DNA from: a virus
Reading direction: 5' to 3' (one strand)
Length of the DNA stretch: 41,663 bases
Virus genome (UHGV): UHGV-0121576
Shown: positions 1 to 41,663 of the stretch, one piece after another
Numbering within the stretch: position 1 is the first letter of the stretch
Layout of the letters: each line of letters opens with the position of its first letter
The notes under the pieces: generated by a model
The model's input: the letters and a program-made list of their open reading frames with translations, nothing else
Databases searched by the model: none
What the model was told of the DNA's origin: nothing
Made by a program: the position numbers and the translations under genes

Positions 1-29
1 CTTTTTCTATGTCAATTTGCTAGAAATAT

Positions 30-54
30 GCAAAGCAATAATTATTAAGCAAAG
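30..54 (+). promoter_or_regulatory. Candidate SopA operator motifs (two GCAAAG hexamers, 30-35 and 49-54) upstream of sopA; region truncated by window edge
   Basis: F plasmid sop promoter carries repeated CTTTGC SopA-binding hexamers; two reverse-orientation copies seen 19 bp apart just upstream of the sopA start and RBS (GGAG at 64-67). Confidence 0.3.
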
Positions 55-75
55 TTATAAGCTGGAGATGACAGT

Positions 76-354
76 ATGTCCTTGAAAAAGTTATTACAAG
101 ATTGTGTTACGCGCGGTCAAGAAATGACCCAAGCAATTGCTATAGCTCAATTCGGTGATGATAGTCCTGAAGCTCGGCGTATCACGCGTAGATGGGGGAT
201 AACTGAAGTAGCAGATTTAATTGGTGTAACTCCTCAAGCAATAAGAGATGCTGAGAAGAACGGGCGTTTACCTGCACCTGACTTTGAAATGAGAGGAAGA
301 GTTGAACGTCGTGCCGGTTATACCATAGATCAGCCAGCTTCTCCAAATCAATAG
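76..354 (+). CDS. sopA: SopA/ParA N-terminal segment (HTH autoregulatory domain); reading frame breaks at about 334-346 relative to the ATPase segment
   Basis: Translation (AIAIAQFGDDSPEARRITRRW...AIRDAEKNGRLP...RGRVERRAGYTIDQ) matches the N-terminus of F SopA as I recall it; ORF stops at 352-354 and the homologous sequence continues in the +1 frame. Confidence 0.7.
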   Translation: MSLKKLLQDCVTRGQEMTQAIAIAQFGDDSPEARRITRRWGITEVADLIGVTPQAIRDAEKNGRLPAPDFEMRGRVERRAGYTIDQPASPNQ

Positions 355-355
355 T

Positions 356-1258
356 ATGCGAGCTGTTTTTGGCAACCCAAACCAACGGCCACAAGATAAA
401 AACCCAGTTGTGCTTGCTGTTATGTCACACAAAGGCGGCGTTTATAAAACATCGTCTGCAGTACATCAGGCACAATGGCTAGCATTACAAGGTCATCGTG
501 TTCTTTTAGTTGAAGGTAACGATCCTCAGGGAACAGCCTCCATGTATCACGGTTATGTACCTGATTTACATATACATGCCGAGGATACTTTACTGCCATT
601 TTACTTGGGCGAACGCGATAACGCTGAATATGCTATAAAACCAACATGCTGGCCTGGACTGGACATTATTCCTAGCTGCCTAGCTTTACACCGTATAGAA
701 ACAGATCTCATGCAATATCATGCTCAGGGTAAATTGCCTCACCCTCCTCACCTGATGCTACGCGCAGCTATAGAATCAGTTTGGGATAACTACGATGTTA
801 TCGTTATAGATAGTGCTCCAAACCTCGGTACAGGAACCATTAACGTTGTTTGCGCAGCTGACGTTATCGTTGTTGCTACCCCTGCAGAATTATTTGATTA
901 CGCCTCTGTTCTACAGTTTTTCACAATGCTTCTCGATCTCCTAGAAAGCGTTGACCTAGGCGGATTTGAGCCGACCGTTCGCTTGCTTCTGACTAAATAT
1001 AGTCTCACTACAGGAAATCAATCACGATGGATGGAAGAGCAAATAAGAAATACATGGGGATCAATGGTATTACGTCAGGTTGTACGCGTTACCGATGAAG
1101 TAGGTAAAGGTCAGATAAAAATGCGAACAGTATTTGAACAAGCGGCAAACCAGCGTTCAACACTTAATGCATGGAGAAATGCCGTCTCTATATGGGACCC
1201 TGTTTGTCGAGAAATTTTTGATGATCTAATAAAACCTCGCTGGGAGAACGAAGAATGA
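356..1258 (+). CDS. sopA: SopA/ParA partition ATPase (Walker-type), C-terminal 300 aa
   Basis: KGGVYKTS Walker A motif, LLVEGNDPQGTASMYHG and IPSCLALHRIE blocks nearly identical to F SopA; stop overlaps sopB start (ATGA at 1255-1258). Confidence 0.9.
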   Translation: MRAVFGNPNQRPQDKNPVVLAVMSHKGGVYKTSSAVHQAQWLALQGHRVLLVEGNDPQGTASMYHGYVPDLHIHAEDTLLPFYLGERDNAEYAIKPTCWPGLDIIPSCLALHRIETDLMQYHAQGKLPHPPHLMLRAAIESVWDNYDVIVIDSAPNLGTGTINVVCAADVIVVATPAELFDYASVLQFFTMLLDLLESVDLGGFEPTVRLLLTKYSLTTGNQSRWMEEQIRNTWGSMVLRQVVRVTDEVGKGQIKMRTVFEQAANQRSTLNAWRNAVSIWDPVCREIFDDLIKPRWENEE

Positions 1259-2244
1259 AACAACGCTCTCTTCTAAAAAATGCTCCGGATATTAATCGCA
1301 TTATGAGTAATAATCATCATGCACCTGAACATCAGCCGGTATCACCTATGGTTGGTGATTTAAAACGTCAACTGAGTTCATTAACCGGTAATAGCATAAC
1401 TTTGCCAGTATGCGGACGTAATGTTAACTTTAAGTTAGAGACGATCCCCGCAGATAAAGTAGAAATGGCAACAATGGTATGGCTAGGTAATGAGCGTGAT
1501 CAAGATTTATTAAATGAATCTTCTCTAGCTGATTTAATTCCATCTTTTCTAACTTCTGGGCAACAAAATCCGGCTTTCGCAAGAAAAGTGTCAGGTATTG
1601 TTGAAGTAGCTGATGGTTCTCGAAGACGTAAAGCAGCCATTATAACTGGATGCGATTATCGTGTTCTTATTGGCGATTTAGATGATGAACAAATGCAATG
1701 GTTATCGCAGATAGGCAACGACTATAGACCTATCAGCGCCTATGAAAGGGGGAAAAGATACCTGCGAAGGCTCCATGAATTTGACGGTAACGTAAAATCT
1801 TTAGCTGAAGCCGAAGGCGTGGATAGAAATATTATCAGCCGATGTATTAATACAGCCGGTTTACCTAAAGATATATTGGCAATATTTAACCATCCTGGTG
1901 AGTTATCAGCCAGAGCAGGAGACGCTCTTTTTAAAGCATATCAGGGACAGGAAGCAGCCATGAAAAATGCTGCATCTCAGTTGCTGAGGATGAAAAAATC
2001 AGGTGAAAGTTTAGATGCGCAAAGAATAATACAGGCTCTTCATGATTTCATTATTGTTGAGAAAAACAATTCACATGGAGAGAAAAGGGAAAAGAAATAT
2101 GGAGACGGTGTTGTGGCGAAATATGGGAAAAATTTCACAACATTAAAATTAGATAACAGAAAAATACCATCGCACCTAATGAGTAAAATTGAATCTATTC
2201 TTGAGGAGGCGTTTGGAAATTCTTCCGATGTAAAAAATAACTAA
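1255..2244 (+). CDS. sopB: SopB/ParB centromere-binding partition protein
   Basis: ITLPVCGR, SGNERDQ, DLIPSF, ADGSRRRKAA, GNDYRP SAYERG, HPGELSARAGDAL blocks match F SopB; translationally coupled to sopA. Confidence 0.9.
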   Translation: MKQRSLLKNAPDINRIMSNNHHAPEHQPVSPMVGDLKRQLSSLTGNSITLPVCGRNVNFKLETIPADKVEMATMVWLGNERDQDLLNESSLADLIPSFLTSGQQNPAFARKVSGIVEVADGSRRRKAAIITGCDYRVLIGDLDDEQMQWLSQIGNDYRPISAYERGKRYLRRLHEFDGNVKSLAEAEGVDRNIISRCINTAGLPKDILAIFNHPGELSARAGDALFKAYQGQEAAMKNAASQLLRMKKSGESLDAQRIIQALHDFIIVEKNNSHGEKREKKYGDGVVAKYGKNFTTLKLDNRKIPSHLMSKIESILEEAFGNSSDVKNN

Positions 2245-2261
2245 TAGCAGAAAATAGAATA

Positions 2262-2297
2262 GACCCCATCAGTTATAGATGGGGTCTTAATTTTATT
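2262..2297. terminator. Bidirectional intrinsic terminator between convergent sopB and the 95-aa membrane-protein gene
   Basis: 9-bp inverted repeat GACCCCATC (2262-2270) / GATGGGGTC (2278-2286) with 7-nt loop, followed by T-rich tract. Confidence 0.5.
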
Positions 2298-2580
2298 CAA
2301 AAAATATAAATACAAGTAAACACGCCACCACCGGCACAGCAAAATCCATCAGGCTTGCTACATCCCAAGCGCGCGGATCAAAACCGCCCCACCACGGCAT
2401 ATTCATACGCTTGCCATGCCCGAACATTTCAATCCAGCGATATTCTGCCTGGGTGTGTTCACGCGCAATGAAGAACGTACAACCAGCTATCGCCCCGTAA
2501 GCCCAGTTTCCGGTAAAAAGACCAACCAGTACCTGCGCAGCCACAGCACAAAGTGCATGAAGGAAAGGTGTTATATCCAT
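2293..2580 (-). CDS. Small hydrophobic membrane protein, function unknown
   Basis: 95-aa ORF with two hydrophobic segments (AVAAQVLVGLF, VPVVACLLVFIFF); last gene after the tail-fibre cluster. Confidence 0.45.
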   Translation of the reverse strand: MDITPFLHALCAVAAQVLVGLFTGNWAYGAIAGCTFFIAREHTQAEYRWIEMFGHGKRMNMPWWGGFDPRAWDVASLMDFAVPVVACLLVFIFFE

Positions 2581-2590
2581 TACGCCTCCT

Positions 2591-3295
2591 TTATCCGATA
2601 TCGCTTCGGGAAACGGATAACAACTTTAATTCTGACTCAAGTTCATCAACTCTTTCAGTCAGCTTCTGGATATGGTGAATCAGTGGAACAACCAGACGTT
2701 CGTACATTACACCTTCGGCAACAAGGCCATTGCTGGAAATAGCTTCCGGTGCATCATCTTCGTTAGCTGGTCGCCAGTGTACAAACTGAGGGGCAATTTC
2801 TCCTACTTCCTCGGCAATCAATCCGTAGAATCCCCAGTCACGCCTGTCATTTTCGCATTGCGACCTGTACCACACAGGGCGCATCTTGAAAATGAGATCG
2901 GCGTGCTCTGAATCTATTGTCTCTACTGAATGTTTATAGCGGATAGACGATGTTGACCGCAGAACAGACGAAATTGCGGGGTCAGGATTAAGATAAAGGT
3001 TTGCCGCCGCTGTAGTCGTGGCCAAATTCCATAAATAAAACGCTTCACGACCTGTCAGTGGATAAAAATCTCCGCCATAACGACCACTTTCCAGATCGTT
3101 CACTTCCACTTTGTTTTTCAGCTTATTATCAACTTCAGTTTTTGTGTATCTGGTGCTGATATCCTGCTTTGCACTGGTCATATCAGTCTGAAGCGTTGAT
3201 ACTTTTCCGTTAATTGAGGAAATATCTTCCTTAGTTTTACTGACATCTCCCTTTAGCGTTTTGATGTCATCAGGAATTACTGTCGATGTAGCCAT
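2591..3295 (-). CDS. Tail-fibre-associated protein with C-terminal intramolecular-chaperone-like (peptidase S74-like) motif
   Basis: C-terminus DWGFYGLIAEEVGEIAPQFVHW...GLVAEGVMYERLVVPLIHHIQKLTERVDELESELKLL resembles the autoproteolytic chaperone domain of phage fibres and spikes; N-terminal half is coiled-coil-like; motif recalled from memory. Confidence 0.45.
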   Translation of the reverse strand: MATSTVIPDDIKTLKGDVSKTKEDISSINGKVSTLQTDMTSAKQDISTRYTKTEVDNKLKNKVEVNDLESGRYGGDFYPLTGREAFYLWNLATTTAAANLYLNPDPAISSVLRSTSSIRYKHSVETIDSEHADLIFKMRPVWYRSQCENDRRDWGFYGLIAEEVGEIAPQFVHWRPANEDDAPEAISSNGLVAEGVMYERLVVPLIHHIQKLTERVDELESELKLLSVSRSDIG

Positions 3296-3304
3296 TTTTC
3301 TTCC

Positions 3305-3586
3305 TCACATCCAGCCACGAAGTTGATGCTCAACAGCAACCACGTATTCATCGAATATTGACGGTGTTTTCACATCATTAATGATGCGCACGTTTACAAA
3401 ATATCCGTCTTCCTTAACACATAGCGGCTCGCCATCTTCATTCAGTTCTCCGGTTTCTTTGTACACGTTACCTATCACATCAATGAGAACATTGTTCTGC
3501 ATTACCTCGTCATCTTCATAACCAATGCTATCCATAAAGGCCGAAAAGTCGGCCTTGTTTATGAATTTGAGGGTTAAGTCTCGCAT
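3305..3586 (-). CDS. Hypothetical protein downstream of stf (possible fibre assembly factor)
   Basis: 93-aa acidic ORF; start overlaps the stf stop; no recognisable motif. Confidence 0.4.
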   Translation of the reverse strand: MRDLTLKFINKADFSAFMDSIGYEDDEVMQNNVLIDVIGNVYKETGELNEDGEPLCVKEDGYFVNVRIINDVKTPSIFDEYVVAVEHQLRGWM

Positions 3587-5799
3587 TATATTCTTTCTCC
3601 CATTTGTGCATCTGTCAGTTCCTTATGCCAGATACGTAAATTGCGCACGTGTCCAAATAAATGCCTGTTACCTGATATTGATTGACCGCCTATATTTATT
3701 GGCCCTTCTGTATAACGTTGTCTTGTGTGTTGTGATACACCAACAGCGCCAAAGTTACCGTTTATAACAGCACGCAATTCTTTCTGCTCTGTAAACTTAA
3801 ACCCAGCAATAAACCTGCGGGTTGTCCTGTTACAGTAGGCTTTATACTCGGTCTTTGTTCCTTTTCCGTTAGTTATAATTGAGCGCGCGCCTCCAGAGGT
3901 AAAACCAAAATACATATAACTTTCATCAGCAACATCCGTTGTTGCGCCAGTTATTGACACGTTAAGAAGCCTTGCTGAACCTTCACTGTTTGGCATTTTG
4001 TCCCAGTTGATATTAACTTCCATAAGAACGCTTAACGGAGGTGTTGACCAGTTCAGTCTTATTGGCATTATTACCACGTCACTAGCCCGTGTAACTGCCA
4101 CATCTGATGTAACGATAAATGATGATGCACACGATCCTTTTTCAAATTGCGGCGTAGTAAACATTATCTGATCGCCTTTTTTGATCGCCCTTTTATCTGC
4201 TCCCATTTCAAAGCGCCCATACATGCTTTTTGCTTCTGGTGATTTATATGTAAATTCGACGCGTAACCATCCGTTAGCTTCTCTGTATATGACATGATTT
4301 ACAGCATCCCCACCAGAAAAACCTAAAACATCACCAGTTTCGCAATCTATGTAGGAACCAGCTACCAGCGTGTTGCTTGTGCCGTCATCGTTAACGAAAG
4401 ATATTCTGGGTCTTAACGTTATAATACCTTCTCCATTTATCTTCTTAACCCTACAGGACAAAGTAACAGATTCATTTGCAGCAACATCAATAACCCTACT
4501 GTATCCAGTAGATATTATCGTCGCCCTTTCAGTGGTTGATGTTTCCTTTACATCGAACAAACCATATTTAAAACCATATTCATCAACCGATGTGGTTATT
4601 TCTATATTCTTGTCGTCATAATTCCATAATGAAGGATTGTTACTATTAGTAAATGTATTTGTCCTCTGACCTTCAATTAATAAACCTTCCTTTTCAAAGC
4701 GCGGCTCGTTAATTTCTGCAAAAGCAAATGAACCTGATTTGTTTATATACGTTGCAGAAGTGGAGCGAGTGAAAGATACAACCTTCTCTGATGGAAAAGT
4801 AATAACATCATCACCGATAGTGACTTTTTTATAACCTGGGGCGAAACCAGTAATCATTTCCAGTGAATCGTTAAACGGTATCCACACATCAGGCAACGGC
4901 TGCAAAACTTGTTTATACGGCTCCGCTGCCTGGCTTGCATACTCTCTGGCTGCGTCTTCACTTGCTTTAGCTGCTGTCTGGCTTGCCGCCGATGCTTGCG
5001 CCGAGTTAGCCGCCGCAGTCTCGCTCGCCTTTGCGTTGGTTTCACTGGTTTTTGCAGCTTTTTGACTGTTTGCTGATGCAGTGGCAGAAGCAGCCGCCGC
5101 ACTTGCAGAACCAGCTGCGGCACTCTCGCTTTCAGCTGCTGCATCCTGACTGCTTTTCGCCGCAGTTTCGCTGGCTTTGGCATTCGTTTCGCTGGTCTTC
5201 GCTGCCGTCTGGCTGGACTTTGCGTTGGTTTCGCTCGTCTTTGCGGCTGTCTCGCTGTTTTTCGCGTTGGTTTCTGATTTTTTGGCTGCTGTCGCGGAGT
5301 TTGCCGATGCAGTCTGCGAGGTCGCTGCCGCCTGTGCGCTGTTAGCTGCATTCGTTTCTGAGGTTTTCGCCGCGTTCTTCGATGAAGCCGCTGCAGTTTC
5401 GGATTTCTTTGCCGCCGCTGCGCTCTGAGAGGCGGCTTCGGCGTTGCGTGCCGCTTCTTCCACCATTGCCTCAAAACGGCGCAATGCCTCCGGCATGACA
5501 TCATCTTCCGTCATGGCACCGAGAAAATCATTCAGCGTACCTGGTCTGGAACCTTCATAGACGGTAATGGTCCCGGCATGTGAAGGCGGAAAACCTTCAA
5601 CCAGCAGGGTGACGCTGTACTGGCCATACTCAACATCCATGCTGTAACGTCCGGCTTCATCCGGATTTTCAGAAGCCACCGTGTTCACCAGTACCGTGGT
5701 GCTGTTACGCTTTGCCTTCAGTTGAATAGTGCAGTTCTGTATTGGTTTTCCCGCACCATCTTTCAGCACACCTGAGATTTTTACTGCTGCCATATCCAC
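3586..5799 (-). CDS. stf: Side tail fibre protein
   Basis: N-terminus VKISGVLKDGAGKPIQNCTIQLKAKRNSTT...GRYSMDVEYGQYSV matches lambda Stf; long Ala/Ser/Thr collagen-like repeat region; C-terminal 400 aa unlike lambda. Confidence 0.85.
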   Translation of the reverse strand: MDMAAVKISGVLKDGAGKPIQNCTIQLKAKRNSTTVLVNTVASENPDEAGRYSMDVEYGQYSVTLLVEGFPPSHAGTITVYEGSRPGTLNDFLGAMTEDDVMPEALRRFEAMVEEAARNAEAASQSAAAAKKSETAAASSKNAAKTSETNAANSAQAAATSQTASANSATAAKKSETNAKNSETAAKTSETNAKSSQTAAKTSETNAKASETAAKSSQDAAAESESAAAGSASAAAASATASANSQKAAKTSETNAKASETAAANSAQASAASQTAAKASEDAAREYASQAAEPYKQVLQPLPDVWIPFNDSLEMITGFAPGYKKVTIGDDVITFPSEKVVSFTRSTSATYINKSGSFAFAEINEPRFEKEGLLIEGQRTNTFTNSNNPSLWNYDDKNIEITTSVDEYGFKYGLFDVKETSTTERATIISTGYSRVIDVAANESVTLSCRVKKINGEGIITLRPRISFVNDDGTSNTLVAGSYIDCETGDVLGFSGGDAVNHVIYREANGWLRVEFTYKSPEAKSMYGRFEMGADKRAIKKGDQIMFTTPQFEKGSCASSFIVTSDVAVTRASDVVIMPIRLNWSTPPLSVLMEVNINWDKMPNSEGSARLLNVSITGATTDVADESYMYFGFTSGGARSIITNGKGTKTEYKAYCNRTTRRFIAGFKFTEQKELRAVINGNFGAVGVSQHTRQRYTEGPINIGGQSISGNRHLFGHVRNLRIWHKELTDAQMGERI
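4930..5470 (-). repeat. Intragenic tandem repeats in stf encoding a collagen-like AAKTSETNAK-type motif
   Basis: Visibly periodic DNA (gcggtctcgctggctttggcattcgtttcgctggtcttcgc...) and repeated peptide units; produces long spurious ORFs in other frames. Confidence 0.6.
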
Positions 5800-5802
5800 T
5801 CC

Positions 5803-5830
5803 ACAAAAAAGCCCGCCTGAACCGGCGGGC
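5803..5830 (-). terminator. Intrinsic terminator downstream of lom
   Basis: On the minus strand GCCCGCC-loop-GGCGGGC stem followed by TTTTTT. Confidence 0.55.
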
Positions 5831-5857
5831 TGTCATAACACTGTGTTACCTGGCTAA

Positions 5858-6457
5858 TCAGAATTTATAACCGACACCCACGATGAAACCGTCAGTGCGC
5901 CAGTCGCCACTGCCGGAGCCTTCATAAGCAATATCAATGGCCACGGATTCGGTCGGGTTAAACTGCACGCCAGCTCCCCACGCCAGAGACGTGTTGCTGT
6001 GGCGATCGTCATCACTTCCGGTCAGCACATCGTGCGTTTTCCCCTTGTTGTCAGTTACGCGGAGATAATCCCCGGAGAACGTCGAAACACGGCTGTAAGC
6101 CACACCTGCCATCGCATAAGCACTGAACCATTCATTCACGCGTACAGATGGCCCCGCCATCATGCTGAACCAGCGGTTACGCACTGAATCTTCATGCCAG
6201 CGGGTATCGCTGTAATGCGTTTTTTGCTCATCTTTGGCATTGGCATAACTGAATGACGTCACCAGCCCCAGCGTGTCCGTAAATTCATAACGGTATTTCA
6301 CGTTAATGCCCTTCAGGTCATCACTGCCTGGCATATCAGTATGGGCCTGAAGATACCCGGCGCTTAGTGTGGACTGATGCTCTGCTGCGCTCGCTGGCGT
6401 ACCAGCGGCAACCAGCCAGACTACTGCGGACAGAATAACAGCACATAATTTACGCAT
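5858..6457 (-). CDS. lom: Lom/Ail-family outer-membrane beta-barrel protein
   Basis: Signal peptide MRKLCAVILSAVVWLVAAGTPASA, C-terminal aromatic residue (YKF), size and position as lambda lom. Confidence 0.85.
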   Translation of the reverse strand: MRKLCAVILSAVVWLVAAGTPASAAEHQSTLSAGYLQAHTDMPGSDDLKGINVKYRYEFTDTLGLVTSFSYANAKDEQKTHYSDTRWHEDSVRNRWFSMMAGPSVRVNEWFSAYAMAGVAYSRVSTFSGDYLRVTDNKGKTHDVLTGSDDDRHSNTSLAWGAGVQFNPTESVAIDIAYEGSGSGDWRTDGFIVGVGYKF

Positions 6458-6478
6458 AATTACCTCTCGCTTTTCTGC

Positions 6479-6505
6479 AATAAAAAAGGCGTCATTTCTG
6501 ACGCC
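6479..6505 (-). terminator. Intrinsic terminator between J and lom
   Basis: Minus strand GGCGTCA-GAAA-TGACGCC hairpin followed by a run of 7 T. Confidence 0.5.
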
Positions 6506-6524
6506 CGTATTGGGGTTATAAAAT

Positions 6525-9500
6525 TCAGCTGATACTGATGCCTGCGGTGGCTTTCTTCATCACCACAACCAGCAAATCGCTGATACTTGCTGTGGGATAC
6601 CAGCCATTTACCCACCATGCTGATACCGAAAACTCCAGTGTCATTACGCCACTGCCTGCAGGCATATCAATAACACCCGTGTAAATCAGAGTATTATCCA
6701 GAGCCGTTCGGTTATAAATTTCAGCCCCGTTTTTCTTCACTATCAGGCGGCATGACGAATAAGTATCGCTATTCTCCCGTTCATGTCTGGCACCGCTGAA
6801 AGCCACCGCTGGAATAACAATTTGCCGGTCAAACGGCTGATCGTCATAAACCCTGACGGTAATGGTCCCTGATGGCCACCGTTCCGGTGCACGGGAGTCC
6901 CGGGGGAAAGCTTTGCCCACCGTTTTAACAATATCGCCTTCAATCTGGTTGGCTGACAGTTTTCCCAGAATCCGGCAGTTCTGATTAATCGTGACATTGT
7001 TGAGCGTCCCGGAGTTCGCATTCACGTTACCGCTGATATCTGCATTTTTCGCCGTCAGCCGCCCGTCCGGTGTCAGGGAAAATGCCGGAGGATTACCGCC
7101 GCTGGTAATGGTGGGAGCCGTCAGGTATTTCAGGAACACTTCGTTCATGAATATCTGATCGCCCTGACCAACAAACATCGGCTTTGTGTTGCCATTCGCA
7201 GGATTAATCATCGCAATCCTGTCTGCCGCCAGCAGCACCTGACTCTGCATACCGTCGGGGGTGTTCTCAATACCGGCACCGATACCCGCGATATAAAGGC
7301 GTCCGTCCTGCATCTGCTGCAGCTTCACAGCCCACATGCTGTTCAGGTTATTATTTGTATCAACCTGAACCTTCTGTATCTGCTGGATCGCTGCACTCTG
7401 GTCTTCCAGTTTCTTATTGACGGTCTGCGTGATTTCATTACTGACATCCGTGATGGACGTTCTGATTTCCGCCAGGTCAGGCGCAAGCTGACCGTTATCA
7501 ATCTGCGTCCACAACTCCTGAGCCAGATGGGTTTTCCCTATCTCTCCTTTGAAAAAATCCAGATAGCCGGATGCATCATCACTCGGCTGGCCAACAGCCT
7601 CCACGAATGCCGATTTGCCAACGGTGTTCACACTGCGGATGTAAAAATAATAATCATGGCCCGGCTTGATATTGATACTGGCAGCTATCCAGTACAGCGC
7701 CGTGCCAAGATAGCGGGCTGTGGTTTCAACCTGCCTGATATCCGCAATCCGCTTTTCTGAGAACCAGAACTCAAACTGTACCGTCGGATCATAAACCGCA
7801 AGATGCGGCGTGGCGGTTATCTGAAAATAGCCCGGCGTCAGCTTAATCCTCGACGGTGCTGCCGGTGCGGCAATCCGGAACGATACCGACGCCGGATCGC
7901 CCTGCTGCCCCCACGCATTTACCGCCCGGACTGTCAGCCTGTAATTTCCCAGCGCCAGTTGCCTGAAGCGGTATGTGGTTTCCGTCGTCCGGGCCGTGCT
8001 GACCAGCCGCTCACTGCCGTCATCCGCTGCCACGGTCAGGCGAAGCAGGAAGCTCACGCCCTTCACCACCTTCGGCGTGTCCCAGCGCGCCAGCACCTGA
8101 TATTCCCCGCTGTCTGCGGTGACTTCGGCGGTCAGGTGCTGCACCGCTGGCGGCGTGACACCGTTCACCGTTCCGCTCTGGTCGCCGTCAAAGTGCGCCC
8201 CGTTATCCACGATGGCTTCTTTCTCCGGCACATGCTGCACGGCAGTGATGGCATACGTGCCGTCATCGTTCTCACGGATACTCACACAGCGGAACAGGCG
8301 CTGGCGCAGCGTCGGCAGCTTCAGCCCCCATACGCTGTATTCGGCAACACCGTCAGGAACACGGCTCACTTTTACCTTCACGCCGTCGGTGACGGACTGA
8401 ACCTCCACGCTGACCGGATTGCCACTTCCGTCAACCAGGCTTATCAGCGTGGTACCGGAGGATGGCAGCGTGATTTCACGGTCGAGCGTCAGCGTCCGGG
8501 TCTGGCTGTTCACCGCCAGCACGCGACCACCGATGCTGATACCGGCATAGTCATCATCACAGATTTCAATGACATCGCCCGGTACATGGCGAAGCCCTTC
8601 GGCACCCACGCTGAAGTCCACGGTCTGCGTTTCCAGCAGTTCCGTTTTAATCAGCCACAGCCCGGCGCGGTGTGCCTGCCCCCGGCTGGTACAGCCAAAG
8701 GCATCCATCTTCGTGACGTTACGACCGTAACGGAGAATGGCCTGCGTATCTTCAACAAGCTCTGTCGCCGTCTCCCAGCCGTTATCCGGGTCAATCCAGT
8801 TCACCTCAACGGCATTATGGCGGTCCTTCAGGGCGCTGAAGCTGTAGCGGAACGGCGCGCCATCATCCGGCATCACCACATTACTGTGGTTATAGGTCCA
8901 CACCTTATCCGACGGTCGGTCCTGCACGAACGTCAGCGTCTGCCCGTTCCATACCGGCATACAGCGCATCGCCGAACAGAAATCACTGAGCACATCCCAC
9001 GCCTTACGCTGTGTGGTCAGGTAAGCGTTACAGGTGATGCGCGGCTCCGTGCCACCAAAGCCATCCGGCACCGACTGGTCGCAATTCTGGCCGATGACAT
9101 ACAGCGCCCATTTGTCCACATCCGCCGCACCAAGACGTTTCCCCATGCCGTAGCGCGGGTGGGTCAGCATATCCCACAGACACCAGGCCATGTTGTTGCT
9201 GTATGCCGGTTTAAACGTCCCGTCCCAGATACCGCTGTATTGCCGCGTCTGCGGGTTATAGTTCGATGGCACCTGCAGAATGCGCCCGCGAAGATGATAA
9301 TTACGGCTCACCTGCTGGCTGCCGAACTGTTCCGAGTCCACCTGCACGCCGACCAGTGCCGTGTTCGGGTAGCACTGTTTCACATCGATGATTTCAGTGT
9401 ATGACGACCAGAGCGTTTTGTTCTGCAGCTGGTCTGTGGTGCTGTCCGGCGTCATCCTGCGCATCCGGATATTAAACGGGCGCGGCGGCAGGTTACCCAC

Positions 9501-10004
9501 CACCACCGAGGCCAGATACTGCGAGGTGGTTTTGCCCTTAATGGTGATGTCTTTTTCCGTCACCCAGCCACCGTTACGTTGTATCTGAACCAGCAGGCGG
9601 ACTTCCGACGGATTCCTGTCACCCTTTGAGGTGGTTTCCACCAGTGCCTGCACACCGAAGGTAAAGCGCAGACGGTCGATGTTTGCAGACGTGATGGTCC
9701 GGGTGATCGGCGTGTCGTATTTCACTTCCGTACCCAGCACCGTCTCGGAACCGGAGGATTCAAATCCCTCCGGCGGTGTCTGCTCCTGCTCACCTGCCCG
9801 GAACACCACCGTGACACCGGAGATGTTGGTATTCCCCTCACTGTCCAGCACCGGTGTACTGTTCAGCAGCACGCTTTTTAATCCATCCACCGGACCTTCT
9901 ATCGGCCCTTCGCTGATGGCATCGATCACACTCAGTAACTGCGTGGATTTCAGGTTGTCCTTCGCTTCGCGCGGGGTATGCCCCTTACTGCTGCCTTTAC
10001 CCAT
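6525..10004 (-). CDS. J: Tail tip / host-specificity protein J
   Basis: 1159 aa; N-terminus [37 protein letters not shown] is the lambda J start; synteny after I. Confidence 0.9.
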
Positions 10005-10064
10005 TCGTCATGCTCCATAAACGACAAAACCGCCCGCAGGCGGTTTCACATAAAACATTTTGCA

Positions 10065-10736
10065 TCAGCGACCAATCACCACAACCTGACCACCATCCCC
10101 TTCGTCTGCCGTGCTGATCTCCTGAGAAACCACCCGCGACCCCACACGCATTTCACCGTACAGAACAGGCAAAACATTGCCCTGGGCAACCATGTTATCC
10201 AGTGAGGAGAAATAGGTGTTCTGCTTACCGTTATCCGTTGTCTGTGTGCGGGGAGTTCTGGCTTTCGGTGCCAGCATCTGCGCCACACCGCCGAGCACCA
10301 TACTGGCACCGAGAGAAAACAGAATGCCGGTCATACCACCGGCCCCAATGGCTGTCCCCCATGCTGCAAGGGTGGCTCCGGCGGTAAAGAATGATCCGGC
10401 AATGGCGGCTGCCCCCAGGACAATCTGGAATACGCCACCTGACTTGGCCCCGGCGACTCTGGGAACGATATGAATCACAGCGCCGTCAGGCAGAGCCTCA
10501 TGTAACTGCGCCGTTAATCCGGACGTGCTGACATCCTGCCCGGCAATCCGTACCTGATACCAGCCGTCGCTCAGTTTCTGACGAAACGCCGGGAGCTGTG
10601 TGGCCAGCGCCCGAATGGCTTCAGCCCCCGTTTTCACACGAAGGTCGATGCGGCGGCCAAATCGTTGTAAATCCCCGTAAAGGCAGATGCGCGCCATGCC
10701 CGGTGACGCCAGAGGGAGTGTGTGCGTCGCTGCCAT
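10065..10736 (-). CDS. I: Tail tip assembly protein I
   Basis: 223 aa, same length as lambda I, overlaps K 3-prime end as in lambda. Confidence 0.85.
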   Translation of the reverse strand: MAATHTLPLASPGMARICLYGDLQRFGRRIDLRVKTGAEAIRALATQLPAFRQKLSDGWYQVRIAGQDVSTSGLTAQLHEALPDGAVIHIVPRVAGAKSGGVFQIVLGAAAIAGSFFTAGATLAAWGTAIGAGGMTGILFSLGASMVLGGVAQMLAPKARTPRTQTTDNGKQNTYFSSLDNMVAQGNVLPVLYGEMRVGSRVVSQEISTADEGDGGQVVVIGR

Positions 10737-11377
10737 TTGTCGGTATACCTCTCTCGTTTGCTCAGTTGTTCAGGAATATGGTGCAGCAGCTCGCCATCAC
10801 CACAGTAAATGGCGGCATGATTCGGCACCGATGAACCAAAACAGCACAGCAGCACATCGCCCGGTTGTGCTGATGACAACGGCACCTGATACAGCCCTGT
10901 GGCCTCCAGATTATCCAGATAGAGATTCTGACCGTGACGCCACCAGTCATCCTCGCGATGAAAATCCGGCATCTCAATCCCCGCCAGATGATAAGCATCC
11001 CGGAACAGCGTGTAACAGTCCGTCACCCCGTGTTCAAAGCGCCGCCCGGTGAGATGCGGCACACAGCGGAACTTATGAATCGTCCCCCGGCAGACCAGCC
11101 ACCACGGCAAATCACTCTGCACCTGCAGCCGCCGGTCAGCCTCACTCAGCCAGGGCAGACCACCGGGGTGGCTGTGGACCAGCGCCACAATCTCACCCTG
11201 CATTTCTGCCTGCAGCCAGTCTTCCGGCGACATACGGAAATACGCCTCCGGCTCACCGGAGATATTCACGCAGGGGAAATATCTTTCCCCCTCCGGCGTG
11301 CTTACCACGAAGCCGCACGACTCCGCTGGCGCACATCGCCGGGCGTGCGCCAGAATCGCTGATTCTGTCTGTGTCAT
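10634..11377 (-). CDS. K: Tail tip assembly protein K (MPN/JAB plus NlpC/P60-like)
   Basis: HSHP metalloprotease-like motif and Cys/His hydrolase-like region; synteny L-K-I; true start may be internal. Confidence 0.8.
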   Translation of the reverse strand: MTQTESAILAHARRCAPAESCGFVVSTPEGERYFPCVNISGEPEAYFRMSPEDWLQAEMQGEIVALVHSHPGGLPWLSEADRRLQVQSDLPWWLVCRGTIHKFRCVPHLTGRRFEHGVTDCYTLFRDAYHLAGIEMPDFHREDDWWRHGQNLYLDNLEATGLYQVPLSSAQPGDVLLCCFGSSVPNHAAIYCGDGELLHHIPEQLSKRERYTDKWQRRTHSLWRHRAWRASAFTGIYNDLAAASTFV

Positions 11378-11382
11378 GGGAT

Positions 11383-12081
11383 TTACTGCGAAAGTTTGTT
11401 AATGGAAAGGAAGCCGCCAAAGTTGCCGACGTTATTGCGAAACTTACAGCCGCTCAGGCATTTGCTGCATTTATCCTTCGTGATATCGGACGTCGGCTGG
11501 TCATATTCATCCGCGACAGCCGGACCGTTATAACCGCACTCATCACCGCGATAGGTCCAGGTGCAGGTGTTGGCCAGCATGATACGTCCCGGAAAAACAG
11601 CGCCGTCCGTTTCCGTCGGCGTGGACAGTACAAAGGAGGCACTGACCGCGCTCAGTTCGCTGCACTGCTCGATGCGCCAGCGGCTGATCACCTCCTGCTC
11701 CTGATCGGCGTCGCTGTTTCCGTTGACGAAGTTCACCGCATCCAGAAAACGGGCGTAAACCTTACGCCTGACCACCGTTCCGCCGACCAGACTCTGCAGA
11801 TCTTCCGCCATCCCGGTGACCATACCGTACAGGTTAGAAACCGTCAGCGTGGGGCGCGTACTGGTGCCTTTGCCATTCAGTTCAAAACCGCTCCCCTGAA
11901 TGGGATACGCCTGATACTGTCGCCCCTGCCAGGTGACCGGCTCACCTTTTTCGTTCTGCTCATTACAGAAAAAATAACGTTCTCCACCGACCTCTGTCAG
12001 ATCGATCTCCCAGAGCACCACGCTGGCCGACTGCTCCGCACGGGTGCATTCATTCAGTGTTTCCTGCCGGATATCCTGCAT
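11383..12081 (-). CDS. L: Tail tip protein L
   Basis: 232 aa as lambda L; C-terminal Cys cluster; synteny. Confidence 0.85.
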   Translation of the reverse strand: MQDIRQETLNECTRAEQSASVVLWEIDLTEVGGERYFFCNEQNEKGEPVTWQGRQYQAYPIQGSGFELNGKGTSTRPTLTVSNLYGMVTGMAEDLQSLVGGTVVRRKVYARFLDAVNFVNGNSDADQEQEVISRWRIEQCSELSAVSASFVLSTPTETDGAVFPGRIMLANTCTWTYRGDECGYNGPAVADEYDQPTSDITKDKCSKCLSGCKFRNNVGNFGGFLSINKLSQ

Positions 12082-12410
12082 CAGTTCACCACCTGTTCAA
12101 ACTCTGCGCTGAACTCAACACGCAGCATACTGACCCGCGACGACCATTTTGCGCAGGTCACCTTTATCTGCCGCCACTCATAAGGCGGCGTCCACAGAAA
12201 GGCTTTCCAGCCCCCGTGCTCTTCCAGAAACGACTCCAGCGCCGTGGCCTCCTCACGGGGGACAGAAAGCGTCACGCTGTACGTTTTCAGGTTGGCATTC
12301 AGCCCGGCAGGCGCTCGCTGGGAATAGCCATCACCAAAGCGCACCTTTCTTACAGAAGGGTCCGAAGCCACATCCATACCGGGTTTCACTTTCCAGCGGA
12401 AGGTTTTCAT
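12081..12410 (-). CDS. M: Tail tip protein M
   Basis: 109 aa as lambda M; overlapping stop/start with L and H. Confidence 0.85.
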   Translation of the reverse strand: MKTFRWKVKPGMDVASDPSVRKVRFGDGYSQRAPAGLNANLKTYSVTLSVPREEATALESFLEEHGGWKAFLWTPPYEWRQIKVTCAKWSSRVSMLRVEFSAEFEQVVN

Positions 12411-14968
12411 CGTCCACCTCCGGAGAACAGACCACCATCACGCATCTGCCCGGTCACAACATCCATTGCCGCCTTACGGGCTACGTCATAAACAGCCTTC
12501 AGCACCTGTGGCCCTATCTGACCGTTCGTGCCGTCGTTGTTAATCACCACATGGTTATTCTGCTCAAACGTCCCGGACGCCTGCGACCGGCTGTCCGCCA
12601 TGCTGCCCGGTGTACCGACATAACCGCCGGTGGCATAGCCGCGCATCAGCCGGTAAAGATTCCCCACGCCAATCCGGCTGGTTGCCTCCTTCGTGAAGAC
12701 AAATTCACCACGATGAACAATCCCCGCAGGCTCATATTTGCCGCCGGTTCCCGTAAATCCTCCGGTCGCAAAATGGAATTTCGCCGCAGCTGCCTGAATG
12801 GCTGTACCGCCTGACGCCGATGCGCCACCACCAACAGCTCCGCCAATGGCGCTGCCAATACTCCCGACAATCCCCACCATTGCCTGCTTAAGCAGAATTT
12901 CTGTCATCATGGACAGCACGGAACGGGTGAAGCTGCGCCAGTTCTGCTCACTGCCGGTCAGCATCGCCGCCATATTCTGTGCAATACCATCAAAGGTCTG
13001 CGTGGCTGCACTTTTAACCTGCGACATACTGTCCGTGGCGCTCTCTTCCCACTCACTCCAGCCGGACTTCAGGCCTGCCATCCAGCTCCCGCGAAGCTGG
13101 TCTTCAGCCGCCCAGGTCTTTTTCTGCTCTGACATGACGTTATTCAGCGCCAGCGGATTATCGCCATACTGTTCCTTCAGGCGCTGTTCCGTGGCTTCCC
13201 GTTCTGCCTGCCGGTCAGTCAGCCCCCGGCTTTTCGCATCAATGGCGGCCCGTTTTGCCCGTTGCTGCTGTGCGAATTTATCCGCCTGCTGCGCCAGCGC
13301 GTTCAGGCGCTCCTGATACGTAACCTTGTCGCCAAGTGCAGCCAGCTGGCGTTTGTACTCCAGCGTCTCATCTTTATGCGCCAGCAGGGATTTCTCCTGT
13401 GCAGACAGCTGGCGACGTTGCGCCGCCTCCTCCAGTACCGCGAACTGACTCTCCGCCTTCCACAAATCCCGGCGCTGCTGGCTGATTTTCTCATTCGCTC
13501 CGGCATGCTTCTCCAGCGTCCGGAGTTCTGCCTGAAGCGTCAGCAGGGCAGCATGAGCACTGTCTTCCTGACGATCGCCCGCAGACACCTTCACGCCGGA
13601 CTGTTTCGGCTTTTTCAGCGTCGCTTCATAGTCCTTTTTCGCCGCCGCCATCAGCGTGTTGTAATCCGCCTGCAGGATTTTCCCGTCTTTCAGTGCCTTG
13701 TTCAGTTCTTCCTGACGGGCGGTATATTTCTCCAGCGGCGTCTGCAGCCGTTCGTAAGCCTTCTGCGCCTCTTCGGTATATTTCAGCCGTGACGCTTCGG
13801 TATCGCTCTGCTGCTGCGCATTTTTGTCCTGTTGAGTCTGCTGCTCAGCCTTCTTTCGGGCGGCTTCAAGCGCAAGACGGGCCTTTTCACGATCATCCCA
13901 GTAACGCGCCCGCGCTTCATCGTTAACAAAATAATCATCCTTGCGCAGATTCCAGATGTCGTCTGCTTTCTTAAACGCAGCCTCTGCCTTAATCAGCATC
14001 TCCTGCGCGGTATCAGGACGACCAATATCCAGCACCGCATCCCACATGGATTTGAATGCCCGCGCTGTCCTGTCTGCCCAGGTCTCCAGCGTGCCCATGT
14101 TCTCTTTCAGGCGGCGGGTCTGGTCATCAAACCCTTTCGTTGCGGCTTCGTTCGCCGCCTGCAATGCCCCGGCTTCATCGCCGGAACGCTGCAACTGAGC
14201 AACATACGCAATCTGCTCCGCCGTCACGTTATGGAACTGGCGCGCCATCGCCGTCAGCCCCGACGTCGGGTCAGTGGTCAGCTTCCCGAAGGCTTCAGCG
14301 ACCTTGTCCACCTCCACGCCGGATGCAGAGGAGAAACGCGCCACACTCTGGCTGATGGACGCAATCTGAGCCTCACCGCTTACCCCCGCCTTAACCAGTG
14401 CACTGAGTGACTCGCTGGTCTGGTTAAACGTCAGCCCTGCCGCCTGCCCGGCTCTGGACAGGACCAGCATACGATCTGCCGTCAGACCTGACTGATGACC
14501 GGAAAGGACCAGCGTTTTGTTGAAATCGGACAGGGTTGAGTTACCCTGATACCAGGCATACGCCAGCGCACCGGTCGCCACCGCCAGCGAGGTGGCCCCG
14601 ACCATCGGCAGGGTGATCGCACCGGCAAGCCCCCGGAACATGGGGATCATCCCGCCGAAGGAGTCCTTAACCTGACCACCCTGTTGCAGCAGGATCAGCC
14701 ACGGGCTTTGCCCGCCTGCAAGCTGCGTGGCCACGTCAGTGAACTGTGCAGGAAGCATACGCATGGCGGCTTTATACTGCCCGACGGAAATCCCCGCTTT
14801 CTGTGCAGCCAGCGCCTGCCGGTTCATTGACTGTTCAACGACTGCCGCTGTTTTTTTCGCATCACTTTCCGTACCGGAAAAATGACGCCTGACTCTGGCC
14901 ATCTGCTCGTCAAATCTGGCTGCATCCAGACTTAAATCAACGACCAGATCGCCTACCGGTTCAGCCAT
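12407..14968 (-). CDS. H: Tail tape-measure protein H
   Basis: 853 aa (lambda H length), long alpha-helical repeat-rich sequence, Gly-rich C-terminus. Confidence 0.9.
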   Translation of the reverse strand: MAEPVGDLVVDLSLDAARFDEQMARVRRHFSGTESDAKKTAAVVEQSMNRQALAAQKAGISVGQYKAAMRMLPAQFTDVATQLAGGQSPWLILLQQGGQVKDSFGGMIPMFRGLAGAITLPMVGATSLAVATGALAYAWYQGNSTLSDFNKTLVLSGHQSGLTADRMLVLSRAGQAAGLTFNQTSESLSALVKAGVSGEAQIASISQSVARFSSASGVEVDKVAEAFGKLTTDPTSGLTAMARQFHNVTAEQIAYVAQLQRSGDEAGALQAANEAATKGFDDQTRRLKENMGTLETWADRTARAFKSMWDAVLDIGRPDTAQEMLIKAEAAFKKADDIWNLRKDDYFVNDEARARYWDDREKARLALEAARKKAEQQTQQDKNAQQQSDTEASRLKYTEEAQKAYERLQTPLEKYTARQEELNKALKDGKILQADYNTLMAAAKKDYEATLKKPKQSGVKVSAGDRQEDSAHAALLTLQAELRTLEKHAGANEKISQQRRDLWKAESQFAVLEEAAQRRQLSAQEKSLLAHKDETLEYKRQLAALGDKVTYQERLNALAQQADKFAQQQRAKRAAIDAKSRGLTDRQAEREATEQRLKEQYGDNPLALNNVMSEQKKTWAAEDQLRGSWMAGLKSGWSEWEESATDSMSQVKSAATQTFDGIAQNMAAMLTGSEQNWRSFTRSVLSMMTEILLKQAMVGIVGSIGSAIGGAVGGGASASGGTAIQAAAAKFHFATGGFTGTGGKYEPAGIVHRGEFVFTKEATSRIGVGNLYRLMRGYATGGYVGTPGSMADSRSQASGTFEQNNHVVINNDGTNGQIGPQVLKAVYDVARKAAMDVVTGQMRDGGLFSGGGR

Positions 14969-15395
14969 ACCGGACTCCTCCTGCGATCCCTTCTGATACT
15001 GTCATCAGCATTACGTCATCCTCCGTCATGTCCGCTACATCCGGGGAAGCGGGGATAACTTCATTCCCGTCCGGGCCAAAGCGGACGCCTCCGGCAAGCC
15101 CTGCCGCTTTCTGCATCAGCACATCATCTTCAGGCTCTTCGTCAGCCTCGCGCCGGTTCAGCAGACTGAAATCCAGCGGATGCATATCCGGATCGCTGAA
15201 AAACAGGCTGAGTACGGTGTACGTCAGCCCGGAAAAGTGCATATCCAGCAGGACATCATGAAAATAATGGGTACTGTAAAAGCGGTGCCAGTCGGCATAC
15301 TCCGTGGATGACATCCCGGCAAGCATGGCGCGCCAGTCGGGTCGCCCCATCTCACGCGCCAGTTTCAGGGCAAAACTCAGCTCACCGTCGAACAC
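14961..15395 (-). CDS. T: Tail assembly chaperone T segment, expected to be made only as a G-T fusion by -1 frameshift
   Basis: ORF in the -1 frame overlapping the end of G; position as lambda T. Confidence 0.8.
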   Translation of the reverse strand: MFDGELSFALKLAREMGRPDWRAMLAGMSSTEYADWHRFYSTHYFHDVLLDMHFSGLTYTVLSLFFSDPDMHPLDFSLLNRREADEEPEDDVLMQKAAGLAGGVRFGPDGNEVIPASPDVADMTEDDVMLMTVSEGIAGGVRYG

Positions 15396-15799
15396 TTTCC
15401 CGCAGAAACAGGCTCTGCAGGCCCGGCGTCATCTGCCTGTTCAGGGGCATTATTCACCACAAACTCAGACATTCCGGACAGACGTAACACCACGTTTTCA
15501 GCCTGAGCAATTGCCTCCGTGGGCCAGGTGGTAAGCACTTCCTGCTCAATCTGTTTAATGGCTTCATTCATGGACGGCAGCTTTGTCTTCTGCGGATGGT
15601 TATGCCACAGAGACATCGCCACCAGAAACGCCCCGCCTCTGATAAGATCCTCTACAGACACCTGCAGGTTGCCACTGGATTCAGCCTTTTTTTCCTGCTC
15701 TTTCAACCAGGCAAGATGCTCAATACGCTGCAGGGCTGACAGTTCAGAAAGCGTGACGGTCACGCCGTTATGTTCAAATGATTCTGTTTTCAGGAACAT
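15377..15799 (-). CDS. G: Tail assembly chaperone G
   Basis: 140 aa as lambda G; ends PVSAGKCSTVS just after the slippery site. Confidence 0.85.
   Translation of the reverse strand: MFLKTESFEHNGVTVTLSELSALQRIEHLAWLKEQEKKAESSGNLQVSVEDLIRGGAFLVAMSLWHNHPQKTKLPSMNEAIKQIEQEVLTTWPTEAIAQAENVVLRLSGMSEFVVNNAPEQADDAGPAEPVSAGKCSTVS
15395..15401 (-). promoter_or_regulatory. Programmed -1 ribosomal frameshift slippery heptamer GGGAAAG (G to G-T)
   Basis: Minus-strand sequence CTGCGGGAAAGTGTTCGACGGTGA: heptamer lies 6 codons before the G stop and the -1 frame continues into T. Confidence 0.75.
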
Positions 15800-15814
15800 C
15801 GCTGACTCTCCGGA

Positions 15815-16555
15815 TTAACTGGCGGTGACGGTGATTTCTGCAACCGCAGCAAACTCACCATTACCGGATACCACCGGAATGTTGACCTTACCTGCAGCAA
15901 CGCCGTTCACGGTGATGGTCATACCACTGACCGACACGGTGGCTTTTGTTTTATCCGCAGACACCGCACGGAAGCTCTTGTCGGTTACGCCTTCCGGCTG
16001 GAATGCCACGGTCAGCGTGGTGCTCTGCCCTTTCACTACGGAAGCACTGGCTGGTGTTACCGTCATGCCGGTTGCCGCTGTTACTGTGCTGCGATCTTCT
16101 GCCATCGACGGGCGTCCCACATTGGTGACCTTCACCGTGCGGGTGATCACTTCCTTCGCCCTCACCGCCTTACCGATACTGCTGACCCAGCCACGGAACA
16201 CATCGACCGTGCCGTTCGGAAAGCGGATTTTATAGGCACGGGTATCACCTTCATTAAACCACGCCAGCAGCGCCTGCTGCCCCTGCTCTCCGGGCATCCA
16301 CGCCAGCGTGAAGCTGGTATCTCCGGCTGACTTCTGCCCCTGTCCGGTCGCGGTCCAGTCCGCATCTTCATCATCGAGATAACTGTCGTCATAGGACTCA
16401 GCGGTCAGTTCGCCGGGCGTCAGGTCTTTAACTTTAGCCAGACGCGACCAGTCAACGTCTGAAAGCGGGTTCGCATAAGGGTCACCGTTCCCCTTATAAA
16501 CCCACAGAGTGGTTCCGGCACCTTTCACCGGCATTGTTGGATTTGGTACAGGCAT
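15815..16555 (-). CDS. V: Major tail tube protein V (with C-terminal Ig-like domain)
   Basis: From internal Met ([22 protein letters not shown]) the protein is 246 aa and matches lambda V; GAGGA RBS 5 nt upstream; the longer ORF-track start overlaps U. Confidence 0.85.
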
Positions 16556-16562
16556 AGCGTCC

Positions 16563-16958
16563 TCACATTTCATAGGTAATGACATAAGTCAGATCGGCTG
16601 AACTCCACAGGCCCGCATCATCGTCGCGCCGGTAGTCATAGCCACTGGCCACCATACTGGTGATCAAATCTGACAGTGCCGGGATATCGCTCATCACCGG
16701 ATAAATCCGGGACTCCATCCACGAATCCAGCTCTGAATCCGGCACCTGAGCAGGCAGGAAAACTTCAATATGCAGCTCCGCCTGCCAGGTATCGCTGTCC
16801 AGCTCTTCGCCCGTGTATTCAGCGCCAGTGAGATAAACGGCAATTGCCGGAAAATCTTCCTCATCAAAAACAGCGGGGCGACCATCAAAAAGCGTCGCCC
16901 CGGTGTCATGCTTCTCCAGTGCATCCAGTACGGCTGCACGGAGTTCAGTATGTTTCAT
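16563..16958 (-). CDS. U: Tail terminator protein U
   Basis: 131 aa, synteny Z-U-V. Confidence 0.85.
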
Positions 16959-17533
16959 CGCTTTATTACCATTCTCAGTTGATGCTGCAGCGCATAGCCC
17001 AGCTCTTTCGGAAGACGTTCACGCCGTATCCGTTCAATATTCTGTTTAAACGCCGTGGTAAGCGGCACCGCCATCGGGATTTTCACCACATCAATGGGGT
17101 AACGGTTTTTCCCGGCCACACGCTGCATGACATGCCACCGCCCATTTTTCAGTTGCTGAATAAACGCGCCTGGAATACGACGGTTACCCACCACAAGCAC
17201 GCTGCCGCCACCTTTCAGGGATGAACGCTGCCCCTTTTTACGACGCCTGCGTCGGGACAGGACAATCCGCGCATTACCCAGCTTGATTACGGGCAAATCC
17301 CCCCGGTTAACTTTGATTCTGGCCTGCGGATTTTTGACCGTGGCCCTTTTCAGCCTGGCCCTTTCCTTTACCAGTTTCCGGCGTACCTTTGTCTCACGGG
17401 CAACCTGTGACGCAGACTGCGATATCGCGGATGAAGCAACGCGGTTAATGGCCATTGCGGCGGCACCAGGCACCGCCGTTTTGCTGATACGGCTGAGGTT
17501 TTCAACGGCCTGCTCAAGACCTTTTATGGCCAT
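16955..17533 (-). CDS. Z: Tail completion protein Z
   Basis: 192 aa, synteny. Confidence 0.85.
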   Translation of the reverse strand: MAIKGLEQAVENLSRISKTAVPGAAAMAINRVASSAISQSASQVARETKVRRKLVKERARLKRATVKNPQARIKVNRGDLPVIKLGNARIVLSRRRRRKKGQRSSLKGGGSVLVVGNRRIPGAFIQQLKNGRWHVMQRVAGKNRYPIDVVKIPMAVPLTTAFKQNIERIRRERLPKELGYALQHQLRMVIKR

Positions 17534-17544
17534 ACATCCCCCTT

Positions 17545-17898
17545 TCAGCGGCGACGGTTAACGGCAGGCGGTACGCCCCGCCCAAGCCAGAGATGACAGC
17601 TTCCGCCATCATCCGGCGTAACCCGATCTACCCAGAAGTTTTCCTCACCGATGGTCAGCGTGTCTCCACGCCGCAGCTGCCGCACATCATCAGTCCGGAC
17701 AAACAGGGACGGGCTGGAGCCTTCAACGCGCACGCCCTGTCCGGCATAGCTGATATTTTCAGGGTCATCAAAAACACCACGTATTACTGCGCCGGACTGC
17801 TCACCGGATGTAATGGTGGCTGACGTTCCCATGTACCCGCGTATCGTTTCATCGGCGCGGGCAATGGCAGCATCGAACAGGTTATCGAAATCAGCCAC
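17545..17898 (-). CDS. FII: Head-tail connector protein FII
   Basis: 117 aa, synteny. Confidence 0.85.
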   Translation of the reverse strand: MADFDNLFDAAIARADETIRGYMGTSATITSGEQSGAVIRGVFDDPENISYAGQGVRVEGSSPSLFVRTDDVRQLRRGDTLTIGEENFWVDRVTPDDGGSCHLWLGRGVPPAVNRRR

Positions 17899-17909
17899 AG
17901 CGCCTCCCG

Positions 17910-18308
17910 TTATTGCATTCTGGCCAGGCTACGTTCTGTCATTTCGGCTGCCACACCGGCAGAGACACGAAACGCCGTTCCAGGCAGCACAAATGCCACA
18001 GGTTCATCCCGGATGGCGTGAAGTGCATCGGTGTGCAGCGTCACCAGTGCCACGACCGTGACCAGATCAGCCGCATCCTGAATCACGGTATCCGGCTGCG
18101 CTGATACAACCTCATTTTCATGCCCGGTCAGCACATTTTCCGGGCTGAGAGGGGTGTCCTGACCGGCAGTGTCATCCGTGTCATCAAGCTCTTCTTCCAG
18201 CTCTGCCACACGGAGCGCCAGTTCTTCTTTCGTCCCCGTCAGGCTGACATCACGGTTCAGTTGCTCACCCAGCGACCGGAGACGGGCAATCAGTTCATCT
18301 TTCGTCAT
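17910..18308 (-). CDS. FI: DNA-packaging / head completion protein FI
   Basis: From internal Met (MTKDELIARLRSLGEQL) 132 aa, matching lambda FI. Confidence 0.8.
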   Translation of the reverse strand: MTKDELIARLRSLGEQLNRDVSLTGTKEELALRVAELEEELDDTDDTAGQDTPLSPENVLTGHENEVVSAQPDTVIQDAADLVTVVALVTLHTDALHAIRDEPVAFVLPGTAFRVSAGVAAEMTERSLARMQ

Positions 18309-18349
18309 GGACTCCTCCACAGAGAGAAAATGGCCCCGAAGGGCCACGA

Positions 18350-19375
18350 TTACGCCAGTTGTACAGACACGAATTCATCAGGGTCAGCCAGCAGCATCAG
18401 CGGTGCTGACTGAATCATGGTGAACTCACGCGCCGGATCGCCGGTGGTCACCCAGTTTTTCGGGTAACGGGCAGAGGCGTTAATGCCTTCGCGCTGTGCG
18501 TCCGCATCCTGAATGCAGCCATAGGTGCGCAGACCGCGTGCCTGAGTGTTCCCCAGCACCATCGTGTTGTCCGGCAGGAAGTTCTTTTTGACGCCGTTTT
18601 CCACGTACTGTCCGGAATACACGACGATGGCCACATCGCCATACATTCCCTTATAAGACACCGCTTTGCCCAGGTCTTTTACCGCTGTCTCCAGCTCGGA
18701 ATGAGAGCCGCGACGGGTATCCAGCTTCTCCTTGACGGCCTTGAAGGAACGGAACAGCGCCCAGCCTTTCGGATCAAACACGATGATATTCACCACGCCG
18801 CTGGCGTTCAGCGCGTAGGCTTCGATATCGTCGGTCGGGTCATACGTGGACTTGTCACGCTTGCTCCACTCCGTGCCGCCGGACTGCGTGATGTTATTCG
18901 CCGCACTGCGGCCCATATCCACCTCAACCGGATCGAAGGCTTCACCGGTCATGGTGTATTTGCCCTTAAGCACGGCAGAAACTGCCTGCATCTCTTCCAC
19001 CTGGGCAATGGCCAGCTCTTCGTCACGCATGTTCTGCATGATGATGCGACGGCGACGGTAAGCCGGGTCCGCCAGATTCTGCGGATCTTCATCCGGCAGG
19101 CGACGCAGGGTCATCTGCGGATTCACTTCATGCTTGGGTTTGACATATCCCGGCGTAAATTCAGAGGTGGAGCCGCCACGGGAGCGGATAACCTCACCGG
19201 AAACAATCGGCGAAACGTACAGCGCCATGTTTACCAGTCCCGGAATTTGTGAGAGATAGACTTTCTCCGTGGTGAAGGGATAGCTTTCACGGAAAAAGAG
19301 ACGCAGAAACAGCGGATCAAACTTAAATTTCTGCTCATTTGCCGCCAGCAGTTGGGCGGTTGTGTACATCGACAT
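18350..19375 (-). CDS. E: Major capsid protein E
   Basis: From internal Met (MSMYTTAQLLAANEQKFKFDPLF) 341 aa, matching lambda E. Confidence 0.9.
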   Translation of the reverse strand: MSMYTTAQLLAANEQKFKFDPLFLRLFFRESYPFTTEKVYLSQIPGLVNMALYVSPIVSGEVIRSRGGSTSEFTPGYVKPKHEVNPQMTLRRLPDEDPQNLADPAYRRRRIIMQNMRDEELAIAQVEEMQAVSAVLKGKYTMTGEAFDPVEVDMGRSAANNITQSGGTEWSKRDKSTYDPTDDIEAYALNASGVVNIIVFDPKGWALFRSFKAVKEKLDTRRGSHSELETAVKDLGKAVSYKGMYGDVAIVVYSGQYVENGVKKNFLPDNTMVLGNTQARGLRTYGCIQDADAQREGINASARYPKNWVTTGDPAREFTMIQSAPLMLLADPDEFVSVQLA

Positions 19376-19430
19376 AAAAAAATCCCGTAAAAAAAGCCGC
19401 ACAGGCGGCCTTTAGTGATGAAGGGTAAGG

Positions 19431-19769
19431 TTAAACGATGCTGATTGCCGTTCCGGCAAACGCGGTCCGTTTTTTCGTCTCGTCGCTGGCAGCCTCCGGC
19501 CAGAGCACATCCTCATAACGGAACGTGCCGGACTTGTAGAACGTCAGCGCGGTGCTGGTCTGGTCAGCAGCAACCGCCAGAATGCCAACGGCAGCACCGT
19601 CGGTGGTGCCATCCCACGCAACCAGCTTACGGGTGGAGGTGTCCAGCATCAGCGGGGTCATTGCAGGCGCTTTCGCACTCAATCCGCCGGGCGCGGTTGC
19701 GGTATGAGCCGGGTCACTGTTGCCCAGCGGCTGGTAATGGGTAAAGGTTTCTTTGCTCGTCATAAACAT
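19431..19769 (-). CDS. D: Head decoration protein D
   Basis: [11 protein letters not shown]...GTAISIV is near-identical to lambda gpD as recalled. Confidence 0.9.
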
Positions 19770-19772
19770 CCC

Positions 19773-21072
19773 TTACACTGGTGTGTTCAGCAAATCGTTA
19801 ACGGCATCAGATGCCGGGTTACCTGCAGCCAGCGGTGCCGGTGCACCCTGCATCAGACGATCCAGCGCAGTGTCACTGCGCGCCTGTGCACTCTGTGGTG
19901 CTGCGGCCAGAATGCGGCGGGCCGTTTCCACGGTCATACCGGGGGTTTCTGCCAGCACGCGGGCCTGTTCTTCGCGTCCGTGAGCCTCCTCACAGTTGAG
20001 GATCCCCATAATGCGGCTGTTTTCTGCCGCAACCGCTGCGGTGATCTGCGCGTTCACGTCCGGCTGCGCCGCGCTGGCGTTTTCGCCCTCCGTCGCTGGC
20101 ACCACGTCAGTAACGTCAGCCTGCGAAGCAGTGGCTGAAACAGTTGTTGATTGAGTCTCTTTGGTCATTCGCCCTCCTGAGAGACGGGATTTACGTGCAT
20201 CCAGTGCATCACGCATGACGGTGATCGCATCGGTGCTGTTAACAAGTTCATCAGCCAGTCCGGCATCAATGGCCTCCTGACCGCTGTACACTGCAGCCTC
20301 GGTATCCAGCACAGCCTGCACAGACAGGCCGGTATATGCCGACACCTTCTGCGCAAACATCTGGCGGGTTGCGTCCATCCGGGACTGCAGTGTCTCCCGG
20401 ACGTCATCCGGAAGATGGCTGTAGGGATTGCCATCCACCTTATGGCTGCCGCTGTAAATCAGCGTGATTTCCACGCCCTGTTTCTCCAGCGCAGCACCGT
20501 AATTACTGTGAGCCATCATGACGCCGATAGAGCCTGTCCGGGCGGTCTGCGTGACCAGACGCCGGGAGGCGGCACTGGCAAGCAGCTGACCTGCACTGCA
20601 GTTCATGTCGTTGGCCAGCGCCCATACCGGTTTTATGTCACGCACACGGGCGATGATGTCAGCGCAGTCAAATGCCCCCGCCACCATCCCGCCGGGCGTG
20701 TCCATATCGAGCAGAATGCCGTCCACCATCGGATCGCTGGCAGCCTGTTGCAGACGGGCGATAATGCCGTTGTAACCGGTCATCCCCGAATACGGCTGCA
20801 GCGCCCGCGTCCGGCTGACCAGCGTGCCGGACACCGGCAGCACGGCGATGCCGTTCATGATCTGATAACTGCGGGCCTGTCGTGGTCCGTCATCATCACC
20901 GGATAACGCCAGCGTCGCGGGTGCCTCTCCGGCAGCCAGGCTGTCACCGGACACCGCATCCGTCAGACGGCTGATCCCAAGCTGGCCTGCAAGCGCACAA
21001 AAGAAAACCCGCGCATAGGCGGGTTCAAGCATCAGCGGCTCATTAAAGGCCATGCTGGCAATATGCGGGAGA

Positions 21073-21092
<20 letters not shown>
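19773..21092 (-). CDS. C: Head maturation protease / scaffold C (S49 ClpP-like), with Nu3 scaffold expected in-frame in the 3-prime third
   Basis: VTAELRNLPHIASMAFNEPLML N-terminus from a GTG at 21092 gives 439 aa as lambda C; ORF-track start further upstream lies inside B. Confidence 0.85.
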
Positions 21093-24773
<3,681 letters not shown>

Positions 24774-24799
<26 letters not shown>

Positions 24800-25319
24800 T
24801 CAGCAACCCCGGTATCAGTTCATCCAGCGCGGCTGCTTTGTTCATGGCTTTGATGATATCCCGTTTCAGGAAATCAATATGCCGGTTATCCAGCTCAGGA
24901 AAACGTCGCTGCACCGACAGAGGAATACCGTCGAGAATACTGGATATTTCCCTTGCTATACGCGACAGCACGAAAGTACAGAATGCGGTTTCCACCACTT
25001 CAGCCGATTCTTTGGCATTTTTCAGTTCTTGCGCCGTCGCCTGAGCACGAGTCAGGCGATGGCGCTCAAATTCAAGTGTTCCGGGGTGAAGATCTGCCTC
25101 GCTGGCTAGCCGTAATTCTTCAACCTCCCGGCGCAGCTTTTCGTTCTCAATTTCAGCATCCCTTTCGGCATACCATTTTATGACGGCGGCAGAGTCATAA
25201 AGCACCTCATTACCCTTTCCACCGCCTCGCAGAACGGGCATTCCCTGCTCCTGCCAGTTCTGAATGGTACGGATACTCGCACCGAAAATGTCAGCCAGCT
25301 GCTTTTTGTTGACTTCCAT
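24774..25319 (-). CDS. Nu1: Terminase small subunit Nu1
   Basis: MEVNKKQLADIFGASIRTIQNWQEQGMPVLRGGGKGNEVLYDSAAVIKWYAERD matches lambda Nu1 almost residue for residue as recalled. Confidence 0.9.
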
Positions 25320-25324
25320 TGTTC

Positions 25325-25520
25325 ATTCCACGGACAAAAACAGAGAAAGGAAACGACAGAGGCCAAAAGGCCTGTTTTCAGCACCTGTCGTTTCCTTTCT
25401 TTTCAGGGGGTGTTTTAAATAAAAACATTAAGTTACGGAGAAGAAGAACGGAAACGCCTTAAACCGGAAAATTTTCATAAATAGCGAAAACCCGCGCGCC
25501 TTCCGCCCCGTAGCCTGCCG
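25325..25520 (-). other. cos site in joined (uncut) form: cosB-like R-site/IHF region and cosN-equivalent (25497-25508)
   Basis: Reverse complement of 25380-25500 aligns with the lambda left-end sequence (CGCGGGTTTTCGCTATTTATGAAAATTTTCCGGTTTAAGGCGTTTCCGTTCTTCTTC...); the 12-nt overhang-equivalent reads GGGCGGAAGGCG. Confidence 0.7.
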
Positions 25521-25580
25521 GATCGCCGGAAAGGACCCGCAAAGGTGAGAATAATTATCACTTGCATTAATATCCAGCTT

Positions 25581-25749
25581 CTTCCACCATCGCACCGGAC
25601 GGGCGACTATGAGGGACAAAACCGCGCACCATAAACGCGGTAAAAACCCGGTGTGCATCGTTTTTGATTATTTCCGCACACTCGCGCAGAGGAGTTCCCC
25701 GTCGGGCTACGGTCATGGTTAATGCGGAAATACGGCGACGATGCAGCGC
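25581..25749. repeat. Direct repeat copy A (169 bp; last 113 bp identical to copy B)
   Basis: Seen directly: 25637-25749 is identical to 26587-26699; the 5-prime 56 bp are about 80 percent identical. Confidence 0.9.
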
Positions 25750-25869
25750 ATGATGTGTCAGGCTTGAATACCTTTATCCGTTAAAAGGGATATCAGTTAA
25801 GTTATCCCGTGCAGGGTATAAGCCATTATCAAAGCCACTCAGTAGCGAATGGCTTTTGTAATGGACTAT

Positions 25870-26466
25870 TTAATTAGTGATGCTGCGTGGCTTCATACAA
25901 ATTTCAGAAATATGATTCTTTTCGTCCAAATGATGCTGGACATCATTTTTATCATCACTCAACAACTCTGCTGTTAATACAATCCCTGCTGTCTCAGATT
26001 TCCAGGAAATGCTGATATCCTGATCATCTGCATCAACATCATATTTTATCGAGTAAGGACTAAAGCTACGTCCAACGAACGCATCATTTACCAGTACACG
26101 CCCACCCTGTCTGACCTGAAAGTCAACGCGCCCTGAAAGCTGATTTGCTGTTACAAGCAATGCCTTTTTTCTTTTTGTTTTATTGCTCATTGCCACCAAC
26201 TGTTCAGCCATCTCTCTTGTCACACTACCAGAAACTCTTTCTTGAATTTTCACAGAAAATTTTCTGGATGTAGTAGCATCGACATTAAAAAATCTGGATG
26301 TCATCAGGCAGTTATTAACAATTGGCATCAGCTCACTTACGATTGTAAAAAATTCCCGGTAAAGCTCATTTTGCTTTTCAACACACAGCTTTCCACAATC
26401 GTCCAGCTTACGCTCAAGAGCACTTAATCTTTCCATTATTGAATTAATTTTTTGCAACTCTTTCAT
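25870..26466 (-). CDS. Hypothetical 198-aa protein (AT-rich cargo gene, N-terminal coiled-coil), function unknown
   Basis: ORF from ATG with AGGAGG RBS (minus strand GTCAGGAGGTTTTGATGAAAGAG); codon usage is AT-rich against GC-rich flanks; the upstream in-frame 87 codons cross the repeat and palindrome and are rejected. Confidence 0.55.
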   Translation of the reverse strand: MKELQKINSIMERLSALERKLDDCGKLCVEKQNELYREFFTIVSELMPIVNNCLMTSRFFNVDATTSRKFSVKIQERVSGSVTREMAEQLVAMSNKTKRKKALLVTANQLSGRVDFQVRQGGRVLVNDAFVGRSFSPYSIKYDVDADDQDISISWKSETAGIVLTAELLSDDKNDVQHHLDEKNHISEICMKPRSITN

Positions 26467-26489
26467 CAAAACCTCCTGACAAAGATACC

Positions 26490-26507
26490 GTGCGACCACG
26501 GTCGCAC
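26490..26507. promoter_or_regulatory. sopC-like centromere palindrome GTGCGACCACGGTCGCAC (site 1)
   Basis: 8-bp inverted arms around a central AC; core GACCACGGTC is identical to the F sopC repeat core as recalled. Confidence 0.6.
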
Positions 26508-26530
26508 GCTCCTGAATACATGCCCTGTTT

Positions 26531-26699
26531 CTTCCACCCTCGCACAGGACTGGCGAGCATGAGGGACAAACCCGCGAATCATTAGCGCGGTAAAAACCCG
26601 GTGTGCATCGTTTTTGATTATTTCCGCACACTCGCGCAGAGGAGTTCCCCGTCGGGCTACGGTCATGGTTAATGCGGAAATACGGCGACGATGCAGCGC
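26531..26699. repeat. Direct repeat copy B (169 bp), bracketed by palindrome sites 1 and 2
   Basis: See copy A; exactly 950 bp offset. Confidence 0.9.
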
Positions 26700-26709
26700 G
26701 GTATTTAAT

Positions 26710-26727
26710 GTGCGACCACGGTCGCAC
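26710..26727. promoter_or_regulatory. sopC-like centromere palindrome GTGCGACCACGGTCGCAC (site 2)
   Basis: Identical to site 1, 220 bp away, same orientation. Confidence 0.6.
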
Positions 26728-26746
26728 ACGAGAAACAAAGAGATTT

Positions 26747-27058
26747 TTATGCTACAGAGGAACAAGCTGGCGGGTAATTCAGCGTAGTGAATACCGGCAT
26801 CTCCATCTTGTATGCGTAATGATACTCAGCAGTTGCTCCAGCAGACGCTTTCCAGCCAGGAAGCATCAAAATAGCATCAGCACAACGAAGCATTGCAAAG
26901 CAAATATCCATGTATTCACGTTGTGTCAGACCATTAGGCAAAGTGGCTGGATTCAAGACAGAGTGACCATGTCGTGACAAACGATCTGCCTCTTTATTAA
27001 AGGCGTCACGATTAAAGTTCTCATATCCAGTCATTGGCCCGGCAATATAAATTTTCAT
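26747..27058 (-). CDS. DUF4406-like protein (nucleoside 2-deoxyribosyltransferase-like fold), function unknown
   Basis: N-terminal MKIYIAGPMTG...NF motif typical of this family as recalled; sits between Rz and the cargo gene. Confidence 0.55.
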   Translation of the reverse strand: MKIYIAGPMTGYENFNRDAFNKEADRLSRHGHSVLNPATLPNGLTQREYMDICFAMLRCADAILMLPGWKASAGATAEYHYAYKMEMPVFTTLNYPPACSSVA

Positions 27059-27099
27059 TCACTATCCAACAAATTGAGTTCGTTTTTGATACAGAGGGA

Positions 27100-27558
27100 T
27101 TAATTCAGGCATTGCGTCTTGATGTATTCCTGCAAGTAGTTAACCTGCGCAGTTATCCTGTCGATCCCACTTCGGAGACGGTAATAATTGAGTTCAGCAT
27201 CTGCTGTAAGTCTTGGGCTTTCTCCATTGCCCATGCCGCTGGCTCCGGTCGTTGACTTTGCACAGGTGGCGGCGACTTGCAGGCGCTTACGCCCAGCAGA
27301 AACATCAGCACGGAGACTTTCGATAGTCGCGTTAGCATCAGCAAGCTCCTTCGTGTATTTTGCATCGAGCGCAGCAACATCACGCTGACGCTGCTGCATG
27401 TCAGCGATGGTGGCGGTCGCCTGCTTCAGCTCACTGACTTTTTTATCACGCTGTTCTTTGTAGGCGATGGCGTTATCACGGTAATGATTAACAGCCCACG
27501 ACAGGCAGACGATGATGCAGATAACCAGTGCGGAGATAATTGCGGTTACTCTGCTCAT
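27100..27558 (-). CDS. Rz: Spanin inner-membrane subunit Rz
   Basis: From internal Met [31 protein letters not shown] matches lambda Rz; start overlaps the endolysin stop. Confidence 0.85.
27153..27338 (-). CDS. Rz1: Spanin outer-membrane lipoprotein Rz1, embedded in the +1 frame of Rz
   Basis: Lipobox LLGVSAC followed by Pro-rich [16 protein letters not shown], entirely inside Rz. Confidence 0.7.
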
Positions 27559-28055
27559 TGCTGCCCCCACAAACAGACTTCACGCTCAATCTCACGGCGA
27601 GTCATCAGCCCTTTCCATTGCTTACCGCCAGCATATGTCCAGCGACGTAGTTGATCACATGCACCTTTGATATCGCCCTGGTTGATTTTGCGAAGAAGTG
27701 TCGATGTTCTGAAATTGCCTGCACCCACGTTGTAAACGAACGAGTAAAGAGCACCACGCGTTGTTTCCGGTATATCGACTTTGATGTACGGGTTAATTTG
27801 TCTGGCGACAGTAGCAAGGTCTTTATTCAGGAGAGCTTTGCATTCTGCTTCGGTATACGTTTTACCGAGCATAATGTCTTTTCCTGTATGCCCGTAACAT
27901 ACAGTCCATACACCAACGATGTCTTTGTAGGGGTTATGTCTCACACCTTCCAGACCATCGTTGCCGCTCGGACCAGAGATGAGCACAGATGCTATGGCAA
28001 TAGCCCCGCCACCAATAGCAGTTGCGACAGCTTTGCGTAATGATGACTGCATCAT
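27555..28055 (-). CDS. R: SAR (signal-anchor-release) endolysin, T4-lysozyme-like (GH24)
   Basis: N-terminal Gly/Ala-rich SAR segment [21 protein letters not shown] then [25 protein letters not shown]; matches phage 21-type endolysin as recalled. Confidence 0.85.
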
Positions 28056-28324
28056 ATTTCCTTCGGTGCTCTCTTTCCCAATTCACCAATAACCATCGCC
28101 GTGGCGGAAATATTATTGGCATCAGTTTTATCCAATATGTCCTGCAATATCTTCGTGCGCTTCATCTGCTCGCGTTTATTGAGCCGGTATGTAAGTACAC
28201 CGAGGATAATGCTGAACGCGACACCGATAATGAAGCCCCAATCCTGCAATGACAGGCTGGCAAAGAACGCAGTAAGACCAGCACTACCATAAGATGCGCT
28301 GCTGTATCGTTCATCCATCTTCAT
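28052..28324 (-). CDS. Holin (class II / pinholin-like) with MKM dual-start motif
   Basis: 90 aa, two transmembrane segments, charged C-terminus, immediately upstream of and overlapping the SAR endolysin gene. Confidence 0.65.
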
Positions 28325-28419
28325 ATCTCTTACCTCGCAATAGTTGCTGAGGTTTCGGCTTGGAAACTATACGGCGAGAAATAACCCCATCAAAAACGGC
28401 AGGGGAATATATTCTTCAG

Positions 28420-29541
28420 TTACTCAAATAACTTTTTCACTTCATCAACTGTCTGAAGATAACGTTCACCCTCAATCTCAATACCGATTGCCTGACGACC
28501 TAACTTCAGCGCGGCTTTAATAGTAGAGCCTGATCCCATAAAGAAATCGGCAACGATATCTCCGGGGCGGGAACTACTTTTTATAATATGTTCCATCATC
28601 GCTGCAGGTTTTTCACATGGGTGCTTGCCAGGATAATATTGCACAGGAGGAAACTCCCATACATCGGTATAAGGTACATCAGCAGTAACATGAAATGGGC
28701 GGCGCAAATTTTCATACTGAGCCTTCAAATCATCATACTGCTTCTTTACTTCCTCATAACGCAATTTCAGATCGCTATAACGCTTTTCATGTTCTGAATA
28801 ATCAACATTAAAAGGATATGGACACGGGACACCGAGTGAATCTGCCTTCCTGCGAAATAATTCGCATAGTTTATTAAAATCACTTAATGATGGAAGCCGC
28901 CACTGCGAATAAGAAAACCAGTGCGAACACATCTGCTTTCCTGTTGCTGAATTAATGTCTGCGGCTGATATATCTAACTGACGGCGAGCCAGCGAAAAAG
29001 CATCAATTAGTGGAGAAAAAATATTTTTTCTTAAATCTGCACATTTTGAAGCATAACCTGACTGACCTTTAGCATAACCTGACGCGCCGTAATGCTCTGC
29101 AAATAATATTCTTTCAGTGGCAGGAAAATAAGCCCTTAAACTTTCTTTATGACAACCGCGCCACATACCACTGGGTTTAGCCCAAATGATAAGGTTCAGA
29201 ACATTGAAACGGTCGCGAGTTAATAATTCAATTTTTGACGCAAGGCGAGAGCCGGTAAACATATACAGGCTGCCATTAGGGGCCAATATCCGCCAAAATT
29301 CTGCCAAAAATTCATCAATCCACCCCAAAAAGTCAGCATCGCTATCCCACTGGTTATCCCATGCGTTAGCCTTTACGCCGAAGTATGGTGGGTCTGTTGC
29401 AATCAAATTGACCGAGTTATCAGGGATGGTTTTGATAAATTGCAGAGAATCTGCGCAAACGAGTTGCGCGCCATGAATATTAGTGGTTTTGAACATAGCT
29501 ATTATTTTTTTGCCTGGGTAAGCTAACCCGGCGATGCGCAT
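28420..29541 (-). CDS. Orphan DNA methyltransferase (N6-adenine or N4-cytosine, beta class)
   Basis: Motif IV DPPYF near the N-terminus and motif I FFMGSGST near the C-terminus; no adjacent restriction endonuclease; true start may be the internal Met at about 29496. Confidence 0.8.
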   Translation of the reverse strand: MRIAGLAYPGKKIIAMFKTTNIHGAQLVCADSLQFIKTIPDNSVNLIATDPPYFGVKANAWDNQWDSDADFLGWIDEFLAEFWRILAPNGSLYMFTGSRLASKIELLTRDRFNVLNLIIWAKPSGMWRGCHKESLRAYFPATERILFAEHYGASGYAKGQSGYASKCADLRKNIFSPLIDAFSLARRQLDISAADINSATGKQMCSHWFSYSQWRLPSLSDFNKLCELFRRKADSLGVPCPYPFNVDYSEHEKRYSDLKLRYEEVKKQYDDLKAQYENLRRPFHVTADVPYTDVWEFPPVQYYPGKHPCEKPAAMMEHIIKSSSRPGDIVADFFMGSGSTIKAALKLGRQAIGIEIEGERYLQTVDEVKKLFE

Positions 29542-29631
29542 CGCGGGTGGGCTTTAGGTTCAGCCTATAGCTCTGGCATGGGTTGACCGCAGGACAAGCT
29601 GCAACTTGTCCTGCGCCCACTTTTCAGGCAC

Positions 29632-29655
29632 AAAAAAACCGCCATAAAGGCGGCT
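29632..29655 (-). terminator. Promoter-proximal intrinsic terminator in the late-operon leader (tR-prime-like)
   Basis: Minus strand GCCGCC-TTTA-TGGCGG followed by TTTTTTT, about 40 nt downstream of the candidate late promoter. Confidence 0.5.
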
Positions 29656-29691
29656 TGTTGGCTGTTGGGTACAAAAAACCCAACTTAACAA

Positions 29692-29720
29692 ACAATAACT
29701 AAAAACCGTAATTTTGCCAA
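29692..29720 (-). promoter_or_regulatory. Candidate late promoter (-35 TTGGCA, 17-nt spacer, -10 TATTGT)
   Basis: Sigma-70-like hexamers read on the minus strand, 20 bp downstream of palindrome site 3. Confidence 0.35.
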
Positions 29721-29739
29721 GCTTTTTCGTTTTTGTGCT

Positions 29740-29757
29740 GTGCGACCGTGGTCGCAC
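29740..29757. promoter_or_regulatory. sopC-like centromere palindrome GTGCGACCGTGGTCGCAC (site 3, opposite orientation)
   Basis: Same arms as sites 1 and 2 with central GT; flanking CT and AG extend the symmetry to 22 bp. Confidence 0.6.
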
Positions 29758-29762
29758 AGTTT

Positions 29763-29990
29763 TTAGAAAGTTGCCTGCTTATATTCATCGGTCAAAGAAT
29801 ATCGACCAGACCCGCTACGCTTTGCAACCCCAAAACAGATCATCTGTTCGATGATAAATTCAACGGCAGCTTGACTCAAAAAACAGGCTTCGCTTAACTC
29901 TTTCAGGGAAATGCGTGGGTATCCACGCATAACACATTCCACACTCAGGGCCGCTTCAGTCATATTTCCACGAATTTCATTAATATTCAT
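29763..29990 (-). CDS. Hypothetical 75-aa protein (possible small DNA-binding protein)
   Basis: ORF only; last gene before the late-promoter leader. Confidence 0.4.
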   Translation of the reverse strand: MNINEIRGNMTEAALSVECVMRGYPRISLKELSEACFLSQAAVEFIIEQMICFGVAKRSGSGRYSLTDEYKQATF

Positions 29991-30003
29991 AACGCCTCTC
30001 TAA

Positions 30004-30243
30004 TCAATCTTGAAACTGGAAATCAACATCAGCCATAAAGCGGTTCAACTCAGCCAGTTTTGGCCCCATAGTCCCAACTAAGCGACCAGCCAGTCGGTCT
30101 GCCAGGTTGGTACTGTTGAAACCATATTCCTTTTCGAAACGTTCAACCTTCTGCCACAACTCATACAGTTCGTTAGCTATCTCCGCAACGTCGTCGCGCA
30201 TTTTTTCGTTACCTTGATAATTCATAATATCCTCCAAATTCAT
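30004..30243 (-). CDS. Hypothetical 79-aa acidic protein
   Basis: ORF only; divergent from the toxin-antitoxin promoter region. Confidence 0.4.
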   Translation of the reverse strand: MNLEDIMNYQGNEKMRDDVAEIANELYELWQKVERFEKEYGFNSTNLADRLAGRLVGTMGPKLAELNRFMADVDFQFQD

Positions 30244-30390
30244 ATAGTTAGTGGGTTATTGCCCCTCAATGACACGAACTGTAACTCTGCCAAACGAACA
30301 CATCCAGTGTTATTTTTCACTTTTTAGTGAAATTTTTAATTTGCGCTTTTTTCTTGTTTTGGTGTATTTTATGGCTATGGAGGCTATAAT

Positions 30391-30702
30391 ATGTTTAACG
30401 TGATAACCCACCCTGCAGCACTGGATGAACTGCTTGAACTACCAGATGATTTGCGAGGTCGCATGACCAGATTAATTGAGCGACTGGAGAAGGAAGGCAA
30501 CAAACTGAAGATGCCCCATAGCCGTGTAATAGGTGGAGGGCTTTTTGAACTACGAGTAGGGGATAAAAACATCGCAAGAACGCTGTACGCCTACGCGACT
30601 GGTAACGAAATTTATCTATTGCATGCATTTGTAAAAAAGACACAGAAAACACCGGTGAAGGCTATCGAAATCGCCAGAACTCGCCTGAAGGAGATGAACT
30701 GA
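30391..30702 (+). CDS. Type II toxin, RelE/ParE superfamily, Gp49-like (HigB-like)
   Basis: LFELRV...ARTLYAYATGNEIYLLHAFVKKTQKTP motif typical of the phage Gp49-like toxin family (named after N15 gp49) as recalled; followed by an overlapping HTH gene. Confidence 0.7.
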   Translation: MFNVITHPAALDELLELPDDLRGRMTRLIERLEKEGNKLKMPHSRVIGGGLFELRVGDKNIARTLYAYATGNEIYLLHAFVKKTQKTPVKAIEIARTRLKEMN

Positions 30703-30989
30703 TGAAAGCGAAAGGCATCCCGTTTAACGAAGTAAAAGAAAAACTTCTCAACACTCCAGAAGCCATCAAAGGATATGAAGAGGCCGATAAAGAGCTGGAG
30801 ATGGTCGAAATGTTATACGAAATGAGGGAAAGAGCAGGTTTAACGAAGTCAGCTCTGGCTGAACGAATGGGATTGCGCCCGTCAGCTATCAGCCGCCTGG
30901 AAAGCAATCCTTTAGGGGCAAGCATGAAAACTTTATCAAAATATGCCCAAGCATGCGGTGCAACGATTAATATTAATGCCGTCTATTGA
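30702..30989 (+). CDS. HTH XRE-family antitoxin (HigA-like)
   Basis: HTH LTKSALAERMGLRPSAISRLE; start overlaps the toxin stop (ATGA). Confidence 0.7.
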   Translation: MKAKGIPFNEVKEKLLNTPEAIKGYEEADKELEMVEMLYEMRERAGLTKSALAERMGLRPSAISRLESNPLGASMKTLSKYAQACGATININAVY

Positions 30990-31006
30990 TTAGACCCTTT
31001 TCGCTA

Positions 31007-31026
31007 CCCCGTCCAGAAGGGCGGGG
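31007..31026 (+). terminator. Hairpin after the toxin-antitoxin pair (weak T-tract)
   Basis: CCCCGTCC-AGAA-GGGCGGGG stem-loop between convergent genes. Confidence 0.3.
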
Positions 31027-31032
31027 TGTGTA

Positions 31033-31251
31033 TCAATGATGCAAACACTCAACAGCAATAACTTGTTGGCAATTCTGAGCAATCTCCCGCGACATACTAA
31101 CAAGTCGTGAAATCTCGCCAAGATGCAAGCTGGCTTCTGGAGAAGCCAGAGCAACGCTAACCAGATCTAAAACGGCGTCGATGTCTTTTAGGTTTGATCC
31201 GAGTTCTTCAAGAGTTGATACAGGTGCTTCAGTCATTGAATCTAATACCAT
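31033..31251 (-). CDS. Hypothetical 72-aa acidic protein
   Basis: ORF only; preceded by a 240-bp non-coding region. Confidence 0.35.
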   Translation of the reverse strand: MVLDSMTEAPVSTLEELGSNLKDIDAVLDLVSVALASPEASLHLGEISRLVSMSREIAQNCQQVIAVECLHH

Positions 31252-31493
31252 TTAATTAAAAAAGGTTATTTGATACTGTATAAAATTACAGGGTAAAACT
31301 CAAATTTTATAGCCAACTTTCAATGGATTAACTGGTTAAATATCTTTGTAGTCCGATACTTATGTTCCCTTCCTACGCCTCGCCCAACCACTTTCAAAAG
31401 CCCATCACCACCATCAGAAAAGCTCTTTTCGCTCCGTTTTCGTATCATTTCAAAAAGCAATGCCTTTTTGTCCATTTATCCCTCCGTGACCAG

Positions 31494-31820
31494 TCACACT
31501 TTGAGCGCAAGTTTCAGCCTCGTGGTTGTAAGGTGGCATGAGCCTTCACCATCAAAAATGCATTCTGAAACAGGCATTTTTTGACCACATCGCGGACAAG
31601 TAGTAGATAGCTGTTTCTGCAACTCCTTATAGTTTTTCCTGATCAGCAGTCCGATGACTTCGTTCTCTGAATATGGAACTCGCCCTGGTCTACGCAATAC
31701 ACAAATTTCCCCCAACATACGTAACTCGTCAGGTTCCAGAATCCAGTCACGTCTTGATGTTCCTTCCTTCTTCAACCGTTCCCTGCGTCTTCTTTGCCGT
31801 TCTGCCGGTGTCAGCGCCAT
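31494..31820 (-). CDS. Hypothetical protein with N-terminal arginine-rich motif and C-terminal CxxC...CxxxxC cluster
   Basis: MALTPAERQRRRRERLKKEG then CPRCGQKMPVSECIFDGEGSCH; last gene of a five-gene overlapping cluster. Confidence 0.45.
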   Translation of the reverse strand: MALTPAERQRRRRERLKKEGTSRRDWILEPDELRMLGEICVLRRPGRVPYSENEVIGLLIRKNYKELQKQLSTTCPRCGQKMPVSECIFDGEGSCHLTTTRLKLALKV

Positions 31821-31835
31821 AAATCCTCCTAAAAA

Positions 31836-32597
31836 TTACTTAACCCAATTAACTACACCGCCAGCGGCCACAACCGCTTTTTCACAGTCACGCTCATATC
31901 TCAAAGGTTGAAATACACCATCAATAAAATATTTATCTCCACCACATGCTGCTGGAAGTGAAACAGAAAACTGAATACGACCATCATCTGGCATTTGCTC
32001 ACTACAGCTTATCCAACCATCCGGAGTTACCGGATAGTTGCCCGATAGCGCATTACGCAATCGCTCCAGCTTCACGTATTCCTGAACCCTGTTTCCGTCG
32101 CATGCCTGAAGCCATTGCGCAGCCTTTTGCGCATCAGTGTGAAAGGCACAAGTGCGACCGTCATCAAATTGCATTTCGTAGAGGTCAGCAACTTGTTCAA
32201 ACTGCGTGTGTTGTGACTTGTAAGTTTGGCTTACAGGTTCGGCACCATGAAGCATGGCGGCGCGGCAGGAGTTCCAGCCTCTCACCTCTGCAATAGCGGC
32301 AACAGCATCGACCGCGTACATTTTAAGAGGGTTAGGCATTGTTTTTTCTTCAGGTACTACTGGCACTGGAGGGGCGGCATAAACAGGAATAACGTCCGCT
32401 TGCTCTTTATTGCTTTCATCCGTTAAAGCCCAGAATAATTTCCCGGCCGGATGTTTGAAAATATAAGCAACTGGATCTGCTTCCAGCGATGCCAGTGCAA
32501 TTTCATAAGCACGGCGCTCAATATTGTCTCGAACGTCCAAGCTGCCTATGCGCTCTTTGATTTCTTTAATCAGTTCTTTGTCGGTAAACGTGATCAT
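31836..32597 (-). CDS. Hypothetical phage protein (about 253 aa from the internal Met MITFTDKELIKEIK)
   Basis: Start overlaps the upstream stop (TAATG); no confident family assignment. Confidence 0.45.
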   Translation of the reverse strand: MITFTDKELIKEIKERIGSLDVRDNIERRAYEIALASLEADPVAYIFKHPAGKLFWALTDESNKEQADVIPVYAAPPVPVVPEEKTMPNPLKMYAVDAVAAIAEVRGWNSCRAAMLHGAEPVSQTYKSQHTQFEQVADLYEMQFDDGRTCAFHTDAQKAAQWLQACDGNRVQEYVKLERLRNALSGNYPVTPDGWISCSEQMPDDGRIQFSVSLPAACGGDKYFIDGVFQPLRYERDCEKAVVAAGGVVNWVK

Positions 32598-33175
32598 TAT
32601 GCTCCAGCCTCCGGTGCTTTCGGCATTACTGCCCAATGAGTGATATTGACGTTTTCAAGATCCCCGACCTGAAATGTCCACTGCCAGTCTCCGGTTTCTT
32701 TTTGTCCCCAGGTGTACCAGAGAGAACGCCAGCCAATCAGCCAGCCTTCTCCGTTAGCATCGAATAACAAAACACTTTCATTTGCAGGTGGCAGTTCAGC
32801 TGACACTGGTGTTACTTTGTTTCCCTGTTCTACAATTCGCTTTCTTGCAGCTTCCAGCTCAATAGACAATTTTTCCAACTGCTCTTTATGCTTTTTGTAT
32901 TCCTGATATGCGTGCCAGGACTGTCCTTTGCGCACGCTTTCAGTAATATCAGCAACCTGCTCTGGAGTTAGCGTAGTCAGTTGCTGGGCTGGAAAAATCA
33001 TTACTTGTCCGGAATCCCAGTCAAAACCAGCCTGAATTGACTGAACATCAACTGATGGTGTTGAACCAATGCTACCTGGTGAATGAACAACAATCGTTAC
33101 ATTCATATCGCAACGCTGGCTGTGTTTGTTGGACAAGATACGATTCACCAACTCAGAAAATTTGGAAAATTTCAT
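32597..33175 (-). CDS. Hypothetical phage protein (192 aa, Trp-rich C-terminal domain)
   Basis: C-terminal GWLIGWRSLWYTWGQKETGDWQW; overlapping start/stop with neighbours. Confidence 0.45.
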   Translation of the reverse strand: MKFSKFSELVNRILSNKHSQRCDMNVTIVVHSPGSIGSTPSVDVQSIQAGFDWDSGQVMIFPAQQLTTLTPEQVADITESVRKGQSWHAYQEYKKHKEQLEKLSIELEAARKRIVEQGNKVTPVSAELPPANESVLLFDANGEGWLIGWRSLWYTWGQKETGDWQWTFQVGDLENVNITHWAVMPKAPEAGA

Positions 33176-33462
33176 GCGGATTCCCCTTTCTCTGCTTTCT
33201 CCTGTCGGAACATCATGATCATCAGATCACCTTTGGTTGCCACTCTGACTGTTGTGCCTGGTTCAATGCTGTTAAGTTCAAATGCGTCATAGAACGCTTC
33301 TAATGCCTTCTGGCGTAGCTCCTGTTTGCGCCGTTTTTTCCACTGTTTTAGAAAAACAGTGGCCGCCCACTTCCCTGCGCTGAACATGATGTAAAAATAA
33401 CCAAACAGGGCCAGACCAGTATTCAGAACCGTATCGACCGTCATTGTTGTGTCGATATTCAC
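33172..33462 (-). CDS. Small single-pass membrane protein
   Basis: Hydrophobic segment LALFGYFYIMFSAGKWAATVF followed by basic stretch. Confidence 0.45.
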   Translation of the reverse strand: MNIDTTMTVDTVLNTGLALFGYFYIMFSAGKWAATVFLKQWKKRRKQELRQKALEAFYDAFELNSIEPGTTVRVATKGDLMIMMFRQEKAEKGESA

Positions 33463-33881
33463 CGCACCACCTCATGAAAATTTCCCTGATAAAACGCCAG
33501 TACACGCTGCATAACTTCGCTCTTCCGACAATCGTGACAAATCATGTTCAAGCGCCTGTCGTAACGACGTATTTCTCCGTCAGGTAATGACCAGATAAGG
33601 TCTGGATCAACCACTACCGATTTCTTCGGCTTTACTCTTGATAGTTTTTTACGGGCGTTTTGCCAGTCCTTGCGTGCTTGTGCAGACAGAAATATCCCGG
33701 AGCCAGAGATATACAAATCACCACTGGCAGCAAGCTCTCTTGATAAACGACTAACAGCACACCGGCTAATACCAGTTTCATCCGCAAGTTGCCTAACCGT
33801 TCCTCGTCCATTCAGGCGCACGAGTTCCACAATTTGTTTATTCAGTTCTTCCCTCTGTTCTGGTGTAAAAGCCTTTGCCAT
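33459..33881 (-). CDS. Putative winged-helix DNA-binding protein
   Basis: N-terminal GTVRQLADETGISRCAVSRLSREL HTH-like segment. Confidence 0.5.
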   Translation of the reverse strand: MAKAFTPEQREELNKQIVELVRLNGRGTVRQLADETGISRCAVSRLSRELAASGDLYISGSGIFLSAQARKDWQNARKKLSRVKPKKSVVVDPDLIWSLPDGEIRRYDRRLNMICHDCRKSEVMQRVLAFYQGNFHEVVR

Positions 33882-34480
33882 TACGATTCTCCTTGCCCTT
33901 TTACAAGACGGGAGAAAATTGCGGATACATATTTAGCCTGATGAATAGCATCAGCCAGGGCATTGTGTCGTTCGCCATCAAATGGCATATCTTTTTTAGG
34001 ATTAAAACCAATAAACTGACCAAGATTAACGATTGTTCGAACATCCTGATCATTAAAATATTCCCACGGACAGGCTAAGCCAACGCGCTCATAAGCACCG
34101 CGTAAAATTACATTATCGAACGTTGCTCCATTTCCCCATACTTTCAACTTTTTTAAATTACATGCATGGAAAGTAATAAAGTGTGATAATTCAAAAAGTG
34201 CATCCTTAATATCAAGGGCATCATTAGTACAAATAGCGGCTCTGGCTTCCTTGCTCTGTTTCAACCACCATAAAATGGTATCACCATCGGCGATACCACC
34301 ATTCAACATCGAGCTTCTGAGATTCACTGGCACATAAAAAGTAGGACCTAATTCCTCACTTTCTGGAGAAAAAAACACTGCCCCGATAGAAACAATTGCA
34401 GCACATGTATTAGTACCCATTGTTTCAAGGTCAATCATTACATCAGACCGTTTCCTGTCGTAAATAATCTGATTAGTCAC
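33881..34480 (-). CDS. DEDD-type 3-prime to 5-prime exonuclease (DnaQ-like)
   Basis: N-terminal MIDLETMGT motif and C-terminal H...ALADA motif typical of DEDDh exonucleases. Confidence 0.65.
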   Translation of the reverse strand: MTNQIIYDRKRSDVMIDLETMGTNTCAAIVSIGAVFFSPESEELGPTFYVPVNLRSSMLNGGIADGDTILWWLKQSKEARAAICTNDALDIKDALFELSHFITFHACNLKKLKVWGNGATFDNVILRGAYERVGLACPWEYFNDQDVRTIVNLGQFIGFNPKKDMPFDGERHNALADAIHQAKYVSAIFSRLVKGQGES

Positions 34481-34503
34481 GAATAATTATCCTCAACGTT
34501 TAT

Positions 34504-34707
34504 CTATACCCAAAACTTCTGTTGATATGTTCTGGATGGTTTTGGCGCTCTTTCTGATTCAGGTAAATGAACATAAACGCAATATCCATCACCTAAAAAA
34601 TCAGAACGAACAACCAGAACTTTCTTACCACGCCGCCGATAAGTATCTGAAAGACGCTCTGCTTCATCATGCGTCATCGGCCCCTGCTTAAATGGCGTTA
34701 TTTTCAT
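34504..34707 (-). CDS. Hypothetical 67-aa protein
   Basis: Start placed at the internal Met because the upstream MRPWSH codons are the palindrome itself. Confidence 0.35.
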   Translation of the reverse strand: MKITPFKQGPMTHDEAERLSDTYRRRGKKVLVVRSDFLGDGYCVYVHLPESERAPKPSRTYQQKFWV

Positions 34708-35008
34708 TTTCTTGTGCGACCACGGTCGCACCCTCTCTGATTTCCAAGTAACGCTTAATCCAAAGATTTTCTATATGCTTATTACCTGGCTGATTTGATA
34801 AATACCAATCGGCAATTACAGACTGCTTATTACTATCTGGTCGTGTCCTGTAACCACAAGTTGGACACCAGATAACATATTCATTTCTTACCCCCGAATA
34901 CCTTAATTCTGGCTTCGACGGTTTCCTGAACATAACTTGTTTACAAAGGCAGAATGGCACTTCCTGCCCGATGGCGTTTGATGATTTCACTGCGCTTCTC
35001 CGCCGCAT
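34688..35008 (-). CDS. Small Cys-rich zinc-ribbon protein (possibly Lar-like)
   Basis: CLC and WCPTCG pairs; overlaps the end of the upstream ORF, so the start is uncertain. Confidence 0.35.
   Translation of the reverse strand: MRRRSAVKSSNAIGQEVPFCLCKQVMFRKPSKPELRYSGVRNEYVIWCPTCGYRTRPDSNKQSVIADWYLSNQPGNKHIENLWIKRYLEIREGATVVAQENENNAI
34714..34731. promoter_or_regulatory. sopC-like centromere palindrome GTGCGACCACGGTCGCAC (site 4)
   Basis: Identical to sites 1 and 2; lies between the Q-like/zinc-ribbon genes and the downstream operon. Confidence 0.6.
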
Positions 35009-35651
35009 TTAATAATGCAGTTCGATTTAAGCTCAGACATCGCGACTTAATTAAAAGCCAGCGTTCTTTATAATCTTGTCTCCAGCTATCAATAGATATA
35101 TTCAGTAGAAAACTCAGATGCCTGTCCTGTTCTCTCTCATCAACTGCCTCAGCACACGTAAGTTCTGACTTAACCTGCTGTGCCGCGTAATAAATCAATT
35201 TTCTCATGGCTTTTTTCGTGGAGGCCTTCATTTTTTTAAACCCGCCACCCGAATGCGCAACCAGAAAATCAAGCCATAACCACTGACAAACAATCACATC
35301 ATTGTTGTAGTCAGGCTTGCATCCGTAGCAATAATAAAGCCAGGCTGATTCCTCGTTATTCAACTGACCAATAGCCCTGCGCCAGCTGGCGCTCTGAAAA
35401 TCAATATCAGTGAGCAACATTGATGATTGTTTAAATGTTTTGCCCTGGTGGAATCTAACCGGCTCAGCAGGAACAGACACTTCGTATGAGTTATCATCAC
35501 CTACACTGATTGACCGGACTGGTTTATTGTTAAAGCGTCCTGATCTGCCTAGACGCATCTGCTCAAGCTGGACCTCTAGGATGCCACGCTGGCGATAATG
35601 AATATCAGCCAATGCCGTGGAGACGCAGCTGCGTATATACTCAAGCTCCAC
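34941..35651 (-). CDS. Putative late regulator (antiterminator Q-like by position only)
   Basis: 236-aa ORF immediately downstream of the Cro-like gene, as in the N15 cro-Q arrangement; no sequence motif confirmed. Confidence 0.3.
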   Translation of the reverse strand: MELEYIRSCVSTALADIHYRQRGILEVQLEQMRLGRSGRFNNKPVRSISVGDDNSYEVSVPAEPVRFHQGKTFKQSSMLLTDIDFQSASWRRAIGQLNNEESAWLYYCYGCKPDYNNDVIVCQWLWLDFLVAHSGGGFKKMKASTKKAMRKLIYYAAQQVKSELTCAEAVDEREQDRHLSFLLNISIDSWRQDYKERWLLIKSRCLSLNRTALLNAAEKRSEIIKRHRAGSAILPL

Positions 35652-35889
35652 GCTTACGGCTCTCCTTAATCGACTGCTTTACCCGCCGAGTTGTAAAGTC
35701 ACTCTTCAGCTTGTAAGCAGTACGAACTTCAATATCACTTTGCCGCAATGAAGGAATCTCTCCAGCGGTTAACCATTGGTAAACAGCACCGGGTGTTACA
35801 CCTACCCCAGCCGCTGCTTTTTCTACACTGCCAAAGTGGCGAATAAGTTCTTCTGGTTTCATGCGGTTATTATAAGCAATAAATCGCAT
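35641..35889 (-). CDS. Cro-like HTH regulator
   Basis: HTH AAGVGVTPGAVYQWLTAG; divergent from the CI-like repressor gene. Confidence 0.6.
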   Translation of the reverse strand: MRFIAYNNRMKPEELIRHFGSVEKAAAGVGVTPGAVYQWLTAGEIPSLRQSDIEVRTAYKLKSDFTTRRVKQSIKESRKRGA

Positions 35890-35931
35890 TTAAAGCCAGC
35901 TATAATAAATAAATTTTATAGCCAGCTATAA
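35890..35931. promoter_or_regulatory. Candidate operator pair in the cro / repressor divergent region
   Basis: Two 16-bp near-palindromes TTAAAGCCAGCTATAA (35890-35905) and TTATAGCCAGCTATAA (35916-35931), 26 bp centre to centre. Confidence 0.45.
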
Positions 35932-35953
35932 GAAGATCATTTATGATTAAGCT

Positions 35954-36550
35954 ATGAAAACACGAGGCGAACGACTGAAAGCACGCCGTTTAGAGATGAA
36001 GCTGACGTTGCGAGAAGTTGCTGAGGCTGTCGATATCTCTATTGCAGGCGTCCAAAACTTAGAACGTGGCGACGTAATGCCGTCACTGGAGATAGGTATT
36101 GCCCTGGCTAAATGCTTACGCAAGCCAGTGCATTGGGTGCTGTATGGGACAGAATATGACCCTGATCGCATTCCTGTTATTGGCACAACTGAAAGTGGAC
36201 CTGATGAAGAGTGGAAGCCAGGACAGGTTCCAAATACTGAGCGATTCCTGCCATTCATCAGCCAGCGCAATACTGTTTATGCGTTAACTATCAGCAATCT
36301 GGCGCAGGGAAACTATCAGCCTGGCGATTTTCTCCTGGTCGATTCTGCGCTGGAACTGGTCCCCGGAGAGGATGTTCTGGTTCGTGATACTGCAGGAAAT
36401 ATCACCATCCAGCGCCTGGCCCGTTTTGATGATGAAAATTACTATCTGGACGGAACAAATTCACAACGCGCTATCTTCAGGAAAAGCGATCTTGAATTTG
36501 TTCACCAAATAGTCGGAACGATCAAATCATTCATGGTTGAGGGTAGATGA
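35954..36550 (+). CDS. CI-like prophage repressor (HTH XRE plus LexA/S24-like C-terminal domain)
   Basis: N-terminal HTH LTLREVAEAVDISIAGVQNLERG; C-terminal PGDFLLVD...VEPGEDVLVRD aligns with the lambda CI C-terminal domain; located upstream of repA. Confidence 0.75.
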   Translation: MKTRGERLKARRLEMKLTLREVAEAVDISIAGVQNLERGDVMPSLEIGIALAKCLRKPVHWVLYGTEYDPDRIPVIGTTESGPDEEWKPGQVPNTERFLPFISQRNTVYALTISNLAQGNYQPGDFLLVDSALELVPGEDVLVRDTAGNITIQRLARFDDENYYLDGTNSQRAIFRKSDLEFVHQIVGTIKSFMVEGR

Positions 36551-36651
36551 CTTAATACGGGGTTTATTGTTTGCTGTAAATCTGGTTTAATGCAGAGCAT
36601 ATGTTCTGTGGGTTGACTCAGGTTACAGCAGCAGAAAAAAGACGAAAAAAA

Positions 36652-36680
36652 ACCCGAGTCGGCAAACTCGGGTCCTTTTC
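36652..36680. terminator. Hairpin between the repressor gene and repA, with T-tracts on both strands
   Basis: CCCGAG-loop-CTCGGG preceded by AAAAAAAA and followed by TCCTTTTC. Confidence 0.35.
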
Positions 36681-36795
36681 AGGAAGCAGCCACAGTAACG
36701 CGACGGATTCCGTCAATTCAAGATGCGTTTATTGTGGCTGCTCCTGCGGATTTTTTCAACCCGAAAAAACATAATTCGCATGGAATGGCTAAAAA

Positions 36796-39700
36796 ATGAC
36801 ATTAAACGATTTCTATGCGGATCGCTTTGGCAGCGATCCGTTCTCGCTAATTGAAGCAGCACGGGATGAACTAACCGAGCTGGCACAGATGGCTGGTATC
36901 AACTGGTCTGCCTGTTCCGACAACATCCAACTCAACCCTCGCGGGGGTGTTGAGCGTTACTCTTCATACAATAAAACATCCCCAGAAGCTCTCGAAAAGA
37001 GCCTCAAAGGACGCGTAGAAATTTACTCCCGGCTGGAACACAGCAAAGGGATTGATTACCCGTTCATTAACTTCGTCCATAAAGGCAGCGATGCTGGCTC
37101 ATGGAGCGGTTTCTCCTTCCTGTTTTCTGAATATCGCCGTGAGCAACAACGGAATAATGCGACCGTGGTCGCACAACCGGAAGAAGAACGGGCAAGAATA
37201 GAACGTCAGGCCGAAGCACGTCGTCGCCGTGAAGAACAAAAACGAATTAATGACCTGAAAAACAACCAAATGGACCATGAACGTTTGCTGGGATGGCTGG
37301 CATTCCACAGTGCTTGGGAACATGCTCCTGCAGAAGACGGCTCATGGCCATATGCGATTAAAAAAGGTATTCGTGACGTTTTTAATTCGTGTGATGTGCG
37401 TCGCGTGACCAGTCACGACAGCGCAAAATGGAGCAGGGGGCCAACCACGTATATGGCTATCCCTCTGGCTCACCTGGACGGTCGTTACGATGGTCGTATT
37501 GTTGGTTGGCAGCGAATCGACAAACAAGGTGGAAAATACCAGACCAGCGCCGTAACCAGCGGCGATTTCGTCGGTGCCTGCTTTGTTATCGGTGAGCTGA
37601 AAGGGGCGCAAAACATCGCTGTTACAGAAGGTTTTGCTACTGGTGCATCCATCTGGCTTGCCACGAAAAAAGATAAACGCTTTGACGCTGTGGTTGTCGC
37701 TGTATCCGCTAACAACATGGTTCATGTTGTGGAACAACTGGTAAACATGTACCCGGCGGCAAAAATCACCTGCGCACTGGATAATGACCGGAAATCAGCT
37801 ACAGAAGGAAAAGGGAATACCGGCCTGCGGACTGGCTATGAAATCTTATCGAAATTCAACGATGTCCGCTGCGTCTATCCAACTTTTGAAGACGATCCGC
37901 AAATGGAGTGCAGTGACTTCAACGACCTGCACAAACTACGTGGACTTCGTGAAACAGCACGTCAACTGTTTGCAACTGCAAACCGCCTGAAAACTGGCAC
38001 TGATTTGCTATCTCTGACGCTCAACCGCCTGAAGACAATTAAGCGGGATAACCGTCGTACTTTTGCCAAAGAGCTGCTGAGAGCAGTGGATATTGGCATG
38101 CTAACCTGTCCGGTTCCTAACAGTCCGTCAGACTTATTTAACATGTTCTGCATCGTCCTGCGTGAAATTGGGCTGGAAAATATCTATCGCGCTACGGTAA
38201 AAGACCACATTGCCCGTCGCCTGAATAAAAAGTGCCGTATTGCCCAGGCTCCGCGCTCATTCAGCGAACGAATAACTGATCCCAATAAACGTCCTCAACA
38301 TATCACCTATAAGCGTTTTGAAACTTCGGTAATGACCGATGACGTCCTGAAGTATGTGCAATCACTACAGGGGATAGTCATCGTTCGTGCTGGTATGGGT
38401 TCCGGCAAATCTACTGGATTGTTACGACCTTTAATGCATAGCTCAGAACGTGGTATCTCTGTTGCTCACCGTGTTTCCCTTATTGGTGGCCTGTGGGAAA
38501 TGATGACAGAAGGAAAAGGTGTAAAAGCCGATATCCTGCACTATCAGGACCCTGGCTATCAGGAAATGGCTCCATACGCCAGTAAACTGACCATCTGCAT
38601 AAACTCGATTGTTAAAAACTGCTGGCAACCATTGATGCGCCAGCACGACTATTTTGGCTTTGACGAGGCCACGCAAGGGCTACGTGCCGTTCTTTCCGGT
38701 CGGGCTATGGAAAACCCGGTGGCTGTATTCAATACGTTAATTGACGCGCTGGCCAGAACGGAACAACACCCAATAATGGTGGATGCTGATGCGAACGATC
38801 TGCTGGTTGACCTGGCTGAACTGGCTATGAAACGCCGTGAAGAACTAGGTTTACCGGCATGGCTGCAGATCCACGTAATTGAATTACCTGTTGATGTTCG
38901 CAACCGCGAAACAGGTGAGCCAATCCGGGTTTTTTATACAGAAAAAGATCGCATTATGACCGAGGTGGTGAAAGCTGTATCGAATGGCGAAAAAATCATG
39001 TTGGCCACCGACAGCTCCACCTTTGCAGAAGATGTGACCGCCACCCTGAGAATGCATTTTCCTGGTAAGAAATTTCTGTGTGTAAACCAGAAAAACAAAC
39101 CAGAGCCAGAAGTTGAAGCATTTACCAATCAACCGAAAAAGATGGTCAAAAAATACGACGGCCTGATTTATAGCCCGTCTATTTCATCCGGTGTGTCGAT
39201 TGAGCAAAAACATTTTGACCGTCATTTCGGCATGTTCTGTGGTGAAGTTGTACCCAGCGACGCAGTGCAAATGCTACGCCGCGACCGTACAGCAAAAGAA
39301 TTTATTATCGGCTTTGATAAAGCTCGCGCAAAACGTGAAACTGACCCGCAAAAAATAGAACGAGCATTCGCCCAGGCATTGCTTGCTACCGCAGGCATGA
39401 ACGGTGAACTGACGGATGTCGTTTTCGATGGCGACCGTATATCAATGGGGGTGGCCAATACCGACTTTACCAGGATGAAAATTAAAGCAGCCGCAATTGA
39501 AGCGTCTGCGCGTAACGACTACGCCAGCAACATGATCTGCATCATGCACAGCGACGGTTATAAGGTATCGCCGCTGGCCACCGATTATGCTGCGAATGAT
39601 ATCGGTAAAGATCTGCGTAAAGAAGCGCGGGATATTGTGTGGGAACAGACACTGGATCTGCATCTCAATACAGAAACTCCACAAGAATCAGAGCGTGAAG

Positions 39701-40791
39701 AACTGCTAAAAAAACGCGCGCTGACGCTTGAAGAACAAGCAAAACTTGTCCGCTGGGATATTGAGAACGAACTGAAACTACCGGTTGAAGAAGGCACGCT
39801 GAAATTCTATTTCGATGGTGCTCGAGACAAAGTTCGCCGCTATGAAACAATGCTTTTAGATGAGGTAACAGCTCGTCGTTACGACCGGGAAGAAGCAGCC
39901 ATCAATTTTACCTACGCATACCGTCAGGCGGGACAGTGGCAATATTTTGTAGTGACCGCGATGACTCGCGAGCAGGCTGATGATGTCTTTAAAACTAAAT
40001 TCCCTGGAATAATCGACTACAAGGTAAAAGCTACTCCTACTGTTGAAGTCGGGGCGCGCGGTTTCTATGCGCTTAAATCAGCAACTCTCCGGCAGTACTT
40101 TATCGACTGCGGTATCAACCCTGAGACTATGACCGGCGAGGCGACTCAGGAGCGTCTCAAATTCGCTCGAGATAACCTCATGACAGCCGAACGCCGTGAC
40201 CTGTTGAATAACGTTCTGCACATTGGTGGTTTTATGACGCCAAAAGGGAAGCCTAAAGTGCCGGAAGCGTTGTTTAAAAACATTTGCGACTCTCTTGGCC
40301 TTAAAACAGGTAAACGTCGCGGCAGAGACGGCGATAAGCGTCCAACCTTGCGTTTTGTTGAGCCTGAATCAGCGGCATTTATGCTGGATATTCTTGTTCA
40401 GCGTCAGAAAGATGGCCTAACCCTAAAAACGCGTAAAGCCGAGAAGACAGCCATCGAAATGGATCGCGATTTGGATCTCAATATATATATGGATGATAAA
40501 ACGCGATCCACAAACGAGCAGGTTCAAAACGCCCCTCATTCAGTAATTTCTGAGGCTTTGGCCGTATTGCCGGTGGCTGTTCCTGAGTCCTGGGCGATGA
40601 GTGCGCTTTCCGGTGAGGAGCTGGCCACTATGTCATCATGGTCATCAGCCAGCATAGCTATGACGTTTGCATCTCTGTATCTCACAGAGTTCATGGATCA
40701 CTTGTCCAGCAATGAATTGCGGCGGTTACGAGAATACATTACCGGGAATAGCTCATGCAGCTACGAAGAGCAGGGAGCTTTCTATGGGTAA
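36796..40791 (+). CDS. repA: RepA replication initiator, multidomain primase-helicase
   Basis: 1331 aa (N15 RepA is about 1324 aa as recalled); P-loop GMGSGKST; position downstream of the CI-like repressor. Confidence 0.85.
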   Translation: MTLNDFYADRFGSDPFSLIEAARDELTELAQMAGINWSACSDNIQLNPRGGVERYSSYNKTSPEALEKSLKGRVEIYSRLEHSKGIDYPFINFVHKGSDAGSWSGFSFLFSEYRREQQRNNATVVAQPEEERARIERQAEARRRREEQKRINDLKNNQMDHERLLGWLAFHSAWEHAPAEDGSWPYAIKKGIRDVFNSCDVRRVTSHDSAKWSRGPTTYMAIPLAHLDGRYDGRIVGWQRIDKQGGKYQTSAVTSGDFVGACFVIGELKGAQNIAVTEGFATGASIWLATKKDKRFDAVVVAVSANNMVHVVEQLVNMYPAAKITCALDNDRKSATEGKGNTGLRTGYEILSKFNDVRCVYPTFEDDPQMECSDFNDLHKLRGLRETARQLFATANRLKTGTDLLSLTLNRLKTIKRDNRRTFAKELLRAVDIGMLTCPVPNSPSDLFNMFCIVLREIGLENIYRATVKDHIARRLNKKCRIAQAPRSFSERITDPNKRPQHITYKRFETSVMTDDVLKYVQSLQGIVIVRAGMGSGKSTGLLRPLMHSSERGISVAHRVSLIGGLWEMMTEGKGVKADILHYQDPGYQEMAPYASKLTICINSIVKNCWQPLMRQHDYFGFDEATQGLRAVLSGRAMENPVAVFNTLIDALARTEQHPIMVDADANDLLVDLAELAMKRREELGLPAWLQIHVIELPVDVRNRETGEPIRVFYTEKDRIMTEVVKAVSNGEKIMLATDSSTFAEDVTATLRMHFPGKKFLCVNQKNKPEPEVEAFTNQPKKMVKKYDGLIYSPSISSGVSIEQKHFDRHFGMFCGEVVPSDAVQMLRRDRTAKEFIIGFDKARAKRETDPQKIERAFAQALLATAGMNGELTDVVFDGDRISMGVANTDFTRMKIKAAAIEASARNDYASNMICIMHSDGYKVSPLATDYAANDIGKDLRKEARDIVWEQTLDLHLNTETPQESEREELLKKRALTLEEQAKLVRWDIENELKLPVEEGTLKFYFDGARDKVRRYETMLLDEVTARRYDREEAAINFTYAYRQAGQWQYFVVTAMTREQADDVFKTKFPGIIDYKVKATPTVEVGARGFYALKSATLRQYFIDCGINPETMTGEATQERLKFARDNLMTAERRDLLNNVLHIGGFMTPKGKPKVPEALFKNICDSLGLKTGKRRGRDGDKRPTLRFVEPESAAFMLDILVQRQKDGLTLKTRKAEKTAIEMDRDLDLNIYMDDKTRSTNEQVQNAPHSVISEALAVLPVAVPESWAMSALSGEELATMSSWSSASIAMTFASLYLTEFMDHLSSNELRRLREYITGNSSCSYEEQGAFYG
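37157..37174. promoter_or_regulatory. sopC-like centromere palindrome ATGCGACCGTGGTCGCAC (site 5, inside repA)
   Basis: 17 of 18 match to site 3; 7-bp perfect arms; lies within the repA coding sequence. Confidence 0.55.
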
Positions 40792-40975
40792 TCAGTGGAT
40801 ATTATCTTTGTGTCTCTTGCTTTGTGTGTTCCAGCAATGGTTTTGGTTCATAGATCGAAAGTCTCACAAGGAAAACATGAAGGCCAGGAAGGCGATGTTT
40901 CGTGGTGAACAACTCGCGCAGACTTATCGTATGTGGAAACGCTTCTATCGTGATTTTTCGGTGAACGGGGAGTAA
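40784..40975 (+). CDS. Small hydrophobic protein translationally coupled to repA
   Basis: ATG overlaps the repA stop (TATGGGTAA); hydrophobic WILSLCLLLCVFQQWFWFI. Confidence 0.35.
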   Translation: MGNQWILSLCLLLCVFQQWFWFIDRKSHKENMKARKAMFRGEQLAQTYRMWKRFYRDFSVNGE

Positions 40976-40979
40976 AAAT

Positions 40980-41306
40980 ATGTCTACTACTGCATTTTTG
41001 GACAAACTTGATTACCGTCAGCTGCAGTTCTGCCGGGATGAATGCGATCGACGCATTAAGGCTATCCAGGAGGAAGAAAAAAAGGTCGCCTGGGCTGTAA
41101 CAGATCGTGGCCTTATCTTTGGCTGGTTCCGTACGGAGGATTACCTGAAAGCAGTGGAATTATTGGCGCGTAAGGCTGCTGAGCGTTGGGAACGAGCCGA
41201 CAAGGAAAACCCGGAGACGAAGTATGAACTGAATCTCTACATCGAGGGCAACCGTCTACCATTGTCAGAGTATAACGCTTTGTTTGCTGATGGTGAGTGG
41301 GGTTAA
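40980..41306 (+). CDS. Hypothetical 108-aa protein
   Basis: ORF only. Confidence 0.45.
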   Translation: MSTTAFLDKLDYRQLQFCRDECDRRIKAIQEEEKKVAWAVTDRGLIFGWFRTEDYLKAVELLARKAAERWERADKENPETKYELNLYIEGNRLPLSEYNALFADGEWG

Positions 41307-41308
41307 AA

Positions 41309-41663
41309 ATGGCTGTTCAATCATACAAACACCAATCCCTCTTGGATAAGGGATACATTCGCATCAAGCTAAGTCGTTCTCAGCATAAGGCCATTTTTAG
41401 GGTAAGGAAAATTCGTATATGGGATACGTATGCGTATTACTATAACGGTGAAGAGGTTATTGTTGAGCACTTTCTTGCCCGATGGTTTGTAGCCCTGATT
41501 TTTGTCCCTTTTCTGTTAATTGGCACTTTGGCAGACGGTTTTCCTAGCACATGGCAGGAGCTAAAGAAATGCCTTTTCCCGCATAGATACGGTAGCCTTT
41601 CGGCAGACAGCTGGCGAGTTATACCTGGTAAACATTCTGTGGATGAGCAACCGATTGTTGATT
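41309..41663 (+). CDS. Hypothetical protein, 3-prime partial at window end
   Basis: Open frame from ATG at 41309 to the last base with no stop; contains a hydrophobic segment. Confidence 0.35.
   Translation, partial: MAVQSYKHQSLLDKGYIRIKLSRSQHKAIFRVRKIRIWDTYAYYYNGEEVIVEHFLARWFVALIFVPFLLIGTLADGFPSTWQELKKCLFPHRYGSLSADSWRVIPGKHSVDEQPIVD

Follow-up and report, generated by a model that had tools for sequence, protein, structure and literature searches.

A 13-nt insertion interrupts the partition gene sopA in a metagenomic copy of an N15-like phage-plasmid

The partition gene sopA of the phage-plasmid described here is interrupted by a 13-nt insertion. The window, meaning the whole stretch of DNA analyzed (41,663 nt), belongs by its sequence with the N15-like linear phage-plasmids. 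The insertion is probably private to this copy, recent and sporadic, and probably inactivates sopA, giving a pseudogene-type null or hypomorphic allele in an otherwise intact element. The original prediction had offered a sequencing error or a SopA made as two separate polypeptides. An ordinary recent inactivating mutation was absent from it and is the most likely option.

The interrupted sopA gene

The 5' fragment of sopA (ORF1, 76-354, plus strand, frame 1) encodes 92 aa, made up of native SopA residues 1-85 followed by QPASPNQ and a TAG stop. The 3' fragment (ORF2, 356-1258, plus strand, frame 2, +1) encodes 300 aa corresponding to native residues 90-389. The two meet at TAG-T-ATG (352-358, plus strand), where the premature stop of ORF1 (352-354) is followed one base on by ATG356, the native internal Met90 codon. 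Residues 1-85 of ORF1 and the whole of ORF2 matched the 389-aa SopA/ParA of Escherichia phage PhiR46_1 at 100% identity (its residues 1-85 and 90-389, respectively). The frame 2 match to that protein spanned residues 86-389, also at 100% identity. The open part of frame 2 begins at 329, and ATG356 is its first start codon. The sopA span in the window is 1183 nt, which is the 1170 nt of the relatives plus 13. Since the sequences were compared directly, chance plays no part in this result. The original prediction had the coordinates and frames of both ORFs exactly right.

Weak Pfam matches to MerR and HTH_3 were found in ORF1 (residues 42-69). ORF2 matched AAA_31 at 7e-26 and CbiA at 3e-14, as a ParA-type P-loop ATPase. 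The earlier assignment of an HTH fragment and an ATPase fragment was borne out by these matches. The native part of ORF1 contains helix 1, the HTH and the wing, and its seven added residues are out-of-frame junk. The deviant Walker A motif of type Ia ParA proteins (KGGxxK[S/T]) is present in ORF2 as KGGVYKT at nt 431-451. Type Ia ParA proteins carry HTH and ATPase on one polypeptide of ~388 aa. This was the case in all relatives but not in the window, where the two are encoded in different frames with a TAG between them.

The break was placed using alignments to P7 ParA and Soj together with published domain limits. The intact SopA of a relative matched the P7 ParA structure 3EZ9 (5e-22) and Soj (1e-17). 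Structure 3EZ9 aligned over the break point (SopA 51-328). Soj structures aligned to SopA residues 108-299, and since ORF2 begins at residue 90 it holds the whole Soj-like ATPase core. Published limits for ParA_F put the end of the HTH at E60 and the wing tip at R75, with predicted hinges at residues 30 and 105 (PMC8465637). The window SopA has E60 and R75 at positions equivalent to the HTH end and wing tip of ParA_F. From these matches and the hinge at ~105, the break after residue 85 maps inside the winged-HTH (wHTH) domain (~30-105), just past the wing and ~20 residues before the ATPase hinge.

The 13-nt insertion

By multiple alignment and BLAST the insertion occupies 13 of the 15 nt at 331-345 (plus strand), for example GCCAGCTTCTCCA at 333-345. 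Flanking bases are shared, so 331-343, 332-344 and 333-345 are equivalent placements, the last being the choice made by BLAST. Its context is GATCA-GCCAGCTTCTCCA-AATC, and it sits at a GATC within the native tandem ATCAA-ATCAA. Alignment with four relatives gave one 13-nt gap with otherwise invariant flanks, in agreement with the prediction that a 13-nt insertion breaks the frame. The predicted size was correct and the predicted position, about 334-346, was off by 1-3 nt. Reading through the insert in frame 1 gives Q-P-A-S-P-N-Q-stop.

Within the window the 13 nt were not a tandem duplication and had neither a target-site duplication nor a nearby template. A transposon footprint or target-site duplication was rejected as the origin, as neither flank is duplicated. 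An adapter origin was also rejected, as the insert is not known to resemble any of the common Illumina adapter sequences. The only other matches to the insert in the window were the 12-mer ATCAGCCAGCTT at 23532 and the 11-mer CCAGCTTCTCC at 18721, which is near chance. The 12-mer match lies in the terminase gene and four of its 12 nt are native flank bases.

One 10-mer, ATCAGCCAGC, spans the left insertion junction (329) and was also present at 13477, 23532, 32736, 36257 and 40644. These are five extra copies in the window against ~0.08 expected for a random 10-mer. The excess probably reflects E. coli-type oligonucleotide or codon bias (CTG GCT GAT on the other strand).

Expression signals, sopB and centromere sites

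[quoted passage not shown] They include ATTTGC at 15-20, GCAAAG at 30-35 and 49-54, and the Shine-Dalgarno sequence GGAG at 64-67, 8 nt before ATG76. No Shine-Dalgarno sequence was found ahead of ATG356 (upstream sequence ...cttctccaaatcaatagt). CTTTGC is the operator unit of ParA_F and N15, and ParA_F binds its operator as dimers at inverted hexamers 28 bp apart (PMC8465637). The CTTTGC/GCAAAG hexamer operator typical of type Ia ParA is thus represented in the window. PhiR46_1 has two CTTTGC hexamers just upstream of window position 1 which are lost at the contig start. The -35 region of the sop promoter is probably cut off there as well.

The sopB gene (1255-2244, plus strand) directly follows sopA, giving the type Ia operon order with parA first. 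It is intact, encodes 329 aa and is 100% identical to the PhiR46_1 ParB, with a SoPB_HTH match at 1.6e-23. Its ATG overlaps the sopA TGA (ATGA), so translation of the two genes is probably coupled. A bidirectional terminator-like hairpin was predicted after sopB at 2261-2287.

Five perfect dispersed palindromes of the form GTGCGACC(AC/GT)GGTCGCAC were found by motif scan. The palindrome GTGCGACCACGGTCGCAC is present at 26490-26507, 26710-26727 and 34714-34731. The variant GTGCGACCGTGGTCGCAC is at 29740-29757 and the variant TGCGACCGTGGTCGCA is at 37158-37173, inside repA. Their core is that of the N15 IR1/IR4 oligonucleotides and is shared with the SopB-binding centromere sites IR1-IR4, of which N15 has four (PMC7205306). 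Dispersed SopB-binding palindromes (GTGCGACCNNGGTCGCAC) thus stand in place of a tandem sopC array, as in the N15-type Sop system. A motif search of the window for the F-type sopC motif GGGACCNNGGTCCC gave no match.

Comparison with relatives and database scans

The closest records were Escherichia phage PhiR46_1 (PV340565, with telL/telR annotated), pEC21Z144-46K (NZ_CP101226) and p13TMH22-2 (NZ_CP019258, protein WP_001555445). DNA identity to the closest relatives was 99.1-99.3% across 2.6 kb and the 13-nt insertion was the sole length difference. All three records annotate a single sopA/parA of 1170 nt and 389 aa. Every relative examined carries one uninterrupted sopA/parA of 387-389 aa. 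The original prediction had allowed that relatives might share the two-ORF layout as a conserved feature, and no relative does.

The insertion was present in 0/29 plasmid records and in 0/16 complete E. coli records (megablast of 270-410; best identity 128/141, which corresponds to the 13 missing nt). Nor was it present in any of ~38 fetched loci spanning the site, drawn from the 99% and 90% allele clades. A 32-nt exact pattern for the junction was absent from genome and viral contig collections. A gapped pattern found no insertion of 1-30 nt at the site in genome, viral and metagenome collections. As a positive control, the native junction was recovered from 14 viral and 19 metagenome contigs. 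The exact intact 389-aa SopA was found on 996 contigs and the split ORF1 on two, namely ERZ1755983 and its 3.2-kb duplicate. Outside the window, calls of the 300-aa ORF came only from the duplicate assembly and from a single contig that is cut off at this point. Logan contig L044, which encodes the exact ORF2, was rejected as a second split. It comes from a different strain, and with its first base at window position 354 it carries no information on the insertion.

A protein search with ORF1 found no conserved stand-alone HTH ORF, only heterogeneous frameshift and truncation products. These SopA N-terminal fragments are ~90-145 aa long with out-of-frame tails, and their native part ends at scattered residues (~62-95). 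Examples are P0002, P0007, P0015, P0017, P0021, P0022, P0032 and P0035. Several lie on long contigs, which identifies them as internal frameshifts. None has the 13-nt insertion or the QPASPNQ tail. The scatter of the break points indicates that frameshifted sopA is sporadic and recurrent, with no conserved split design. Many of the fragments (P0002, P0007, P0015, P0018, P0021, P0022, P0032 and P0035) are 107-108 aa long. They break at different residues and share one out-of-frame stop near residue 107-108, and the window ORF1 stops at 92. Fragment P0022 was found on 27 contigs, Klebsiella pneumoniae among them. The recurrent frameshifted copies may include some real inherited pseudogene alleles.

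The rest of the genome

Matches in the window were found for 57 of the 62 PhiR46_1 CDS, and of these 57 sopA alone was clearly frame-broken. The second frame-broken case is a doubtful 58-aa hypothetical ORF in a repeated segment. Including neither sopA nor sopB, ~55 genes are intact, and sopB is intact as well. The RepA-type primase/replication protein (36796-40788) is 99.8% identical to its PhiR46_1 counterpart. The cB-type repressor is 100% identical to that of PhiR46_1, and the lambda-like head and tail proteins from terminase through J are 99-100% identical. Since SopB, the five centromere palindromes and ~55 other genes are intact, the lesion appears recent. With sopA the only part hit, partition evidently still worked in the very recent past.

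The CDS at the protelomerase position of PhiR46_1 had no tblastn match in the window. Measured against PhiR46_1, the contig stops before reaching either telomere, 393 nt from telR and ~3.4 kb from telL, so the protelomerase region lies outside the window.

A segment of ~170 nt is duplicated in the window (25579-25749 and 26529-26699). The copies lie on either side of a variable cassette near cos and correspond to PhiR46_1 17821-17991 and 19604-19775. The 58-aa hypothetical ORF of the PhiR46_1 repeat, which may not be a real gene, is broken in the window by a 1-nt deletion at 25691. The tail-fibre region (2591-5800) is mosaic. Its tail-fibre-domain protein (234 aa in the window, with a weak Peptidase_S74 match) and side tail fibre share only 68-88% identity with PhiR46_1, against 99-100% for the neighbouring genes. 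At 31300-33200 the early-region accessory genes (the ea22-like gene and small hypothetical ones) have been replaced or have diverged strongly from PhiR46_1. Protein identity there is 49-82%, as is typical of lambdoid mosaicism. A RelE/ParE-type toxin and HTH antitoxin pair lies at 30391-30986, named after the pEC21Z144-46K annotation. The two proteins are 100% and 95% identical to those of PhiR46_1.

Source contig and coverage

The window is ENA metagenome contig ERZ1755983 NODE_307 from a low-coverage metagenome (coverage 3.784633, a k-mer coverage of ~3.8). The insertion site lies 330 nt from one end of this contig. A second assembly, ERZ28581382 (HEQI17-1_SAMEA4431883_METAG-scaffold_5230, 3156 nt), also carries the insertion and is base-for-base identical to window positions 1-3156. 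Its identical first nucleotide and identity over 3156 nt suggest that both assemblies were made from the same reads. It is therefore probably not an independent confirmation of the insertion.

Both deposited assemblies end at window position 1, inside the sop operator. In relatives an AT-rich stretch of TGTGTTCT-type repeats adjoins this point. A contig end inside the operator suggests that coverage was exhausted there, and local depth at the insertion site may be 1-3 reads. At its other end the ERZ28581382 scaffold breaks at 3156, within the mosaic tail-fibre region.

Interpretation of the split

De Bruijn assembly cannot thread a novel 13-nt insert without reads containing it. A 13-nt insertion that is neither repetitive nor a homopolymer is also atypical of short-read base-calling or assembler error. 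Both points favour a real molecule. The other way to read the data is that sopA is biologically intact and that one chimeric or aberrant read, arising in sequencing or library preparation, was taken up at a thinly covered contig end. This is a possible explanation, though a clearly less probable one. It fits the coverage of 3.78, an allele found nowhere else in the collections scanned and a site 330 nt from an end which stops inside the sop operator, where coverage had apparently gone. With ~3.8 coverage, a site at the contig end and reads probably shared with ERZ28581382, which has the same start base and is identical over 3156 nt, a single aberrant fragment could set the consensus. It sits poorly with an insert of this length and composition between perfect flanks, which the assembler could not invent without reads having it. 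Conserved genes elsewhere on the contig are free of scattered frameshifts, and the insert is not known to resemble common Illumina adapters. A real and recent inactivating insertion is therefore preferred over an artefact.

The original prediction also raised a functional split, with a truncated ATPase and a separate autoregulatory peptide. In such a case a 92-aa repressor or modulator and a 300-aa ATPase would be produced by termination-reinitiation, giving a partition system like type Ib (Soj/ParF). ORF2 does keep the whole Soj-equivalent core with its Walker A motif, sopB and the centromeres are intact, and a stop and start 1 nt apart have a geometry compatible with reinitiation. That geometry is automatic from the native AATAGTATG after an upstream +1 insertion. 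As the native ...AAT AGT ATG... yields TAG-T-ATG after any nearby upstream 3n+1 insertion, the junction is not evidence of design. ATG356 has no Shine-Dalgarno sequence, the break falls within the wHTH and not at the hinge near residue 105, and the seven new residues are out-of-frame junk. Operator binding requires ParA dimers. The arrangement is conserved in no relative, and the intact protein is present on 996 contigs. The type Ia ParA2 of V. cholerae still forms nucleotide- and DNA-dependent filaments in vitro without helix 1 (PMC8397727). A truncated ATPase is thus not necessarily inert, an observation that is silent on partition in vivo. The functional split was not upheld, given a private allele, no RBS for ORF2 and a break inside the wHTH, and production of two working polypeptides is considered improbable. 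More doubtful again is the fuller proposal that a natural type Ia ParA is split between a free winged-HTH peptide and a reinitiated Soj-like ATPase, and that the pair still supports partition with altered autoregulation.

Programmed +1 ribosomal frameshifting was also considered. Both frames are open over 23 nt (329-351), and a +1 shift there would restore full-length SopA with a 4-aa insert. No known slippery pattern, +1 or -1, is present in the overlap (GAT CAG CCA GCT TCT CCA AAT CAA TAG), there is no SD-like stimulator upstream, and the two-frame layout expected of a recoding site occurs in no relative. Recoding is the least credible of these explanations.

Expected consequences of the break

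If the preferred reading of a real inactivating insertion is correct, the 13 nt would shift the frame past residue 85, within the winged-HTH domain of a type Ia ParA. Full-length SopA would not be made. A 92-aa peptide with helix 1, HTH and wing would be made in its place, lacking the dimerising ATPase body. As ParA_F binds its operator as dimers, this peptide is expected to repress the sop promoter poorly and P_sop would be derepressed. The dimerisation of P1 ParA reportedly involves helix 1. In E. coli, termination-reinitiation is inefficient without a Shine-Dalgarno sequence. Since ORF2 has none, the ATPase part (90-389) would be made only by weak reinitiation at TAG-T-ATG. The domain anatomy and the missing RBS together point to loss of function, and the allele would be null or strongly hypomorphic for active partition and for sop autorepression. 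As the sopB start overlaps the sopA stop, coupled expression of sopB may also be disturbed.

Prophages of N15 defective in sop are said to be unstable. The copy number of the plasmid, lytic propagation and the RelE/ParE-type addiction module, alone or together, may allow the lesion to be tolerated for a short time. An addiction module of this type could mask a partition defect temporarily.

Discussion

The sop locus of the window resembles those of plasmid F (SopA, ParA_F) and N15 in its sopA-sopB order, ATGA overlap, KGGVYKT motif and CTTTGC/GCAAAG hexamers, and that of N15 in its dispersed centromere palindromes (GTGCGACCNNGGTCGCAC). The F and N15 SopA proteins are type Ia ATPases with an N-terminal winged-HTH autorepressor domain. 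Unlike these, the window coding sequence is interrupted after residue 85 and no single polypeptide of 388/389 aa is encoded. The similarity to PhiR46_1, pEC21Z144-46K and p13TMH22-2 is closer still. Both SopA halves and SopB show 100% protein identity to theirs and the flanking genes are the same, but in these three the 13 nt are missing and a single 389-aa protein is encoded.

ORF2 alone has the ATPase-core architecture without HTH that is seen in type Ib ParA proteins (Soj, ParF and delta of pSM19035). Type Ib systems have a small ParA without HTH, and autoregulation is carried out by the ParB-like partner. The window differs in that ORF2 lacks its own RBS and promoter and is not a stand-alone gene, and the arrangement is not conserved. 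It also differs in its partner, as SopB is a type Ia ParB. SopB is not known to repress P_sop alone.

The window sopA represents an isolated case of a well-known gene that was either damaged or mis-sequenced, and the arrangement is not a new one. The finding is an ordinary one, and the intact form of this phage-plasmid lineage has already been sequenced many times. For annotation, the locus should be labelled as a disrupted sopA (pseudogene/frameshift) and not as two genes. If the mutation is real, the prophage-plasmid should segregate poorly and mis-regulate sopB, and it would be a small natural example of a phage-plasmid losing plasmid functions.

Follow-up and report, generated by a model that had tools for sequence, protein, structure and literature searches.

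Two alleles of a lambdoid non-coding unit flank an eroded accessory cassette near cos of an N15-like phage-plasmid

Introduction

Why does a viral genome carry, between its lysis genes and cos, two nearly identical segments that bracket a single AT-rich gene? The question is raised by the window, namely the whole 41,663-nucleotide stretch analysed here (UHGV virus genome UHGV-0121576), which the first-pass annotation read as a duplication of cos-adjacent DNA around a moron that was acquired or lost by recombination between the repeats. In the mosaicism of lambdoid phages, conserved boundary or linker sequences are said to mediate the exchange of modules, as was reportedly described by Juhala et al. 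in 2000 and by Clark et al. in 2001. Here we propose that two alleles of a non-coding unit flank an accessory cassette, that crossover and gene conversion occur between the units, that a microhomology deletion eroded the cassette in the window, and that the palindromes around one unit are SopB sites. As a whole, we consider this account probable.

Results

Overall organization of the locus

Judged from its gene content and closest relatives, the window represents a linear phage-plasmid of the N15 type (genus Ravinvirus). It encodes SopA, SopB, a RepA-like protein of 1331 aa, a lambda-type Nu1 and terminase A, and its region 25300-27100 shares 99.9% identity with Escherichia phage YDC107_1 (genus Ravinvirus, N15 group) and 99.3% with PhiR46_1. 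The minus strand holds all of the late genes, which run in the order of holin, lysozyme, Rz, the DUF4406 gene, the studied region, cos and Nu1. The Rz spanin gene (27100-27570, minus strand; Pfam PF03245, E 8.6e-41) ends the lysis cassette, and is followed by the gene of a DUF4406 or nucleoside 2-deoxyribosyltransferase-like protein (26747-27058, minus strand; Pfam PF14359, E 3.7e-34), a homologue of N15 gene 57 with 84% identity in a tblastn comparison of the DUF4406 protein against the N15 region. The terminase small subunit gene Nu1 (24774-25319, minus strand; Pfam PF07471 Phage_Nu1, E 1.3e-95) is the first gene past cos on the late strand. Because positions 25560-25509 align with the final 51 bases of lambda (48452-48502) with an identity of 86.5%, the right end of the virion DNA could be placed at 25509 and the 12-nt cohesive-end site cosN at 25497-25508 (minus strand; GGGCGGAAGGCG on the late strand), flanked by a cosQ-like stretch that extends up to about 25560. 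Read from the lysis genes to cos on the late strand, the locus consists of the DUF4406 gene, the palindrome IR4a, unit B, the palindrome IR4b, a truncated gene, a deletion scar, a hairpin-containing spacer, unit A, cosQ/cosN and Nu1.

The two copies form a direct repeat of 187 nt (25563-25749 and 26513-26699), with an identity of 91% and a spacing of 950. Pairwise alignment of the core (25577-25749 and 26527-26699) gave 162 identical positions out of 173, which comprise an uninterrupted run of 113 bp (25637-25749, equal to 26587-26699) and a further 60 bp with 49 matches (82%); the repeat is thus just as the first-pass annotation described it, with 113 bp identical and the rest at about 80%. 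A covariance model built from homologues matches the 41.6-kb window exactly twice, each time on the minus strand, and defines a module of ~178 nt: the cos-proximal unit A at 25573-25750 (207 bits) and unit B at 26523-26700 (205.6 bits). Unit A had been placed right beside cos; it is indeed near, but does not abut it, being separated from cosN by about 65-70 bp that include the cosQ-like stretch. The 5' 113 nt are identical between the two units and represent a clade-specific sequence, whereas the 3' parts are different alleles, that of unit B being Ayreon-like in its last third. Neither the repeat, nor the AT-rich open reading frame (ORF) between its copies, nor the palindromes are chance features.

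The unit is a widespread module after the lysis genes

With a 361-nt query that covers unit A plus flanking sequence, 504 phage records were matched, and many of the matches in Stx phages start and stop at the edges of the repeat. Among 5,426 complete E. coli genomes, 3,170 (58%) carry the unit, with up to seven copies per genome as counted by megablast. It is single-copy in lambda, DLP12 and the Stx phages. In lambda the unit lies at 46868-47032, between bor and lambdap78; in DLP12 of K-12 it sits between borD and ybcV, in VT2-Sakai between bor and terS, and in Stx phage 1717 it precedes an HNH endonuclease gene. Ayreon and mEp460 also carry it after their lysis genes. This position is constant, although the packaging modules of the carrier phages differ widely. 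A covariance-model search of the N15 genome did not find the unit. These results show that the unit is a non-coding module that hundreds of lambdoid phages and prophages carry behind their lysis cassette, and the supposed duplication of cos-adjacent DNA gives way to two alleles of this pan-lambdoid module, each of which is found alone in other phages.

The unit resembles the boundary or linker sequences of lambdoid mosaicism in that it is a short, conserved and non-coding segment with sharp homology boundaries, common to phages with unrelated flanks (lambda-type, HK97-type and 933W-type packaging genes). It differs from them in its compensatory base changes and in a strong bias of G.U over A.C pairs on one strand, which suggest selection on an RNA structure rather than hitch-hiking homology. 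Two other identities were considered and rejected. The unit is not YlcI/YnfO (DUF3950), as ylcI lies beside and not within it in PhiR34_1 and K. oxytoca. Nor is it a promoter of bor/iss, as it occurs without bor in Ayreon, Stx phage 1717 and the window, and its pairing bias favours the late strand.

On its lysis side, unit A is preceded by a spacer (25751-25869, minus strand) that also precedes the unit in many phages; the segment 25862-25773 matches Sf6 at 96.7%, and Emek, mEp235 and HK140 match as well. The spacer harbours a terminator-like hairpin (AAAGCCA...TGGCTTT; 25831-25856, minus strand) downstream of the AT-rich ORF, and the Ayreon record has an annotated terminator 70 bp upstream of the Ayreon unit, in the region that corresponds to this spacer.

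The AT-rich ORF is the remnant of a two-gene cassette

The ORF between the two units (25870-26466, minus strand) encodes 198 aa. In agreement with the first-pass annotation, it is AT-rich, with a GC content of 0.37-0.42 against 0.51-0.57 in the flanks, and has a strong ribosome-binding site, AGGAGG, 7 nt ahead of its ATG. Its product matches phrog_2571 (E 8.9e-108) over profile positions 1-200 of 291. The protein has few homologues: a search of 5.8 billion proteins yielded 16 clusters, which are all from Escherichia and mostly lie on contigs of ~46 kb, and an exhaustive HMMER search yielded only 10 representatives. Their usual form (P0001, 448 member sequences) has 286 aa. Compared to P0001, the two proteins part after the shared ICMKPRS, which continues as GMTLLSR in P0001 and as ITN followed by a stop in the window. 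The 198-aa ORF is therefore made up of about the first 195 codons of the 286-aa phrog_2571 protein, three foreign codons and a stop. Of the two analyses that the first-pass annotation had suggested for this protein, the search for homologues brings out the 286-aa parent, and the single-sequence structure prediction is poor (pLDDT 46). We rejected the notion that the 286-aa homologues are N-terminal GTG extensions through unit B, because the extension is C-terminal, and hence the window form is a truncation. Likewise, a 285-aa ORF with a GTG start (25870-26727) is an artefact, in which the open frame reads through unit B and IR4b.

In intact relatives, the two units bracket an AT-rich cassette that consists of the 286-aa gene (phrog_2571) and a gene for a 149-aa predicted two-helix membrane protein (phrog_3054). 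Alignment to PhiR46_1 (L001) showed that 826 bp (2091-2916) are missing from the window. The two BLAST segments on either side (L001 1701-2090 and 2917-3585) overlap by the seven bases GCTGCGT, and such an overlap of flanking alignments is the signature of a microhomology deletion; the single remaining GCTGCGT, at 25882-25888, marks the scar. The deletion took the last third of the 286-aa gene and nearly all of the downstream 149-aa gene, both of which are intact in PhiR46_1 and in 28 complete E. coli genomes. The remnant in the window is probably non-functional, but, given the strong ribosome-binding site and 195 native codons, some residual function of the truncated ORF is conceivable.

The two cassette proteins have no significant match in Pfam, NCBIfam, PADLOC or PDB; the PADLOC search returned only two marginal matches, with E values of 0.01 and 0.05. 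The 198-aa ORF also has no homology to gp59 of N15, which is encoded at the same position. The 149-aa protein is widespread in prophages of Enterobacteriaceae (488 clusters), and in the six prophage contigs examined its homologues P0069 and P0083 are encoded just after N or next to sieB. Its structure predicted from 39 sequences is helical and two-TM-like (pLDDT 65), with no meaningful fold match in PDB. A role in exclusion or defence would be a reasonable guess.

What, then, remains of the proposed moron? The cassette lies at the accessory site between the lysis genes and cos, has an atypical GC content, and exists in full, truncated and absent forms among relatives, all of which fit an accessory cassette. 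In the window, by contrast, it is a 3'-truncated remnant with a deleted neighbour, and a consensus scan of the minus strand upstream of the 198-aa ORF, in itself weak evidence, detected no sigma-70-like promoter of its own, such as a moron in the strict sense would have. The locus resembles the moron regions between Rz and cos of lambda (bor/lambdap78/lambdap79) and DLP12 (borD-ybcV-ybcW-ylcI) in position, in atypical composition, in highly variable content and in exchange at short conserved sequences. It differs in that the cargo is the pair of phrog_2571 and phrog_3054 instead of bor, is partly deleted, and is read in the same direction as the late genes, no promoter of its own having been detected.

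Relatives show the cassette as a polymorphic block with probable recombination at the units

Comparison with relatives, which the first-pass annotation had put forward as a check, showed that the block is polymorphic. Among complete E. coli genomes, the full cassette is present in 28, the truncation of the window type in four, and a cassette-less arrangement of DUF4406, IR, unit and cos in five, four of which are chromosomal. Two further relatives (L135 and L137) display other, independent partial decays of the cassette. The plasmid NZ_CP148365 has DUF4406, an IR, one unit and cos; exactly the repeat-bounded block is absent, and IR4a is the sole IR kept. Over 177 nt, the one unit of this plasmid shows 100% identity to unit A of the window, and it is joined to the 5' flank of unit B. 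In sequence, it is the exact chimera, B at the 5' side and A at the 3' side, that is expected of a crossover between the two copies. The cassette-less plasmid could also represent the ancestral state instead of a deletion product.

A second trace of recombination is seen in the window itself. Over 25219-27106, the window and YDC107_1 differ at two positions only, 25690 and 25694, both within unit A and both matching unit B in the window. This pattern supports a gene-conversion patch in unit A, by which the 113-bp identity of the two units is explained; it could equally reflect conversion of the YDC107_1 copy by another prophage. Direct repeats that are identical over more than 100 bp, as the two units are, would be expected to recombine homologously with each other, so that a crossover would delete the block and gene conversion would homogenise the copies. 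The outcome of the former is seen in a relative and that of the latter in the window, so that both outcomes of recombination are represented. The claimed recombination between the repeats is thus supported by NZ_CP148365, a recombinant from repeat to repeat, together with the conversion patch, and the evidence supports reading it as ordinary lambdoid mosaicism within a known phage-plasmid family.

Other relatives suggest how the two units came to lie in one genome. In L126 and L100, unit B and an IR lie directly beside cos. L093 has a truncated unit, an IR and cos, and L031 has the same at its cos-proximal end in addition to a full cassette; in both L031 and L136 the cassette is full and a third IR sits beside cos. 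As each configuration is found alone elsewhere, the simplest origin would be a crossover within the unit between genomes that differ in the placement of IR and cargo. On these variant architectures, the most likely parents would be a genome of the order IR-unit-cos and another of the order unit-IR-cargo-unit-cos. A separate and unrelated event, the 826-bp microhomology deletion, has eroded the cassette in the window.

The same data bear on a de novo tandem or segmental duplication of the cos-flanking DNA, by slippage or unequal exchange, with the ORF captured between the copies. Such an event would yield direct copies, as the units are, 950 bp apart with a 113-bp identical run. However, their 3' thirds are different alleles, each found alone in other phages (that of unit B is Ayreon-like, and the unit plus IR lies beside cos in L126 and L100), and the identical 5' run is accounted for by the recent conversion patch. 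Moreover, the copies are less similar in relatives with the full cassette, at 92-94% in PhiR46_1, and the copies of L136 are 89% and 92% identical to unit A of the window. We thus regard a de novo duplication as very unlikely and favour the crossover between unit-bearing genomes. The cargo locus is a well-documented case of short conserved non-coding segments that drive the gain, loss and homogenisation of accessory genes, which is useful but not surprising.

The palindromes match SopB centromere sites of N15

Unit B is bracketed, as was claimed, by two identical palindromes of 18 bp, GTGCGACCACGGTCGCAC, at 26490-26507 (IR4b) and 26710-26727 (IR4a). IR4b is situated 23 bp upstream of the ATG of the truncated ORF and six bases before its AGGAGG, whereas 10 bp separate IR4a from unit B and 19 bp from the DUF4406 gene, downstream of which it lies. 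The IR1/IR4 site of N15, which was used to build an N15 centromere array, has the same 18 bp (PMC7205306, Table 4), and the sites of N15 and F differ at one position per half-site (PMC2910045). GTGCGACCACGGTCGCAC is an exact match to N15 IR1/IR4 and conforms to the pattern GTGCGACC-NN-GGTCGCAC of N15 IR1-IR4.

A scan of the window that allowed up to three mismatches gave 10 matches on both strands, corresponding to five sites, against 0.01 expected by chance. In addition to IR4a and IR4b, the pattern scan located a site at 29740-29757, upstream of the late promoter region and syntenic with N15 IR3; a site at 34714-34731, the counterpart of N15 35930; and, with one mismatch, a site at 37157-37174 inside the repA-like gene of 1331 aa, the counterpart of N15 33479 in gene 37, all three being assigned by comparison with N15. 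In N15 the sites lie at 45561 (between genes 58 and 59, near cos), 41124, 35930 and 33479 (inside repA). The putative binder of these sites, SopB (1255-2244, plus strand; Pfam PF18090 SoPB_HTH, E 1.6e-23), shares 74% identity with N15 SopB, the helix-turn-helix region included. A 13-nt insertion splits and frameshifts the gene of the ParA-type ATPase SopA, and the partition system may therefore be inactive in the window.

From the match at the level of sequence, we assign the palindromes as putative N15-type SopB centromere (partition) sites. IR1-IR4 of N15 are reportedly the dispersed SopB centromere sites described by Ravin and Lane in 1999 and by Grigoriev and Lobocka in 2001. The window and N15 are alike in the identical 18 bp and in the site positions, which are in both cases inside repA, past the Q region, ahead of the late promoter region and close to cos. 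They differ in number, five sites against four, as the cos-proximal N15 IR4 is represented twice in the window, 220 bp apart around unit B.

Alternatively, the palindromes might mainly be intrinsic terminators or insulators of the late transcript instead of centromeres. The GenBank record of N15 marks 45560-45584, i.e. IR4, as a putative rho-independent terminator, and IR4b reads on the late (minus) strand as a terminator-like hairpin followed by GTATCTTTGT. Against this stand the absence of a T-run after IR4a, the identity of the 18 bp to SopB sites used experimentally in N15, and the recurrence of the palindrome within repA and ahead of the late promoter, two places in which a terminator would hardly make sense. 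A mainly terminating role is unlikely; the two roles are not mutually exclusive, and termination is possible as a role secondary to the exact centromere match.

Identical 18-bp palindromes (starting at 26490 and 26710) around a short block, and direct repeats around an AT-rich gene, also recall the ends of a mobile element, such as a MITE or an IS-like element with a duplicated target, that delivered the ORF. Yet the repeats are direct and 178 bp in length instead of terminal inverted repeats, no transposase or integrase is encoded in or beside the block, the palindrome is an N15 centromere site that recurs at three more places syntenic with N15, and hundreds of phages carry the unit once only and at the same syntenic position. 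Delivery by such an element is scarcely credible in the light of these features, and we retain the assignment of the palindromes to SopB. Relatives have one, two or three IRs between the lysis genes and cos. The SopB sites of N15-like plasmids near cos are embedded in a recombination hot spot, and they also travel into chromosomal prophages; their variable number in this setting bears on the evolution of dispersed centromeres.

The unit is a candidate structured RNA

What maintains the unit itself in so many phages? When 20 diverse copies are aligned with MAFFT, 96.8% of the cells of the proposed helices can pair, against 39-62% with slid partners, and five pairs are changed on both sides. The alignment of 58 distinct copies fitted to the model gave 97.6% paired cells and 10 double-change pairs, slid-partner controls over both alignments ranged from 31-62%, and none of 500 shuffles of the 58 copies reached any of the measures, all of which are to be read with the close relatedness and mosaicism of the sequences in mind, and with the fact that one of the two alignments was fitted to the model. 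The cells include 211 G.U against only 12 A.C, an excess that points to the late strand. Similarly, RNAalifold gave -30.5 for the late strand, compared to -15.2 for the opposite strand. A single-sequence fold of copy A recovers the helices P1-P3, with a z-score of only -1.4. In the resulting model, the RNA may comprise some seven helices, among them P1 of 7 bp and P2 of 11 bp. The general marks of a structured RNA are present in the unit, namely helices with compensatory changes, strand-specific G.U pairs and the lack of a conserved ORF.

Both copies in the window have an ATG-initiated ORF on the late strand (49 and 66 aa, starting with MTVARRG...), which would be consistent with a duplicated small protein-coding gene. 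However, the ATG of the 49-aa ORF is absent in 30 of the 58 distinct unit sequences, the frame ends after 11 codons in 11 of them, and only 10 keep ~48 codons. Indels of one base fall within the ORF, the unit ORFs have no match in Pfam or PHROG, and the substitutions keep base pairing instead. A protein-coding unit is highly improbable on these counts.

Our best guess is that the unit functions as a structured element of the late transcript. Tentatively, and with slightly more doubt than belief, we read it as an undescribed structured RNA of the lambdoid late transcript with a conserved function, for instance in transcript processing or stability, or in the control of expression over the junction of lysis and packaging, to which its use in recombination and its pairing with SopB sites would be secondary. 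A search of Rfam 15 gave no match at the gathering threshold across the whole window, and in 25300-27100 only matches at chance level (E > 0.2), with none to AgvB, AsxR or STnc100; a literature search found no paper that describes the unit. The candidate has no annotation in lambda or in the majority of E. coli genomes, and is the part of the locus that could be new. If the structured RNA is real, a virus that ranks among the best studied would hold a new element, and one that is easy to test.

The unit shares with the prophage sRNAs of E. coli (AgvB, AsxR, StxS, HnrS, the Pas sRNAs and svsR) a multicopy, non-coding nature and conserved positions in lambdoid prophages. Identity with a known member (svsR, Pas, AgvB/AsxR or HnrS) was rejected on size, place or distribution: these sRNAs are 50-80 nt in length, lie mostly downstream of PR' or Q or in cI, and are in several cases restricted to EHEC/EPEC, whereas the unit has about 178 nt, follows the lysis genes, and is also present in DLP12 of K-12 and in lambda.

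Exchange boundary and short modules next to cos

Comparison with YDC107_1, a phage of the genus Ravinvirus, points to a further mosaic exchange boundary within Rz. Towards cos, only two positions in 1.9 kb (25219-27106) distinguish the window from YDC107_1, whereas the 3' part of Rz (27107-27345) carries another allele with ~100 differences. Within the cos-side stretch, the 90-nt spacer upstream of unit A (25773-25862) contains a terminator-like hairpin and shares 96.7% identity with DNA close to the right end of Shigella phage Sf6. The same spacer is found in phages Emek, mEp235 and HK140, which do not carry the unit; it is a second short conserved post-lysis module besides the unit.

Association of the unit with the centromere site

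In some N15-like genomes, a unit reduced to its first ~70 nt is joined to an IR site, the SopB centromere palindrome, ~50 bp from cos (relatives L031, 10704-10854, and L093, 4558-4693). These partial fusions indicate that unit and centromere site became linked by more than one route. The block of DUF4406 gene, IR, unit and cos, including the palindrome, is also present in chromosomally integrated E. coli prophages (NZ_CP178656.1, NZ_AP022287.1, NZ_CM143883.1 and NZ_OZ001712.1), in which a site for plasmid partition would serve no evident purpose.

In the minus-strand RNA of 26485-26732, the two IR copies around unit B are predicted to pair with each other into a 19-bp stem that encloses the unit, the fold having an MFE of -99.3 kcal/mol and a z-score of -2.95; alternatively, each copy could form a separate hairpin. 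Mechanical gene calling also gave a 285-aa GTG ORF on the minus strand (25870-26727), which starts inside IR4a, crosses unit B and then IR4b, and continues as the 198-aa ORF. We rejected it, as the open frame across unit B is probably an artefact; its length is close to that of the real 286-aa homologues by coincidence.

Cassette gene homologues and sopA

Homologues of the 149-aa cassette protein (phrog_3054) are located in the early-left operon of P22-like and lambdoid prophages (contigs L139-L145), either directly after N or adjoining sieB. The 286-aa partner is absent beside them, thus the two cassette genes are not an obligate pair.

Near the start of the window, a 13-nt insertion near 330-342 breaks sopA (77-1258) into two ORFs (77-354 and 356-1258). 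The insertion is missing from N15 sopA, and also from the closest plasmids among the matches listed, whose records span 1285-1287 nt against the 1300-nt query. As read from the sequence, the window sopA would encode a frameshifted partition ATPase, or else the insertion would be an assembly error.

Follow-up and report, generated by a model that had tools for sequence, protein, structure and literature searches.

Bacteriophage N15 is the phage whose type the locus considered here resembles. It forms a linear plasmid-prophage in which SopB is the protein of the palindromic centromere sites IR1-IR4, and it has an annotated late promoter. Gene 57 of N15, whose product (NP_046953.1) is described as DUF4406 domain-containing, stands behind the lysis genes, shortly before IR4; it follows gene 56 and overlaps the downstream gene 58, which encodes a C5-cytosine methyltransferase. 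In lambda and in E. coli prophages, the slot between Rz and cos is known as the place of bor and iss, respectively.

The window, that is, the whole stretch of 41,663 nucleotides of viral DNA that was analysed (UHGV-0121576), carries two open reading frames in this slot, here called gene 1 and gene 2 (Table 1). According to the original prediction, they are late genes of a lambdoid phage, in a position typical of lysogenic-conversion or host-interaction genes. The reading preferred here has four parts, namely an N15-like replicon, a product of gene 1 that resembles nucleoside 2-deoxyribosyltransferases (NDTs), a truncated gene 2 and a recombination hot spot, and is considered probable as a whole.

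Table 1. Positions of the features discussed in the text, counted from the first nucleotide of the window
Feature	Position	Strand	Remarks
sopA and sopB	356-2244		ParA-type ATPase and SoPB_HTH protein
Nu1	24774-25319		downstream of both ORFs
cosN, approximate	25497-25508	-	slot boundary; 25565-25503 matches the final bases of the N15 virion record
E2, downstream copy of the ~187-nt element	25563-25749	-	adjoins cos
Final codons (..AASLIK*) left over from the deleted gene of the 149-aa two-transmembrane protein	25866-25888	-	comparison with L001 4560-4600 and translation
Gene 2, truncated, 198 aa	25870-26466	-	residues 1-195 of the 286-aa PHROG 2571 protein and 3 out-of-frame residues (ITN)
Deletion junction, 7-nt microhomology ACGCAGC	25882-25888	-	comparison with PhiR46_1
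SopB centromere palindrome, copy b	26490-26507	.	8 nt upstream of the Shine-Dalgarno sequence of gene 2
E1, upstream copy of the ~187-nt conserved non-coding lambdoid element	26513-26699	-	between the two palindromes
SopB centromere palindrome, copy a (IR4-equivalent)	26710-26727	.	exact copy; N15 IR4 in equivalent position
Gene 1, intact DUF4406 gene, 103 aa, N15 gene 57 homologue	26747-27058	-	Pfam, PHROG and N15 comparison
Rz	27100-27570		upstream of both ORFs
Rz1	27153-27383		upstream of both ORFs
Lysozyme	27555-28055		upstream of both ORFs
Holin	28052-28324		upstream of both ORFs

Replicon type and layout of the slot

Judging by its sequence, the whole window is an N15-like linear plasmid-prophage and not a lambda-type integrated prophage, a point that the original prediction had missed. 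Besides sopA and sopB, it contains five copies of the N15-type palindrome GTGCGACC-NN-GGTCGCAC (four exact and one with a single mismatch), where 0.1 would be expected. The palindrome core is identical to that of the published N15 IR1-IR4 oligos, and with the cognate SopA and SopB encoded in the same replicon, all five copies can be identified as putative N15-type SopB centromere sites. A 1331-aa ORF at 36796-40791 has a weak match to an origin-binding-protein family and is taken to be a RepA-like replication gene. Moreover, phage YDC107_1, which is classified in Ravinvirus, is 99.7-99.9% identical to the region studied here.

The centromere sites can be compared with those of N15 one by one. 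The flanks of the sites at 37157 and 34714 are similar to those of IR1 and IR2, and the sites at 29740 and 26710/26490 correspond by position to IR3 and IR4. Unlike IR4 of N15, which stands after genes 57/58, the corresponding site of the window is doubled, the copies being 220 bp apart around an inserted copy of a conserved element (E). In many N15-like viral contigs, a palindrome of this type directly follows the DUF4406 gene. Copy b was also scored as a weak hairpin in the terminator scan.

Both ORFs are real and lie on the minus strand between the lysis genes (holin, lysozyme, Rz and Rz1) and cos, in agreement with the position and orientation given originally. The sequence flanking cosN resembles lambda cos. 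On the coding strand of 25300-27200, a consensus scan, which weak promoters can escape, gave no sigma-70-like promoter, and the sequence upstream of the methylase is homologous to the annotated late promoter of N15. Late co-transcription of both genes, as proposed in the original prediction, is plausible on these grounds. The GC content is 37-41% in the region of gene 2, compared with about 48-54% in its flanks. Known RNA genes were sought with Rfam gathering thresholds and a tRNA scan over the whole window, and with permissive E-values over 25300-27200, and nothing meaningful was found.

The DUF4406 protein

The assignment of the gene 1 product to DUF4406 is well founded. It matches the Pfam family (PF14359) at 3.7e-34 with 117.4 bits (cut-off 22), its residues 1-90 covering profile positions 1-90 of 91, and PHROG 355 at 3e-45. 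It is 83% identical over 98 residues to the product of N15 gene 57, and the gene occupies the same place in the same kind of plasmid-prophage; both neighbours of gene 57, genes 56 and 58, are absent here. By this comparison, gene 1 belongs to the conserved backbone of N15-like phages and is not a variable moron in this locus. Elsewhere, members of the family mostly adjoin replication genes, and their neighbours differ across 80 viral loci, which suggests that the gene acts alone. A fixed three-gene module of DUF4406 and the two-gene cassette described below was considered and rejected, since the pair is found behind iss without DUF4406 and DUF4406 has many other neighbours.

Structure prediction, originally proposed for both proteins of the slot, gave a confident model for this one (AF2, pLDDT 94) and a poor one for the full-length form of the other. 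In a Foldseek search against the PDB, the top 28 matches were all NDT, MilB or DNPH1 structures (or 1t1j), with a probability of 1.00 and query TM-scores of 0.64-0.76. The model shows the DUF4406 protein to have the Rossmann-like fold of the NDT superfamily, which it shares with NDT, DNPH1 (Rcl) and the MilB-BcmB N-glycosidases. The Y-x-A-G-P N-terminal loop and the S-x-G-x-x-x-E motif are likewise conserved, and Y4, G7, P8, S72, G74, A75 and E78 are invariant in 35 DUF4406 homologues. In weak alignments (E 0.2-0.35) with the trypanosomatid NDTs 2a0k and 6qai, E78 falls on the Glu of their GTAFE motif, the catalytic nucleophile of NDT. Identity to the characterised proteins is 15-23%, and the scores lie under the Pfam gathering thresholds of PF05014 (Nuc_deoxyrib_tr; 20.7 versus 28.8 bits) and PF15891 (13.2 versus 30), so the protein belongs to the superfamily but not to these two families.

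From these features, the gene 1 product may bind a (deoxy)nucleoside or nucleotide and cleave or exchange its N-glycosidic bond. It would then work by itself as an enzyme of the nucleotide pool, expressed from the late operon. The chances that it is catalytically active on such a bond are judged to be about even. With 103 residues, it is 20-55 residues shorter than the characterised NDT, DNPH1 and MilB enzymes (125-160 aa), so parts of the active site may be missing and its role may be limited to binding. A non-catalytic sponge or regulator, which might sequester a signalling nucleotide, for example, would agree with this short length, with the score under the Pfam NDT threshold and with the common occurrence of DUF4406 in phages as a single small gene. 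However, the Glu, the preceding S-x-G-A and the N-terminal Y-x-A-G-P are strictly conserved, as catalysis would predict, and the non-catalytic role is regarded as unlikely. A literature search found no paper characterising any DUF4406 protein. The enzyme reading, with its NDT-like fold and Glu78, provides the gp57/DUF4406 homologue with a testable enzymatic hypothesis.

The truncated gene and the intact cassette of its relatives

Gene 2 was originally described as encoding a 198-aa protein with a coiled-coil N-terminus and no recognisable motif. It is not a complete gene: the 5' two-thirds of a gene for 286 aa are joined, in another frame, to the final codons of a neighbour that has been deleted. 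The protein matches PHROG 2571 at 9e-108, with only profile positions 1-200 of 291 covered; it has no match in Pfam, NCBIfam or PADLOC. Its residues 1-195 are 100% identical to the PhiR46_1 protein XSB42772.1 (286 aa), which covers positions 1-291 of the profile, and complete relatives are all 276-288 aa long. As for the start codon, AGGAGG precedes the ATG of the 198-aa ORF; the program-made ORF list gives a 285-aa GTG ORF, and the homologues all begin at MKELQK, which supports the 198-aa start.

At the nucleotide level, the window sequence equals that of PhiR46_1 minus 826 bp. In the long form (PhiR46_1), the repeat ACGCAGC stands at both ends of the missing segment, and the letters following the junction in the window match the 3' end of the 149-aa gene exactly, in another reading frame. 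A deletion between these 7-nt direct repeats took away the C-terminal alpha/beta domain of the 286-aa protein and left almost nothing of the 149-aa partner gene. The opposite course of events, in which the 198-aa form came first and an 826-bp insertion arose in phages of the PhiR46_1 type, has nothing on its side beyond the formal symmetry of an indel. It is effectively refuted already by the out-of-frame 3' end, by the repeat at both ends of the long form, by the 291 positions of the PHROG profile and by full-length forms in diverged lineages (80-99% identity) with several architectures.

The break at residue 195 lies inside a predicted disordered linker (residues 171-207) of the AF2 model of the 286-aa protein, whose pLDDT of 54 makes all domain boundaries tentative. 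The same low-confidence model has N-terminal helices at residues 2-22, 29-56 and 79-96, and the coiled coil suggested originally is plausible. With the deletion, the function of the cassette has most likely been lost in the window. Some remaining or changed function of the truncated ORF is possible, since its ribosome-binding site is strong and two predicted domains are retained. A junction-spanning query found the deletion junction in four complete E. coli genomes from different hosts, which indicates at least no strong counter-selection.

In relatives, a 276-288-aa protein (PHROG 2571, Escherichia only) is followed by a 149-aa protein with two transmembrane segments (PHROG 3054). The genes of the soluble 286-aa protein and its 149-aa two-transmembrane partner form a mobile two-gene accessory cassette. 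The intact pair is present in 28 complete E. coli genomes, and the 149-aa gene occurs without its partner in about 30. Compared with the pair of PhiR46_1, the window shares the upstream palindrome, the ribosome-binding site and the flanking E repeats but lacks residues 196-286 and nearly all of the partner gene. A word-indexed search grouped the relatives of the 286-aa protein into 15 clusters, all from Escherichia, and HMMER, run exhaustively against 1.84 billion representatives, added only two fragments with 32-46% identity as distant homologues. The 286-aa protein has no match in a PDB profile search, Pfam, NCBIfam or PADLOC, and the components of PADLOC-DB 2.0 gave chance-level matches only (E 0.01 and 0.049). 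Between Q and holin, where the late genes have their second moron slot, a distant relative of its middle domain occurs.

The pair could also be read as an undescribed exclusion or abortive-infection module, composed of a soluble sensor and a two-transmembrane effector, of which the window would retain a partly functional sensor fragment. Its compact architecture of one soluble and one two-transmembrane protein, its place in a prophage accessory slot together with its movement between plasmid-prophages and chromosomal prophages, and the 149-aa gene standing on its own in about 30 genomes agree with such a module, to which a small probability is given. Under the preferred reading of lost function, a truncated remnant is a better annotation for the 198-aa ORF than a candidate gene for host interaction. 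Screening this stump for phenotypes would probably be wasted effort, the right object being the intact 286+149 pair from PhiR46_1.

The repeated element and the accessory slot

The stump is bracketed by two SopB palindromes and by two copies of E, a direct repeat with 91% identity between E1 and E2. The E1 segment is missing at the equivalent position in four relatives (L007-L010), and in one of them (L008) the cassette has at its 3' end an element with 94.8% identity to E1. E was found in 424 phage records, and a comparative analysis revealed covariation consistent with a structured RNA of the late strand; the signal comes from this comparison only, the folding stability of a single copy being indistinguishable from that of shuffled sequences on either strand (z -0.95 and -0.47). 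The Rfam search described above excludes E from AgvB, AsxR and the other Rfam families. The AgvB and AsxR sRNAs are located elsewhere, on the 3' side of PR' in the interval from Q to the lysis genes. Two other interpretations of E were rejected: as a small protein gene, since its ATG is unconserved and 1-nt indels shift the frame, and as a bor promoter in this window, since neither E1 nor E2 has conserved the -10 hexamer. In HK630, part of E overlaps the promoter annotated upstream of bor. The element may, as a tentative proposal, be an undescribed structured RNA of lambdoid late operons, shared by hundreds of phages including lambda, and at the same time a portable homology arm through which cassettes such as the 286+149-aa pair pass between plasmid-prophages and integrated prophages and later disappear.

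The shared E and the duplicated IR4 sequences would most likely serve as homology arms for cassette gain, exchange and loss. One related locus (L017) has the order DUF4406, IR, a hybrid E and cos, with no gene in between, which is the outcome expected from a crossover between E1 and E2. A chromosomal prophage has the order iss-E-IR-288aa-149aa-IS5-E, and in this case palindrome copy b accompanies the cassette. The locus is thus a small, clear example of accessory-cassette movement and decay in lambdoid phages, with repeats and a doubled centromere site at the boundaries, an internal microhomology deletion and a repeat-mediated pop-out in a relative.

The moron-slot interpretation of the original prediction is correct in that the slot is variable and holds iss, a homologue of bor, in a relative; it fails for the two genes themselves, one being conserved backbone and the other truncated. 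Two intact moron-type genes, acting in lysogenic conversion or host interaction as lambda bor does and perhaps expressed in the lysogen, would be compatible with this variability, with the low GC of the gene 2 region, which suggests acquisition, and with the distant middle-domain relative between Q and holin. Against this stand the consensus scan of the coding strand, which gave no promoter-like site ahead of gene 1 or gene 2, the truncation of gene 2 with the deletion of its membrane partner, and the nature of gene 1 as an N15-like backbone gene that elsewhere adjoins replication genes. Moreover, signal peptides and lipoboxes are absent from both proteins, as is homology to bor/iss, and searches of Pfam, PHROGs, NCBIfam and the PDB found no homology to a known conversion gene. 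Nothing points to a role of gene 1 or gene 2 in lysogenic conversion or in interaction with the host, and the proposal of two intact morons appears quite improbable. Neither protein has a confident homologue among characterised housekeeping or structural proteins, the finding by which the original prediction would have been refuted.

The result is a corrected annotation, in which the replicon is an N15-type plasmid-prophage with an intact backbone gene and a decayed cassette. In comparison with the known bor/iss systems, the locus occupies the same genomic slot between Rz and cos, and iss stands directly upstream of the same cassette in a related prophage. The two genes of the window differ from bor and iss in being late-sense, with no promoter of their own found, and in having no homology to Bor or Iss.

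The late region between Rz and cos

The original prediction placed two late genes of unassigned function between Rz and cos, and both are found there on the minus strand, as gene order and a DUF4406 match confirm. It also regarded this slot as typical of lysogenic-conversion or host-interaction genes, a reading that is supported for neither gene in this window. Both ORFs are real; the 103-aa ORF belongs to a known domain family and is a conserved gene of phages, and the 198-aa ORF is what decay has left of an accessory cassette with a narrow distribution. Since no promoter for the two was found on the coding strand and there is homology to the late promoter region of N15, both would be transcribed within the Q-dependent late operon. 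The phage genes of this region all lie on the minus strand and are listed in the direction of the phage.

Features of the window, in the phage's own direction
Feature	Position	Strand	Remark
1331-aa ORF	36796-40791		putative RepA-like gene
Palindrome	37157-37174		IR1-like, inside the 1331-aa ORF
Palindrome	34714-34731		IR2-like flanks
ORFs of 103 and 95 aa	30391-30989	+	adjacent
Palindrome	29740-29757		IR3 equivalent
DNA methylase	28420-29541	-
Holin	28052-28324	-
Lysozyme	27555-28055	-
Rz	27100-27570	-
Rz1	27153-27383	-	embedded in Rz
103-aa ORF	26747-27058	-	Pfam DUF4406
Palindrome	26710-26727		IR4 equivalent
Element E1	26513-26699		upstream repeat copy, minus strand
Palindrome	26490-26507		IR4 equivalent
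198-aa ORF	25870-26466	-
ACGCAGC	25882-25888		deletion junction
Element E2	25563-25749		downstream repeat copy, minus strand
cos	~25497-25508	-	after the 198-aa ORF
Inverted repeat	25344-25400		between cos and Nu1
Nu1	24774-25319	-
Large terminase subunit	22874-24799	-
sopA/sopB	356-2244

The 25-nt inverted repeat next to cos (84% complementary, 7-nt gap) resembles the palindrome of the lambda cosB region, and weak microRNA-like Rfam matches stem from it. On the opposite strand, the ORFs of 103 and 95 aa match in size and position the Gp49/HigB-like toxin and HTH antitoxin called in a related locus (L008), as well as N15 genes 49/48; this pair is probably a toxin-antitoxin module.

The DUF4406 protein

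The 103-aa protein matches Pfam DUF4406 over the whole domain (3.7e-34) and is 83% identical to gp57 of N15. It is intact, and its close relatives are all 103 aa long. Among solved structures, a confident AlphaFold2 model (pLDDT 94, 35 homologues used) is matched best by nucleoside 2-deoxyribosyltransferases (NDTs), MilB, BcmB and DNPH1/Rcl, with a Foldseek probability of 1.00 and query TM-scores of 0.64-0.76. MilB and BcmB are CMP N-glycosidases, and DNPH1/Rcl is a dNMP N-glycosidase. Residues Y4, G7, P8, S72, G74, A75 and E78 are invariant across the homologues. Profile alignments to trypanosomatid NDTs, weak alone (E 0.2-0.35) and concurring with the fold match, pair the N-terminal IYIAGP loop with IYIAGP, and E78 with the Glu of GTAFE, which we take to be the catalytic residue in the NDTs. 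Because the protein scores under the Pfam threshold for the NDT family proper, and characterised enzymes of the superfamily are 20-55 residues longer, it is a minimal NDT-superfamily member that stands outside every characterised family. A literature search returned no paper characterising any DUF4406 protein.

Across 80 viral contigs, the gene occurs in two settings. One is the late region of N15-like phages, where what comes next differs: a gene for a Dcm methylase, one resembling gp59, an HNH gene or the accessory cassette described below. The other, which is commoner, is the early region right after replication genes, e.g., those for DnaB-like helicase or DnaC/O-like proteins. Since no fixed partner gene was found in these contigs, the protein most probably works by itself, with a nucleoside or nucleotide as its target, where it would cleave or exchange the N-glycosidic bond. 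An overlap between the DUF4406 gene and a downstream C5-cytosine DNA methyltransferase gene is present in N15 (L011 4234-5542, corresponding to N15 genes 57/58) and in four further contigs. This suggests translational coupling; a link to modified nucleotides is speculation.

The truncated ORF, its cassette and the flanking repeats

AGGAGG stands ahead of the ATG that opens the 198-aa ORF, and all homologues share its MKELQK start; for these reasons, the GTG-extended 285-aa ORF of a mechanical list is not the gene. Only two phage records encode this protein, and the copy in PhiR46_1, one of these records, has 286 aa, with a 149-aa gene next in order. The window and PhiR46_1 are more than 99.6% identical on either side of a clean 826-bp gap. 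In PhiR46_1, the segment that the window lacks has the 7-nt ACGCAGC at either end, and the window has it once. Past the junction come the final codons of the 149-aa gene (EYAASLIK and stop), read in another frame to give KPRS-ITN and stop. Complete family members all measure 276-288 aa, and of the 291 positions of PHROG 2571 the window protein matches 1-200 and the PhiR46_1 protein 1-291. Among 5,426 complete E. coli genomes, the intact pair occurs in 28 and the junction in 4, all of the latter on plasmid-sized records of 46-75 kb; these isolates are of human, chicken, wild-bird and cat origin. The out-of-frame 3' end, the length of full members, the PHROG coverage and the junction counts show clearly that the window's lineage underwent a deletion. 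A low-confidence model of the full-length protein (pLDDT 54) has N-terminal helices (1-96), a beta domain (101-169), a disordered linker (171-207) and a C-terminal alpha/beta domain (208-280). On this model, a break at residue 195 would cut off precisely the last of these domains. The stump is presumably non-functional.

The 286-aa family comprises 15 clusters, all from Escherichia, and an exhaustive search of 1.84 billion representatives added just two distant fragments, one of which sits in the other late moron slot (Q to holin) of another prophage. Searches of Pfam, NCBIfam, PADLOC and PDB profiles gave no functional assignment for the intact pair. The 149-aa protein, a member of PHROG 3054, has two predicted transmembrane segments by inspection, and its gene occurs without the partner in about 30 of the complete E. 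coli genomes. The GC content of the 198-aa ORF region (37-41% vs ~48-54% in flanking late genes) fits a foreign origin.

On either side of the stump lies a copy of a 187-nt direct repeat, the conserved non-coding element E; the copies are 91% identical, and the upstream one lies between the two IR4 palindromes. Related loci (L-numbers) form a series of architectures, in which IR denotes the N15-type SopB centromere palindrome.

Architectures of the cassette region
Type	Order	Occurrence
a	DUF4406 - IR - 280 aa - 149 aa - E - IR - cos	L007-L010; second IR seen in L008, L009
b	DUF4406 - IR - E1 - IR - 286 aa - 149 aa - E2 - cos	PhiR46_1, L015 (first IR without match in scan), chromosomal L213
c	type b minus 826 bp	window, YDC107_1
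d	Rz - iss (antisense) - E - IR - 288 aa - 149 aa - IS5 - E	L214, chromosomal lambdoid prophage
e	DUF4406 - IR - E - cos, gene absent	L017 1380-1700, IMGVR_UViG_2778261179_000007

In the single E of L017, the 5' end resembles E1 and the 3' end resembles E2, the product expected of a crossover between both repeat copies. In L214 (2120-4050, E. coli AR_0085 chromosome), the cassette and its upstream SopB-type palindrome lie behind iss, a bor homologue. Because of this series, including the L017 hybrid and L214, the cassette can be said to move between plasmid-prophages and integrated prophages together with the palindrome, and to be lost via repeat recombination; E and the palindromes would act as recombination joints. 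As an integrated lambdoid prophage, L214 should have no use for a centromere, yet it carries the palindrome; L012 (3500-4050) was noted together with L214 for the cassette and the solitary 149-aa gene.

Element E is the most interesting by-product of the analysis and merits a separate study. Stx phages and lambda-like phages are among the 424 phage records that contain it. In HK630, the promoter annotated ahead of bor overlaps the 5' part of E; the -10 hexamer of this promoter is not kept in the window copies. An alignment of 53 distinct copies has sharp ends and unrelated flanks. A protein-coding role was rejected, as the sole ORF lacks a conserved ATG and indels of 1 nt are present. The structure predicted with RNAalifold consists of a long bipartite hairpin plus a 3' stem. 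In pair counting, 98.1% of cells are paired, and 5 pairs (21 cells) change on both sides; 0 of 500 shuffles reached the observed values, and slid-partner controls pair just 36-51%. Since 20 positions of one arm were set by the retrieval pattern and the copies are related to each other, these statistics are supportive, not conclusive. On the late-sense strand, many positions alternate between U-A and U-G, which would be mismatches on the opposite strand; this speaks for a late-sense RNA. The central part contains, by inspection, a GC-rich hairpin followed by a U-run, also flagged by a terminator scan, and in other phages it is swapped for unrelated sequences that are still hairpin-capable. No Rfam family matches E.

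The N15-like replicon and its palindromes

The replicon is N15-like. It carries the cognate sopA/sopB genes, which code for a ParA-type ATPase and a centromere-binding protein of the SopB type, and phage YDC107_1 (Ravinvirus per GenBank) matches the region at 99.7-99.9% identity. The 18-nt palindrome GTGCGACC-NN-GGTCGCAC occurs 5 times in the window, vs ~0.1 expected by chance; its core is that of N15 IR1-IR4, whose sequences are given in the oligonucleotide table of PMC7205306.

In N15, the lysis genes are followed by gene 56, gene 57 (DUF4406), gene 58 (the C5-cytosine methylase overlapping gene 57), IR4, gene 59 and cos, and IR3 stands just ahead of the annotated late promoter. Window positions 29981-28431 align with N15 across the late-promoter region at 74% identity. 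This homology and the N15 order identify the 29740 site as the IR3 equivalent, and 26710/26490 as the IR4 equivalent. The latter is doubled, with copies 220 bp apart and an inserted E copy between them. The doubling is not unique to the window, since in several N15-like contigs (L029, L030, L032, around 3311-3492) the DUF4406 gene is followed directly by two IR copies with 155-181 bp between them and spacers unrelated to E; paired IR4 may thus be a recurrent arrangement.

SopB would bind both IR4-equivalent palindromes. In work by Ravin, Rech and Lane from 2008, the N15 Sop system reportedly facilitates late gene expression, and for this reason SopB at IR4 could also influence expression of the flanking genes. 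In the N15 record, IR4 is annotated solely as a putative terminator. The flanks of the copies at 37157 and 34714 resemble those of IR1 and IR2. The first of these lies in the 1331-aa ORF, which matches an origin-binding-protein family weakly and is taken to be a RepA-like replication gene, just as IR1 of N15 lies inside a RepA-like ORF.

Follow-up and report, generated by a model that had tools for sequence, protein, structure and literature searches.

Five dispersed palindromes as the probable SopB-bound centromere of an N15-family linear phage-plasmid

Genes and palindromes at the locus

The DNA described here is a metagenome contig of 41,663 nucleotides (UHGV virus genome UHGV-0121576), and this whole stretch is referred to as the window. 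It is 98% identical to Escherichia phage PhiR46_1, a complete close relative. The contig stops short of telN and tel; PhiR46_1 has annotated telL and telR, as well as a 633-aa ORF at the place where N15 has telN. Features of the window that bear on this report are collected in Table 1.

Table 1. Palindromes and neighboring features of the window
Feature	Position	Strand	Remarks
sopA, partition ATPase	76..1258	+	Split into ORFs 76-354 and 356-1258
sopB, centromere-binding protein, 329 aa	1255..2244	+	Intact; N15-type recognition helix AEAEGVDRNIISRC
D1 copy 1, cos-proximal segment	25563..25749		Common to hundreds of lambdoid phages; no palindrome adjoining in the window
Extra fifth site (putative)	26490..26507		24 nt upstream of the start codon of a phrog_2571 gene
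D1 copy 2	26513..26699		91% copy of 25563-25749; lies exactly between the 26490 and 26710 palindromes
IR4-equivalent SopB site (putative)	26710..26727		Directly after the DUF4406 (N15 gene 57-like) gene
Intrinsic terminator downstream of the late promoter	29636..29656	-	Conserved with the N15 stem-loop 41229-41250; presumed target of Q antitermination
Late promoter, homologue of N15 p52	29692..29720	-	TTGGCA, 17 nt, TATTGT; aligns with the annotated N15 -35/-10
IR3-equivalent SopB site (putative)	29740..29757		19 nt upstream of the late promoter -35
Lar-like ORF	34688..35008	-	phrog_6795, E=1.5e-45; last 15 codons hold the IR2-equivalent site
IR2-equivalent SopB site (putative)	34714..34731		About 210 bp past the Q stop, in the 3' end of the Lar-like ORF
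Q-like antiterminator gene	34941..35651	-	PF06323, E=2e-84
repA, primase/helicase-type replication protein	36796..40791	+	Homologue of N15 gene 37
IR1-equivalent SopB site (putative), in repA	37157..37174		Core 37158-37173; N-A-T-V-V-A-Q, codons 121-126; N15 site at equal repA offset

A pattern search of the whole window recovered five palindromes of the form GTGCGACC-NN-GGTCGCAC at the positions reported in an earlier note on this DNA, along with the central-inverted forms described there (plus-strand central dinucleotides AC, AC, GT, AC, and GT). Four of them, at 26490, 26710, 29740, and 34714, match GTGCGACCNNGGTCGCAC at 18 of 18 positions. The copy at 37157, ATGCGACCGTGGTCGCAC, matches at 17 of 18, and its sole mismatch is the outermost base. 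The 16-bp core TGCGACC-NN-GGTCGCA is thus perfect in all five sites, and the candidate SopB-binding sequence is TGCGACCNNGGTCGCA. The earlier note had proposed a genome-wide pattern search, and ours found no sixth site in the window even when three mismatches were allowed. PhiR46_1 carries exactly the same five sites and no further ones.

Chance does not readily produce this number of sites. The expected palindrome count from 100 dinucleotide shuffles is 0.01, and none of the 100 shuffles held five copies. Likewise, the 10-bp core GACCNNGGTC occurs in the window at the five sites only, compared to an expectation of 0.40. No Rfam family was found anywhere in the window. The possibility that the palindrome is a mobile mini-element was rejected, as the flanks outside the 18-mer show no likeness between site classes.

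The sites occur singly, 0.2-5 kb apart and 24-35 kb away from sopB, and no sopC-like tandem array was found adjoining sopB. As the earlier note states, the sites, unlike those of F, are not clustered by this gene. The placements of one site inside repA, another about 20 bp upstream of a candidate late promoter, and two more on either side of a duplicated cos-side segment were all borne out, with D1 copy 2 filling the gap between the last two. A further site had been thought to separate the Q-like region from the downstream operon. It does lie past the Q stop, but within the conserved Lar-like ORF rather than in a gap. The small ORFs within D1 (26466-26765 and 25428-25658) have no PHROG match.

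The element was also said to carry sopAB, which holds fully for sopB only. Its product matches PF18090 SopB_HTH (E=1.6e-23) and the F SopB structure 3MKY (E=5.8e-39), and is 73% identical to N15 SopB. However, sopA is frameshifted by a 13-bp insertion at 331-343 that leaves ORFs of 92 and 300 aa in place of an intact SopA, and therefore partition may fail in this particular molecule. This insertion is in none of the plasmid records listed for the region, and the variant is present in two ENA assemblies. Coverage of the contig is only 3.8x, and the insertion may be real or may be a low-coverage assembly error.

Correspondence with partition sites of N15 and other elements

The centromere of N15 reportedly consists of sites IR1 to IR4, described by Ravin and Lane in 1999, by Grigoriev and Lobocka in 2001, and by Ravin, Rech, and Lane in 2008. 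Four sites of the window (in repA, after Q, before the late promoter, and after the DUF4406 gene) occupy the positions of the N15 and phiKO2 sites. The N15 sites lie at 33479 (repA), 35930 (past Q), 41124 (20 nt ahead of the -35 annotated at 41162), and 45561. N15 and the window share the 16-bp core, the four positions (repA codon ~121, after Q, ~20 nt before the late promoter, and at the right end after the gene 57 region), a cognate SopB, and the motif of its recognition helix. They differ in the number of sites (four in N15, five in the window), in the central dinucleotides, and in the repA core, which is 15/16 in N15 and perfect in the window. Furthermore, the window has no gene 58, its right end is rebuilt with the lambdoid D1 duplication, and its sopA is frameshifted. 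As for the comparison with published N15 centromere sequences that the earlier note had suggested, the 18-mer of the window is the same as that carried by the IR1-IR4 oligonucleotides (PMC7205306, Table 4).

The phiKO2 RefSeq record (NC_005857) annotates four features as “putative plasmid partitioning site” in the same gene contexts as in the window, including those at 40345 (after Q), 45384 (with a putative late promoter at 45421), and 48618 (after its gene 58), and the four 16-mers are identical. Relatives of phiKO2 have one more site, behind the major capsid gene, whereas the structural arm of the window has none. In PY54, the sites of the SpyAB system are likewise dispersed and occupy the same four positions among others, with one at 44409 after the DUF4406 gene, and ORF44 of this phage holds its own site much as the Lar-like ORF does. 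Unlike the window, PY54 has eight sites, some of them in the head-gene arm, and all are of the F type.

The earlier claim that the palindrome shares a core with F sopC is correct: the F site is TGGGACCACGGTCCCA (PMC3597684), and the central GACCACGGTC is common to both. Both systems rely on SopB proteins of one family, and each half-site of N15 departs from that of F at a single base (PMC2910045), TGCGACC versus TGGGACC. However, F carries 10-12 tandem 43-bp repeats by sopB, whereas the window has single dispersed sites, no such repeats by sopB, and its nearest site 24 kb off. The F half-site was not found in the window, where the closest approach to an F-type site is at the five N15-type sites, each two mismatches away. 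Moreover, F SopB is reported to be non-functional with N15 sites (PMC7205306). Chromosomal parS sites for Spo0J/ParB are likewise several single, scattered 16-bp palindromes, some intragenic, each of which nucleates ParB (PMC3597684). They differ from the sites of the window in their consensus and ParB subfamily and cluster near the chromosome origin rather than in a phage regulatory arm. A recent preprint (bioRxiv 10.1101/2024.03.26.585537) treats N15 as a linearisation tool only and does not mention the IR sites.

The form of the half-site follows that of the SopB recognition helix. N15, phiKO2, and the window combine a helix with the motif EG[IV]DRNI (GNVKSLAEAEGVDRNIISRCIN in the window, GNVKALAEAEGIDRNIVNRCMN in N15) with the half-site TGCGACC, whereas F and PY54 combine the helix ENISRKI with TGGGACC. 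This helix is among the 22 SopB residues that are reported to contain all specificity determinants (PMC2910045). The DNA of the repA site is also constrained. Among 11 N15-type haplotypes, third codon positions are variable in 21 of 23 flanking codons compared to 1 of 5 site codons (Fisher p=0.003), and in PY54 the peptide at the site is G-T-T-V-P versus A-T-V-V-A, altered to fit the different site of that phage. More generally, the 16-bp core is invariant in every site class while the flanks diverge, as across 16 distinct flank haplotypes of the 34714 type (related loci) and 21 haplotypes of the 29740 type. Nearly all IMG/VR loci with the exact palindrome (118 of 120) belong to N15-/phiKO2-like phages or to lambdoid phages that share the late block, and the other two look like chance matches. 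Together, the co-variation of helix and half-site, the frozen synonymous positions of repA, and the specificity seen in IMG/VR suggest, at the level of sequence, that SopB binds these sites.

Weighing other roles for the palindromes

Each site can form a 7-bp stem capped by a tetraloop (about -10 to -11 kcal/mol), and the main role of the palindromes might be in RNA, as hairpins or intrinsic terminators that mark off late and early transcripts, rather than in protein binding. Annotations in related phages agree with this to a degree: N15 IR4 is marked as a putative rho-independent terminator stem-loop, and the extra site of phiKO2-like phages falls where a terminator behind the capsid gene is annotated in phiKO2. 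The lambda-like phage 2B8, moreover, retains the symmetric variant TGCAACC..GGTTGCA. However, hairpins should tolerate compensatory arm changes, yet the arms are invariant over all site classes and diverged phages and switch en bloc along with the SopB helix, while the central dinucleotide is free to vary and occurs in both orientations. Two sites are within ORFs, a T-run after the stem is absent at most sites, and a loose terminator scan was passed only by the 26490 site, with a weak score on the minus strand. We thus consider a primary role as hairpins highly improbable. Harder still to credit is an operator for some other dimeric regulator, such as CB, Cro, or a small HTH protein, although one site is 19 nt upstream of a promoter, another is near the immunity region, and several HTH proteins are encoded close by. 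The CB operators of N15 are annotated at 34056-34094 and 34729-34793, apart from the N15 palindromes, and the half-site co-varies with the helix of SopB, with PY54 pairing an F-type site with an F-type helix. Furthermore, it is N15 SopB that forms foci on an array of its four sites (PMC7205306).

Positions 13149-27136, which include the right-end pair at 26490 and 26710, match a chromosomal prophage of E. coli VTB96815v at 97-99.8% identity. This prophage has both sites in perfect form and lacks sopAB, N15-type repA, and N15-type Q, and the 26490 segment is found in complete E. coli genomes at 47 chromosomal and 18 plasmid places. Therefore, the two sites can be retained where no SopB is encoded in cis, and because the right-end block is exchanged with lambdoid prophages lacking sopAB, their presence alone is no evidence of partition function. 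They could be carried along as passengers within a late-gene block subject to recombination between phage-plasmids and integrated lambdoid prophages, with little role in partition, while the sites at 37157, 34714, and 29740 do the work. In the lambdoid phages 4C10 and IdasGreatGrand, the flanks are the same but the ~30-bp palindrome segment is missing, and sites decay in lambdoid settings, as in CFSAN029787 (AGCGACCACGATCGCA) and in L139 and L148 (one site each at two mismatches). This decay can also be taken the other way. Of 13 phage-plasmid loci, 12 show two perfect sites, whereas decay of a site is seen in 3 of 5 lambdoid loci (Fisher p=0.04; the loci are not independent), and the site at the IR4 position is retained in N15, phiKO2, and PY54. 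A query containing D1 finds 4892 chromosomal places, but the palindrome segment is matched at only 47, and the corresponding plasmid numbers are 40 and 18. Such a pattern is consistent with the sites being under selection only in the presence of SopB, and we judge a passenger status for the pair to be unlikely. Escherichia phage YDC107_1 was considered as a sopB-less relative with sites and set aside as uninformative, since it is a fold-back assembly around the telomere with an inverted, duplicated telN-repA arm.

A probable dispersed centromere and its meaning for the family

We conclude that the five palindromes are very probably the centromere of an N15-family linear phage-plasmid, with scattered partition sites bound by its own SopB, as the earlier note had proposed. 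Identity to the N15 IR consensus, the positions shared with N15 and phiKO2, and a SopB_HTH protein with an N15-type helix support this assignment. The basis here is sequence identity, positional orthology, protein/site co-variation, and DNA-level constraint. Binding by SopB, partition, and an effect on late genes are inferred from experiments with N15 and F. In this scheme, each 16-bp site would be bound through the helix-turn-helix by a dimer of SopB, a ParB family protein, and bound dimers would seed partition complexes that the SopA ATPase would position so that each daughter cell receives a copy. The site at 26490, which is homologous to the cos-proximal site of relatives, is a lineage-specific extra. 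It probably arose when mosaic recombination at the right end displaced or duplicated a cos-proximal “palindrome + D1” module.

By analogy with N15, the sites at 34714 (after Q) and 29740 (before the late promoter) probably also aid Q-dependent late transcription during lytic growth. A link between the N15 sites and late-gene expression was reportedly treated by Ravin, Rech, and Lane in 2008 (J Bacteriol 190:3538), and therefore this part of the coupling put forward in the earlier note is not new. The other part, a coupling of SopB sites to replication, is conjecture.

The feature is thus already explained as the known N15-type sites, found in an E. coli relative with one extra copy, and the main use of the assignment is in annotation. 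SopB/ParB centromere sites can be labeled in this phage and in the PhiR46_1-like E. coli phage-plasmids, whose public records leave them unmarked. A more speculative idea, to which we give little credence, is that the late-gene block of the right-end pair moves between SopB-encoding phage-plasmids and prophages and seeds E. coli chromosomes with “orphan” N15-type sites that are functional in trans. If so, orphan sites might titrate or draw in SopB from a co-resident phage-plasmid and cause partition incompatibility or cross-talk, or a lambdoid prophage might borrow SopB for more late expression or for segregation after induction.

For the family as a whole, the sites offer a clear natural case in which a ParB recognition helix and its DNA site vary together and in which a protein-coding sequence is bent to retain such a site. 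Site counts range from four in N15 and phiKO2 to five in the window and eight in PY54, and variants include tandem copies ahead of the late promoter and, in phiKO2-like phages, sites that follow the capsid gene. The number of centromere sites in this family thus changes by local duplication and module exchange.

Five N15-type sites and their settings

The earlier note had placed five dispersed palindromes in the window, and a pattern search bore this out. The sequence GTGCGACCNNGGTCGCAC is matched at 18 of 18 positions at 26490, 26710, 29740, and 34714 and at 17 of 18 at 37157, with no sixth site in the window when up to three mismatches are allowed, and shuffled sequence is expected to contain 0.01 sites. 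The 10-bp core GACCNNGGTC occurs in the window only at these five places. Because the sole mismatch at 37157 falls on the outermost base, the 16-bp core TGCGACC-NN-GGTCGCA is perfect in all five sites.

The window is a 41,663-bp metagenome contig (ENA ERZ1755983 NODE_307) from an N15-like linear phage-plasmid. Over the 16 kb queried it is 98% identical to the Escherichia phage PhiR46_1, and it is more weakly similar to N15 and phiKO2. The complete PhiR46_1 genome (telL to telR) contains the identical five-site set and none beyond. The N15 record, which runs opposite to the window orientation, carries four sites of the same consensus, and these are the published IR1 to IR4. The comparison with published N15 centromere sequences that the earlier note proposed gives the same 18-mer: it is contained in the oligonucleotides of the N15 "4xIR centromere," an array on which N15 SopB forms foci (PMC7205306). 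Likewise, the phiKO2 RefSeq record has four "putative plasmid partitioning site" features in the same four gene contexts as N15, one of which directly precedes its "putative late promoter." The F sopC site, in contrast, is TGGGACCACGGTCCCA (PMC3597684). One base per half-site separates the N15 from the F sites, and this specificity has been mapped to 22 HTH residues (PMC2910045).

Palindromes and neighboring features in the window and in the N15 record
Record	Feature	Position	Strand	Setting
Window	sopA and sopB	76-2244	+	left end
Window	lambda-like tail and head genes	up to Nu1 (24774-25319)	-	after sopAB
Window	cos region			next after Nu1
Window	small right-end block, then lysis genes, Dam-type methylase, late promoter, early-gene set			after cos, before Q
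Window	site	26490		start codon of phrog_2571 gene 24 nt downstream
Window	site (IR4-equivalent)	26710		just past DUF4406 gene, homologue of N15 gene 57
Window	terminator	29656-29636		downstream of late promoter; aligns with N15 late-promoter region
Window	late promoter	29720-29692	-	TTGGCA/17/TATTGT
Window	site (IR3-equivalent)	29740		19 nt upstream of late promoter
Window	site (IR2-equivalent)	34714		~210 bp past Q stop; last 15 codons of conserved Lar-like ORF (phrog_6795); peptide G-A-T-V-V-A-Q
Window	Q	34941-35651		then cro and CB repressor
Window	repA	36796-40791
Window	site (IR1-equivalent)	37157		repA codons 121-126; peptide N-A-T-V-V-A-Q
N15	site	33479		within gene 37 (repA)
N15	site	35930		between Q and gene 41
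N15	site	41124		annotated late-promoter -35 lies 20 nt on
N15	site	45561		past gene 58

SopB as the probable ligand and constraint on the sites

The window SopB has a SopB_HTH domain, matches F SopB-DNA structures, and is 73-75% identical to the SopB proteins of N15 and phiKO2. The recognition helix EG[IV]DRNI is paired with the half-site TGCGACC in N15, phiKO2, and the window, and ENISRKI is paired with TGGGACC in F and PY54. Recognition helix and half-site co-vary across these elements. A de novo palindrome count gave eight dispersed F-type sites in PY54, which lie, among other places, within repA and the Lar-like ORF44, upstream of the late methylase, and past the DUF4406 gene.

Several observations bear on whether the sites are conserved as DNA. 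A comparison of 11 distinct N15-type repA haplotypes shows variable third positions in 21 of 23 flanking codons but in 1 of 5 site codons (Fisher p=0.003), and the PY54 RepA peptide at this place is altered to G-T-T-V-P, which fits the site of PY54 itself. Furthermore, the 16-bp core is invariant and the flanks are diverged in every positional class. The sites are thus under constraint as DNA. Those in the Lar-like ORF (34714-34731) and RepA (37157-37174) are read in one frame and one orientation, with A-T-V-V-A-Q encoded by both.

The palindrome was found in 120 IMG/VR loci, of which 118 belong either to N15- and phiKO2-like phages or to lambdoid ones with the common late block, and it is specific to these phages. 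The remaining two loci (GC 0.35 and 0.68) have no homology and are probably chance hits. The view of the earlier note that the palindromes are probably the centromere is therefore supported by identity to the N15 IRs, by position, by the co-variation of helix and half-site, and by the constraint on the DNA.

Relative to PhiR46_1, sopA (76-1258) carries a 13-bp insertion, CAGCCAGCTTCTC, at 331-343, which is likewise missing from the listed plasmid records of this region. The gene is split by the frameshift into a 92-aa N-terminal ORF followed by TAG, 1 nt, and an ATG that opens a 300-aa ATPase ORF. This variant is found in two ENA assemblies, and the coverage of the window contig is just 3.8x. 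Separately, the public "complete genome" of Escherichia phage YDC107_1 (CP025712.1) is a fold-back assembly, in which the telN-to-repA arm appears twice, inverted, and the sopAB end is absent.

The fifth site and lambdoid prophages

Between the right-end sites (26490 and 26710) lies a 187-nt segment (26513-26699) that is a 91% duplicate of cos-side 25563-25749. This segment, D1, is cos-proximal in lambdoid phages, widespread (424 phage records), and mostly unannotated. Because some relatives are ordered cos, ~90 bp, palindrome, D1, site 26490 together with D1 copy 2 is a displaced copy of a cos-proximal palindrome-D1 module. Both D1 copies hold a short possible ORF starting MTVARRGTPLRECAEIIKNDAHRVFTA, for which PHROG gave no match. 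At ~25882-25888 the window lacks 826 bp of PhiR46_1 (17891-18716). A 150-aa ORF is lost as a result, and the phrog_2571 gene product is cut from the 287 aa of PhiR46_1 to 198 aa; the shortened form also occurs in three IMG/VR contigs.

Site number varies in the family, with a third right-end site found near cos in some relatives. In the IR3 class, some IMG/VR relatives carry two tandem sites upstream of the late promoter, spaced by ~50 bp. Phage-plasmids resembling phiKO2 (L021, L007, and ~35 other IMG/VR loci) have an extra perfect site directly past the major capsid gene, where phiKO2 annotates a terminator (~6000-6040), and in one recurring context of this kind the flanks lengthen the palindrome to ~13 bp per arm.

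The right-end sites also occur outside phage-plasmids. A lambdoid prophage in the chromosome of E. coli VTB96815v (4685856-4714656) matches window positions 13149-27136 at 97-99.8% identity; this prophage has both right-end sites intact and is without sop, repA, and an N15-type Q. Perhaps site 26490 has a SopB-independent role, for example as a weak terminator. The more diverged prophage of CFSAN029787 keeps one site, and its second has decayed to AGCGACCACGATCGCA. The lambda-like integrase phage 2B8 (LR595859.1) has a single symmetric variant at 48655-48670, TGCAACC..GGTTGCA (TGCAACCGTGGTTGCA), with both arms altered together and the right cos end ~93 bp away, and the same flanks occur in phages 4C10 and IdasGreatGrand, where the ~30-bp palindrome segment is missing. 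In complete E. coli genomes, a 106-bp query containing the palindrome finds 47 chromosomal and 18 plasmid places, compared to 4892 and 40 for an 801-bp query containing D1 (3182 of 5426 genomes matched); the palindrome therefore accompanies ~1% of the chromosomal and nearly half of the plasmid places. Among phrog_2571-anchored loci, 12 of the 13 in phage-plasmid contexts have two perfect sites, whereas a decayed site is seen in 3 of the 5 lambdoid ones (p=0.04; the loci are not independent). We read the sites as having hitch-hiked into lambdoid prophages and decayed there, and as being maintained where SopB is present. Integrated lambdoid prophages without sopAB hold one or two N15-type SopB sites as "orphan" chromosomal centromere sites, located in the late-gene block that they have in common with the window phage-plasmid.

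Partition and late expression

The late promoter, its terminator, and a second hairpin (29588-29615, minus strand) can all be aligned with the N15 late-promoter region. This hairpin, which lies past the promoter and first terminator, is shared with N15 apart from two compensatory changes of A-T to G-C pairs, and it probably serves the late leader as its second terminator-like element. The minus-strand ORF 3586-5799, in the position of the PhiR46_1 side tail fibre gene, contains a tandem repeat at 5156-5274 (42-bp unit with a 21-bp sub-period, 2.8 copies).

By analogy with N15 and F, SopAB would act in partition through the five sites. Mutations in IR2 or IR3 of N15 reportedly delay lysis, and SopAB together with IR2 is said to raise Q-dependent expression from the IR3-bearing late promoter. 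The late-expression link for N15 is prior work (Ravin, Rech & Lane 2008). The window has the same arrangement as N15, namely Q, a site, ~5 kb, a site, the promoter, and terminators. Because this geometry is identical, the window sites near Q and the late promoter likely share the late-expression role. The earlier note had proposed that SopB binding couples partition to both lytic-gene expression and replication; nothing supporting the replication part was found, and the late-gene part agrees with the N15 geometry and is already published. The evidence supports the window sites as a further case of the well-described dispersed SopB centromere of N15 and phiKO2, with a slightly variant site number.

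Follow-up and report, generated by a model that had tools for sequence, protein, structure and literature searches.

Late-gene control region of an N15-like linear phage-plasmid: a partition-protein site, a promoter, a terminator and a structured leader

The late genes of UHGV-0121576, an N15-like phage-plasmid of the genus Ravinvirus whose 41,663-nt sequence is referred to here as the window, are preceded by a control region made up of a partition-protein site, a promoter, a terminator and a structured leader. From 29768 to 29490 on the minus strand, this region contains, in order, a palindrome, an A-rich block, a -35 box, a -10 box, a TAAGTTGGG box, a small hairpin, a terminator, an 11-bp hairpin, a leader and the ATG of a methylase gene. 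It was 99.9% identical to the corresponding region of Escherichia phages YDC107_1 and PhiR46_1, and aligned with positions 41124-41400 of N15 with 83.5% identity over 86% of a 321-nt query. Upstream of gene 52, the N15 record (GenBank AF064539) carries -35 and -10 signals together with a putative rho-independent terminator, and the phiKO2 record carries, at the homologous place, a "putative plasmid partitioning site", a "putative late promoter" and a "terminator"; the hexamers annotated in N15 and phiKO2 are those found in the window. These comparisons support orthology between the region and the promoter and terminator of N15 gene 52, and they also support the sequence-only reading of this stretch, which had described a leader similar to lambda pR'/tR' and accompanied by a centromere site. 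The arrangement is real and well conserved; it is already known from N15 and has already been annotated in relatives. Very probably, judging from homology, it serves as the major late promoter of an N15-type linear phage-plasmid, limited by the terminator t1, opened by Q antitermination and assisted by SopB at the sites IR2 and IR3.

Conservation was assessed in other phages. When viral contigs were scanned with AAAAYGAAAAAGNTTGGCAA, the motif upstream of the promoter, 57 loci were returned, 51 of which had the palindrome directly upstream. From phages of E. coli, Enterobacter and Klebsiella, 31 distinct leaders were aligned. In these, the -35 box was 100% invariant, as were the T7 run and the two arms of the terminator; the upstream half of the promoter spacer, the loops and the linkers varied freely. 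An open reading frame of 65 aa (29560-29757) was rejected as a gene, as it overlaps the promoter and the terminator and its frame is broken by indels of 1-2 nt in close relatives, among them a 1-nt (T) indel that separates the window from the 99.9%-identical YDC107_1. Part of this frame is listed as a hypothetical protein in the PhiR46_1 annotation.

The late promoter, a sigma-70-type homologue of N15 p52 (29692-29720, minus strand), was characterized by a -35 box TTGGCA (29720-29715), a 17-nt spacer and a -10 box TATTGT (29697-29692), matching the consensus at 9 of 12 positions. Taken by itself, this pattern was not significant, with 7 such sites in 2.5 kb versus 4.3 expected, and neither promoter-like nor terminator-like sites were more numerous in the region than expected from shuffling. 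Among the 31 distinct homologues, TTGGCA and the TATnnT frame were invariant and the 17-nt spacing was kept. Since these boxes are conserved while the spacer, loops and linkers vary, we regard the 9/12 match as credible, and the sigma-70-like promoter proposed in the sequence-only reading is upheld. Between the palindrome and the -35 box, an A-tract block, CACAAAAACGAAAAAGC (29721-29737, minus strand), had 11 of 19 alignment columns invariant in the same 31 leaders; by its sequence, it resembles an UP element.

Two further elements, both conserved and both additional to those of the earlier reading, were observed at the beginning of the predicted transcript: the TAAGTTGGG box and a 5'-terminal hairpin. 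The box (29679-29687, minus strand; 7 of 9 columns invariant) lies 4-5 nt past the -10 box and overlaps the predicted start site, at about 29685. In lambda pR', AACGAT (+1 to +6) is a -10-like element that holds sigma-70; the polymerase pauses there and Q loads. We read lambda pR' as TTGACT-17-TAAATT-TGACTC-AACGATGGG, that is, TAAATT-N6-AACGATGGG, a -10-like hexamer plus GGG at the transcript start, and the N15-type leaders as TATnnT, 4-5 nt, then TAAGTTGGG, which is also a -10-like hexamer plus GGG. Because of this similar make-up and location, we propose that TAAGTTGGG is, by analogy, probably a sigma-70-dependent promoter-proximal pause element and Q-loading site. The distance from the -10 box to the TAAGTTGGG box was 1 nt shorter in the window than in N15, and even than in YDC107_1; the window and N15 also differed in the upstream half of the spacer. 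The 5'-terminal RNA hairpin, H0 (29664-29684, minus strand), was identified by folding and by kept pairing. It has 7 bp (GUUGGGU/ACCCAAC) and a 7-nt loop, with a fold energy of -10.4 kcal/mol (z = -3.5 versus shuffles). U-A to U-G and G-C to G-U changes, present in roughly half of the sequences, leave its pairing intact, and Yersinia phage PY54 shows a compensatory G-to-C/C-to-G change (GTTGGC/GCTAAC). A protective role of this hairpin at the 5' end of the transcript is plausible.

The intrinsic terminator t1, AAGCCGCC-UUUAU-GGCGGUUU plus U7 (29632-29656, minus strand), was supported by a terminator scan, folding and conservation. Its stem (29656-29636) is formed by 8 pairs closing a 5-nt loop, with the T7 run at 29638-29632, and the fold had an energy of -12.9 kcal/mol (z = -4.35 versus shuffles). 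The arms CCGCC/GGCGG and the T7 run were invariant among the 31 distinct leaders, and the loop occurred in seven variants. A GC stem with seven T about 40 nt downstream of the promoter had been described in the earlier reading; the stem and its T7 were found, beginning 36 nt past the -10 box. Terminator prediction software, suggested there as a check, returned t1 with its 8-pair stem and T7, and did not return the 11-bp hairpin farther downstream. From its position, t1 would yield a released RNA of about 52-56 nt. Lambda offers a parallel: pR' gives the short terminated 6S RNA, ending at tR', unless Q modifies the polymerase, and the same would hold here by analogy, although the lambda RNA is about 194 nt long versus about 55 nt predicted in the window. 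In both, lysis and morphogenesis genes lie downstream of the late promoter.

It could be argued that these elements stand together by coincidence, with t1 ending a gp50-gp51 unit, the hexamers being weak or constitutive, the palindrome serving partition only, and the late genes being driven from elsewhere. The promoter match of merely 9/12 and the shuffled expectation for promoter-like and terminator-like sites given above are in line with such a reading, as is the lack of a terminator between gp51 and t1, by which t1 would stop the gp51 transcript too. Chance would nevertheless have to account for hexamers, spacing, a TAAGTTGGG box and a terminator that are conserved while the intervening sequence varies, and for an architecture retained in PY54 despite low overall similarity. 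Moreover, no other promoter/terminator pair was found ahead of the lysis and morphogenesis genes, and the annotators of N15 and phiKO2 independently marked a late promoter at this place. We therefore consider coincidence highly improbable and retain the reading of a t1-limited late promoter.

The first late gene (28420-29496, minus strand) encodes a DNA adenine methylase homologous to N15 gp52 (PF01555, E = 4.6e-46) with a conserved ATG, and is followed by genes annotated as holin, lysozyme and Rz; the 11-bp hairpin thus precedes a methyltransferase gene and lysis genes, as the earlier reading had it. The order palindrome, -35, -10, terminator, hairpin and methylase is shared with the N15 late control region. 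The Q antiterminator gene (34941-35651, minus strand) was assigned to the phage-82 Q family according to PF06323 (E = 2e-84) and phrog_304, "anti-termination protein Q-like". Its product scored 283.1 bits against PF06323 (cutoff 25), with residues 2-229 covering profile positions 2-219 of 220, and was 66.9% identical to N15 gp40 by tblastn. The only Q-like candidate had been placed about 5 kb away; indeed, this is the sole Q-family (PF06323) gene of the window, with its stop codon at 34941, 5.2 kb upstream of the -35 box at 29720. N15 has a Q of the same family (gp40), which lies, together with IR2, about 5.4 kb upstream of the promoter. In lambda, by contrast, Q ends 77 bp before the pR' -35 box and belongs to a family other than PF06323; lambda also has no partition site, unlike the window. 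Structures of lambda Q and Q21 are present in the PDB, and a PDB sequence search with the window Q protein returned no chain at E below 0.8.

Relatives of this Q occur in phage 82-type late regions, namely those of Gifsy-1, PhiR47_2 and other lambdoids with a PF06323 Q. Identity to lambdoid-phage Q proteins such as that of Gifsy-1, whose homologue is annotated as similar to REGQ_BP82, was 25-30%. These late regions have a homologous Q, a sigma-70 promoter and an intrinsic terminator 55-80 nt downstream of the promoter, sometimes followed by a second one; they differ from the window in a promoter that overlaps or abuts the 3' end of Q and in having no centromere palindrome. We compared the late promoters at the PhiR47_2 and Gifsy-1 Q genes in search of a shared Q-binding element and found no recognisable similarity. 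As the late promoters of PF06323 lambdoids share no recognisable sequence with that of the window, a Q-binding site could not be located by comparison.

The site upstream of the promoter was identified as a centromere palindrome homologous to N15 IR3 and, by homology, a SopB-binding site (29738-29759; perfect inverted repeat, N15 alignment). It consists of CTGTGCGACC-AC-GGTCGCACAG, with arms of 10 + 10 nt (29738-29747 and 29750-29759) that are 100% complementary. This is the palindrome site 3 of the sequence-only reading, extending 2 nt beyond the end given there. The 14-bp core GCGACCnnGGTCGC had five copies in the window versus 0.14 expected, and the perfect core GCGACCGTGGTCGC is at 29742-29755, upstream of the -35 box. 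The centre of the palindrome is 29 bp upstream of the first -35 base, a distance of 29-30 bp in every lineage checked, and 15 of 17 core columns were invariant in the 31 distinct leaders. The sequence of the N15 IR3 oligonucleotide is given in Table 4 of PMC7205306 and is that of the N15 row of our alignment at the palindrome.

Two of the other copies correspond to further N15 sites. The IR2 homologue (34713-34732) agrees with N15 IR2 at 18 of 23 flank positions. Its core begins 212 bp past the stop codon of Q, and 4974 bp separate its centre from that of the IR3 homologue. The N15 centromere belongs to the same family and is arranged in the same manner, with IR2 past Q and IR3 before the promoter: one site is 185 bp past the stop codon of gene 40 ("late transcription activator") and another is 23 bp before the annotated -35. 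The IR1 homologue (37156-37175) is within the replication gene repA, with flanks matching N15 IR1 at 20 of 23 positions. Downstream of the lysis genes, the counterpart of the N15 IR4 region contains the remaining two palindromes (26489-26508 and 26709-26728); the window thus has five palindromes versus four in N15, which has a single site in the IR4 region. In the Klebsiella clade, several phages have a second palindrome, placed 47 bp upstream of the first. The F sopC repeats are spaced by 43 bp, a value that was rejected for the two upstream Klebsiella-clade palindromes on the basis of the measured 47 bp.

The partition genes are at the left edge of the window, sopA followed by sopB. The sopB gene (1255-2244, plus strand), encoding the centromere-binding partition protein, is intact and passes the SopB-type equivalog model (NCBIfam NF010252; 405.5 bits versus a cutoff of 274). 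It belongs to the same partition family as that of the F plasmid, in which SopB also has an inverted-repeat binding site, in sopC. The F and N15 Sop systems are closely related, the F centromere has 10 copies of the site, and the N15 sites are not used by F SopB (PMC7205306). The sites form a tandem array in F, whereas N15-type phages have single sites scattered over the replication and late-control regions. As determined by comparison with relatives and a profile search, the gene for the partition ATPase, sopA (76-1258, plus strand), is frameshifted in the window, unlike in N15, being split by a 13-bp insertion at 331-343. This insertion is absent from PhiR46_1, from which the window differs by indels, and from the 12 plasmid relatives listed. 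The 300-aa remainder of SopA matched profile positions 90-387, with a score below the cutoff. Because sopA is split, the Sop-assisted step may be impaired in this element.

Yersinia phage PY54 provided a more distant comparison. Its late leader, upstream of gene 60, contains a matching box, TAAGTTGG (its version of the TAAGTTGGG box being TAAGTTGGC), a 5' hairpin, a terminator, a clamp and a variable hairpin. The promoter hexamers are TTGCAA and TAAAAT, Q is just 31% identical, the partition proteins are SpyA and SpyB (genes spyA and spyB), and overall similarity of the leader is low. The core of its palindrome is GGGACCnnGGTCCC instead of GCGACCnnGGTCGC; the GGGACCnnGGTCCC family has eight perfect copies versus 0.05 expected. 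Perfect copies are found directly ahead of the late promoter and also 230 bp past the stop codon of Q, and the sequence at the IR3 position, ATTGGGACCATGGTCCCAAT, is a member of this family. The positions are thus conserved while the identity of the site follows the partition system, which provides independent comparative support for a link between centromere, Q and late promoter.

These elements suggest the following sequence of events. Transcription would start at about 29685 from the sigma-70 promoter (TTGGCA-17-TATTGT, with the A-tract upstream) and, without phage factors, RNA polymerase would make an RNA of about 55 nt ending at t1. At the transcript start, TAAGTTGGG would probably retain sigma-70 and cause a promoter-proximal pause, like AACGATGGG at lambda pR'. 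The phage-82-type Q would join the paused complex and convert it into a terminator-resistant polymerase, which could then read past t1, through the structured leader, and on to the genes for the methylase, lysis, head and tail. SopB bound to IR2, past Q, and to IR3, before the promoter, may pair or loop the two sites, by which freshly made Q would be delivered to the promoter. We infer the start site, the pause, the dependence on Q and the looping by SopB from homology and layout.

A 2008 study of N15 by Ravin, Rech and Lane is said to have addressed this very puzzle of a distant Q and to have proposed pairing or looping of IR2 and IR3 by SopB for Q delivery. In that study, the late promoter p52 was reportedly identified, the Q analogue reportedly showed antiterminator activity, and terminators are said to have been located between p52 and the first ORF. 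Mutations in IR2 or IR3 reportedly delayed lysis, and an IR3-p52 reporter is said to have been stimulated by SopAB together with IR2.

SopB at IR3 might instead chiefly silence the late promoter in the prophage, as a safety lock, a role that may coexist with Q delivery. ParB-type proteins spread from their binding sites and can repress promoters nearby; a palindrome that adjoins the A-tract and whose centre keeps, in all lineages checked, a distance of 29-30 bp upstream of the -35 box would suit such repression, and the second palindrome of several Klebsiella-clade phages, 47 bp upstream of the first, would strengthen nucleation. Silencing by SopB spreading also serves as an assay in PMC7205306, which we count in favour of this alternative. 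A pairing of sites past Q and before the late promoter, kept in PY54 with a different palindrome, would however be superfluous for simple silencing. In N15, mutation of IR3 reportedly reduced and delayed late expression and did not raise it, which also counts against a lock. We thus consider silencing improbable as the chief role of IR3 and favour Q delivery.

Past t1, the 11-bp perfect hairpin, H2, was present exactly at the coordinates assigned to it by the earlier reading (29588-29615, minus strand), and was characterized by a hairpin scan, folding and covariation. It reads CGCAGGACAAG-TTGCAG-CTTGTCCTGCG from 29615 to 29588, has a G+C-rich stem of 11 perfect pairs, and is the longest perfect hairpin of the 41.6-kb window; when the whole window was simulated with a first-order Markov model, just 5% of the simulations contained a hairpin of at least 11 bp. 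Its fold energy was -21.5 kcal/mol (z = -5.2 versus shuffles). Among 23 distinct sequences, six of the 11 pairs changed on both sides, versus 0-2 in slid controls, and 87% of cells were paired. This covariation derives from few clade-level events. The N15 equivalent has a C-A mismatch and two compensatory pair changes, whereas the hairpin of the window is perfect, and in the Klebsiella clade and PY54 the inner arms are entirely different and pair nonetheless. Structure and not sequence thus appears to be selected, which favours a role as RNA or single strand over a shared protein-binding DNA site. In PY54, a near-perfect centromere site (one mismatch) was observed inside the hairpin, which hints at binding of SopB/SpyB in the transcribed leader.

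H2 seems to be part of a larger fold. In an RNAalifold consensus, a clamp helix, GUGGG (29620-29616) with CCCAU (29582-29578), surrounded it (29578-29620, minus strand) and was paired in 25 of 25 sequences, in agreement with the per-clade minimum-energy folds. In the Klebsiella clade, a double change from G-C to A-U was seen with an alternative partner of the clamp, GCCCAC at 29552-29547. The clamp sequences on either side of the hairpin, GUGGGCGC and ACCCAUGCC, were nearly invariant. The remaining conserved untranslated leader, of about 90 nt (29497-29587, minus strand), was aligned down to the conserved methylase ATG (29496-29494); it contains 31% C versus 22% G (C/G = 1.4), and the stretch with C in excess of G runs on into the coding sequence, to about 29440. 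A search of the leader against Rfam 15 returned no family at threshold (best score 26.5 bits versus a gathering score of 40), and the weak matches all covered the terminator hairpin. According to these predicted folds, H2 is part of a conserved folded RNA domain past t1.

No U-tract was found past H2, where the sequence is GUCAACCC, with one U. Because it lacks a U-tract, H2 is not a canonical terminator, and the earlier reading is refined to this extent: H2 is no second canonical terminator. Most likely, as judged from the predicted structure, it either serves in stabilising or processing the RNA or acts as a weak additional obstacle to polymerase that has not been modified, and we rank these two roles of the H2 domain about equally.

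As a processing or stability element, the hairpin with its clamp could be, for instance, a site for RNase III or a structure that protects the 5' end after cleavage, or it could control translation of the methylase. The selection of structure over sequence and the nearly invariant GUGGGCGC and ACCCAUGCC are consistent with such a function, as are an A-rich tract before the conserved methylase ATG, with no obvious Shine-Dalgarno sequence, and the great length of the late mRNA, for which 5' stabilisers would be useful. On the other hand, the domain matched no Rfam family and ends about 80 nt before the ATG, and we regard this function as a tentative possibility.

As a second barrier, H2 would act together with the C-rich leader as a U-less pause site or weak terminator, as an entry for Rho, or as both, which would place a double lock on late transcription without Q. 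Its stability (-21.5 kcal/mol) and its pairing, kept by compensatory changes, would suit a barrier, as would the 91 nt past H2, which are untranslated and C-rich and continue as the C>G stretch to about 29440. Moreover, UUUC follows the hairpin in the Klebsiella clade and phiKO2, and the abstract of the 2008 N15 study reportedly mentions two terminator-like sequences. A barrier fits less well with the single U of GUCAACCC and with the failure of H2 in the terminator scan, and a hairpin enclosed in a larger clamp helix suits a folded domain more than a free terminator hairpin. Dependence on Rho is speculation, with composition as its sole basis. A second barrier is likewise a tentative possibility in our view. 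Unlikely, though conceivable, is a broader interpretation in which the post-terminator domain is a cis-acting RNA element specific to protelomerase phage-plasmids and works as a second, Q-sensitive checkpoint or as a switch in the processing or stability of late mRNA.

Overall, the region is an instance of something unusual and already known in phage biology, the recruitment of a plasmid partition system to help an antiterminator reach a promoter 5 kb off. Our analysis adds modest comparative support to this picture: phage-plasmids of E. coli, Enterobacter and Klebsiella all share one fixed geometry and, in PY54, the palindrome sequence has switched to the phage's own family, with copies still placed past Q and before the late promoter. 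Three elements are of residual interest, namely the candidate pause box TAAGTTGGG, the 5'-terminal hairpin and the covarying post-terminator domain.

A 65-aa reading frame on the minus strand (29560-29757) spans the late promoter, the terminator t1 and the 11-bp hairpin that follows it, and part of this frame is annotated as a hypothetical protein in the closely related Escherichia phage PhiR46_1. Sequence comparison indicates, however, that it is not a gene, because indels of 1-2 nt among close relatives break the frame. Annotation of the start of the downstream methylase gene (29496 versus 29541, minus strand) is also inconsistent across relatives: in PhiR46_1, the upstream ATG is used, giving a protein of 373 aa; in YDC107_1, another close Escherichia phage, the start is placed at the ATG at 29496; and the annotated gp52 of N15 is much shorter. 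In the leader alignment, the ATG at 29496 was the sole start candidate conserved across all clades, and no obvious Shine-Dalgarno sequence was observed before it.

In the gap that separates the -10 box from the putative pause box TAAGTTGGG, the window reads TTGT (29688-29691), versus TTTGT in YDC107_1 and most relatives. YDC107_1, 99.9% identical in this region, has one T more at this point; the shorter gap, which changes the distance between the two boxes by 1 nt, was shared with only one viral contig (L006). In another contig, L034 (IMGVR_UViG_3300036846_000707), the loop of t1 is interrupted (4895-5400 of that contig) by an insertion sequence that has a terminal repeat and contains a transposase reading frame beginning MARKKFTPEFKQQVV; the late genes are thereby cut off from the promoter.

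In the Yersinia phage PY54 (L068), the counterpart of the 11-bp hairpin, located 3' of the terminator, contains GGGACCGTGGTCAC (41122-41135), which corresponds to the PY54 centromere core with one mismatch; by a rough estimate, about 0.015 such sites per genome would be expected by chance. The N15-type hairpins showed no comparable similarity. The window carries two centromere palindromes, 220 bp apart (26489-26508 and 26709-26728), downstream of its lysis genes at the place where N15 has only IR4, which the N15 annotation describes as the stem-loop of a putative rho-independent terminator; the window thus has five sites versus four in N15. Five Klebsiella-clade viral contigs (L008, L025, L032, L047, and L061) exhibited a tandem palindrome pair before the late promoter, with the centre of the second palindrome 47 bp upstream of the equivalent of IR3.

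Among the partition genes, sopA (76-1258, plus strand) is broken into reading frames of 92 and 300 aa by a 13-bp insertion, CAGCCAGCTTCTC, at 331-343. The 300-aa part retains the Walker A motif and is missing the N-terminal 89 residues. The insertion was found neither in PhiR46_1 nor in any of the plasmid relatives listed (12 out of 12), and the split could reflect a true pseudogene, a lesion introduced by engineering or a mistake in the assembly.

Finally, the gp51 homologue (75 aa; 29763-29990, minus strand) ends 3 nt before the palindrome that precedes the late promoter. This protein belongs to phrog_331, a family of unknown function, has weak winged-helix matches (HTH_24, E = 0.0027), and is named a winged helix-turn-helix protein in the phiKO2 RefSeq record; it could regulate the adjacent late promoter.

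Follow-up and report, generated by a model that had tools for sequence, protein, structure and literature searches.

Within the window analysed here (the whole 41,663-nucleotide stretch of the virus genome UHGV-0121576), two short genes are read from the plus strand in the midst of minus-strand genes, and the question raised by this locus is what such a pair contributes to the element that carries it. The answer developed below is that the locus is very probably an addiction module, namely a type II toxin-antitoxin pair of the Tad-Ata (Gp49-type HigBA) kind, orthologous to gp49/gp48 of N15. A preliminary description of the sequence had placed a plus-strand pair at 30391-30989 amid minus-strand genes, and both the open reading frame listing and direct reading of the sequence find the two frames at exactly these coordinates, with all neighbours on the minus strand (Table 1). 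The toxin gene precedes the antitoxin gene, which is the HigBA order recognised in that description, and the two genes overlap by 1 nt; in the TGATG found at the junction, the toxin stop and the antitoxin start have one base in common.

Table 1. Genes and expression signals at the toxin-antitoxin locus and in its surroundings (window coordinates).
Feature	Position	Strand	Description
gp51-like gene	29763-29990	-	neighbour
gp50-like gene	30004-30243	-	neighbour
Perfect inverted repeat TTTCACT-tttt-AGTGAAA	30315-30321 / 30326-30332		candidate antitoxin operator
Putative sigma-70 promoter	30341-30368	+	-35 TTGCGC 30341-30346, 16-nt spacer, -10 TGTATT 30363-30368
Shine-Dalgarno GGAGG of toxin gene	30379-30383	+	7 nt 5' of ATG; unchanged across every aligned relative
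Toxin gene	30391-30702	+	103 aa, RelE/HigB-like toxin of the Gp49/Tad type; N15 gp49 orthologue
Shine-Dalgarno AAGGAG of antitoxin gene	30688-30693	+	within the final toxin codons, 8 nt 5' of antitoxin ATG
Antitoxin gene	30702-30989	+	95 aa, C-terminal XRE/Cro-type HTH; N15 gp48 orthologue
GC-rich hairpin	31005-31014 / 31019-31028	+	10 pairs including two G-U; between convergent stops (antitoxin 30989, gp47-like 31033)
gp47-like gene	31033-31251	-	neighbour
gp46-like gene	31494-31820	-	neighbour

By its sequence, the window is an N15-like linear phage-plasmid. It shares 98% identity with Escherichia phage PhiR46_1, the record of which is linear and has telL/telR, ParA/ParB, a large primase and cI annotated, and about 95% with the Ravinvirus YDC107_1. 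Furthermore, the phiKO2-type partition palindrome GTGCGACC-NN-GGTCGCAC is present in five copies in the window, where about 0.24 would be expected by chance, and the copy of this centromere element at 29740-29757 lies two genes, or 650 bp, from the module. The similarity to the linear record of PhiR46_1 (telL/telR, ParAB) and the five partition palindromes together bear out the term 'plasmid-prophage' that had been applied to the element. The distribution of the locus is of the same kind: 17 of the complete E. coli genomes (5426 in all) carry it, each time on a plasmid and not once on the chromosome, the plasmids concerned being mostly about 46 kb in size (range 36-68 kb among the full-length matches listed). 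More widely, homologues are found in 3723 of 72,556 plasmid records, 329 of these at an identity of at least 80%.

The toxin matches the Pfam Gp49 family (PF05973, DUF891; Tad toxins, COG4679) from the first to the last of the 90 profile positions (E=2.5e-29; 101.6 bits, the cutoff being 23.9) as well as PHROG 2523 (E=2.6e-43), and residues 38-88 of the antitoxin match Pfam HTH_3 (E=1.6e-12), in agreement with the earlier assignment of the pair as a Gp49-type toxin (here a full-length PF05973 match) with an HTH antitoxin (here of the XRE type). The N-terminal part of the antitoxin presumably neutralises the toxin. A profile search against the Gp49 and RelE/ParE families, suggested beforehand as a check, gave a divided result, with PF05973 matched end to end but the RelE/ParE models remaining below threshold. 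In fact, neither the RelE/ParE models of Pfam nor its canonical HigB model (HigB_toxin, PF05015) match the toxin at E<=0.1, and the sole RelE/ParE model of NCBIfam touched by it, TIGR02683, reaches 15.1 bits against a cutoff of 62.85. Because these curated models are unmatched, the toxin is filed in the Gp49/Tad lineage and not with canonical RelE, ParE or HigB.

Profiles from eight homologues, used for the toxin and the antitoxin separately, were also searched against the PDB. With the toxin profile, HigB (6af3_A) is found at E=5.8e-10 and HigB1 of M. tuberculosis (7nbu/7awk) at about 2e-6, and the antitoxin profile finds HigA (6af3_B, E=3.8e-8) and also M. tuberculosis HigA3 (6lty), HigA2 (7EWC) and HipB, so that toxin and antitoxin each have as best match one chain of a single solved complex, S. 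pneumoniae HigBA (6AF3). The profile matches in Pfam and in the PDB settle the family of the toxin. Residues that are invariant in the toxin down to 41% identity include a GLFE-R motif, R63, G71 and an F-KK--KTP motif; R55, K82/K83 and K86 are among the invariant positions. A single-sequence AlphaFold2 model of the toxin (mean pLDDT 45.3, pTM 0.33) is too poor to judge the fold, and its order of elements (helix-helix-four strands-helix) is suggestive at most.

By analogy with its characterised relatives, the toxin is predicted to be a ribosome-dependent mRNA endonuclease of the RelE/HigB fold. Since no RelE, ParE or HigB model is matched above threshold, the case for mRNase activity is carried by Gp49-family relatives at 20-45% identity, and a different target than translating mRNA, such as the DNA gyrase poisoned by ParE toxins, has to be weighed against it. 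Such a target would fit the membership of Gp49 proteins in the wider RelE/ParE group, the RefSeq name of the toxin, which is just 'RelE/ParE family toxin', and the cell elongation reported for related toxins (PMC8265657). It appears highly improbable, however, as the ParE models of Pfam do not match the toxin, sequence comparison leads to no solved relatives other than HigB endoribonucleases (6af3_A; 7nbu/7awk, 'endoribonuclease HigB1'), and the characterised Gp49/Tad-type toxins are reported to cleave RNA (PMC5906591; PMC8265657).

Both identity and gene order make the pair the syntenic orthologue of gp49/gp48 in N15. With its counterparts in PhiR46_1 and YDC107_1 the toxin shares 100% identity, with N15 gp49 (103 aa) 92% and with phiKO2 gp49 91%, and the antitoxin is 86% identical to N15 gp48. 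In N15, as in the window, proteins of 103 and 95 aa are encoded with a 1-nt stop/start overlap, in the gap between gp50 and gp47, with gp51 and gp46 as neighbours and in an orientation opposing the surrounding operon, and the upstream palindrome is identical and placed at an equal distance from the ATG. The two loci differ at about 65% of synonymous sites (sequence drift only), in the putative -10, which is TATATT in N15 and TGTATT in the window, and in the region 3' of the antitoxin gene, where the GC-rich hairpin is particular to the window and the distance to gp47 is smaller than in N15. Synteny and orientation are likewise shared with phiKO2 and the Klebsiella N15-like phage-plasmids (e.g. 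vB_KpnS_KpLi5), the toxins of which are 88-91% identical to that of the window, although phiKO2 has a 4-nt ATGA overlap and a canonical bidirectional terminator behind the antitoxin gene. The truncated-looking toxin of Klebsiella phage Kpn74 was treated as a sequence-quality problem, since the record of that phage contains many fragmented ORFs.

Published accounts name N15 gp49 as the phage example of the RelE-related Tad/DUF891 family (PMC2701414, PMC3606827), cite the gp49-gp48 locus as a 'chaperone-less' HigBA-like module (PMC3581621), and quote the title of Dziewit et al. (2007; J Bacteriol 189:1983), in which N15 is named as coding for a toxin-antitoxin stabilising system (PMC5906591, PMC2701414, PMC3606827). 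The pair in the window is an N15-type addiction module that is already known, real but ordinary, and its discovery value is low, given its orthology to the locus cited as the phage example of the family. PhiR46_1, the closest phage record, is corrected by this assignment, both genes being entered there as 'hypothetical protein'; identical sequences on E. coli RefSeq plasmids already carry the annotations type II RelE/ParE-family toxin and HTH regulator. In the 2007 work of Dziewit et al., gp49-gp48 reportedly stabilised a heterologous replicon, overexpression of gp49 is said to have been bacteriostatic, with cell elongation, and the cassettes reportedly had two promoters, one of them internal and serving the antitoxin.

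Conservation within the toxin gene bears on how the antitoxin is translated. The 13-nt block CTGAAGGAGATGA, which includes the AAGGAG of the antitoxin gene, is the same in the window, N15, phiKO2 and KpLi5, and synonymous sites nearby vary. Since this block is invariant despite being coding sequence, it points to a coupling of antitoxin translation to toxin translation. Among four orthologues, synonymous constraint in the toxin gene is clear only at codons 1-8 and in the last five codons, which contain the antitoxin Shine-Dalgarno sequence, and is only mildly raised at codons 59-74; a promoter for the antitoxin within the toxin gene was also considered, and synonymous-site conservation across the same four orthologues gave no convincing candidate. 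The internal antitoxin promoter of the A. baumannii module is non-functional (PMC5906591). A further small plus-strand ORF across the intergenic region (30251-30403), to which similar ORFs annotated 'hypothetical' exist in PhiR46_1 and KpLi5, was rejected as non-coding because 1-nt indels occur across it in the alignments with relatives. No Rfam family reached its gathering threshold anywhere in the window.

The 147-nt intergenic region 5' of the toxin gene contains a perfect inverted repeat, 59-76 nt 5' of the toxin ATG. An inverted repeat had been noted in the preliminary description at about 30330-30350; it exists, but at 30315-30332, about 15-20 nt to the left. Taken alone this palindrome proves nothing, because perfect repeats with 7-nt arms arise in 196 of 2000 shuffles of the AT-rich intergenic region (about 10%), and its weight derives instead from its invariance in relatives, its segregation with the toxin cassette and the differing palindromes of distant homologues. 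It is unique in the window, the next match (12384) having two mismatches and being at chance level. In N15, phiKO2 and YDC107_1 it is invariant and at equal distance from the ATG (-76 to -79), within a spacer that diverges around it and next to genes whose synonymous sites are close to saturation, and KpLi5, a fifth relative, has one change in the right arm. In Enterobacter phage MStein-2023a it is missing along with gp49, the flank on the gp50 side being retained, and four distant homologues (41-47% identity) each have their own, different upstream palindrome. These comparisons suggest that the palindrome is the operator of the antitoxin, for which a candidate site is now pinned down.

A putative sigma-70 promoter was read by eye from conserved alignment columns between the palindrome and the toxin gene (Table 1), the aligned -10 being TATATT in N15, phiKO2 and KpLi5; a consensus promoter scan of 29900-31400 did not call this pair of elements at its thresholds. 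Another promoter-like site on the plus strand (30221-30248), inside the start of the gp50-like gene, was discarded, as its -10 is not conserved in N15. The palindrome is situated 5' of the putative -35 and not across the promoter core, a position that is also compatible with a different role, namely that of a weak intrinsic terminator or insulator, or of a site for some other phage regulator, with autoregulation, if any, exerted elsewhere. In favour of such a role, which we consider rather unlikely, are the label 'putative rho-independent terminator' given to the palindrome in the N15 GenBank record, the TTTTT directly 3' of it, and the better folding of its plus-strand RNA relative to shuffles (z = -3.3). 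However, the stem consists of 7 A/T-rich pairs, the consensus terminator scan made no call, and there is no plus-strand gene 5' of the palindrome from which a transcript could be terminated there. Furthermore, the palindrome moves with the toxin cassette, being gone from the phage with hicAB in place of gp49, which still has the flank on the gp50 side, and the differing palindromes of the distant homologues are as expected of operators that co-evolve with their HTH proteins. The antitoxin operator remains the preferred reading of this element.

The hairpin after the pair that the preliminary description had mentioned is real, at 31005-31028. The 61-nt segment containing it folds with -23 kcal/mol on the plus strand (z = -4.3, compared with -0.6 on the minus strand). 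No U-tract is found behind it and a terminator scan of 29900-31400 found no terminators; the hairpin is likely a 3'-end stabiliser or a weak terminator of the toxin-antitoxin transcript. In phiKO2 and the Enterobacter phage, unrelated hairpins with flanking A and T runs are present at the equivalent position, and this recurrence suggests that a 3' structure between the convergent genes answers a conserved requirement.

Strong purifying selection acts on both genes. The dN/dS ratio is 0.02-0.05 for the toxin, with synonymous sites near saturation, and 0.03-0.09 for the antitoxin (where dS is measurable), and the two products are the most constrained proteins of the neighbourhood, with the lowest pN/pS. 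The proportion of synonymous differences is 0.57-0.84 for the pair and 0.63-1.03 for the flanking gp51-, gp50- and gp46-like genes, and the GC content of the pair is like that of its neighbours. A recent insertion or foreign origin was rejected on account of this neighbour-like GC content and flank-equal synonymous divergence, which instead mark the pair as long resident and diverging in step with the backbone. These values also bear on the suggestion that the pair is an inactive remnant kept through linkage alone. Not every member of the family is active, Z3230-Z3231, one of four loci in the 2007 study of Dziewit et al., reportedly having failed to stabilise plasmids; for the pair in the window, however, a remnant is barely credible, as neither frame is broken, dN/dS stays at 0.02-0.09 with synonymous divergence saturated, and conservation extends to the Shine-Dalgarno sequences and to the stop/start overlap.

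The site nevertheless accepts other cassettes. In Enterobacter phage MStein-2023a, homology with the window spans the gp50 side up to ...CACATCCAGT, just 5' of the palindrome, and picks up again with the ribosome-binding site of gp48 and the beginning of that gene, and in place of palindrome, promoter and gp49 there are hicA and hicB (Pfam E=6.8e-10 and 2e-12, respectively). The gp50-gp47 slot of N15-like phage-plasmids can thus swap gp49/gp48 for hicAB. The gp48 left over in MStein-2023a contains an extra G in a G-run and is frameshifted; a homopolymer sequencing error is possible, and decay of an orphan antitoxin is as predicted by the toxin-antitoxin reading. Of the earlier proposal that the pair had been 'inserted' against the flow of the operon, the hicAB swap upholds the exchangeable cassette, whereas a recent event is not upheld, the pair being ancestral at this site in the N15/phiKO2-type phages examined. 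Cassette exchange of this kind bears on the persistence of phage-plasmids, which are increasingly noticed in Enterobacteriaceae.

A more elaborate proposal, which we regard as quite improbable, is that the opposed orientation is itself functional, with antisense read-through releasing the toxin, and that the gp50-gp47 gap is a dedicated slot for exchangeable addiction cassettes. The module would then be expressed in the prophage state and autoregulated through the conserved palindrome, and firing of the minus-strand phage operon would, by read-through across the pair, cut the supply of antitoxin, the downstream hairpin being weak in its minus-strand version and lacking a U-tract; the gap would hold gp49/gp48 in most N15-like phage-plasmids and hicAB in one. 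If true, this would make the toxin a timed shut-off of host translation or an abortive switch at induction or superinfection.

The best-supported role of the addiction module, judged from comparative data, is post-segregational killing that aids retention of the linear plasmid-prophage. A possible role in retention had been proposed in the preliminary description, and it is favoured by the plasmid-only location in complete E. coli genomes and by the title under which the N15 orthologue was published, that of a stabilising system. In a lysogen, both genes would be transcribed from a promoter of their own in the intergenic region, against the surrounding phage operon, and translation of the antitoxin would be coupled to that of the toxin through the 1-nt overlap and the conserved AAGGAG. 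The antitoxin would bind and neutralise the toxin, and its XRE HTH would probably repress the operon, most likely at TTTCACT-N4-AGTGAAA just 5' of the -35, by analogy with A. baumannii HigBA2. Upon loss of the low-copy linear plasmid, the presumably protease-labile antitoxin would no longer be replenished, and the freed toxin, by homology an mRNA endonuclease, would halt translation and growth, as established for related Gp49/Tad-type modules. Since freed toxin stops growth, plasmid-free segregants would be counter-selected.

Type II toxin-antitoxin modules can also act in phage defence. A pair that is mainly anti-phage, by abortive infection or superinfection exclusion, and not a retention device would be in keeping with this general capacity, with a partial match between the toxin and NsnC of PADLOC that is confined to the C-terminal profile positions 229-282 of 293 (E=2.6e-7), with matches of the antitoxin to generic HTH models of defence loci in PADLOC, and with the annotation of another exclusion gene (Spackle) elsewhere on the element in the PhiR46_1 record. 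No defence system is matched whole in PADLOC, however, the NsnC match covering 54 of 293 profile positions and the rest being generic HTH; complete E. coli genomes have the locus only on plasmids; in a relative, hicAB, likewise a classical addiction pair, occupies the slot; and plasmid stabilisation is the function reported for the N15 orthologue (title of Dziewit et al., 2007, as given in citing papers). A mainly anti-phage function is improbable on this balance, and the option of abortive infection raised in the preliminary description finds no support in PADLOC matches that are weak, partial or generic.

Compared with the canonical HigBA modules of plasmid Rts1 and E. coli K-12, with which it shares the toxin-first order, the HTH antitoxin and a toxin of the RelE superfamily, the module in the window differs in that its toxin has no PF05015 match at E<=0.1; in general, Gp49-domain toxins are described as bearing little resemblance to HigB proteins of the Rts1/K-12 type (PMC5906591). 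The closest solved structures, S. pneumoniae HigBA (6AF3) and M. tuberculosis HigB1/HigA2/HigA3 (7NBU/7AWK, 7EWC, 6LTY), are those of remote homologues. The HigB of 6AF3 has an N-terminal extension of ~35 aa and a total of 141 aa, unlike the toxin of the window, and the M. tuberculosis system requires a SecB-like chaperone, whereas the locus in the window is without one (PMC3581621).

Further relatives are the plasmid-borne modules pAMI2 tad-ata, HigBA2 of A. baumannii pAB120 and HigBA of IncC plasmids, which share the Pfam family, the toxin-first order and the XRE-HTH antitoxin with the pair described here. Gp49-domain toxin-antitoxin modules are classed as toxin-first, of the Tad-Ata/HigBA 'reverse' type (PMC5906591, PMC2701414), and for plasmid modules of the Tad-Ata/Gp49-domain type, addiction, RNase activity and autorepression by the antitoxin are reported from experiment (PMC5906591, PMC8265657, PMC2701414). 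Thus, A. baumannii HigB2 is reported to be a ribonuclease and HigA2 to repress its own promoter with HigB2 as corepressor (PMC5906591), and the IncC Tad/HigB toxin is reported to be a ribosome-dependent RNase within an effective addiction module (PMC8265657). The plasmid homologues retrieved, including one from an Acinetobacter plasmid, are only 41-46% identical, and about 20% identity is given between HigBAAb and validated Tad-type modules (PMC5906591). The plasmid Tad-Ata modules also have other upstream palindromes and are carried on circular conjugative or mobilisable plasmids, whereas the module of the window resides on a linear prophage.

The slot between gp50 and gp47, which holds the toxin-antitoxin cassette in the window, is occupied in Enterobacter phage MStein-2023a by a hicA/hicB toxin-antitoxin pair (60 and 143 aa, respectively) that replaces the palindrome upstream of the toxin gene, the promoter and gp49. 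The gp48 antitoxin gene is retained 3' of hicB in this phage, its frame broken by a +1 G insertion within a G-run, which could be due either to decay of an orphaned antitoxin or to a homopolymer sequencing error. A non-coding block beside the gp50-like gene is kept in N15, phiKO2 and KpLi5, and even in the hicAB-bearing MStein-2023a, and is therefore part of the gp50 side rather than of the toxin-antitoxin cassette. The block showed no recognisable promoter or LexA box and matched no Rfam family.

Coordinates of the features considered in the window and in related phage records.
Feature	Record	Position	Strand	Remarks
hicA/hicB-bearing slot	MStein-2023a, CP115603.1	1459-2327	-	corresponds to window 30312-30989
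Non-coding block GACACGAACTGTAACTCTG...CACATCCAG	window	30268-30310		between gp50-like start and palindrome
Toxin-antitoxin genes and third small ORF	PhiR46_1, PV340565.1	13521-14241		
Region of the seemingly truncated toxin	Klebsiella phage Kpn74, OQ790078.1	1201-1473		
GTGCGACC-NN-GGTCGCAC copies	window	26490-26507, 26710-26727, 29740-29757, 34714-34731, 37157-37174		
gp47-like gene, 72 aa	window	31033-31251	-	convergent with antitoxin gene

Among 72,556 plasmid records, gp49-like toxins (at least 80% identity) were found in 329; gp50-like proteins (at least 60% identity) were found in only 210 plasmid records, and the cassette is therefore probably also present outside N15-like backbones. 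Among the plasmid records concerned are CP098976.1 (97.6 kb) and CP088746.1 (16.6 kb).

Comparison of window 30391-30989 with YDC107_1 3893-4491, together with the 160 nt upstream of the toxin gene, revealed 100% identity for the toxin gene and this upstream stretch. The antitoxin gene differs by 20 substitutions (15 synonymous and 5 non-synonymous), with all of the amino-acid changes confined to the C-terminal 17 residues, a pattern that suggests a recombination breakpoint inside this gene.

In the record of PhiR46_1, the phage closest to the window, both genes of the pair are labelled only 'hypothetical protein', and a third small ORF (14107-14241) is annotated over the intergenic region and palindrome; 1-nt indels among relatives indicate that the underlying stretch is non-coding. 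The Kpn74 record has a seemingly truncated toxin, an antitoxin that was not called and many fragmented adjacent genes, and these features probably reflect a sequence-quality problem of the record, not biology.

The gp47-like protein belongs to PHROG 6301, a family of unknown function, with a weaker second match to the anti-repressor family phrog_10889 (E=1.4e-6). Scattered across the window are five copies of the palindrome GTGCGACC-NN-GGTCGCAC (0.24 expected by chance), four of them perfect and one with a single mismatch. One copy lies directly downstream of the gp51-like gene, ~650 bp from the toxin-antitoxin module. In phiKO2, this motif is annotated as a putative plasmid partitioning site.

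Follow-up and report, generated by a model that had tools for sequence, protein, structure and literature searches.

N15 and phiKO2 share an early operon position whose content differs between them. In N15 it comprises genes 41-45, between Q/gene 41 and gene 46, and holds a DnaQ-type exonuclease and gp42-44; in phiKO2 it comprises genes 39-44 and additionally holds a DNA methyltransferase. In both, the slot is flanked upstream by cro, Q and a Lar-like ORF, and downstream by gp46, gp47, a RelE/ParE toxin-antitoxin pair, gp50, gp51 and the late promoter. The lysogen proteome of a related Klebsiella telomere phage contained the cB repressor and the RelE/ParE toxin, and nothing encoded in the interval between Q and the toxin-antitoxin genes (PMC12042878). 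The "gp46" named in the NAR688 lysogen proteome carries that number only within its own phage; it is the cB repressor there and no orthologue of N15 gp46.

A second set of described systems is found in the exo-xis/"ea" and nin regions of lambdoid phages (lambda ea22 and ren; the Ea22 variants of Stx phages; mEp460 gp26-29), which are early-expressed, contain overlapping codons and are highly mosaic. These regions carry Rv2179c-like exonucleases, Ead/Ea22-type proteins with DUF551 C-termini (Ea22_V2, PMC10834534), DUF4752 and DUF977/Ren. Ea22 is modular and has a pro-lysogenic role (PMC10834534, PMC7093339), and Ren interacts with the Rex proteins (bioRxiv 10.1101/2021.04.19.439022).

Here we analyzed a 41,663-nt stretch of viral DNA (the window), which comes from an E. 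coli N15-like (Ravinvirus) linear phage-plasmid whose best DNA matches are N15-like plasmids and the Ravinvirus phage YDC107_1. Five of its genes (Table 1) lie at the operon position described above, with the same flanks, and the gene just 5' of gp46 belongs to the same PHROG families (phrog_660/60) in the window, N15 and phiKO2. The slot content is different: an Rv2179c-type exonuclease, a DUF977 protein, a DUF4752 protein and two DUF551 proteins. These are families of the lambdoid regions, but in lambdoid phages the genes belong to the pL operon or lie between P and Q, whereas here they follow Q in a linear phage-plasmid. A sequence-only reading had described the five genes as an unannotatable, co-translated cluster with the layout of an accessory defense or anti-defense module. 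Our analysis indicates that they are very probably mosaic early accessory genes in a swappable early-operon slot, most likely acting individually or at most as a DUF4752-Ea22/DUF551 pair; they are not a dedicated five-gene defense system.

Gene packing and the early operon

The five genes are indeed arranged with overlapping or abutting codons, with overlaps of 1-4 nt or a 15-nt gap (Table 1), and a Shine-Dalgarno-like motif is present at every one of the five starts. A mechanical ORF call that begins the 253-aa gene at a TTG codon gives 266 aa. The genes are real: Pfam gathering thresholds are passed by four of the five proteins, and each of the five falls in a PHROG family. The profile searches that the earlier reading had proposed thus placed every protein in a catalogued family, and the label "unannotatable" falls away. 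An NCBIfam search gave no useful names for the proteins, and PDB sequence searches with all five returned nothing significant.

Tight start/stop coupling is one ground for viewing the five genes as a single co-translated defense or anti-defense system, in which a DNA-binding sensor or regulator would act with a membrane effector and partner proteins. However, the coupling runs past the five genes: the upstream exonuclease gene, which overlaps the DUF977 gene by 1 nt (TAATG), and the downstream gp47-like ORF, which starts 18 nt beyond the gp46-like gene with a ribosome-binding site (GGAGGG) in the gap, are coupled to them equally. It is also generic in this genome, where overlapping junctions are frequent among the terminase genes, the lysis genes, the toxin-antitoxin pair and cro/Q. 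The overlaps reflect the usual packing of phage genes and not a five-protein machine.

The operon reads, on the minus strand, cro, Q, the Lar-like gene, a 75-aa ORF (w75), the exonuclease gene, DUF977, DUF4752, the 192-aa and 253-aa Ea22/DUF551 genes, gp46 and the gp47-like ORF, at which YDC107_1 carries ∼96 nt extra. The five-gene stretch is placed between Q and the late promoter, and the early-right region that contains it ends at the group formed by the partition-site palindrome, the late-promoter-like site and the terminator (29636..29757). A promoter and terminator scan found no convincing terminator within the operon, and an Rfam scan found no RNA families in the whole window. By synteny with N15 and phiKO2, from which the promoter is assigned, we infer that this is the repressor-controlled cro-Q early operon; as in N15, transcription would start at the CB-repressed cro promoter, and the operon would be off while the element persists as a plasmid prophage and would come on early once it infects or is induced. 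An operon that is probably silent in the lysogen is a poor fit for a prophage-encoded defense system.

Table 1. Features of the five-gene locus and its surroundings (window positions)
Feature	Position	Strand	Details
cB-like repressor	35954-36550	+	ORF list; annotation of near-identical plasmids and N15
cro	35641-35889	-	Operon with Q; ORF list; annotation of near-identical plasmids and N15
Q-like antiterminator	34941..35651	-	Same operon, upstream of the five genes; annotation of near-identical plasmids and N15
Lar-like restriction-alleviation protein, 106 aa	34688..35008	-	Backbone gene; overlaps 3' end of Q
Rv2179c-like 3'-5' exo(ribo)nuclease, 199 aa	33881..34480	-	PF16473, 228.5 bits
140-aa gene (DUF977)	33459-33881	-	ATG start
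96-aa gene (DUF4752)	33172-33462	-	GTG start; 4-nt GTGA overlap with upstream gene
192-aa gene (Ea22/DUF551)	32597-33175	-	4-nt ATGA overlap
253-aa gene (Ea22/DUF551), mosaic protein	31836-32597	-	ATG start; 1-nt TAATG overlap; variable central cassette; divergent DUF551 C-terminal domain
108-aa gene (gp46)	31494-31820	-	15-nt gap holding AGGAGG
gp47-like ORF, 51 aa, shortened homologue of N15 gp47	31320..31475	-	BLASTP against N15 gp47 and phiKO2 gp46
Partition-site palindrome, 18 bp	29740-29757		Palindrome search; equivalents annotated in N15 and phiKO2
Late-promoter-like site	29720-29692	-	Promoter scan; equivalents annotated in N15 and phiKO2
Terminator	29656-29636	-	Terminator scan; equivalents annotated in N15 and phiKO2
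DNA methyltransferase	28420-29541		Neighborhood of the five genes

Assortment of the slot genes

Co-occurrence, the other check that had been proposed, was analyzed at loci anchored on gp46, DUF4752 and DUF977. Among the gp46-anchored loci, which like the other sets are the closest relatives of the query, partly redundant (the same contigs recur) and counted without regard to kinship, the order Q-Lar-w75...gp46 is found at 45 of 49, while exonuclease, DUF977, DUF4752 or Ea22-like genes occur at only 13-16 of 49 and all five genes at full length at only 2 of 48. DUF4752-anchored loci (n = 80) include DUF977 in 18 cases and gp46 in 17, and DUF4752 accompanies DUF977 at 10 of the 80 DUF977-anchored loci. 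Pieces of the 2.6-kb region are present in 633 plasmid and 391 phage records; only 5 plasmid records, and no phage record, cover ≥80% of it. Between plasmids whose identity is otherwise 95-99.5%, stretches of the two Ea22-type genes have been replaced or lost. N15 and phiKO2 share with the window only gp46 (79-81%) and the flanks, plus, at the profile level, the N-terminus of the 253-aa protein; their slot is filled by unrelated genes. Lambdoid and P22-like prophages carry the same gene types in their pL "ea" or nin regions, and a P1-like phage has them too, again with 1-4 nt overlaps. Together, these comparisons show that the five genes assort independently, with one recurrent linkage, that of DUF4752 beside Ea22/DUF551 genes.

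This result largely refutes the reading of the five genes as one system. The mixture of DNA-binding, membrane and uncharacterized proteins, and the fact that they are encoded in a variable region with Lar-like and methyltransferase genes close by, had spoken for it. Part of the earlier claim stands: these are accessory genes and not core replication or recombination genes, and a Lar-like gene, a DNA methyltransferase and a member of the Ren PHROG family give the neighborhood an anti-restriction character. The single co-functional module does not stand, with a run longer than five genes, independent assortment, other genes in the N15 and phiKO2 slot, and gp46 belonging to the conserved backbone and having no relation to the cargo. 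A PADLOC-DB v2 search matched no defense model; all it yielded was a hit to CasR (E 0.003), weak and of a generic HTH type, plus one to DEDDh for the neighboring exonuclease. We consider a five-gene defense or anti-defense system extremely improbable. The earlier reading had expected to be overturned if every protein could be assigned a replication or recombination role that is already known and kept in N15; since the proteins do not map in that way, the module idea fails for a different reason.

The recurrent linkage suggests something narrower: DUF4752, as a small membrane-anchored protein, and the adjacent Ea22/DUF551 proteins, as oligomers, might form a functional pair, for example in membrane tethering or regulation, with the other genes unrelated. 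A gene like that of the 192-aa protein lies alongside DUF4752 at 68 of the 80 DUF4752-anchored loci, and an Ead_Ea22 or DUF551 gene is near DUF4752 in all six independent lambdoid/P22-like prophage contexts, as well as in the P1-like phage; in four or more of these, the two genes abut directly and overlap by 4 nt. Moreover, DUF4752 is a narrow family that occurs only where such mosaic genes occur. Against this, the linkage could be mere co-residence in one accessory region of close prophages (≥63% identity), the order varies, with the Ea22-like gene upstream in some loci and downstream in others, and 12 of the 80 loci have no detectable neighbor of this type. We judge such a pair unlikely. A more elaborate proposal is less likely still: DUF4752 and Ea22/DUF551 would be a two-part early phage module exchanged among lambdoid, P1-like and N15-like phages, in which a small membrane anchor could combine with a modular oligomeric scaffold bearing a swappable DUF551 targeting domain, while the gp46 family would separately be a ribbon-helix-helix/zinc-finger regulator specific to telomere phages. 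If true, the module would let these phages adjust the choice between lysis and lysogeny, or would act against an immunity function of the host or of a prophage. Independent cargo in a swappable slot is the explanation we prefer, with the caveat that the DUF4752-Ea22/DUF551 sub-pair may be functionally linked. A shared pathway for DUF977, DUF4752 and DUF551 is also compatible with the data.

Proteins encoded by the backbone and the cargo

The flanking genes divide in the same way between backbone and cargo. The Lar-like gene is found at 45 of 49 gp46-anchored loci; its product matches phrog_6795 (1.5e-45) and also PF14354 and TIGR03655, in both cases under the cut-off. The exonuclease belongs to the same cargo block as its downstream neighbors. 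It is 71% identical to gp26 of the lambdoid phage mEp460, and its position in N15 and phiKO2 is taken by a different, DnaQ-type enzyme.

The 140-aa gene is cargo and, as judged by profile, in the same PHROG family as lambda Ren. Its product matches PF06163 (DUF977) at 101.4 bits (cut-off 22.1, E 5.4e-29; residues 1-135 on positions 1-133 of 134) and several HTH profiles, which supports its earlier description as a winged-helix protein. It matches phrog_142, "Ren-like exclusion protein", at 4e-42; for lambda Ren itself the value on this profile is 1.6e-41. In a direct BLASTP comparison, the two share only a 20-aa C-terminal motif with 50% identity. Lambda ren follows O and P. DUF977 homologues in lambdoid prophages likewise come directly after the replication genes, but here the gene comes after Q, Lar and the exonuclease, and in N15 and phiKO2 it is missing. 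The name LygF, given to the DUF977 gene in phage PhiR46_1, led to nothing relevant in the literature.

The 96-aa gene is also cargo. Its product matches PF15944 (DUF4752) at 136.9 bits (cut-off 27, E 2.5e-40) and phrog_667 (1e-41); no more than 159 clusters make up the DUF4752 family, from the genera Escherichia, Salmonella, Shigella and Hafnia. The protein consists of an N-terminal hydrophobic segment, a basic stretch and a small conserved C-terminal domain. In the family alignment, the hydrophobic stretch (residues 13-38) is conserved and is followed by KQWKKRRK, so that a single-pass membrane protein, as had been proposed, is plausible, but it is marginal by hydropathy (maximum Kyte-Doolittle 19-residue score 1.33). 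We regard the segment as probably membrane-anchoring.

The 192-aa protein, also cargo, and the 253-aa protein are, by their domain matches, mosaic Ea22-type proteins with DUF551 C-terminal domains, although the DUF551 (PF04448) scores are marginal: 23.7 bits for the former (cut-off 22; residues 124-189, profile 5-68) and 22.7 bits for the latter (cut-off 22; residues 194-234, profile 1-41 of 68). The 192-aa protein appears to be built of an N-terminal module, a central helical segment and a Trp-rich DUF551 C-terminal domain. It matches phrog_6026 (N-terminal), phrog_583 (C-terminal) and phrog_368, the last in common with lambda Ea22 over the N-terminal/central region. The identical protein is found on 103 public contigs; its N-terminal ∼125 aa are 81-82% identical to proteins that end in PF13935 or PF04448 instead, and gp60 of Ro157c2YLVW joins the same N-module to a lambda-Ea22-like C-terminus. 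The 253-aa protein matches phrog_60, 5117, 660, 3323 and 924. Its N-terminal module has PHROG families in common with N15 gp45 (phrog_660, 924, 60 and 3323) and phiKO2 gp44 (phrog_660, 60 and 5117). The center of its gene (32023-32466) is swapped or deleted in plasmids of 95-99.5% identity, and the exact version occurs at only 1 of 48 gp46-anchored loci. In YDC107_1 and PhiR46_1, a single 219-aa fusion combines the N-terminus of the 192-aa protein with the C-terminus of the 253-aa protein. Both had been called Trp-rich, which fits the 192-aa protein (9 W, 4.7%) but not the 253-aa protein (5 W, 2.0%).

Unlike lambdoid Ea22, these two proteins fall under the Pfam Ead_Ea22 threshold, with zero matches to PF13935 at E≤0.1, and lack the C-terminal K/R-G-E tripeptide described for Ea22 proteins (PMC7093339), ending in ...EAGA and ...NWVK. 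The DUF551 domain is also present in YfdS of the E. coli CPS-53 prophage, a protein with different N-terminal modules whose described phenotype is purely indirect; deletion of yfdS causes H2O2 sensitivity, and YfdS contributes to the yfdQRS-mediated inhibition of replication initiation (PMC4776307).

These families bear on a further proposal, that the slot is an anti-defense island in which several genes individually neutralize host or resident-prophage immunity alongside Lar and the methylase. The targets in this proposal would be Rex-like exclusion for the Ren-family protein, nucleotide or RNA signals for the exonuclease, and unspecified systems for the DUF551 proteins. The inferred early expression, the rapid turnover of content between near-identical backbones, the Lar-like gene directly upstream, the grouping of the 140-aa protein with the Rex-interacting Ren in phrog_142, and the fusion of DUF551 to dATP/dGTP pyrophosphohydrolase in prophages (PMC10834534) are consistent with such roles. 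However, in the Pfam, PHROG, NCBIfam, PADLOC and PDB searches none of the five proteins matches an experimentally verified anti-defense protein, direct similarity to Ren is restricted to the short motif, and Ea22, the one homologue type put to experiment, acts on the lysis-lysogeny decision and not on immunity. We find this reading improbable.

The 108-aa protein is a backbone product, 79% identical to N15 gp46 and 81% to phiKO2 gp45 over 108 aa, and matches phrog_536 (4.7e-32). Its place upstream of gp47 and the RelE/ParE pair is kept, with synteny at 45 of 49 gp46-anchored loci. The Arg-rich N-terminus and Cys cluster noted earlier are confirmed, the latter as a conserved C75-x2-C78-x8-C87-x7-C95. 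An AlphaFold2 model built on a 57-sequence alignment from an exhaustive HMM search predicts a basic N-terminal helix, a ribbon-helix-helix (strand-helix-helix) domain and a Cys4 zinc-finger tail; an earlier model from a shallow 12-sequence alignment (pLDDT 52.7) was unusable. On this model, the protein is probably a ribbon-helix-helix/zinc-finger DNA-binding regulator. It differs from the CopG/Arc/MetJ regulators in its extra basic N-terminal helix and its CxxC-x8-C-x7-C zinc-finger-like tail, and its family has no Pfam family. A repeat search of 29500-31900 found no operator candidate. Borderline PDB profile matches to YbiI and TraR (E 0.009-0.016) prompted us to consider a DksA/TraR relation, which was rejected on the Cys spacing (CxxC-x17-19-CxxC in that family) and because none of the 57 family members matches PF01258, even at E≤10. 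A toxin-antitoxin pair of gp46 with the downstream gene was ruled out, the partner resembling a wHTH protein and not a toxin.

The slot in N15-like phage-plasmids

In the explanation we favor, Q-Lar-w75 ... gp46-gp47 would be the backbone of N15-like elements and the interval between its two parts a swappable slot. In the present lineage, the slot appears to have been filled from a stock of genes in circulation among lambdoid and P1-like phages as well: those for an Rv2179c-like exonuclease, a Ren-family wHTH protein, a small, probably membrane-anchored DUF4752 protein and, lastly, two proteins of the modular Ea22 type. Relatives carry what look like reshuffled combinations of the N-terminal, central and DUF551 C-terminal pieces of these two. 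The products most likely act singly, or at most as the DUF4752-Ea22/DUF551 pair, and may be early host- or development-modulating factors, by analogy to the pro-lysogenic Ea22 and the Rex-interacting Ren of lambda. The gp46 orthologue would serve the backbone as a DNA-binding regulator.

As a discovery the region has little value: mosaic accessory regions of this kind are well known from temperate enterobacterial phages, and public plasmids already contain annotated copies that are nearly identical. What it shows for this family of elements is that the lambdoid exo-xis/nin gene pool supplies N15-like phage-plasmids with cargo for the slot behind Q. In addition, the conserved and unstudied gp46 family, which is without a Pfam model, gains a predicted fold, a ribbon-helix-helix domain with a zinc finger, and the recurrent adjacency of DUF4752 and Ea22/DUF551 is a possible guide for work on both uncharacterized families.

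Layout and family assignment of the five genes

At the DNA level the region is matched best by ~45-kb plasmids of E. coli, E. fergusonii and E. albertii and, among phages, by Escherichia phage YDC107_1 (Ravinvirus, the genus of N15); its flanks align to N15 and phiKO2 in distant BLAST alignments. Checked against the list of ORFs and the sequence of the reverse strand, the description of five overlapping or abutting minus-strand genes holds: the junctions are, in order, GTGA (4-nt overlap), ATGA (4-nt), TAATG (1-nt) and a 15-nt spacer with AGGAGG, and a Shine-Dalgarno-like motif precedes all five starts. The same packing continues past both ends, where the terminal TAATG of the upstream 199-aa gene, which encodes the Rv2179c-type exonuclease, overlaps the first of the five and a 51-aa ORF (GGAGGG motif) follows the 108-aa gene after 18 nt. 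Plasmid pEC12401-3 (99.5% identical) also has overlapping junctions in its terminase, lysis, toxin-antitoxin and cro/Q genes. Because the packing extends to both sides and recurs elsewhere in the genome, tight spacing is a general property of this genome and marks no five-gene unit.

Coordinates of the features in and around the five-gene region
Feature	Position	Strand	Remarks
cro	35641-35889	-	first in minus-strand gene order
Q (antiterminator-like)	34941-35651	-	after cro
Lar-like restriction-alleviation gene	34688-35008	-	phrog_6795, 1.5e-45
199-aa gene	33881-34480
140-aa gene (DUF977)	33459-33881	-	ATG start
96-aa gene (DUF4752)	33172-33462	-	GTG start
192-aa gene (Ea22/DUF551 type)	32597-33175	-
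253-aa gene (Ea22/DUF551 type)	31836-32597	-	length from ATG; mechanical TTG ORF is 266 aa
108-aa gene (gp46 orthologue)	31494-31820	-
gp47-like ORF	31320-31475	-	51 aa
RelE/ParE toxin and HTH antitoxin pair	30391-30989	+	convergent with early-right operon
18-bp partition-site palindrome, promoter-like site, strong terminator	29757-29636		counterpart of the late promoter and terminator annotated in N15 and phiKO2
28-bp near-perfect palindrome	29588-29615
DNA methyltransferase gene	28420-29541
18-bp palindrome, five copies	26490-26507, 26710-26727, 29740-29757, 34714-34731, 37157-37174

The sequence-only reading had called the five proteins unannotatable, but all of them can be assigned to families by Pfam and/or PHROG profiles; NCBIfam added nothing useful to their annotation. 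The winged-helix protein noticed earlier is the 140-aa product, a DUF977 protein (101 bits in the profile search) whose N-terminus is a winged helix. Both it and lambda Ren match phrog_142, 'Ren-like exclusion protein' (at 4e-42 and 1.6e-41, respectively), and direct similarity between the two proteins is confined to a 20-residue C-terminal motif. DUF977 homologues in lambdoid prophages lie directly after the replication genes, the position of ren in lambda.

The 96-aa protein belongs to DUF4752 (137 bits), a narrow family of 159 clusters from Escherichia, Salmonella, Shigella and Hafnia only. Its hydrophobic N-terminal segment is conserved and followed by a basic stretch, which makes a membrane anchor plausible; the earlier call of a single-pass membrane protein stands to that extent, but the hydropathy is marginal (Kyte-Doolittle 19-residue maximum 1.33). 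The 192-aa protein combines an N-terminal phrog_6026 module, a centre in phrog_368 (common to lambda Ea22) and a C-terminal DUF551 (23.7 bits), and the 253-aa protein an N-terminal phrog_60/5117/660 module, a variable centre and a divergent DUF551 (22.7 bits, profile positions 1-41 only). Of these two supposedly Trp-rich proteins, the first is so (4.7% W) but the second is not (2.0% W).

Co-occurrence and mosaicism

IMG/VR searches anchored on DUF4752, DUF977 and gp46 gave 209 loci, which we compared by tblastn with eleven window proteins; these loci represent the nearest relatives of each query, with partial redundancy, so that co-occurrence should be inflated rather than deflated. Among the 49 gp46-anchored loci, the backbone running from Q, the Lar-like gene and the 75-aa ORF to gp46 is found in 45, and with the gp47-like ORF in 43, but the Rv2179c exonuclease, DUF977, DUF4752 or Ea22-type genes occur in only 13-16. 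DUF4752-anchored loci carry DUF977 in 18/80 and gp46 in 17/80, and a relative of the 192-aa protein lies nearby, on either side, in 68/80. DUF4752 accompanies DUF977 in only 10/80 DUF977-anchored loci, most of which have none of the other genes or just a counterpart to the 75-aa ORF or to the 253-aa protein. Across 17 loci, the Ea22/DUF551 position is arranged in six or more different ways. Matches to part of the 2.6-kb region are found in 633 plasmid and 391 phage records, with at least 80% covered in only 5 plasmid and 0 phage records.

In N15 and phiKO2 the same slot holds unrelated genes (a DnaQ-type exonuclease and gp42-44, plus a methyltransferase in phiKO2); N15 gp45 and phiKO2 gp44, directly upstream of gp46, have PHROG profiles in common with the N-terminus of the 253-aa protein. 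These counts, the record coverage and the differing slot content show that the five genes are no co-inherited module: gp46 belongs to the backbone, one mosaic gene is half-backbone, and the other three are cargo. The suggestion that they form one co-functional defence or anti-defence module is not supported: all five are present at full length in only 2/48 gp46 loci, and PADLOC matched none of the proteins to a defence-system component.

Even between plasmids with 95-99.5% identity elsewhere, the interiors of the two Ea22-type genes differ. In pEC12401-3 window positions 32050-32466 are replaced, an E. fergusonii plasmid lacks 32023-32247, and YDC107_1 and PhiR46_1 lack 31986-32815, encoding a single 219-aa protein in which the 192-aa N-terminus is joined to the 253-aa C-terminus. 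Over its N-terminal ~125 residues the 192-aa protein shares 81-82% identity with many proteins that have Ead_Ea22 (PF13935) or DUF551 C-termini, and in the P1-like phage Ro157c2YLVW this N-module carries a lambda-Ea22-like C-terminus. Such mosaicism matches the published modularity of Ea22, which has interchangeable C-terminal domains, Ea22_V2 of Stx phages being DUF551 (PMC10834534).

The same gene types, with the same 1-4 nt overlaps, recur in the mEp460 pL 'ea' region and beside pmgS in a P1-like phage; Salmonella P22-like prophages have them in their pL accessory region, and another prophage has them downstream of its O/P replication genes. A Salmonella prophage contig (AAGKIT010000005.1, L222 5728-7005) encodes a 425-aa fusion of dATP/dGTP pyrophosphohydrolase (PF04447) with DUF551; a DUF4752 gene and an Ead_Ea22 gene lie directly upstream of it. 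The fusion shows DUF551 as a portable C-terminal domain, attachable to an enzyme too.

Position in the predicted early-right operon

The Lar-like gene overlaps the Q 3' end by 68 nt in a different frame and is kept in 45/49 N15-like loci; lying just outside the five-gene cluster, it is a real candidate for anti-restriction. After it come, on the minus strand, the 75-aa ORF, the exonuclease, the five genes, the gp47-like ORF and a 72-aa ORF, and then, beyond the RelE/ParE-HTH pair, gp50- and gp51-like genes before the partition-site palindrome. The toxin-antitoxin pair interrupts the operon, as genes 48/49 do in N15. Synteny and the late promoter/terminator counterpart would place the five genes in the early-right operon repressed by the CB repressor, ahead of the late promoter; a scan of it for internal terminators on the minus strand gave none that was convincing. 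Lysogen proteomics of NAR688, a related Klebsiella telomere phage, detected nine phage proteins, including a cB-like repressor and the RelE/ParE toxin, and genes between Q and the toxin-antitoxin pair were not among them (PMC12042878), which agrees with an operon that would be silent in the prophage state.

The gp47-like ORF is shorter than its counterparts in N15 (73 aa) and YDC107_1 (80 aa); ~96 nt of YDC107_1 are absent here and in the closest plasmids, which takes out most of an apparent small winged-helix domain. The 18-bp palindrome GTGCGACC(AC/GT)GGTCGCAC, for which the phiKO2 annotation gives a putative plasmid partitioning (centromere) site, occurs five times: one copy immediately precedes the late-promoter-like site, one lies within repA (1 mismatch) and another separates the Lar-like gene from the 75-aa ORF, and two sites bracket the five genes. 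Because the copy next to the 75-aa ORF overlaps the GTG 'start' of that ORF, the true start is probably the ATG at 34707. The 28-bp palindrome (CGCAGGACAAGCTG/CAACTTGTCCTGCG, 93% complementary without a spacer), in the stretch that separates the late terminator from the methyltransferase gene start, could bind a regulator or form a hairpin in RNA. GC content splits sharply between the structural-gene block (54-61%, 5001-25000) and the early/accessory/replication part (40-50%, 25001-41663), which fits two phage-plasmid arms of different evolutionary origin.

The gp46 family and the proposed working

The 108-aa protein, 79% identical to N15 gp46 and 81% to phiKO2 gp45, has no Pfam family and matches phrog_536 ('transcriptional regulator'). 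A word-indexed search found 27 close clusters, and an exhaustive profile search 98 representatives of ~105-120 aa. Their alignment conserves a basic N-terminal helix (AERK..QR.R), a middle block (L.L...E...L...C..R....PY...EYI..LIR.D) and a C-terminal cluster (C-x2-CG-x2-LP-x-gC-x7-C), so the Arg-rich N-terminus and Cys cluster recognized earlier are family features. Modelling shows gp46, at the fold level, as an RHH protein with a zinc-finger tail. Kinship with DksA/TraR was rejected: PDB profile matches to YbiI and TraR are borderline, the Cys spacing differs and PF01258 is found in 0/57 members. DNA binding and a target site are inferred; a repeat search gave no operator candidate.

Once CB repression is lost, transcription from the cro promoter would lead to early expression, as N15/phiKO2 synteny and the NAR688 proteome suggest. 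gp46, as an RHH dimer, would regulate transcription. By analogy with homologues, the Ea22-type proteins would be oligomeric scaffolds presenting the DUF551 domain to a partner and may tilt the lysis-lysogeny decision, like Ea22 of lambda and Stx phages (PMC7093339, PMC10834534). The DUF977 protein may likewise work like Ren, which is co-transcribed with replication genes and interacts with Rex (bioRxiv 10.1101/2021.04.19.439022). The DUF4752 protein is small and probably membrane-anchored, with Ea22/DUF551 genes as its most consistent neighbours.

The nearest known counterparts are the gene 41-46 region of N15 and phiKO2 and the lambdoid exo-xis/ea and nin accessory regions. The region contains DUF977, DUF4752, DUF551 (marginal), phrog_142, the N15 gp46 family and the RHH fold, and no match to Pfam Ead_Ea22, DksA/TraR or any PADLOC defence family. 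RefSeq plasmids already carry annotated, near-identical sequences, and the five-gene region is an ordinary example of a familiar type of phage accessory region. What remains of interest is the recurrent adjacency of DUF4752 and Ea22/DUF551 genes, and the gp46 RHH-zinc-finger family, still uncharacterised and lacking a Pfam model.

Follow-up and report, generated by a model that had tools for sequence, protein, structure and literature searches.

Near-palindromic 16-mers between cro and cB of an N15-like phage-plasmid as probable members of a five-operator immB set

Gene setting of the immB region

The DNA analyzed here, referred to throughout as the window, is the whole 41,663-nucleotide stretch of virus genome UHGV-0121576. 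Judged by its sequence, it is a linear, N15-like telomere phage-plasmid. The whole window is colinear with Escherichia phage PhiR46_1 read from 45897 down to 3442, in the order of the linear plasmid-prophage, and on this colinearity it is without both telomere-end regions, telN, and immA. Its immB region carries the following genes.

34941..35651, minus strand: Q-like antiterminator gene (Pfam Phage_antiter_Q, E = 2e-84)
35641..35862, minus strand: cro, lytic repressor of 73 aa (Pfam P22_Cro, E = 1.7e-22; 87% identity to N15 Cro)
35954..36550, plus strand: cB, prophage repressor of 198 aa (78% identity to N15 CB; Pfam HTH_3, E = 3.4e-11)
36796..40791, plus strand: repA, open reading frame for a replication protein of 1331 aa (annotated in relatives as primase or CyRepA1 replication protein)

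The Q-like gene sits downstream of cro in the same leftward operon, in the order found in N15 immB, and this gene of the cro operon would be controlled from OR. Over the immB stretch (35400-36800), the window is 99.7% identical to PhiR46_1 and 96.6% identical to YDC107_1, and its immB shares about 75% DNA identity with phages N15 and phiKO2. The immB region is present in 214 PLSDB plasmids, 29 of them at 95% identity or more (Escherichia and Shigella) and 185 at 60 to 80% identity (mainly Klebsiella). The relatives used for comparison were taken from plasmid and phage BLAST searches; a CB protein scan of genome contigs returned only two unrelated Firmicutes HTH proteins. At the start of the window, sopA/parA is broken into open reading frames of 92 and 300 aa (76-354 and 356-1258, both on the plus strand) by a 13-nt insertion (GCCAGCTTCTCCA, approximately 334-346) relative to the intact 390-aa ParA gene of PhiR46_1, suggesting either a frameshifted partition gene or an assembly error.

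The extent of the cro-cB intergenic region depends on the start codons assigned to the two genes. The cro ATG at 35862 is conserved in all relatives, and it yields the 73-aa Cro that PGAP annotates in RefSeq plasmids. The mechanical list of open reading frames extends cro to an ATG at 35889, and the deposited PhiR46_1 and YDC107_1 annotations likewise give an 82-aa Cro from the equivalent of 35889 (342-590 of the compared segments). The overextended part (35863-35889) swallows both the OR1 site described below and the cro -10 element. With the conserved start at 35862, the intergenic region is 35863-35953 and holds OR1 as a third site. On the other side, the start ATG annotated for N15 cB (ATGATTAAGGGTATG) is out of frame in the window (35943-35956), where a 1-nt deletion (ATGATTAAGCTATGA) closes that frame after 4 codons, so that translation of CB has to begin at MKTRG (35954), 6 nt past the hexamer TATGAT. 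This start, as read from the sequence, points to a leaderless cB mRNA across the whole family.

The two regulators resemble their N15 counterparts to different degrees in their DNA-contacting segments. A comparison of the window Cro with N15 Cro in the PDB (2HIN/6ON0) gave E = 2e-32, and the recognition segment TPGAVYQW is identical in the two proteins, so that the specificity of Cro for OR3 should be unchanged. The predicted helix 3 of CB reads ISIAGVQNLERG in the window and ISLPGVQNLERG in N15, phiKO2, and KpLi5, and the first two residues of the predicted recognition helix are I-A in the window versus L-P in N15 and phiKO2; CB affinities could therefore differ. The match of CB to Peptidase_S24 lies below the Pfam threshold (21.3 versus 23.3 bits). 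For the N15 and phiKO2 CB proteins, no cleavage site and no catalytic Ser/Lys have been reported (PMC4997575), and the window CB, too, is probably not self-cleaving.

The operator set and its overlapping promoters

The initial annotation drew attention to paired near-palindromes in the intergenic region and proposed them as candidate repressor operators. Both are present, TTAAAGCCAGCTATAA at 35890-35905 and TTATAGCCAGCTATAA at 35916-35931, with 6 of 8 and 7 of 8 symmetric pairs, respectively, and both are flanked by a P22_Cro-family gene on the minus strand and an HTH_3 repressor gene on the plus strand. They lie 10 bp apart and form an inverted pair that is 81% complementary. Allowing at most 3 mismatches, the 16-mer has 6 matches in the window versus 0.20 expected, a number reached by none of 100 dinucleotide-preserving shuffles. 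The two 16-mers are real and are not chance occurrences. The same stretch also contains a 26-nt direct tandem repeat (35878-35903 and 35904-35929, 81% identical) that includes both sites.

GenBank entry U45242 (N15 immB) annotates five CB-binding operators, three in OR and two in OL. The N15 sites OR1 to OR3 occupy the interval from cro to cB, and the repA promoter PL, between cB and repA, is covered by OL2 and OL1. The 35890 and 35916 sites are the orthologues of OR2 and OR3 and thus of annotated CB-binding sites. A motif scan of the whole replicon had been suggested as a check in the initial annotation. We carried it out with a weight matrix built from only the ten N15 and phiKO2 operators reported to be bound in vitro, and hence independent of the window. 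The OR3 and OR2 sites took first and second place among approximately 41,600 window positions, OR1 and OL2 ranked fourth and fifth, and the score of OR1 is expected only 0.03 times per shuffle. The probable operator set is given below, with the N15 sequences from U45242.

35867..35882: TTATTATAAGCAATAA, OR1 orthologue; at the position of N15 OR1 (TTATTATAATCAATAA), 23 bp from OR2; matrix rank 4
35890..35905: TTAAAGCCAGCTATAA, OR2 orthologue; aligned with N15 OR2 (TTAAAGCTAGGTATAA) and phiKO2 OR2 (TTAAAGCCAGGTATAA); matrix rank 2
35916..35931: TTATAGCCAGCTATAA, OR3 orthologue; base for base the OR3 of N15 and phiKO2; matrix rank 1
36564..36579: TTATTGTTTGCTGTAA, OL2 orthologue; at the position of N15 OL2 (TTATTGCTGACTATAA, an annotated CB operator); matrix rank 5
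36587..36602: TTAATGCAGAGCATAT, OL1 orthologue; at the position of N15 OL1 (TTAATCCGATCTATAC), 23 bp from OL2; T-A-N10-T-A kept

OR1 (35867-35882), OL2, and OL1 are further members of the family that the initial annotation did not include; OR1 was probably overlooked because the mechanical open reading frame, running to the ATG at 35889, hides it. The start-to-start spacings of 23 and 26 bp (OR1-OR2-OR3) and 23 bp (OL2-OL1) are identical in the window and in N15, and T2-A3 together with T14-A15 is found in all five window sites. Across 14 relatives drawn from Escherichia, Shigella, Klebsiella, and Enterobacter, OR3 shows no change, in contrast to the spacers; the alignments also show no variation in the outer arms of OR1 or OR2, whereas the spacers and the segment beside the cro ATG are variable. 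The window thus has what defines the N15/phiKO2 operator family: the T-A-N10-T-A frame, three OR sites with their spacing, an OL pair, orthologous flanking genes, and conservation. OL1 is the weakest member of the set in the window (5.5 bits, rank 45), with an assignment that follows from its position. The low score of OL1 and the divergence of OL2 suggest that control of repA may be weaker or may depend on OL2 alone. Overall, the sequence comparison makes it very probable that the two 16-mers are the positional orthologues of the N15 immB operators OR2 and OR3 within a five-operator set. Iterons, partition sites, and telomere repeats were set aside as other identities, since the position and symmetry of the sites and their orthology to the annotated CB operators leave no ambiguity. 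The observation that singled them out was correct; as operators of the N15/phiKO2 type they are already known, and in that respect the finding is an ordinary one.

Promoter elements overlap these sites. On the minus strand, the cro-proximal promoter has a perfect -10 element, TATAAT (35874-35869), inside OR1 and 6 nt from the cro ATG, with its -35 element (35898-35893) inside OR2. A promoter-like scan match marks the cB-proximal promoter:

35919-35924 and 35942-35947, plus strand: cB-proximal promoter, -35 TAGCCA, 17-nt spacer, -10 TATGAT

OR3 overlaps its -35 element, N15 annotates a -10 element at the same place, and the -10 hexamer ends 6 nt ahead of the cB ATG. The geometry of the cro and cB promoters predicts leaderless mRNAs, and that of cB is probably leaderless; in PY54, leaderless cI and cro mRNAs have been shown by RACE (PMC4488713). 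At the repA promoter PL, the -35 element TTTATT (36563-36568) is overlapped by OL2 and the -10 element TTTAAT (36586-36591) by OL1. The promoter scanner recognized only one of the promoters annotated in N15, and use of these promoters by the window phage is presumed by analogy. The leader between cB and repA also keeps N15 features, namely, a bidirectional terminator hairpin (36645-36680), a 14-nt inverted repeat (36685-36698 and 36729-36742), and a minus-strand promoter-like sequence, TTGAAA-17-CACAAT (36731-36759), at the position of N15 Pinc, which gives an antisense RNA to the repA leader. This stretch (36645-36759) is almost invariant across relatives.

The corresponding proteins have been studied in N15 and phiKO2. 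N15 CB binds all five operators, with repression of repA and a reduced copy number as the result of its binding to OL; phiKO2 CB recognizes OR1 to OR3, OL1, and OL2, as well as the N15 operators, with a minimal target of 18 bp, and phiKO2 Cro binds only OR3 (PMC4997575). Neither phiKO2 protein bound OR3 half-sites or a site changed only in the outermost bases, and in reporter assays CB blocked cro transcription and Cro blocked cB transcription (PMC4997575). The same work characterizes CB as a protein of rather low binding specificity that forms tetramers or octamers (PMC4997575). N15 Cro binds OR3 with a KD of 90 nM, leaving OR1 and OR2 unbound up to approximately 1 uM, and has been cocrystallized with a symmetric site one central base off OR3 (PMC6649833). 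As cited in two reports (PMC4488713, PMC3121763), induction of N15 is known to depend on AntC, an antirepressor under LexA control whose gene lies outside both immA and immB.

We infer that the CB and Cro proteins of the window phage itself bind these sites. The sequence, position, spacing, conservation, and orthology of the sites were observed directly, and the steps of a mechanism can be drawn by homology with N15 and phiKO2. CB dimers on OR1 to OR3 would mask both hexamers (-10 and -35) of the leftward cro-Q promoters and so keep lytic transcription off in the lysogen, and CB on OL2 and OL1 would reduce repA transcription and lower plasmid copy number. Cro, binding with strong preference to OR3, which overlaps the cB-proximal -35 element, would shut off cB. 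Induction would be expected to proceed through the LexA-controlled antirepressor, the AntC homologue at 31033-31251.

Two other readings of OR2 and OR3 bear on this picture. The 16-mers might be a by-product of overlapping divergent A+T-rich promoters and of the local 26-bp tandem duplication, and not protein-binding sites at all. They do contain or abut TATAAT-like hexamers on both strands, and OR2 and OR3 both fall within the 26-nt direct repeat, but promoters need no dyad symmetry, and 6 to 7 of 8 pairs are symmetric here. Moreover, OR3 is invariant across genera although the adjacent spacers change, and the identical sequence is a proven binding site of orthologous proteins (PMC4997575, PMC6649833), leaving this reading extremely improbable. 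The other reading accepts the sites as operators and concerns which of them Cro binds. In the E. coli/Shigella clade, OR2 is a near-copy of OR3, differing from it at one position (position 4), compared with three in N15, and Cro would then bind both and repress its own promoter, a more lambda-like arrangement than that of N15, phiKO2, or PY54. In its right half-site (AGCTATAA), the window OR2 is the same as OR3. Position 11 is one of the base pairs that Cro contacts (PMC6649833); OR2 has G there in N15 and phiKO2 and C in all examined members of the E. coli/Shigella clade. The left half-site, however, keeps a T-to-A change at base pair 4, described by Hall et al. as disruptive for Gln H6 contacts (PMC6649833), and the change at position 11 is a single evolutionary event, so that covariation gives no test. 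On balance, we regard autorepression by Cro through OR2 as possible but doubtful; that Cro may also bind OR2 would, in any case, be only mildly novel. The preferred reading remains that of N15-type OR2 and OR3, with Cro directed mainly to OR3.

Operator-like sequences elsewhere

According to the initial annotation, a weaker relative of the 16-mers lies at about 31307 in a 240-bp noncoding region, as a third copy through which the repressor might also control the accessory region. A sequence of this kind, TTATAGCCAACTTTCA, is indeed present at 31307-31322, but the region is mostly taken up by a gp47 homologue and an antC-like promoter, as listed below.

31033-31251, minus strand: antC-like open reading frame of 72 aa, 57% identical to an unannotated N15 open reading frame that is found at the corresponding place and likewise follows a LexA box
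31274-31291: LexA box TACTGTATAAAATTACAG, in the spacer and -10 element of the putative antC promoter
31303-31298 and 31280-31275, minus strand: putative antC promoter, -35 TTGAGT, 17-nt spacer, -10 TACAGT (assigned by eye and from N15 geometry)
31320-31475, minus strand: gp47 homologue, 51 aa long; compared with PhiR46_1, YDC107_1, and N15, an in-frame deletion of 87 nt has shortened it from 80 aa

From its position and the LexA box, the open reading frame at 31033-31251 is probably the SOS-controlled antirepressor gene antC. A sigma-70 scanner found no promoter in 31000-31600. The short gp47 allele is also present in approximately 12 PLSDB plasmids at 93.5 to 100% identity and is hence not a sequencing artifact. 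Directly downstream of antC, on the opposite strand, two overlapping small open reading frames of 103 and 95 aa, the second HTH-like (30391-30989, plus strand), are colinear with N15 genes 49 and 48 and look like a toxin-antitoxin pair.

Could the 31307 sequence nevertheless be a genuine low-affinity site for CB (or Cro) that modulates the LexA-controlled antC promoter and so couples the switch to the antirepressor? Its left half-site (TTATAGCC) is that of OR3, and the match continues into the flank, giving an exact repeat of 14 nt (AAATTTTATAGCCA; 31302 and 35911). It lies 3 bp upstream of the putative antC -35 element, and five plasmids with the short gp47 have retained it; in E. coli plasmid LR883007, a member of this short-gp47 clade, it reads TTATAGCCAGCTTTCA and matches OR3 at 14 of 16 positions. 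The low specificity and the tetramers or octamers ascribed to CB (PMC4997575) would also favor such a site. Its right half (reverse complement TGAAAGTT), however, violates T-A-N10-T-A at position 15, reading T14-C15 instead of T-A, and matches OR3 at only 5 of 8 positions, and half-sites and outermost-base variants are not bound by phiKO2 CB or Cro (PMC4997575). PhiR46_1, YDC107_1, and an E. albertii plasmid have the same OR sites but carry TTACGGTCAATTTTCA in place of the 31307 sequence, even though the repressor is the same (YDC107_1 CB is 99% identical to the window CB, and PhiR46_1 immB DNA is 99.7% identical); N15 reads GATACAACCATTTTTT there, and an Enterobacter phage and an Enterobacter plasmid differ again. 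Approximately 0.29 hits with the matrix score of this site are expected in a shuffled window, the complete genomes of N15, PhiR46_1, and phiKO2 gave nothing near antC when scanned with the matrix, and the site overlaps the gp47 stop codon. The site occurs only in the short-gp47 clade, and its conservation there says little, the entire region being 93.5 to 100% identical. A third operator at this place, tested by the mismatch scan, by the matrix and shuffles, by an alignment of 11 relatives, and by the whole-genome scans, was rejected as unsupported. The sequence most likely represents a chance partial match and is probably not an operator. It is because of the LR883007 sequence that we keep a small residual probability, and we consider a functional site here very unlikely. 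The proposed control of the accessory region is not supported, given one half-site only, a broken frame, and absence from the closest relatives with the same repressor. A combined scenario, suggested by sequence features, would have OR2 homogenized towards OR3 together with the I-A change in the CB helix, such that Cro may occupy both sites and autoregulate, and would add a half-operator beside antC in the short-gp47 clade that feeds immunity status back onto the antirepressor; this, too, we think unlikely.

Two further operator-like 16-mers emerged from the scans. The matrix ranks TTAAACCCAGCAATAA at 3797-3812 third in the window, with 18.4 bits, T-A-N10-T-A kept, and 0.01 occurrences expected per shuffled window. 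It was rejected as an operator: it lies within the side tail fiber gene (3586-5799, minus strand), and the PhiR46_1 homologue (CTGAATCCAGCAATAA) is without the left arm. The match is probably a coincidence, though CB could bind it in vitro. Another 16-mer is kept in three relatives, as TTATAGTTTGCTTTAC in N15 (28576-28591) and phiKO2 (31208-31223) and as TTATAGTTTGCTTGAA in PhiR46_1 (3035-3050), the last approximately 400 bp beyond the end of the window. Its location in N15 and phiKO2 is immediately upstream of the terminator preceding the icd-antA-antB (immA) genes, and it may represent either a true additional CB site or part of a promoter. A literature search for a CB site in immA yielded nothing usable and no statement on this 16-mer.

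Significance and relation to known switches

Because the sites are orthologous to those of one of the better-characterized non-lambda genetic switches, their import lies chiefly in annotation. OR1 to OR3 and OL1 and OL2 can be annotated in the window phage-plasmid and in at least 29 close E. coli and Shigella plasmids, the cro start can be corrected in the deposited relatives, and the cB start can be fixed at MKTRG. The identity of OR3 and of the Cro recognition segment with those of N15 predicts a shared Cro specificity and makes cross-immunity probable, a point of interest for clinical Enterobacteriaceae in which several N15-like plasmids come together.

In N15 immB, the gene order Q-cro/cB-repA, the number of 16-bp sites, their spacing, the T-A-N10-T-A frame, and OR3 are all as in the window. 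Relative to N15, the window has C for T at position 8 and C for G at position 11 of OR2 and G for T at position 10 of OR1, and OL2 and OL1 are clearly more diverged. These differences are small and trace to one lineage split, which makes an argument from covariation impossible. The immB region of phiKO2, the experimental model (Hammerl et al. 2016, PMC4997575), likewise has five operators with an OR3 identical to that of the window and strong cro promoters that overlap OR (PMC4997575). Position 8 of OR2 is C in phiKO2 as in the window, whereas the central bases are different in OR1 and in the OL sites.

The arrangement also recalls lambda OR and OL in its divergent repressor and cro genes with three operators between them, its overlapping divergent promoters, its further operators at a second promoter, and the preference of Cro for OR3. 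A strict lambda-type switch can nevertheless be rejected. The operators are 16 bp rather than the 17 bp of lambda, the S24 match is below threshold, and no self-cleaving CI domain is recognized. The window Cro has the all-alpha P22_Cro fold, and N15 and phiKO2 Cro bind essentially one site; the OL sites control a plasmid replication gene; and the N15-type repressor, which has no recognizable RecA-cleavage apparatus, is inactivated by a LexA-controlled antirepressor (PMC4488713, PMC3121763). PY54 immB resembles the window in that Cro binds a 16-bp palindrome similar to OR3 and located upstream of its repressor gene (PMC4488713). In PY54, however, this is a single operator, with different outermost base pairs that set specificity, whereas the window has the full N15-type set.
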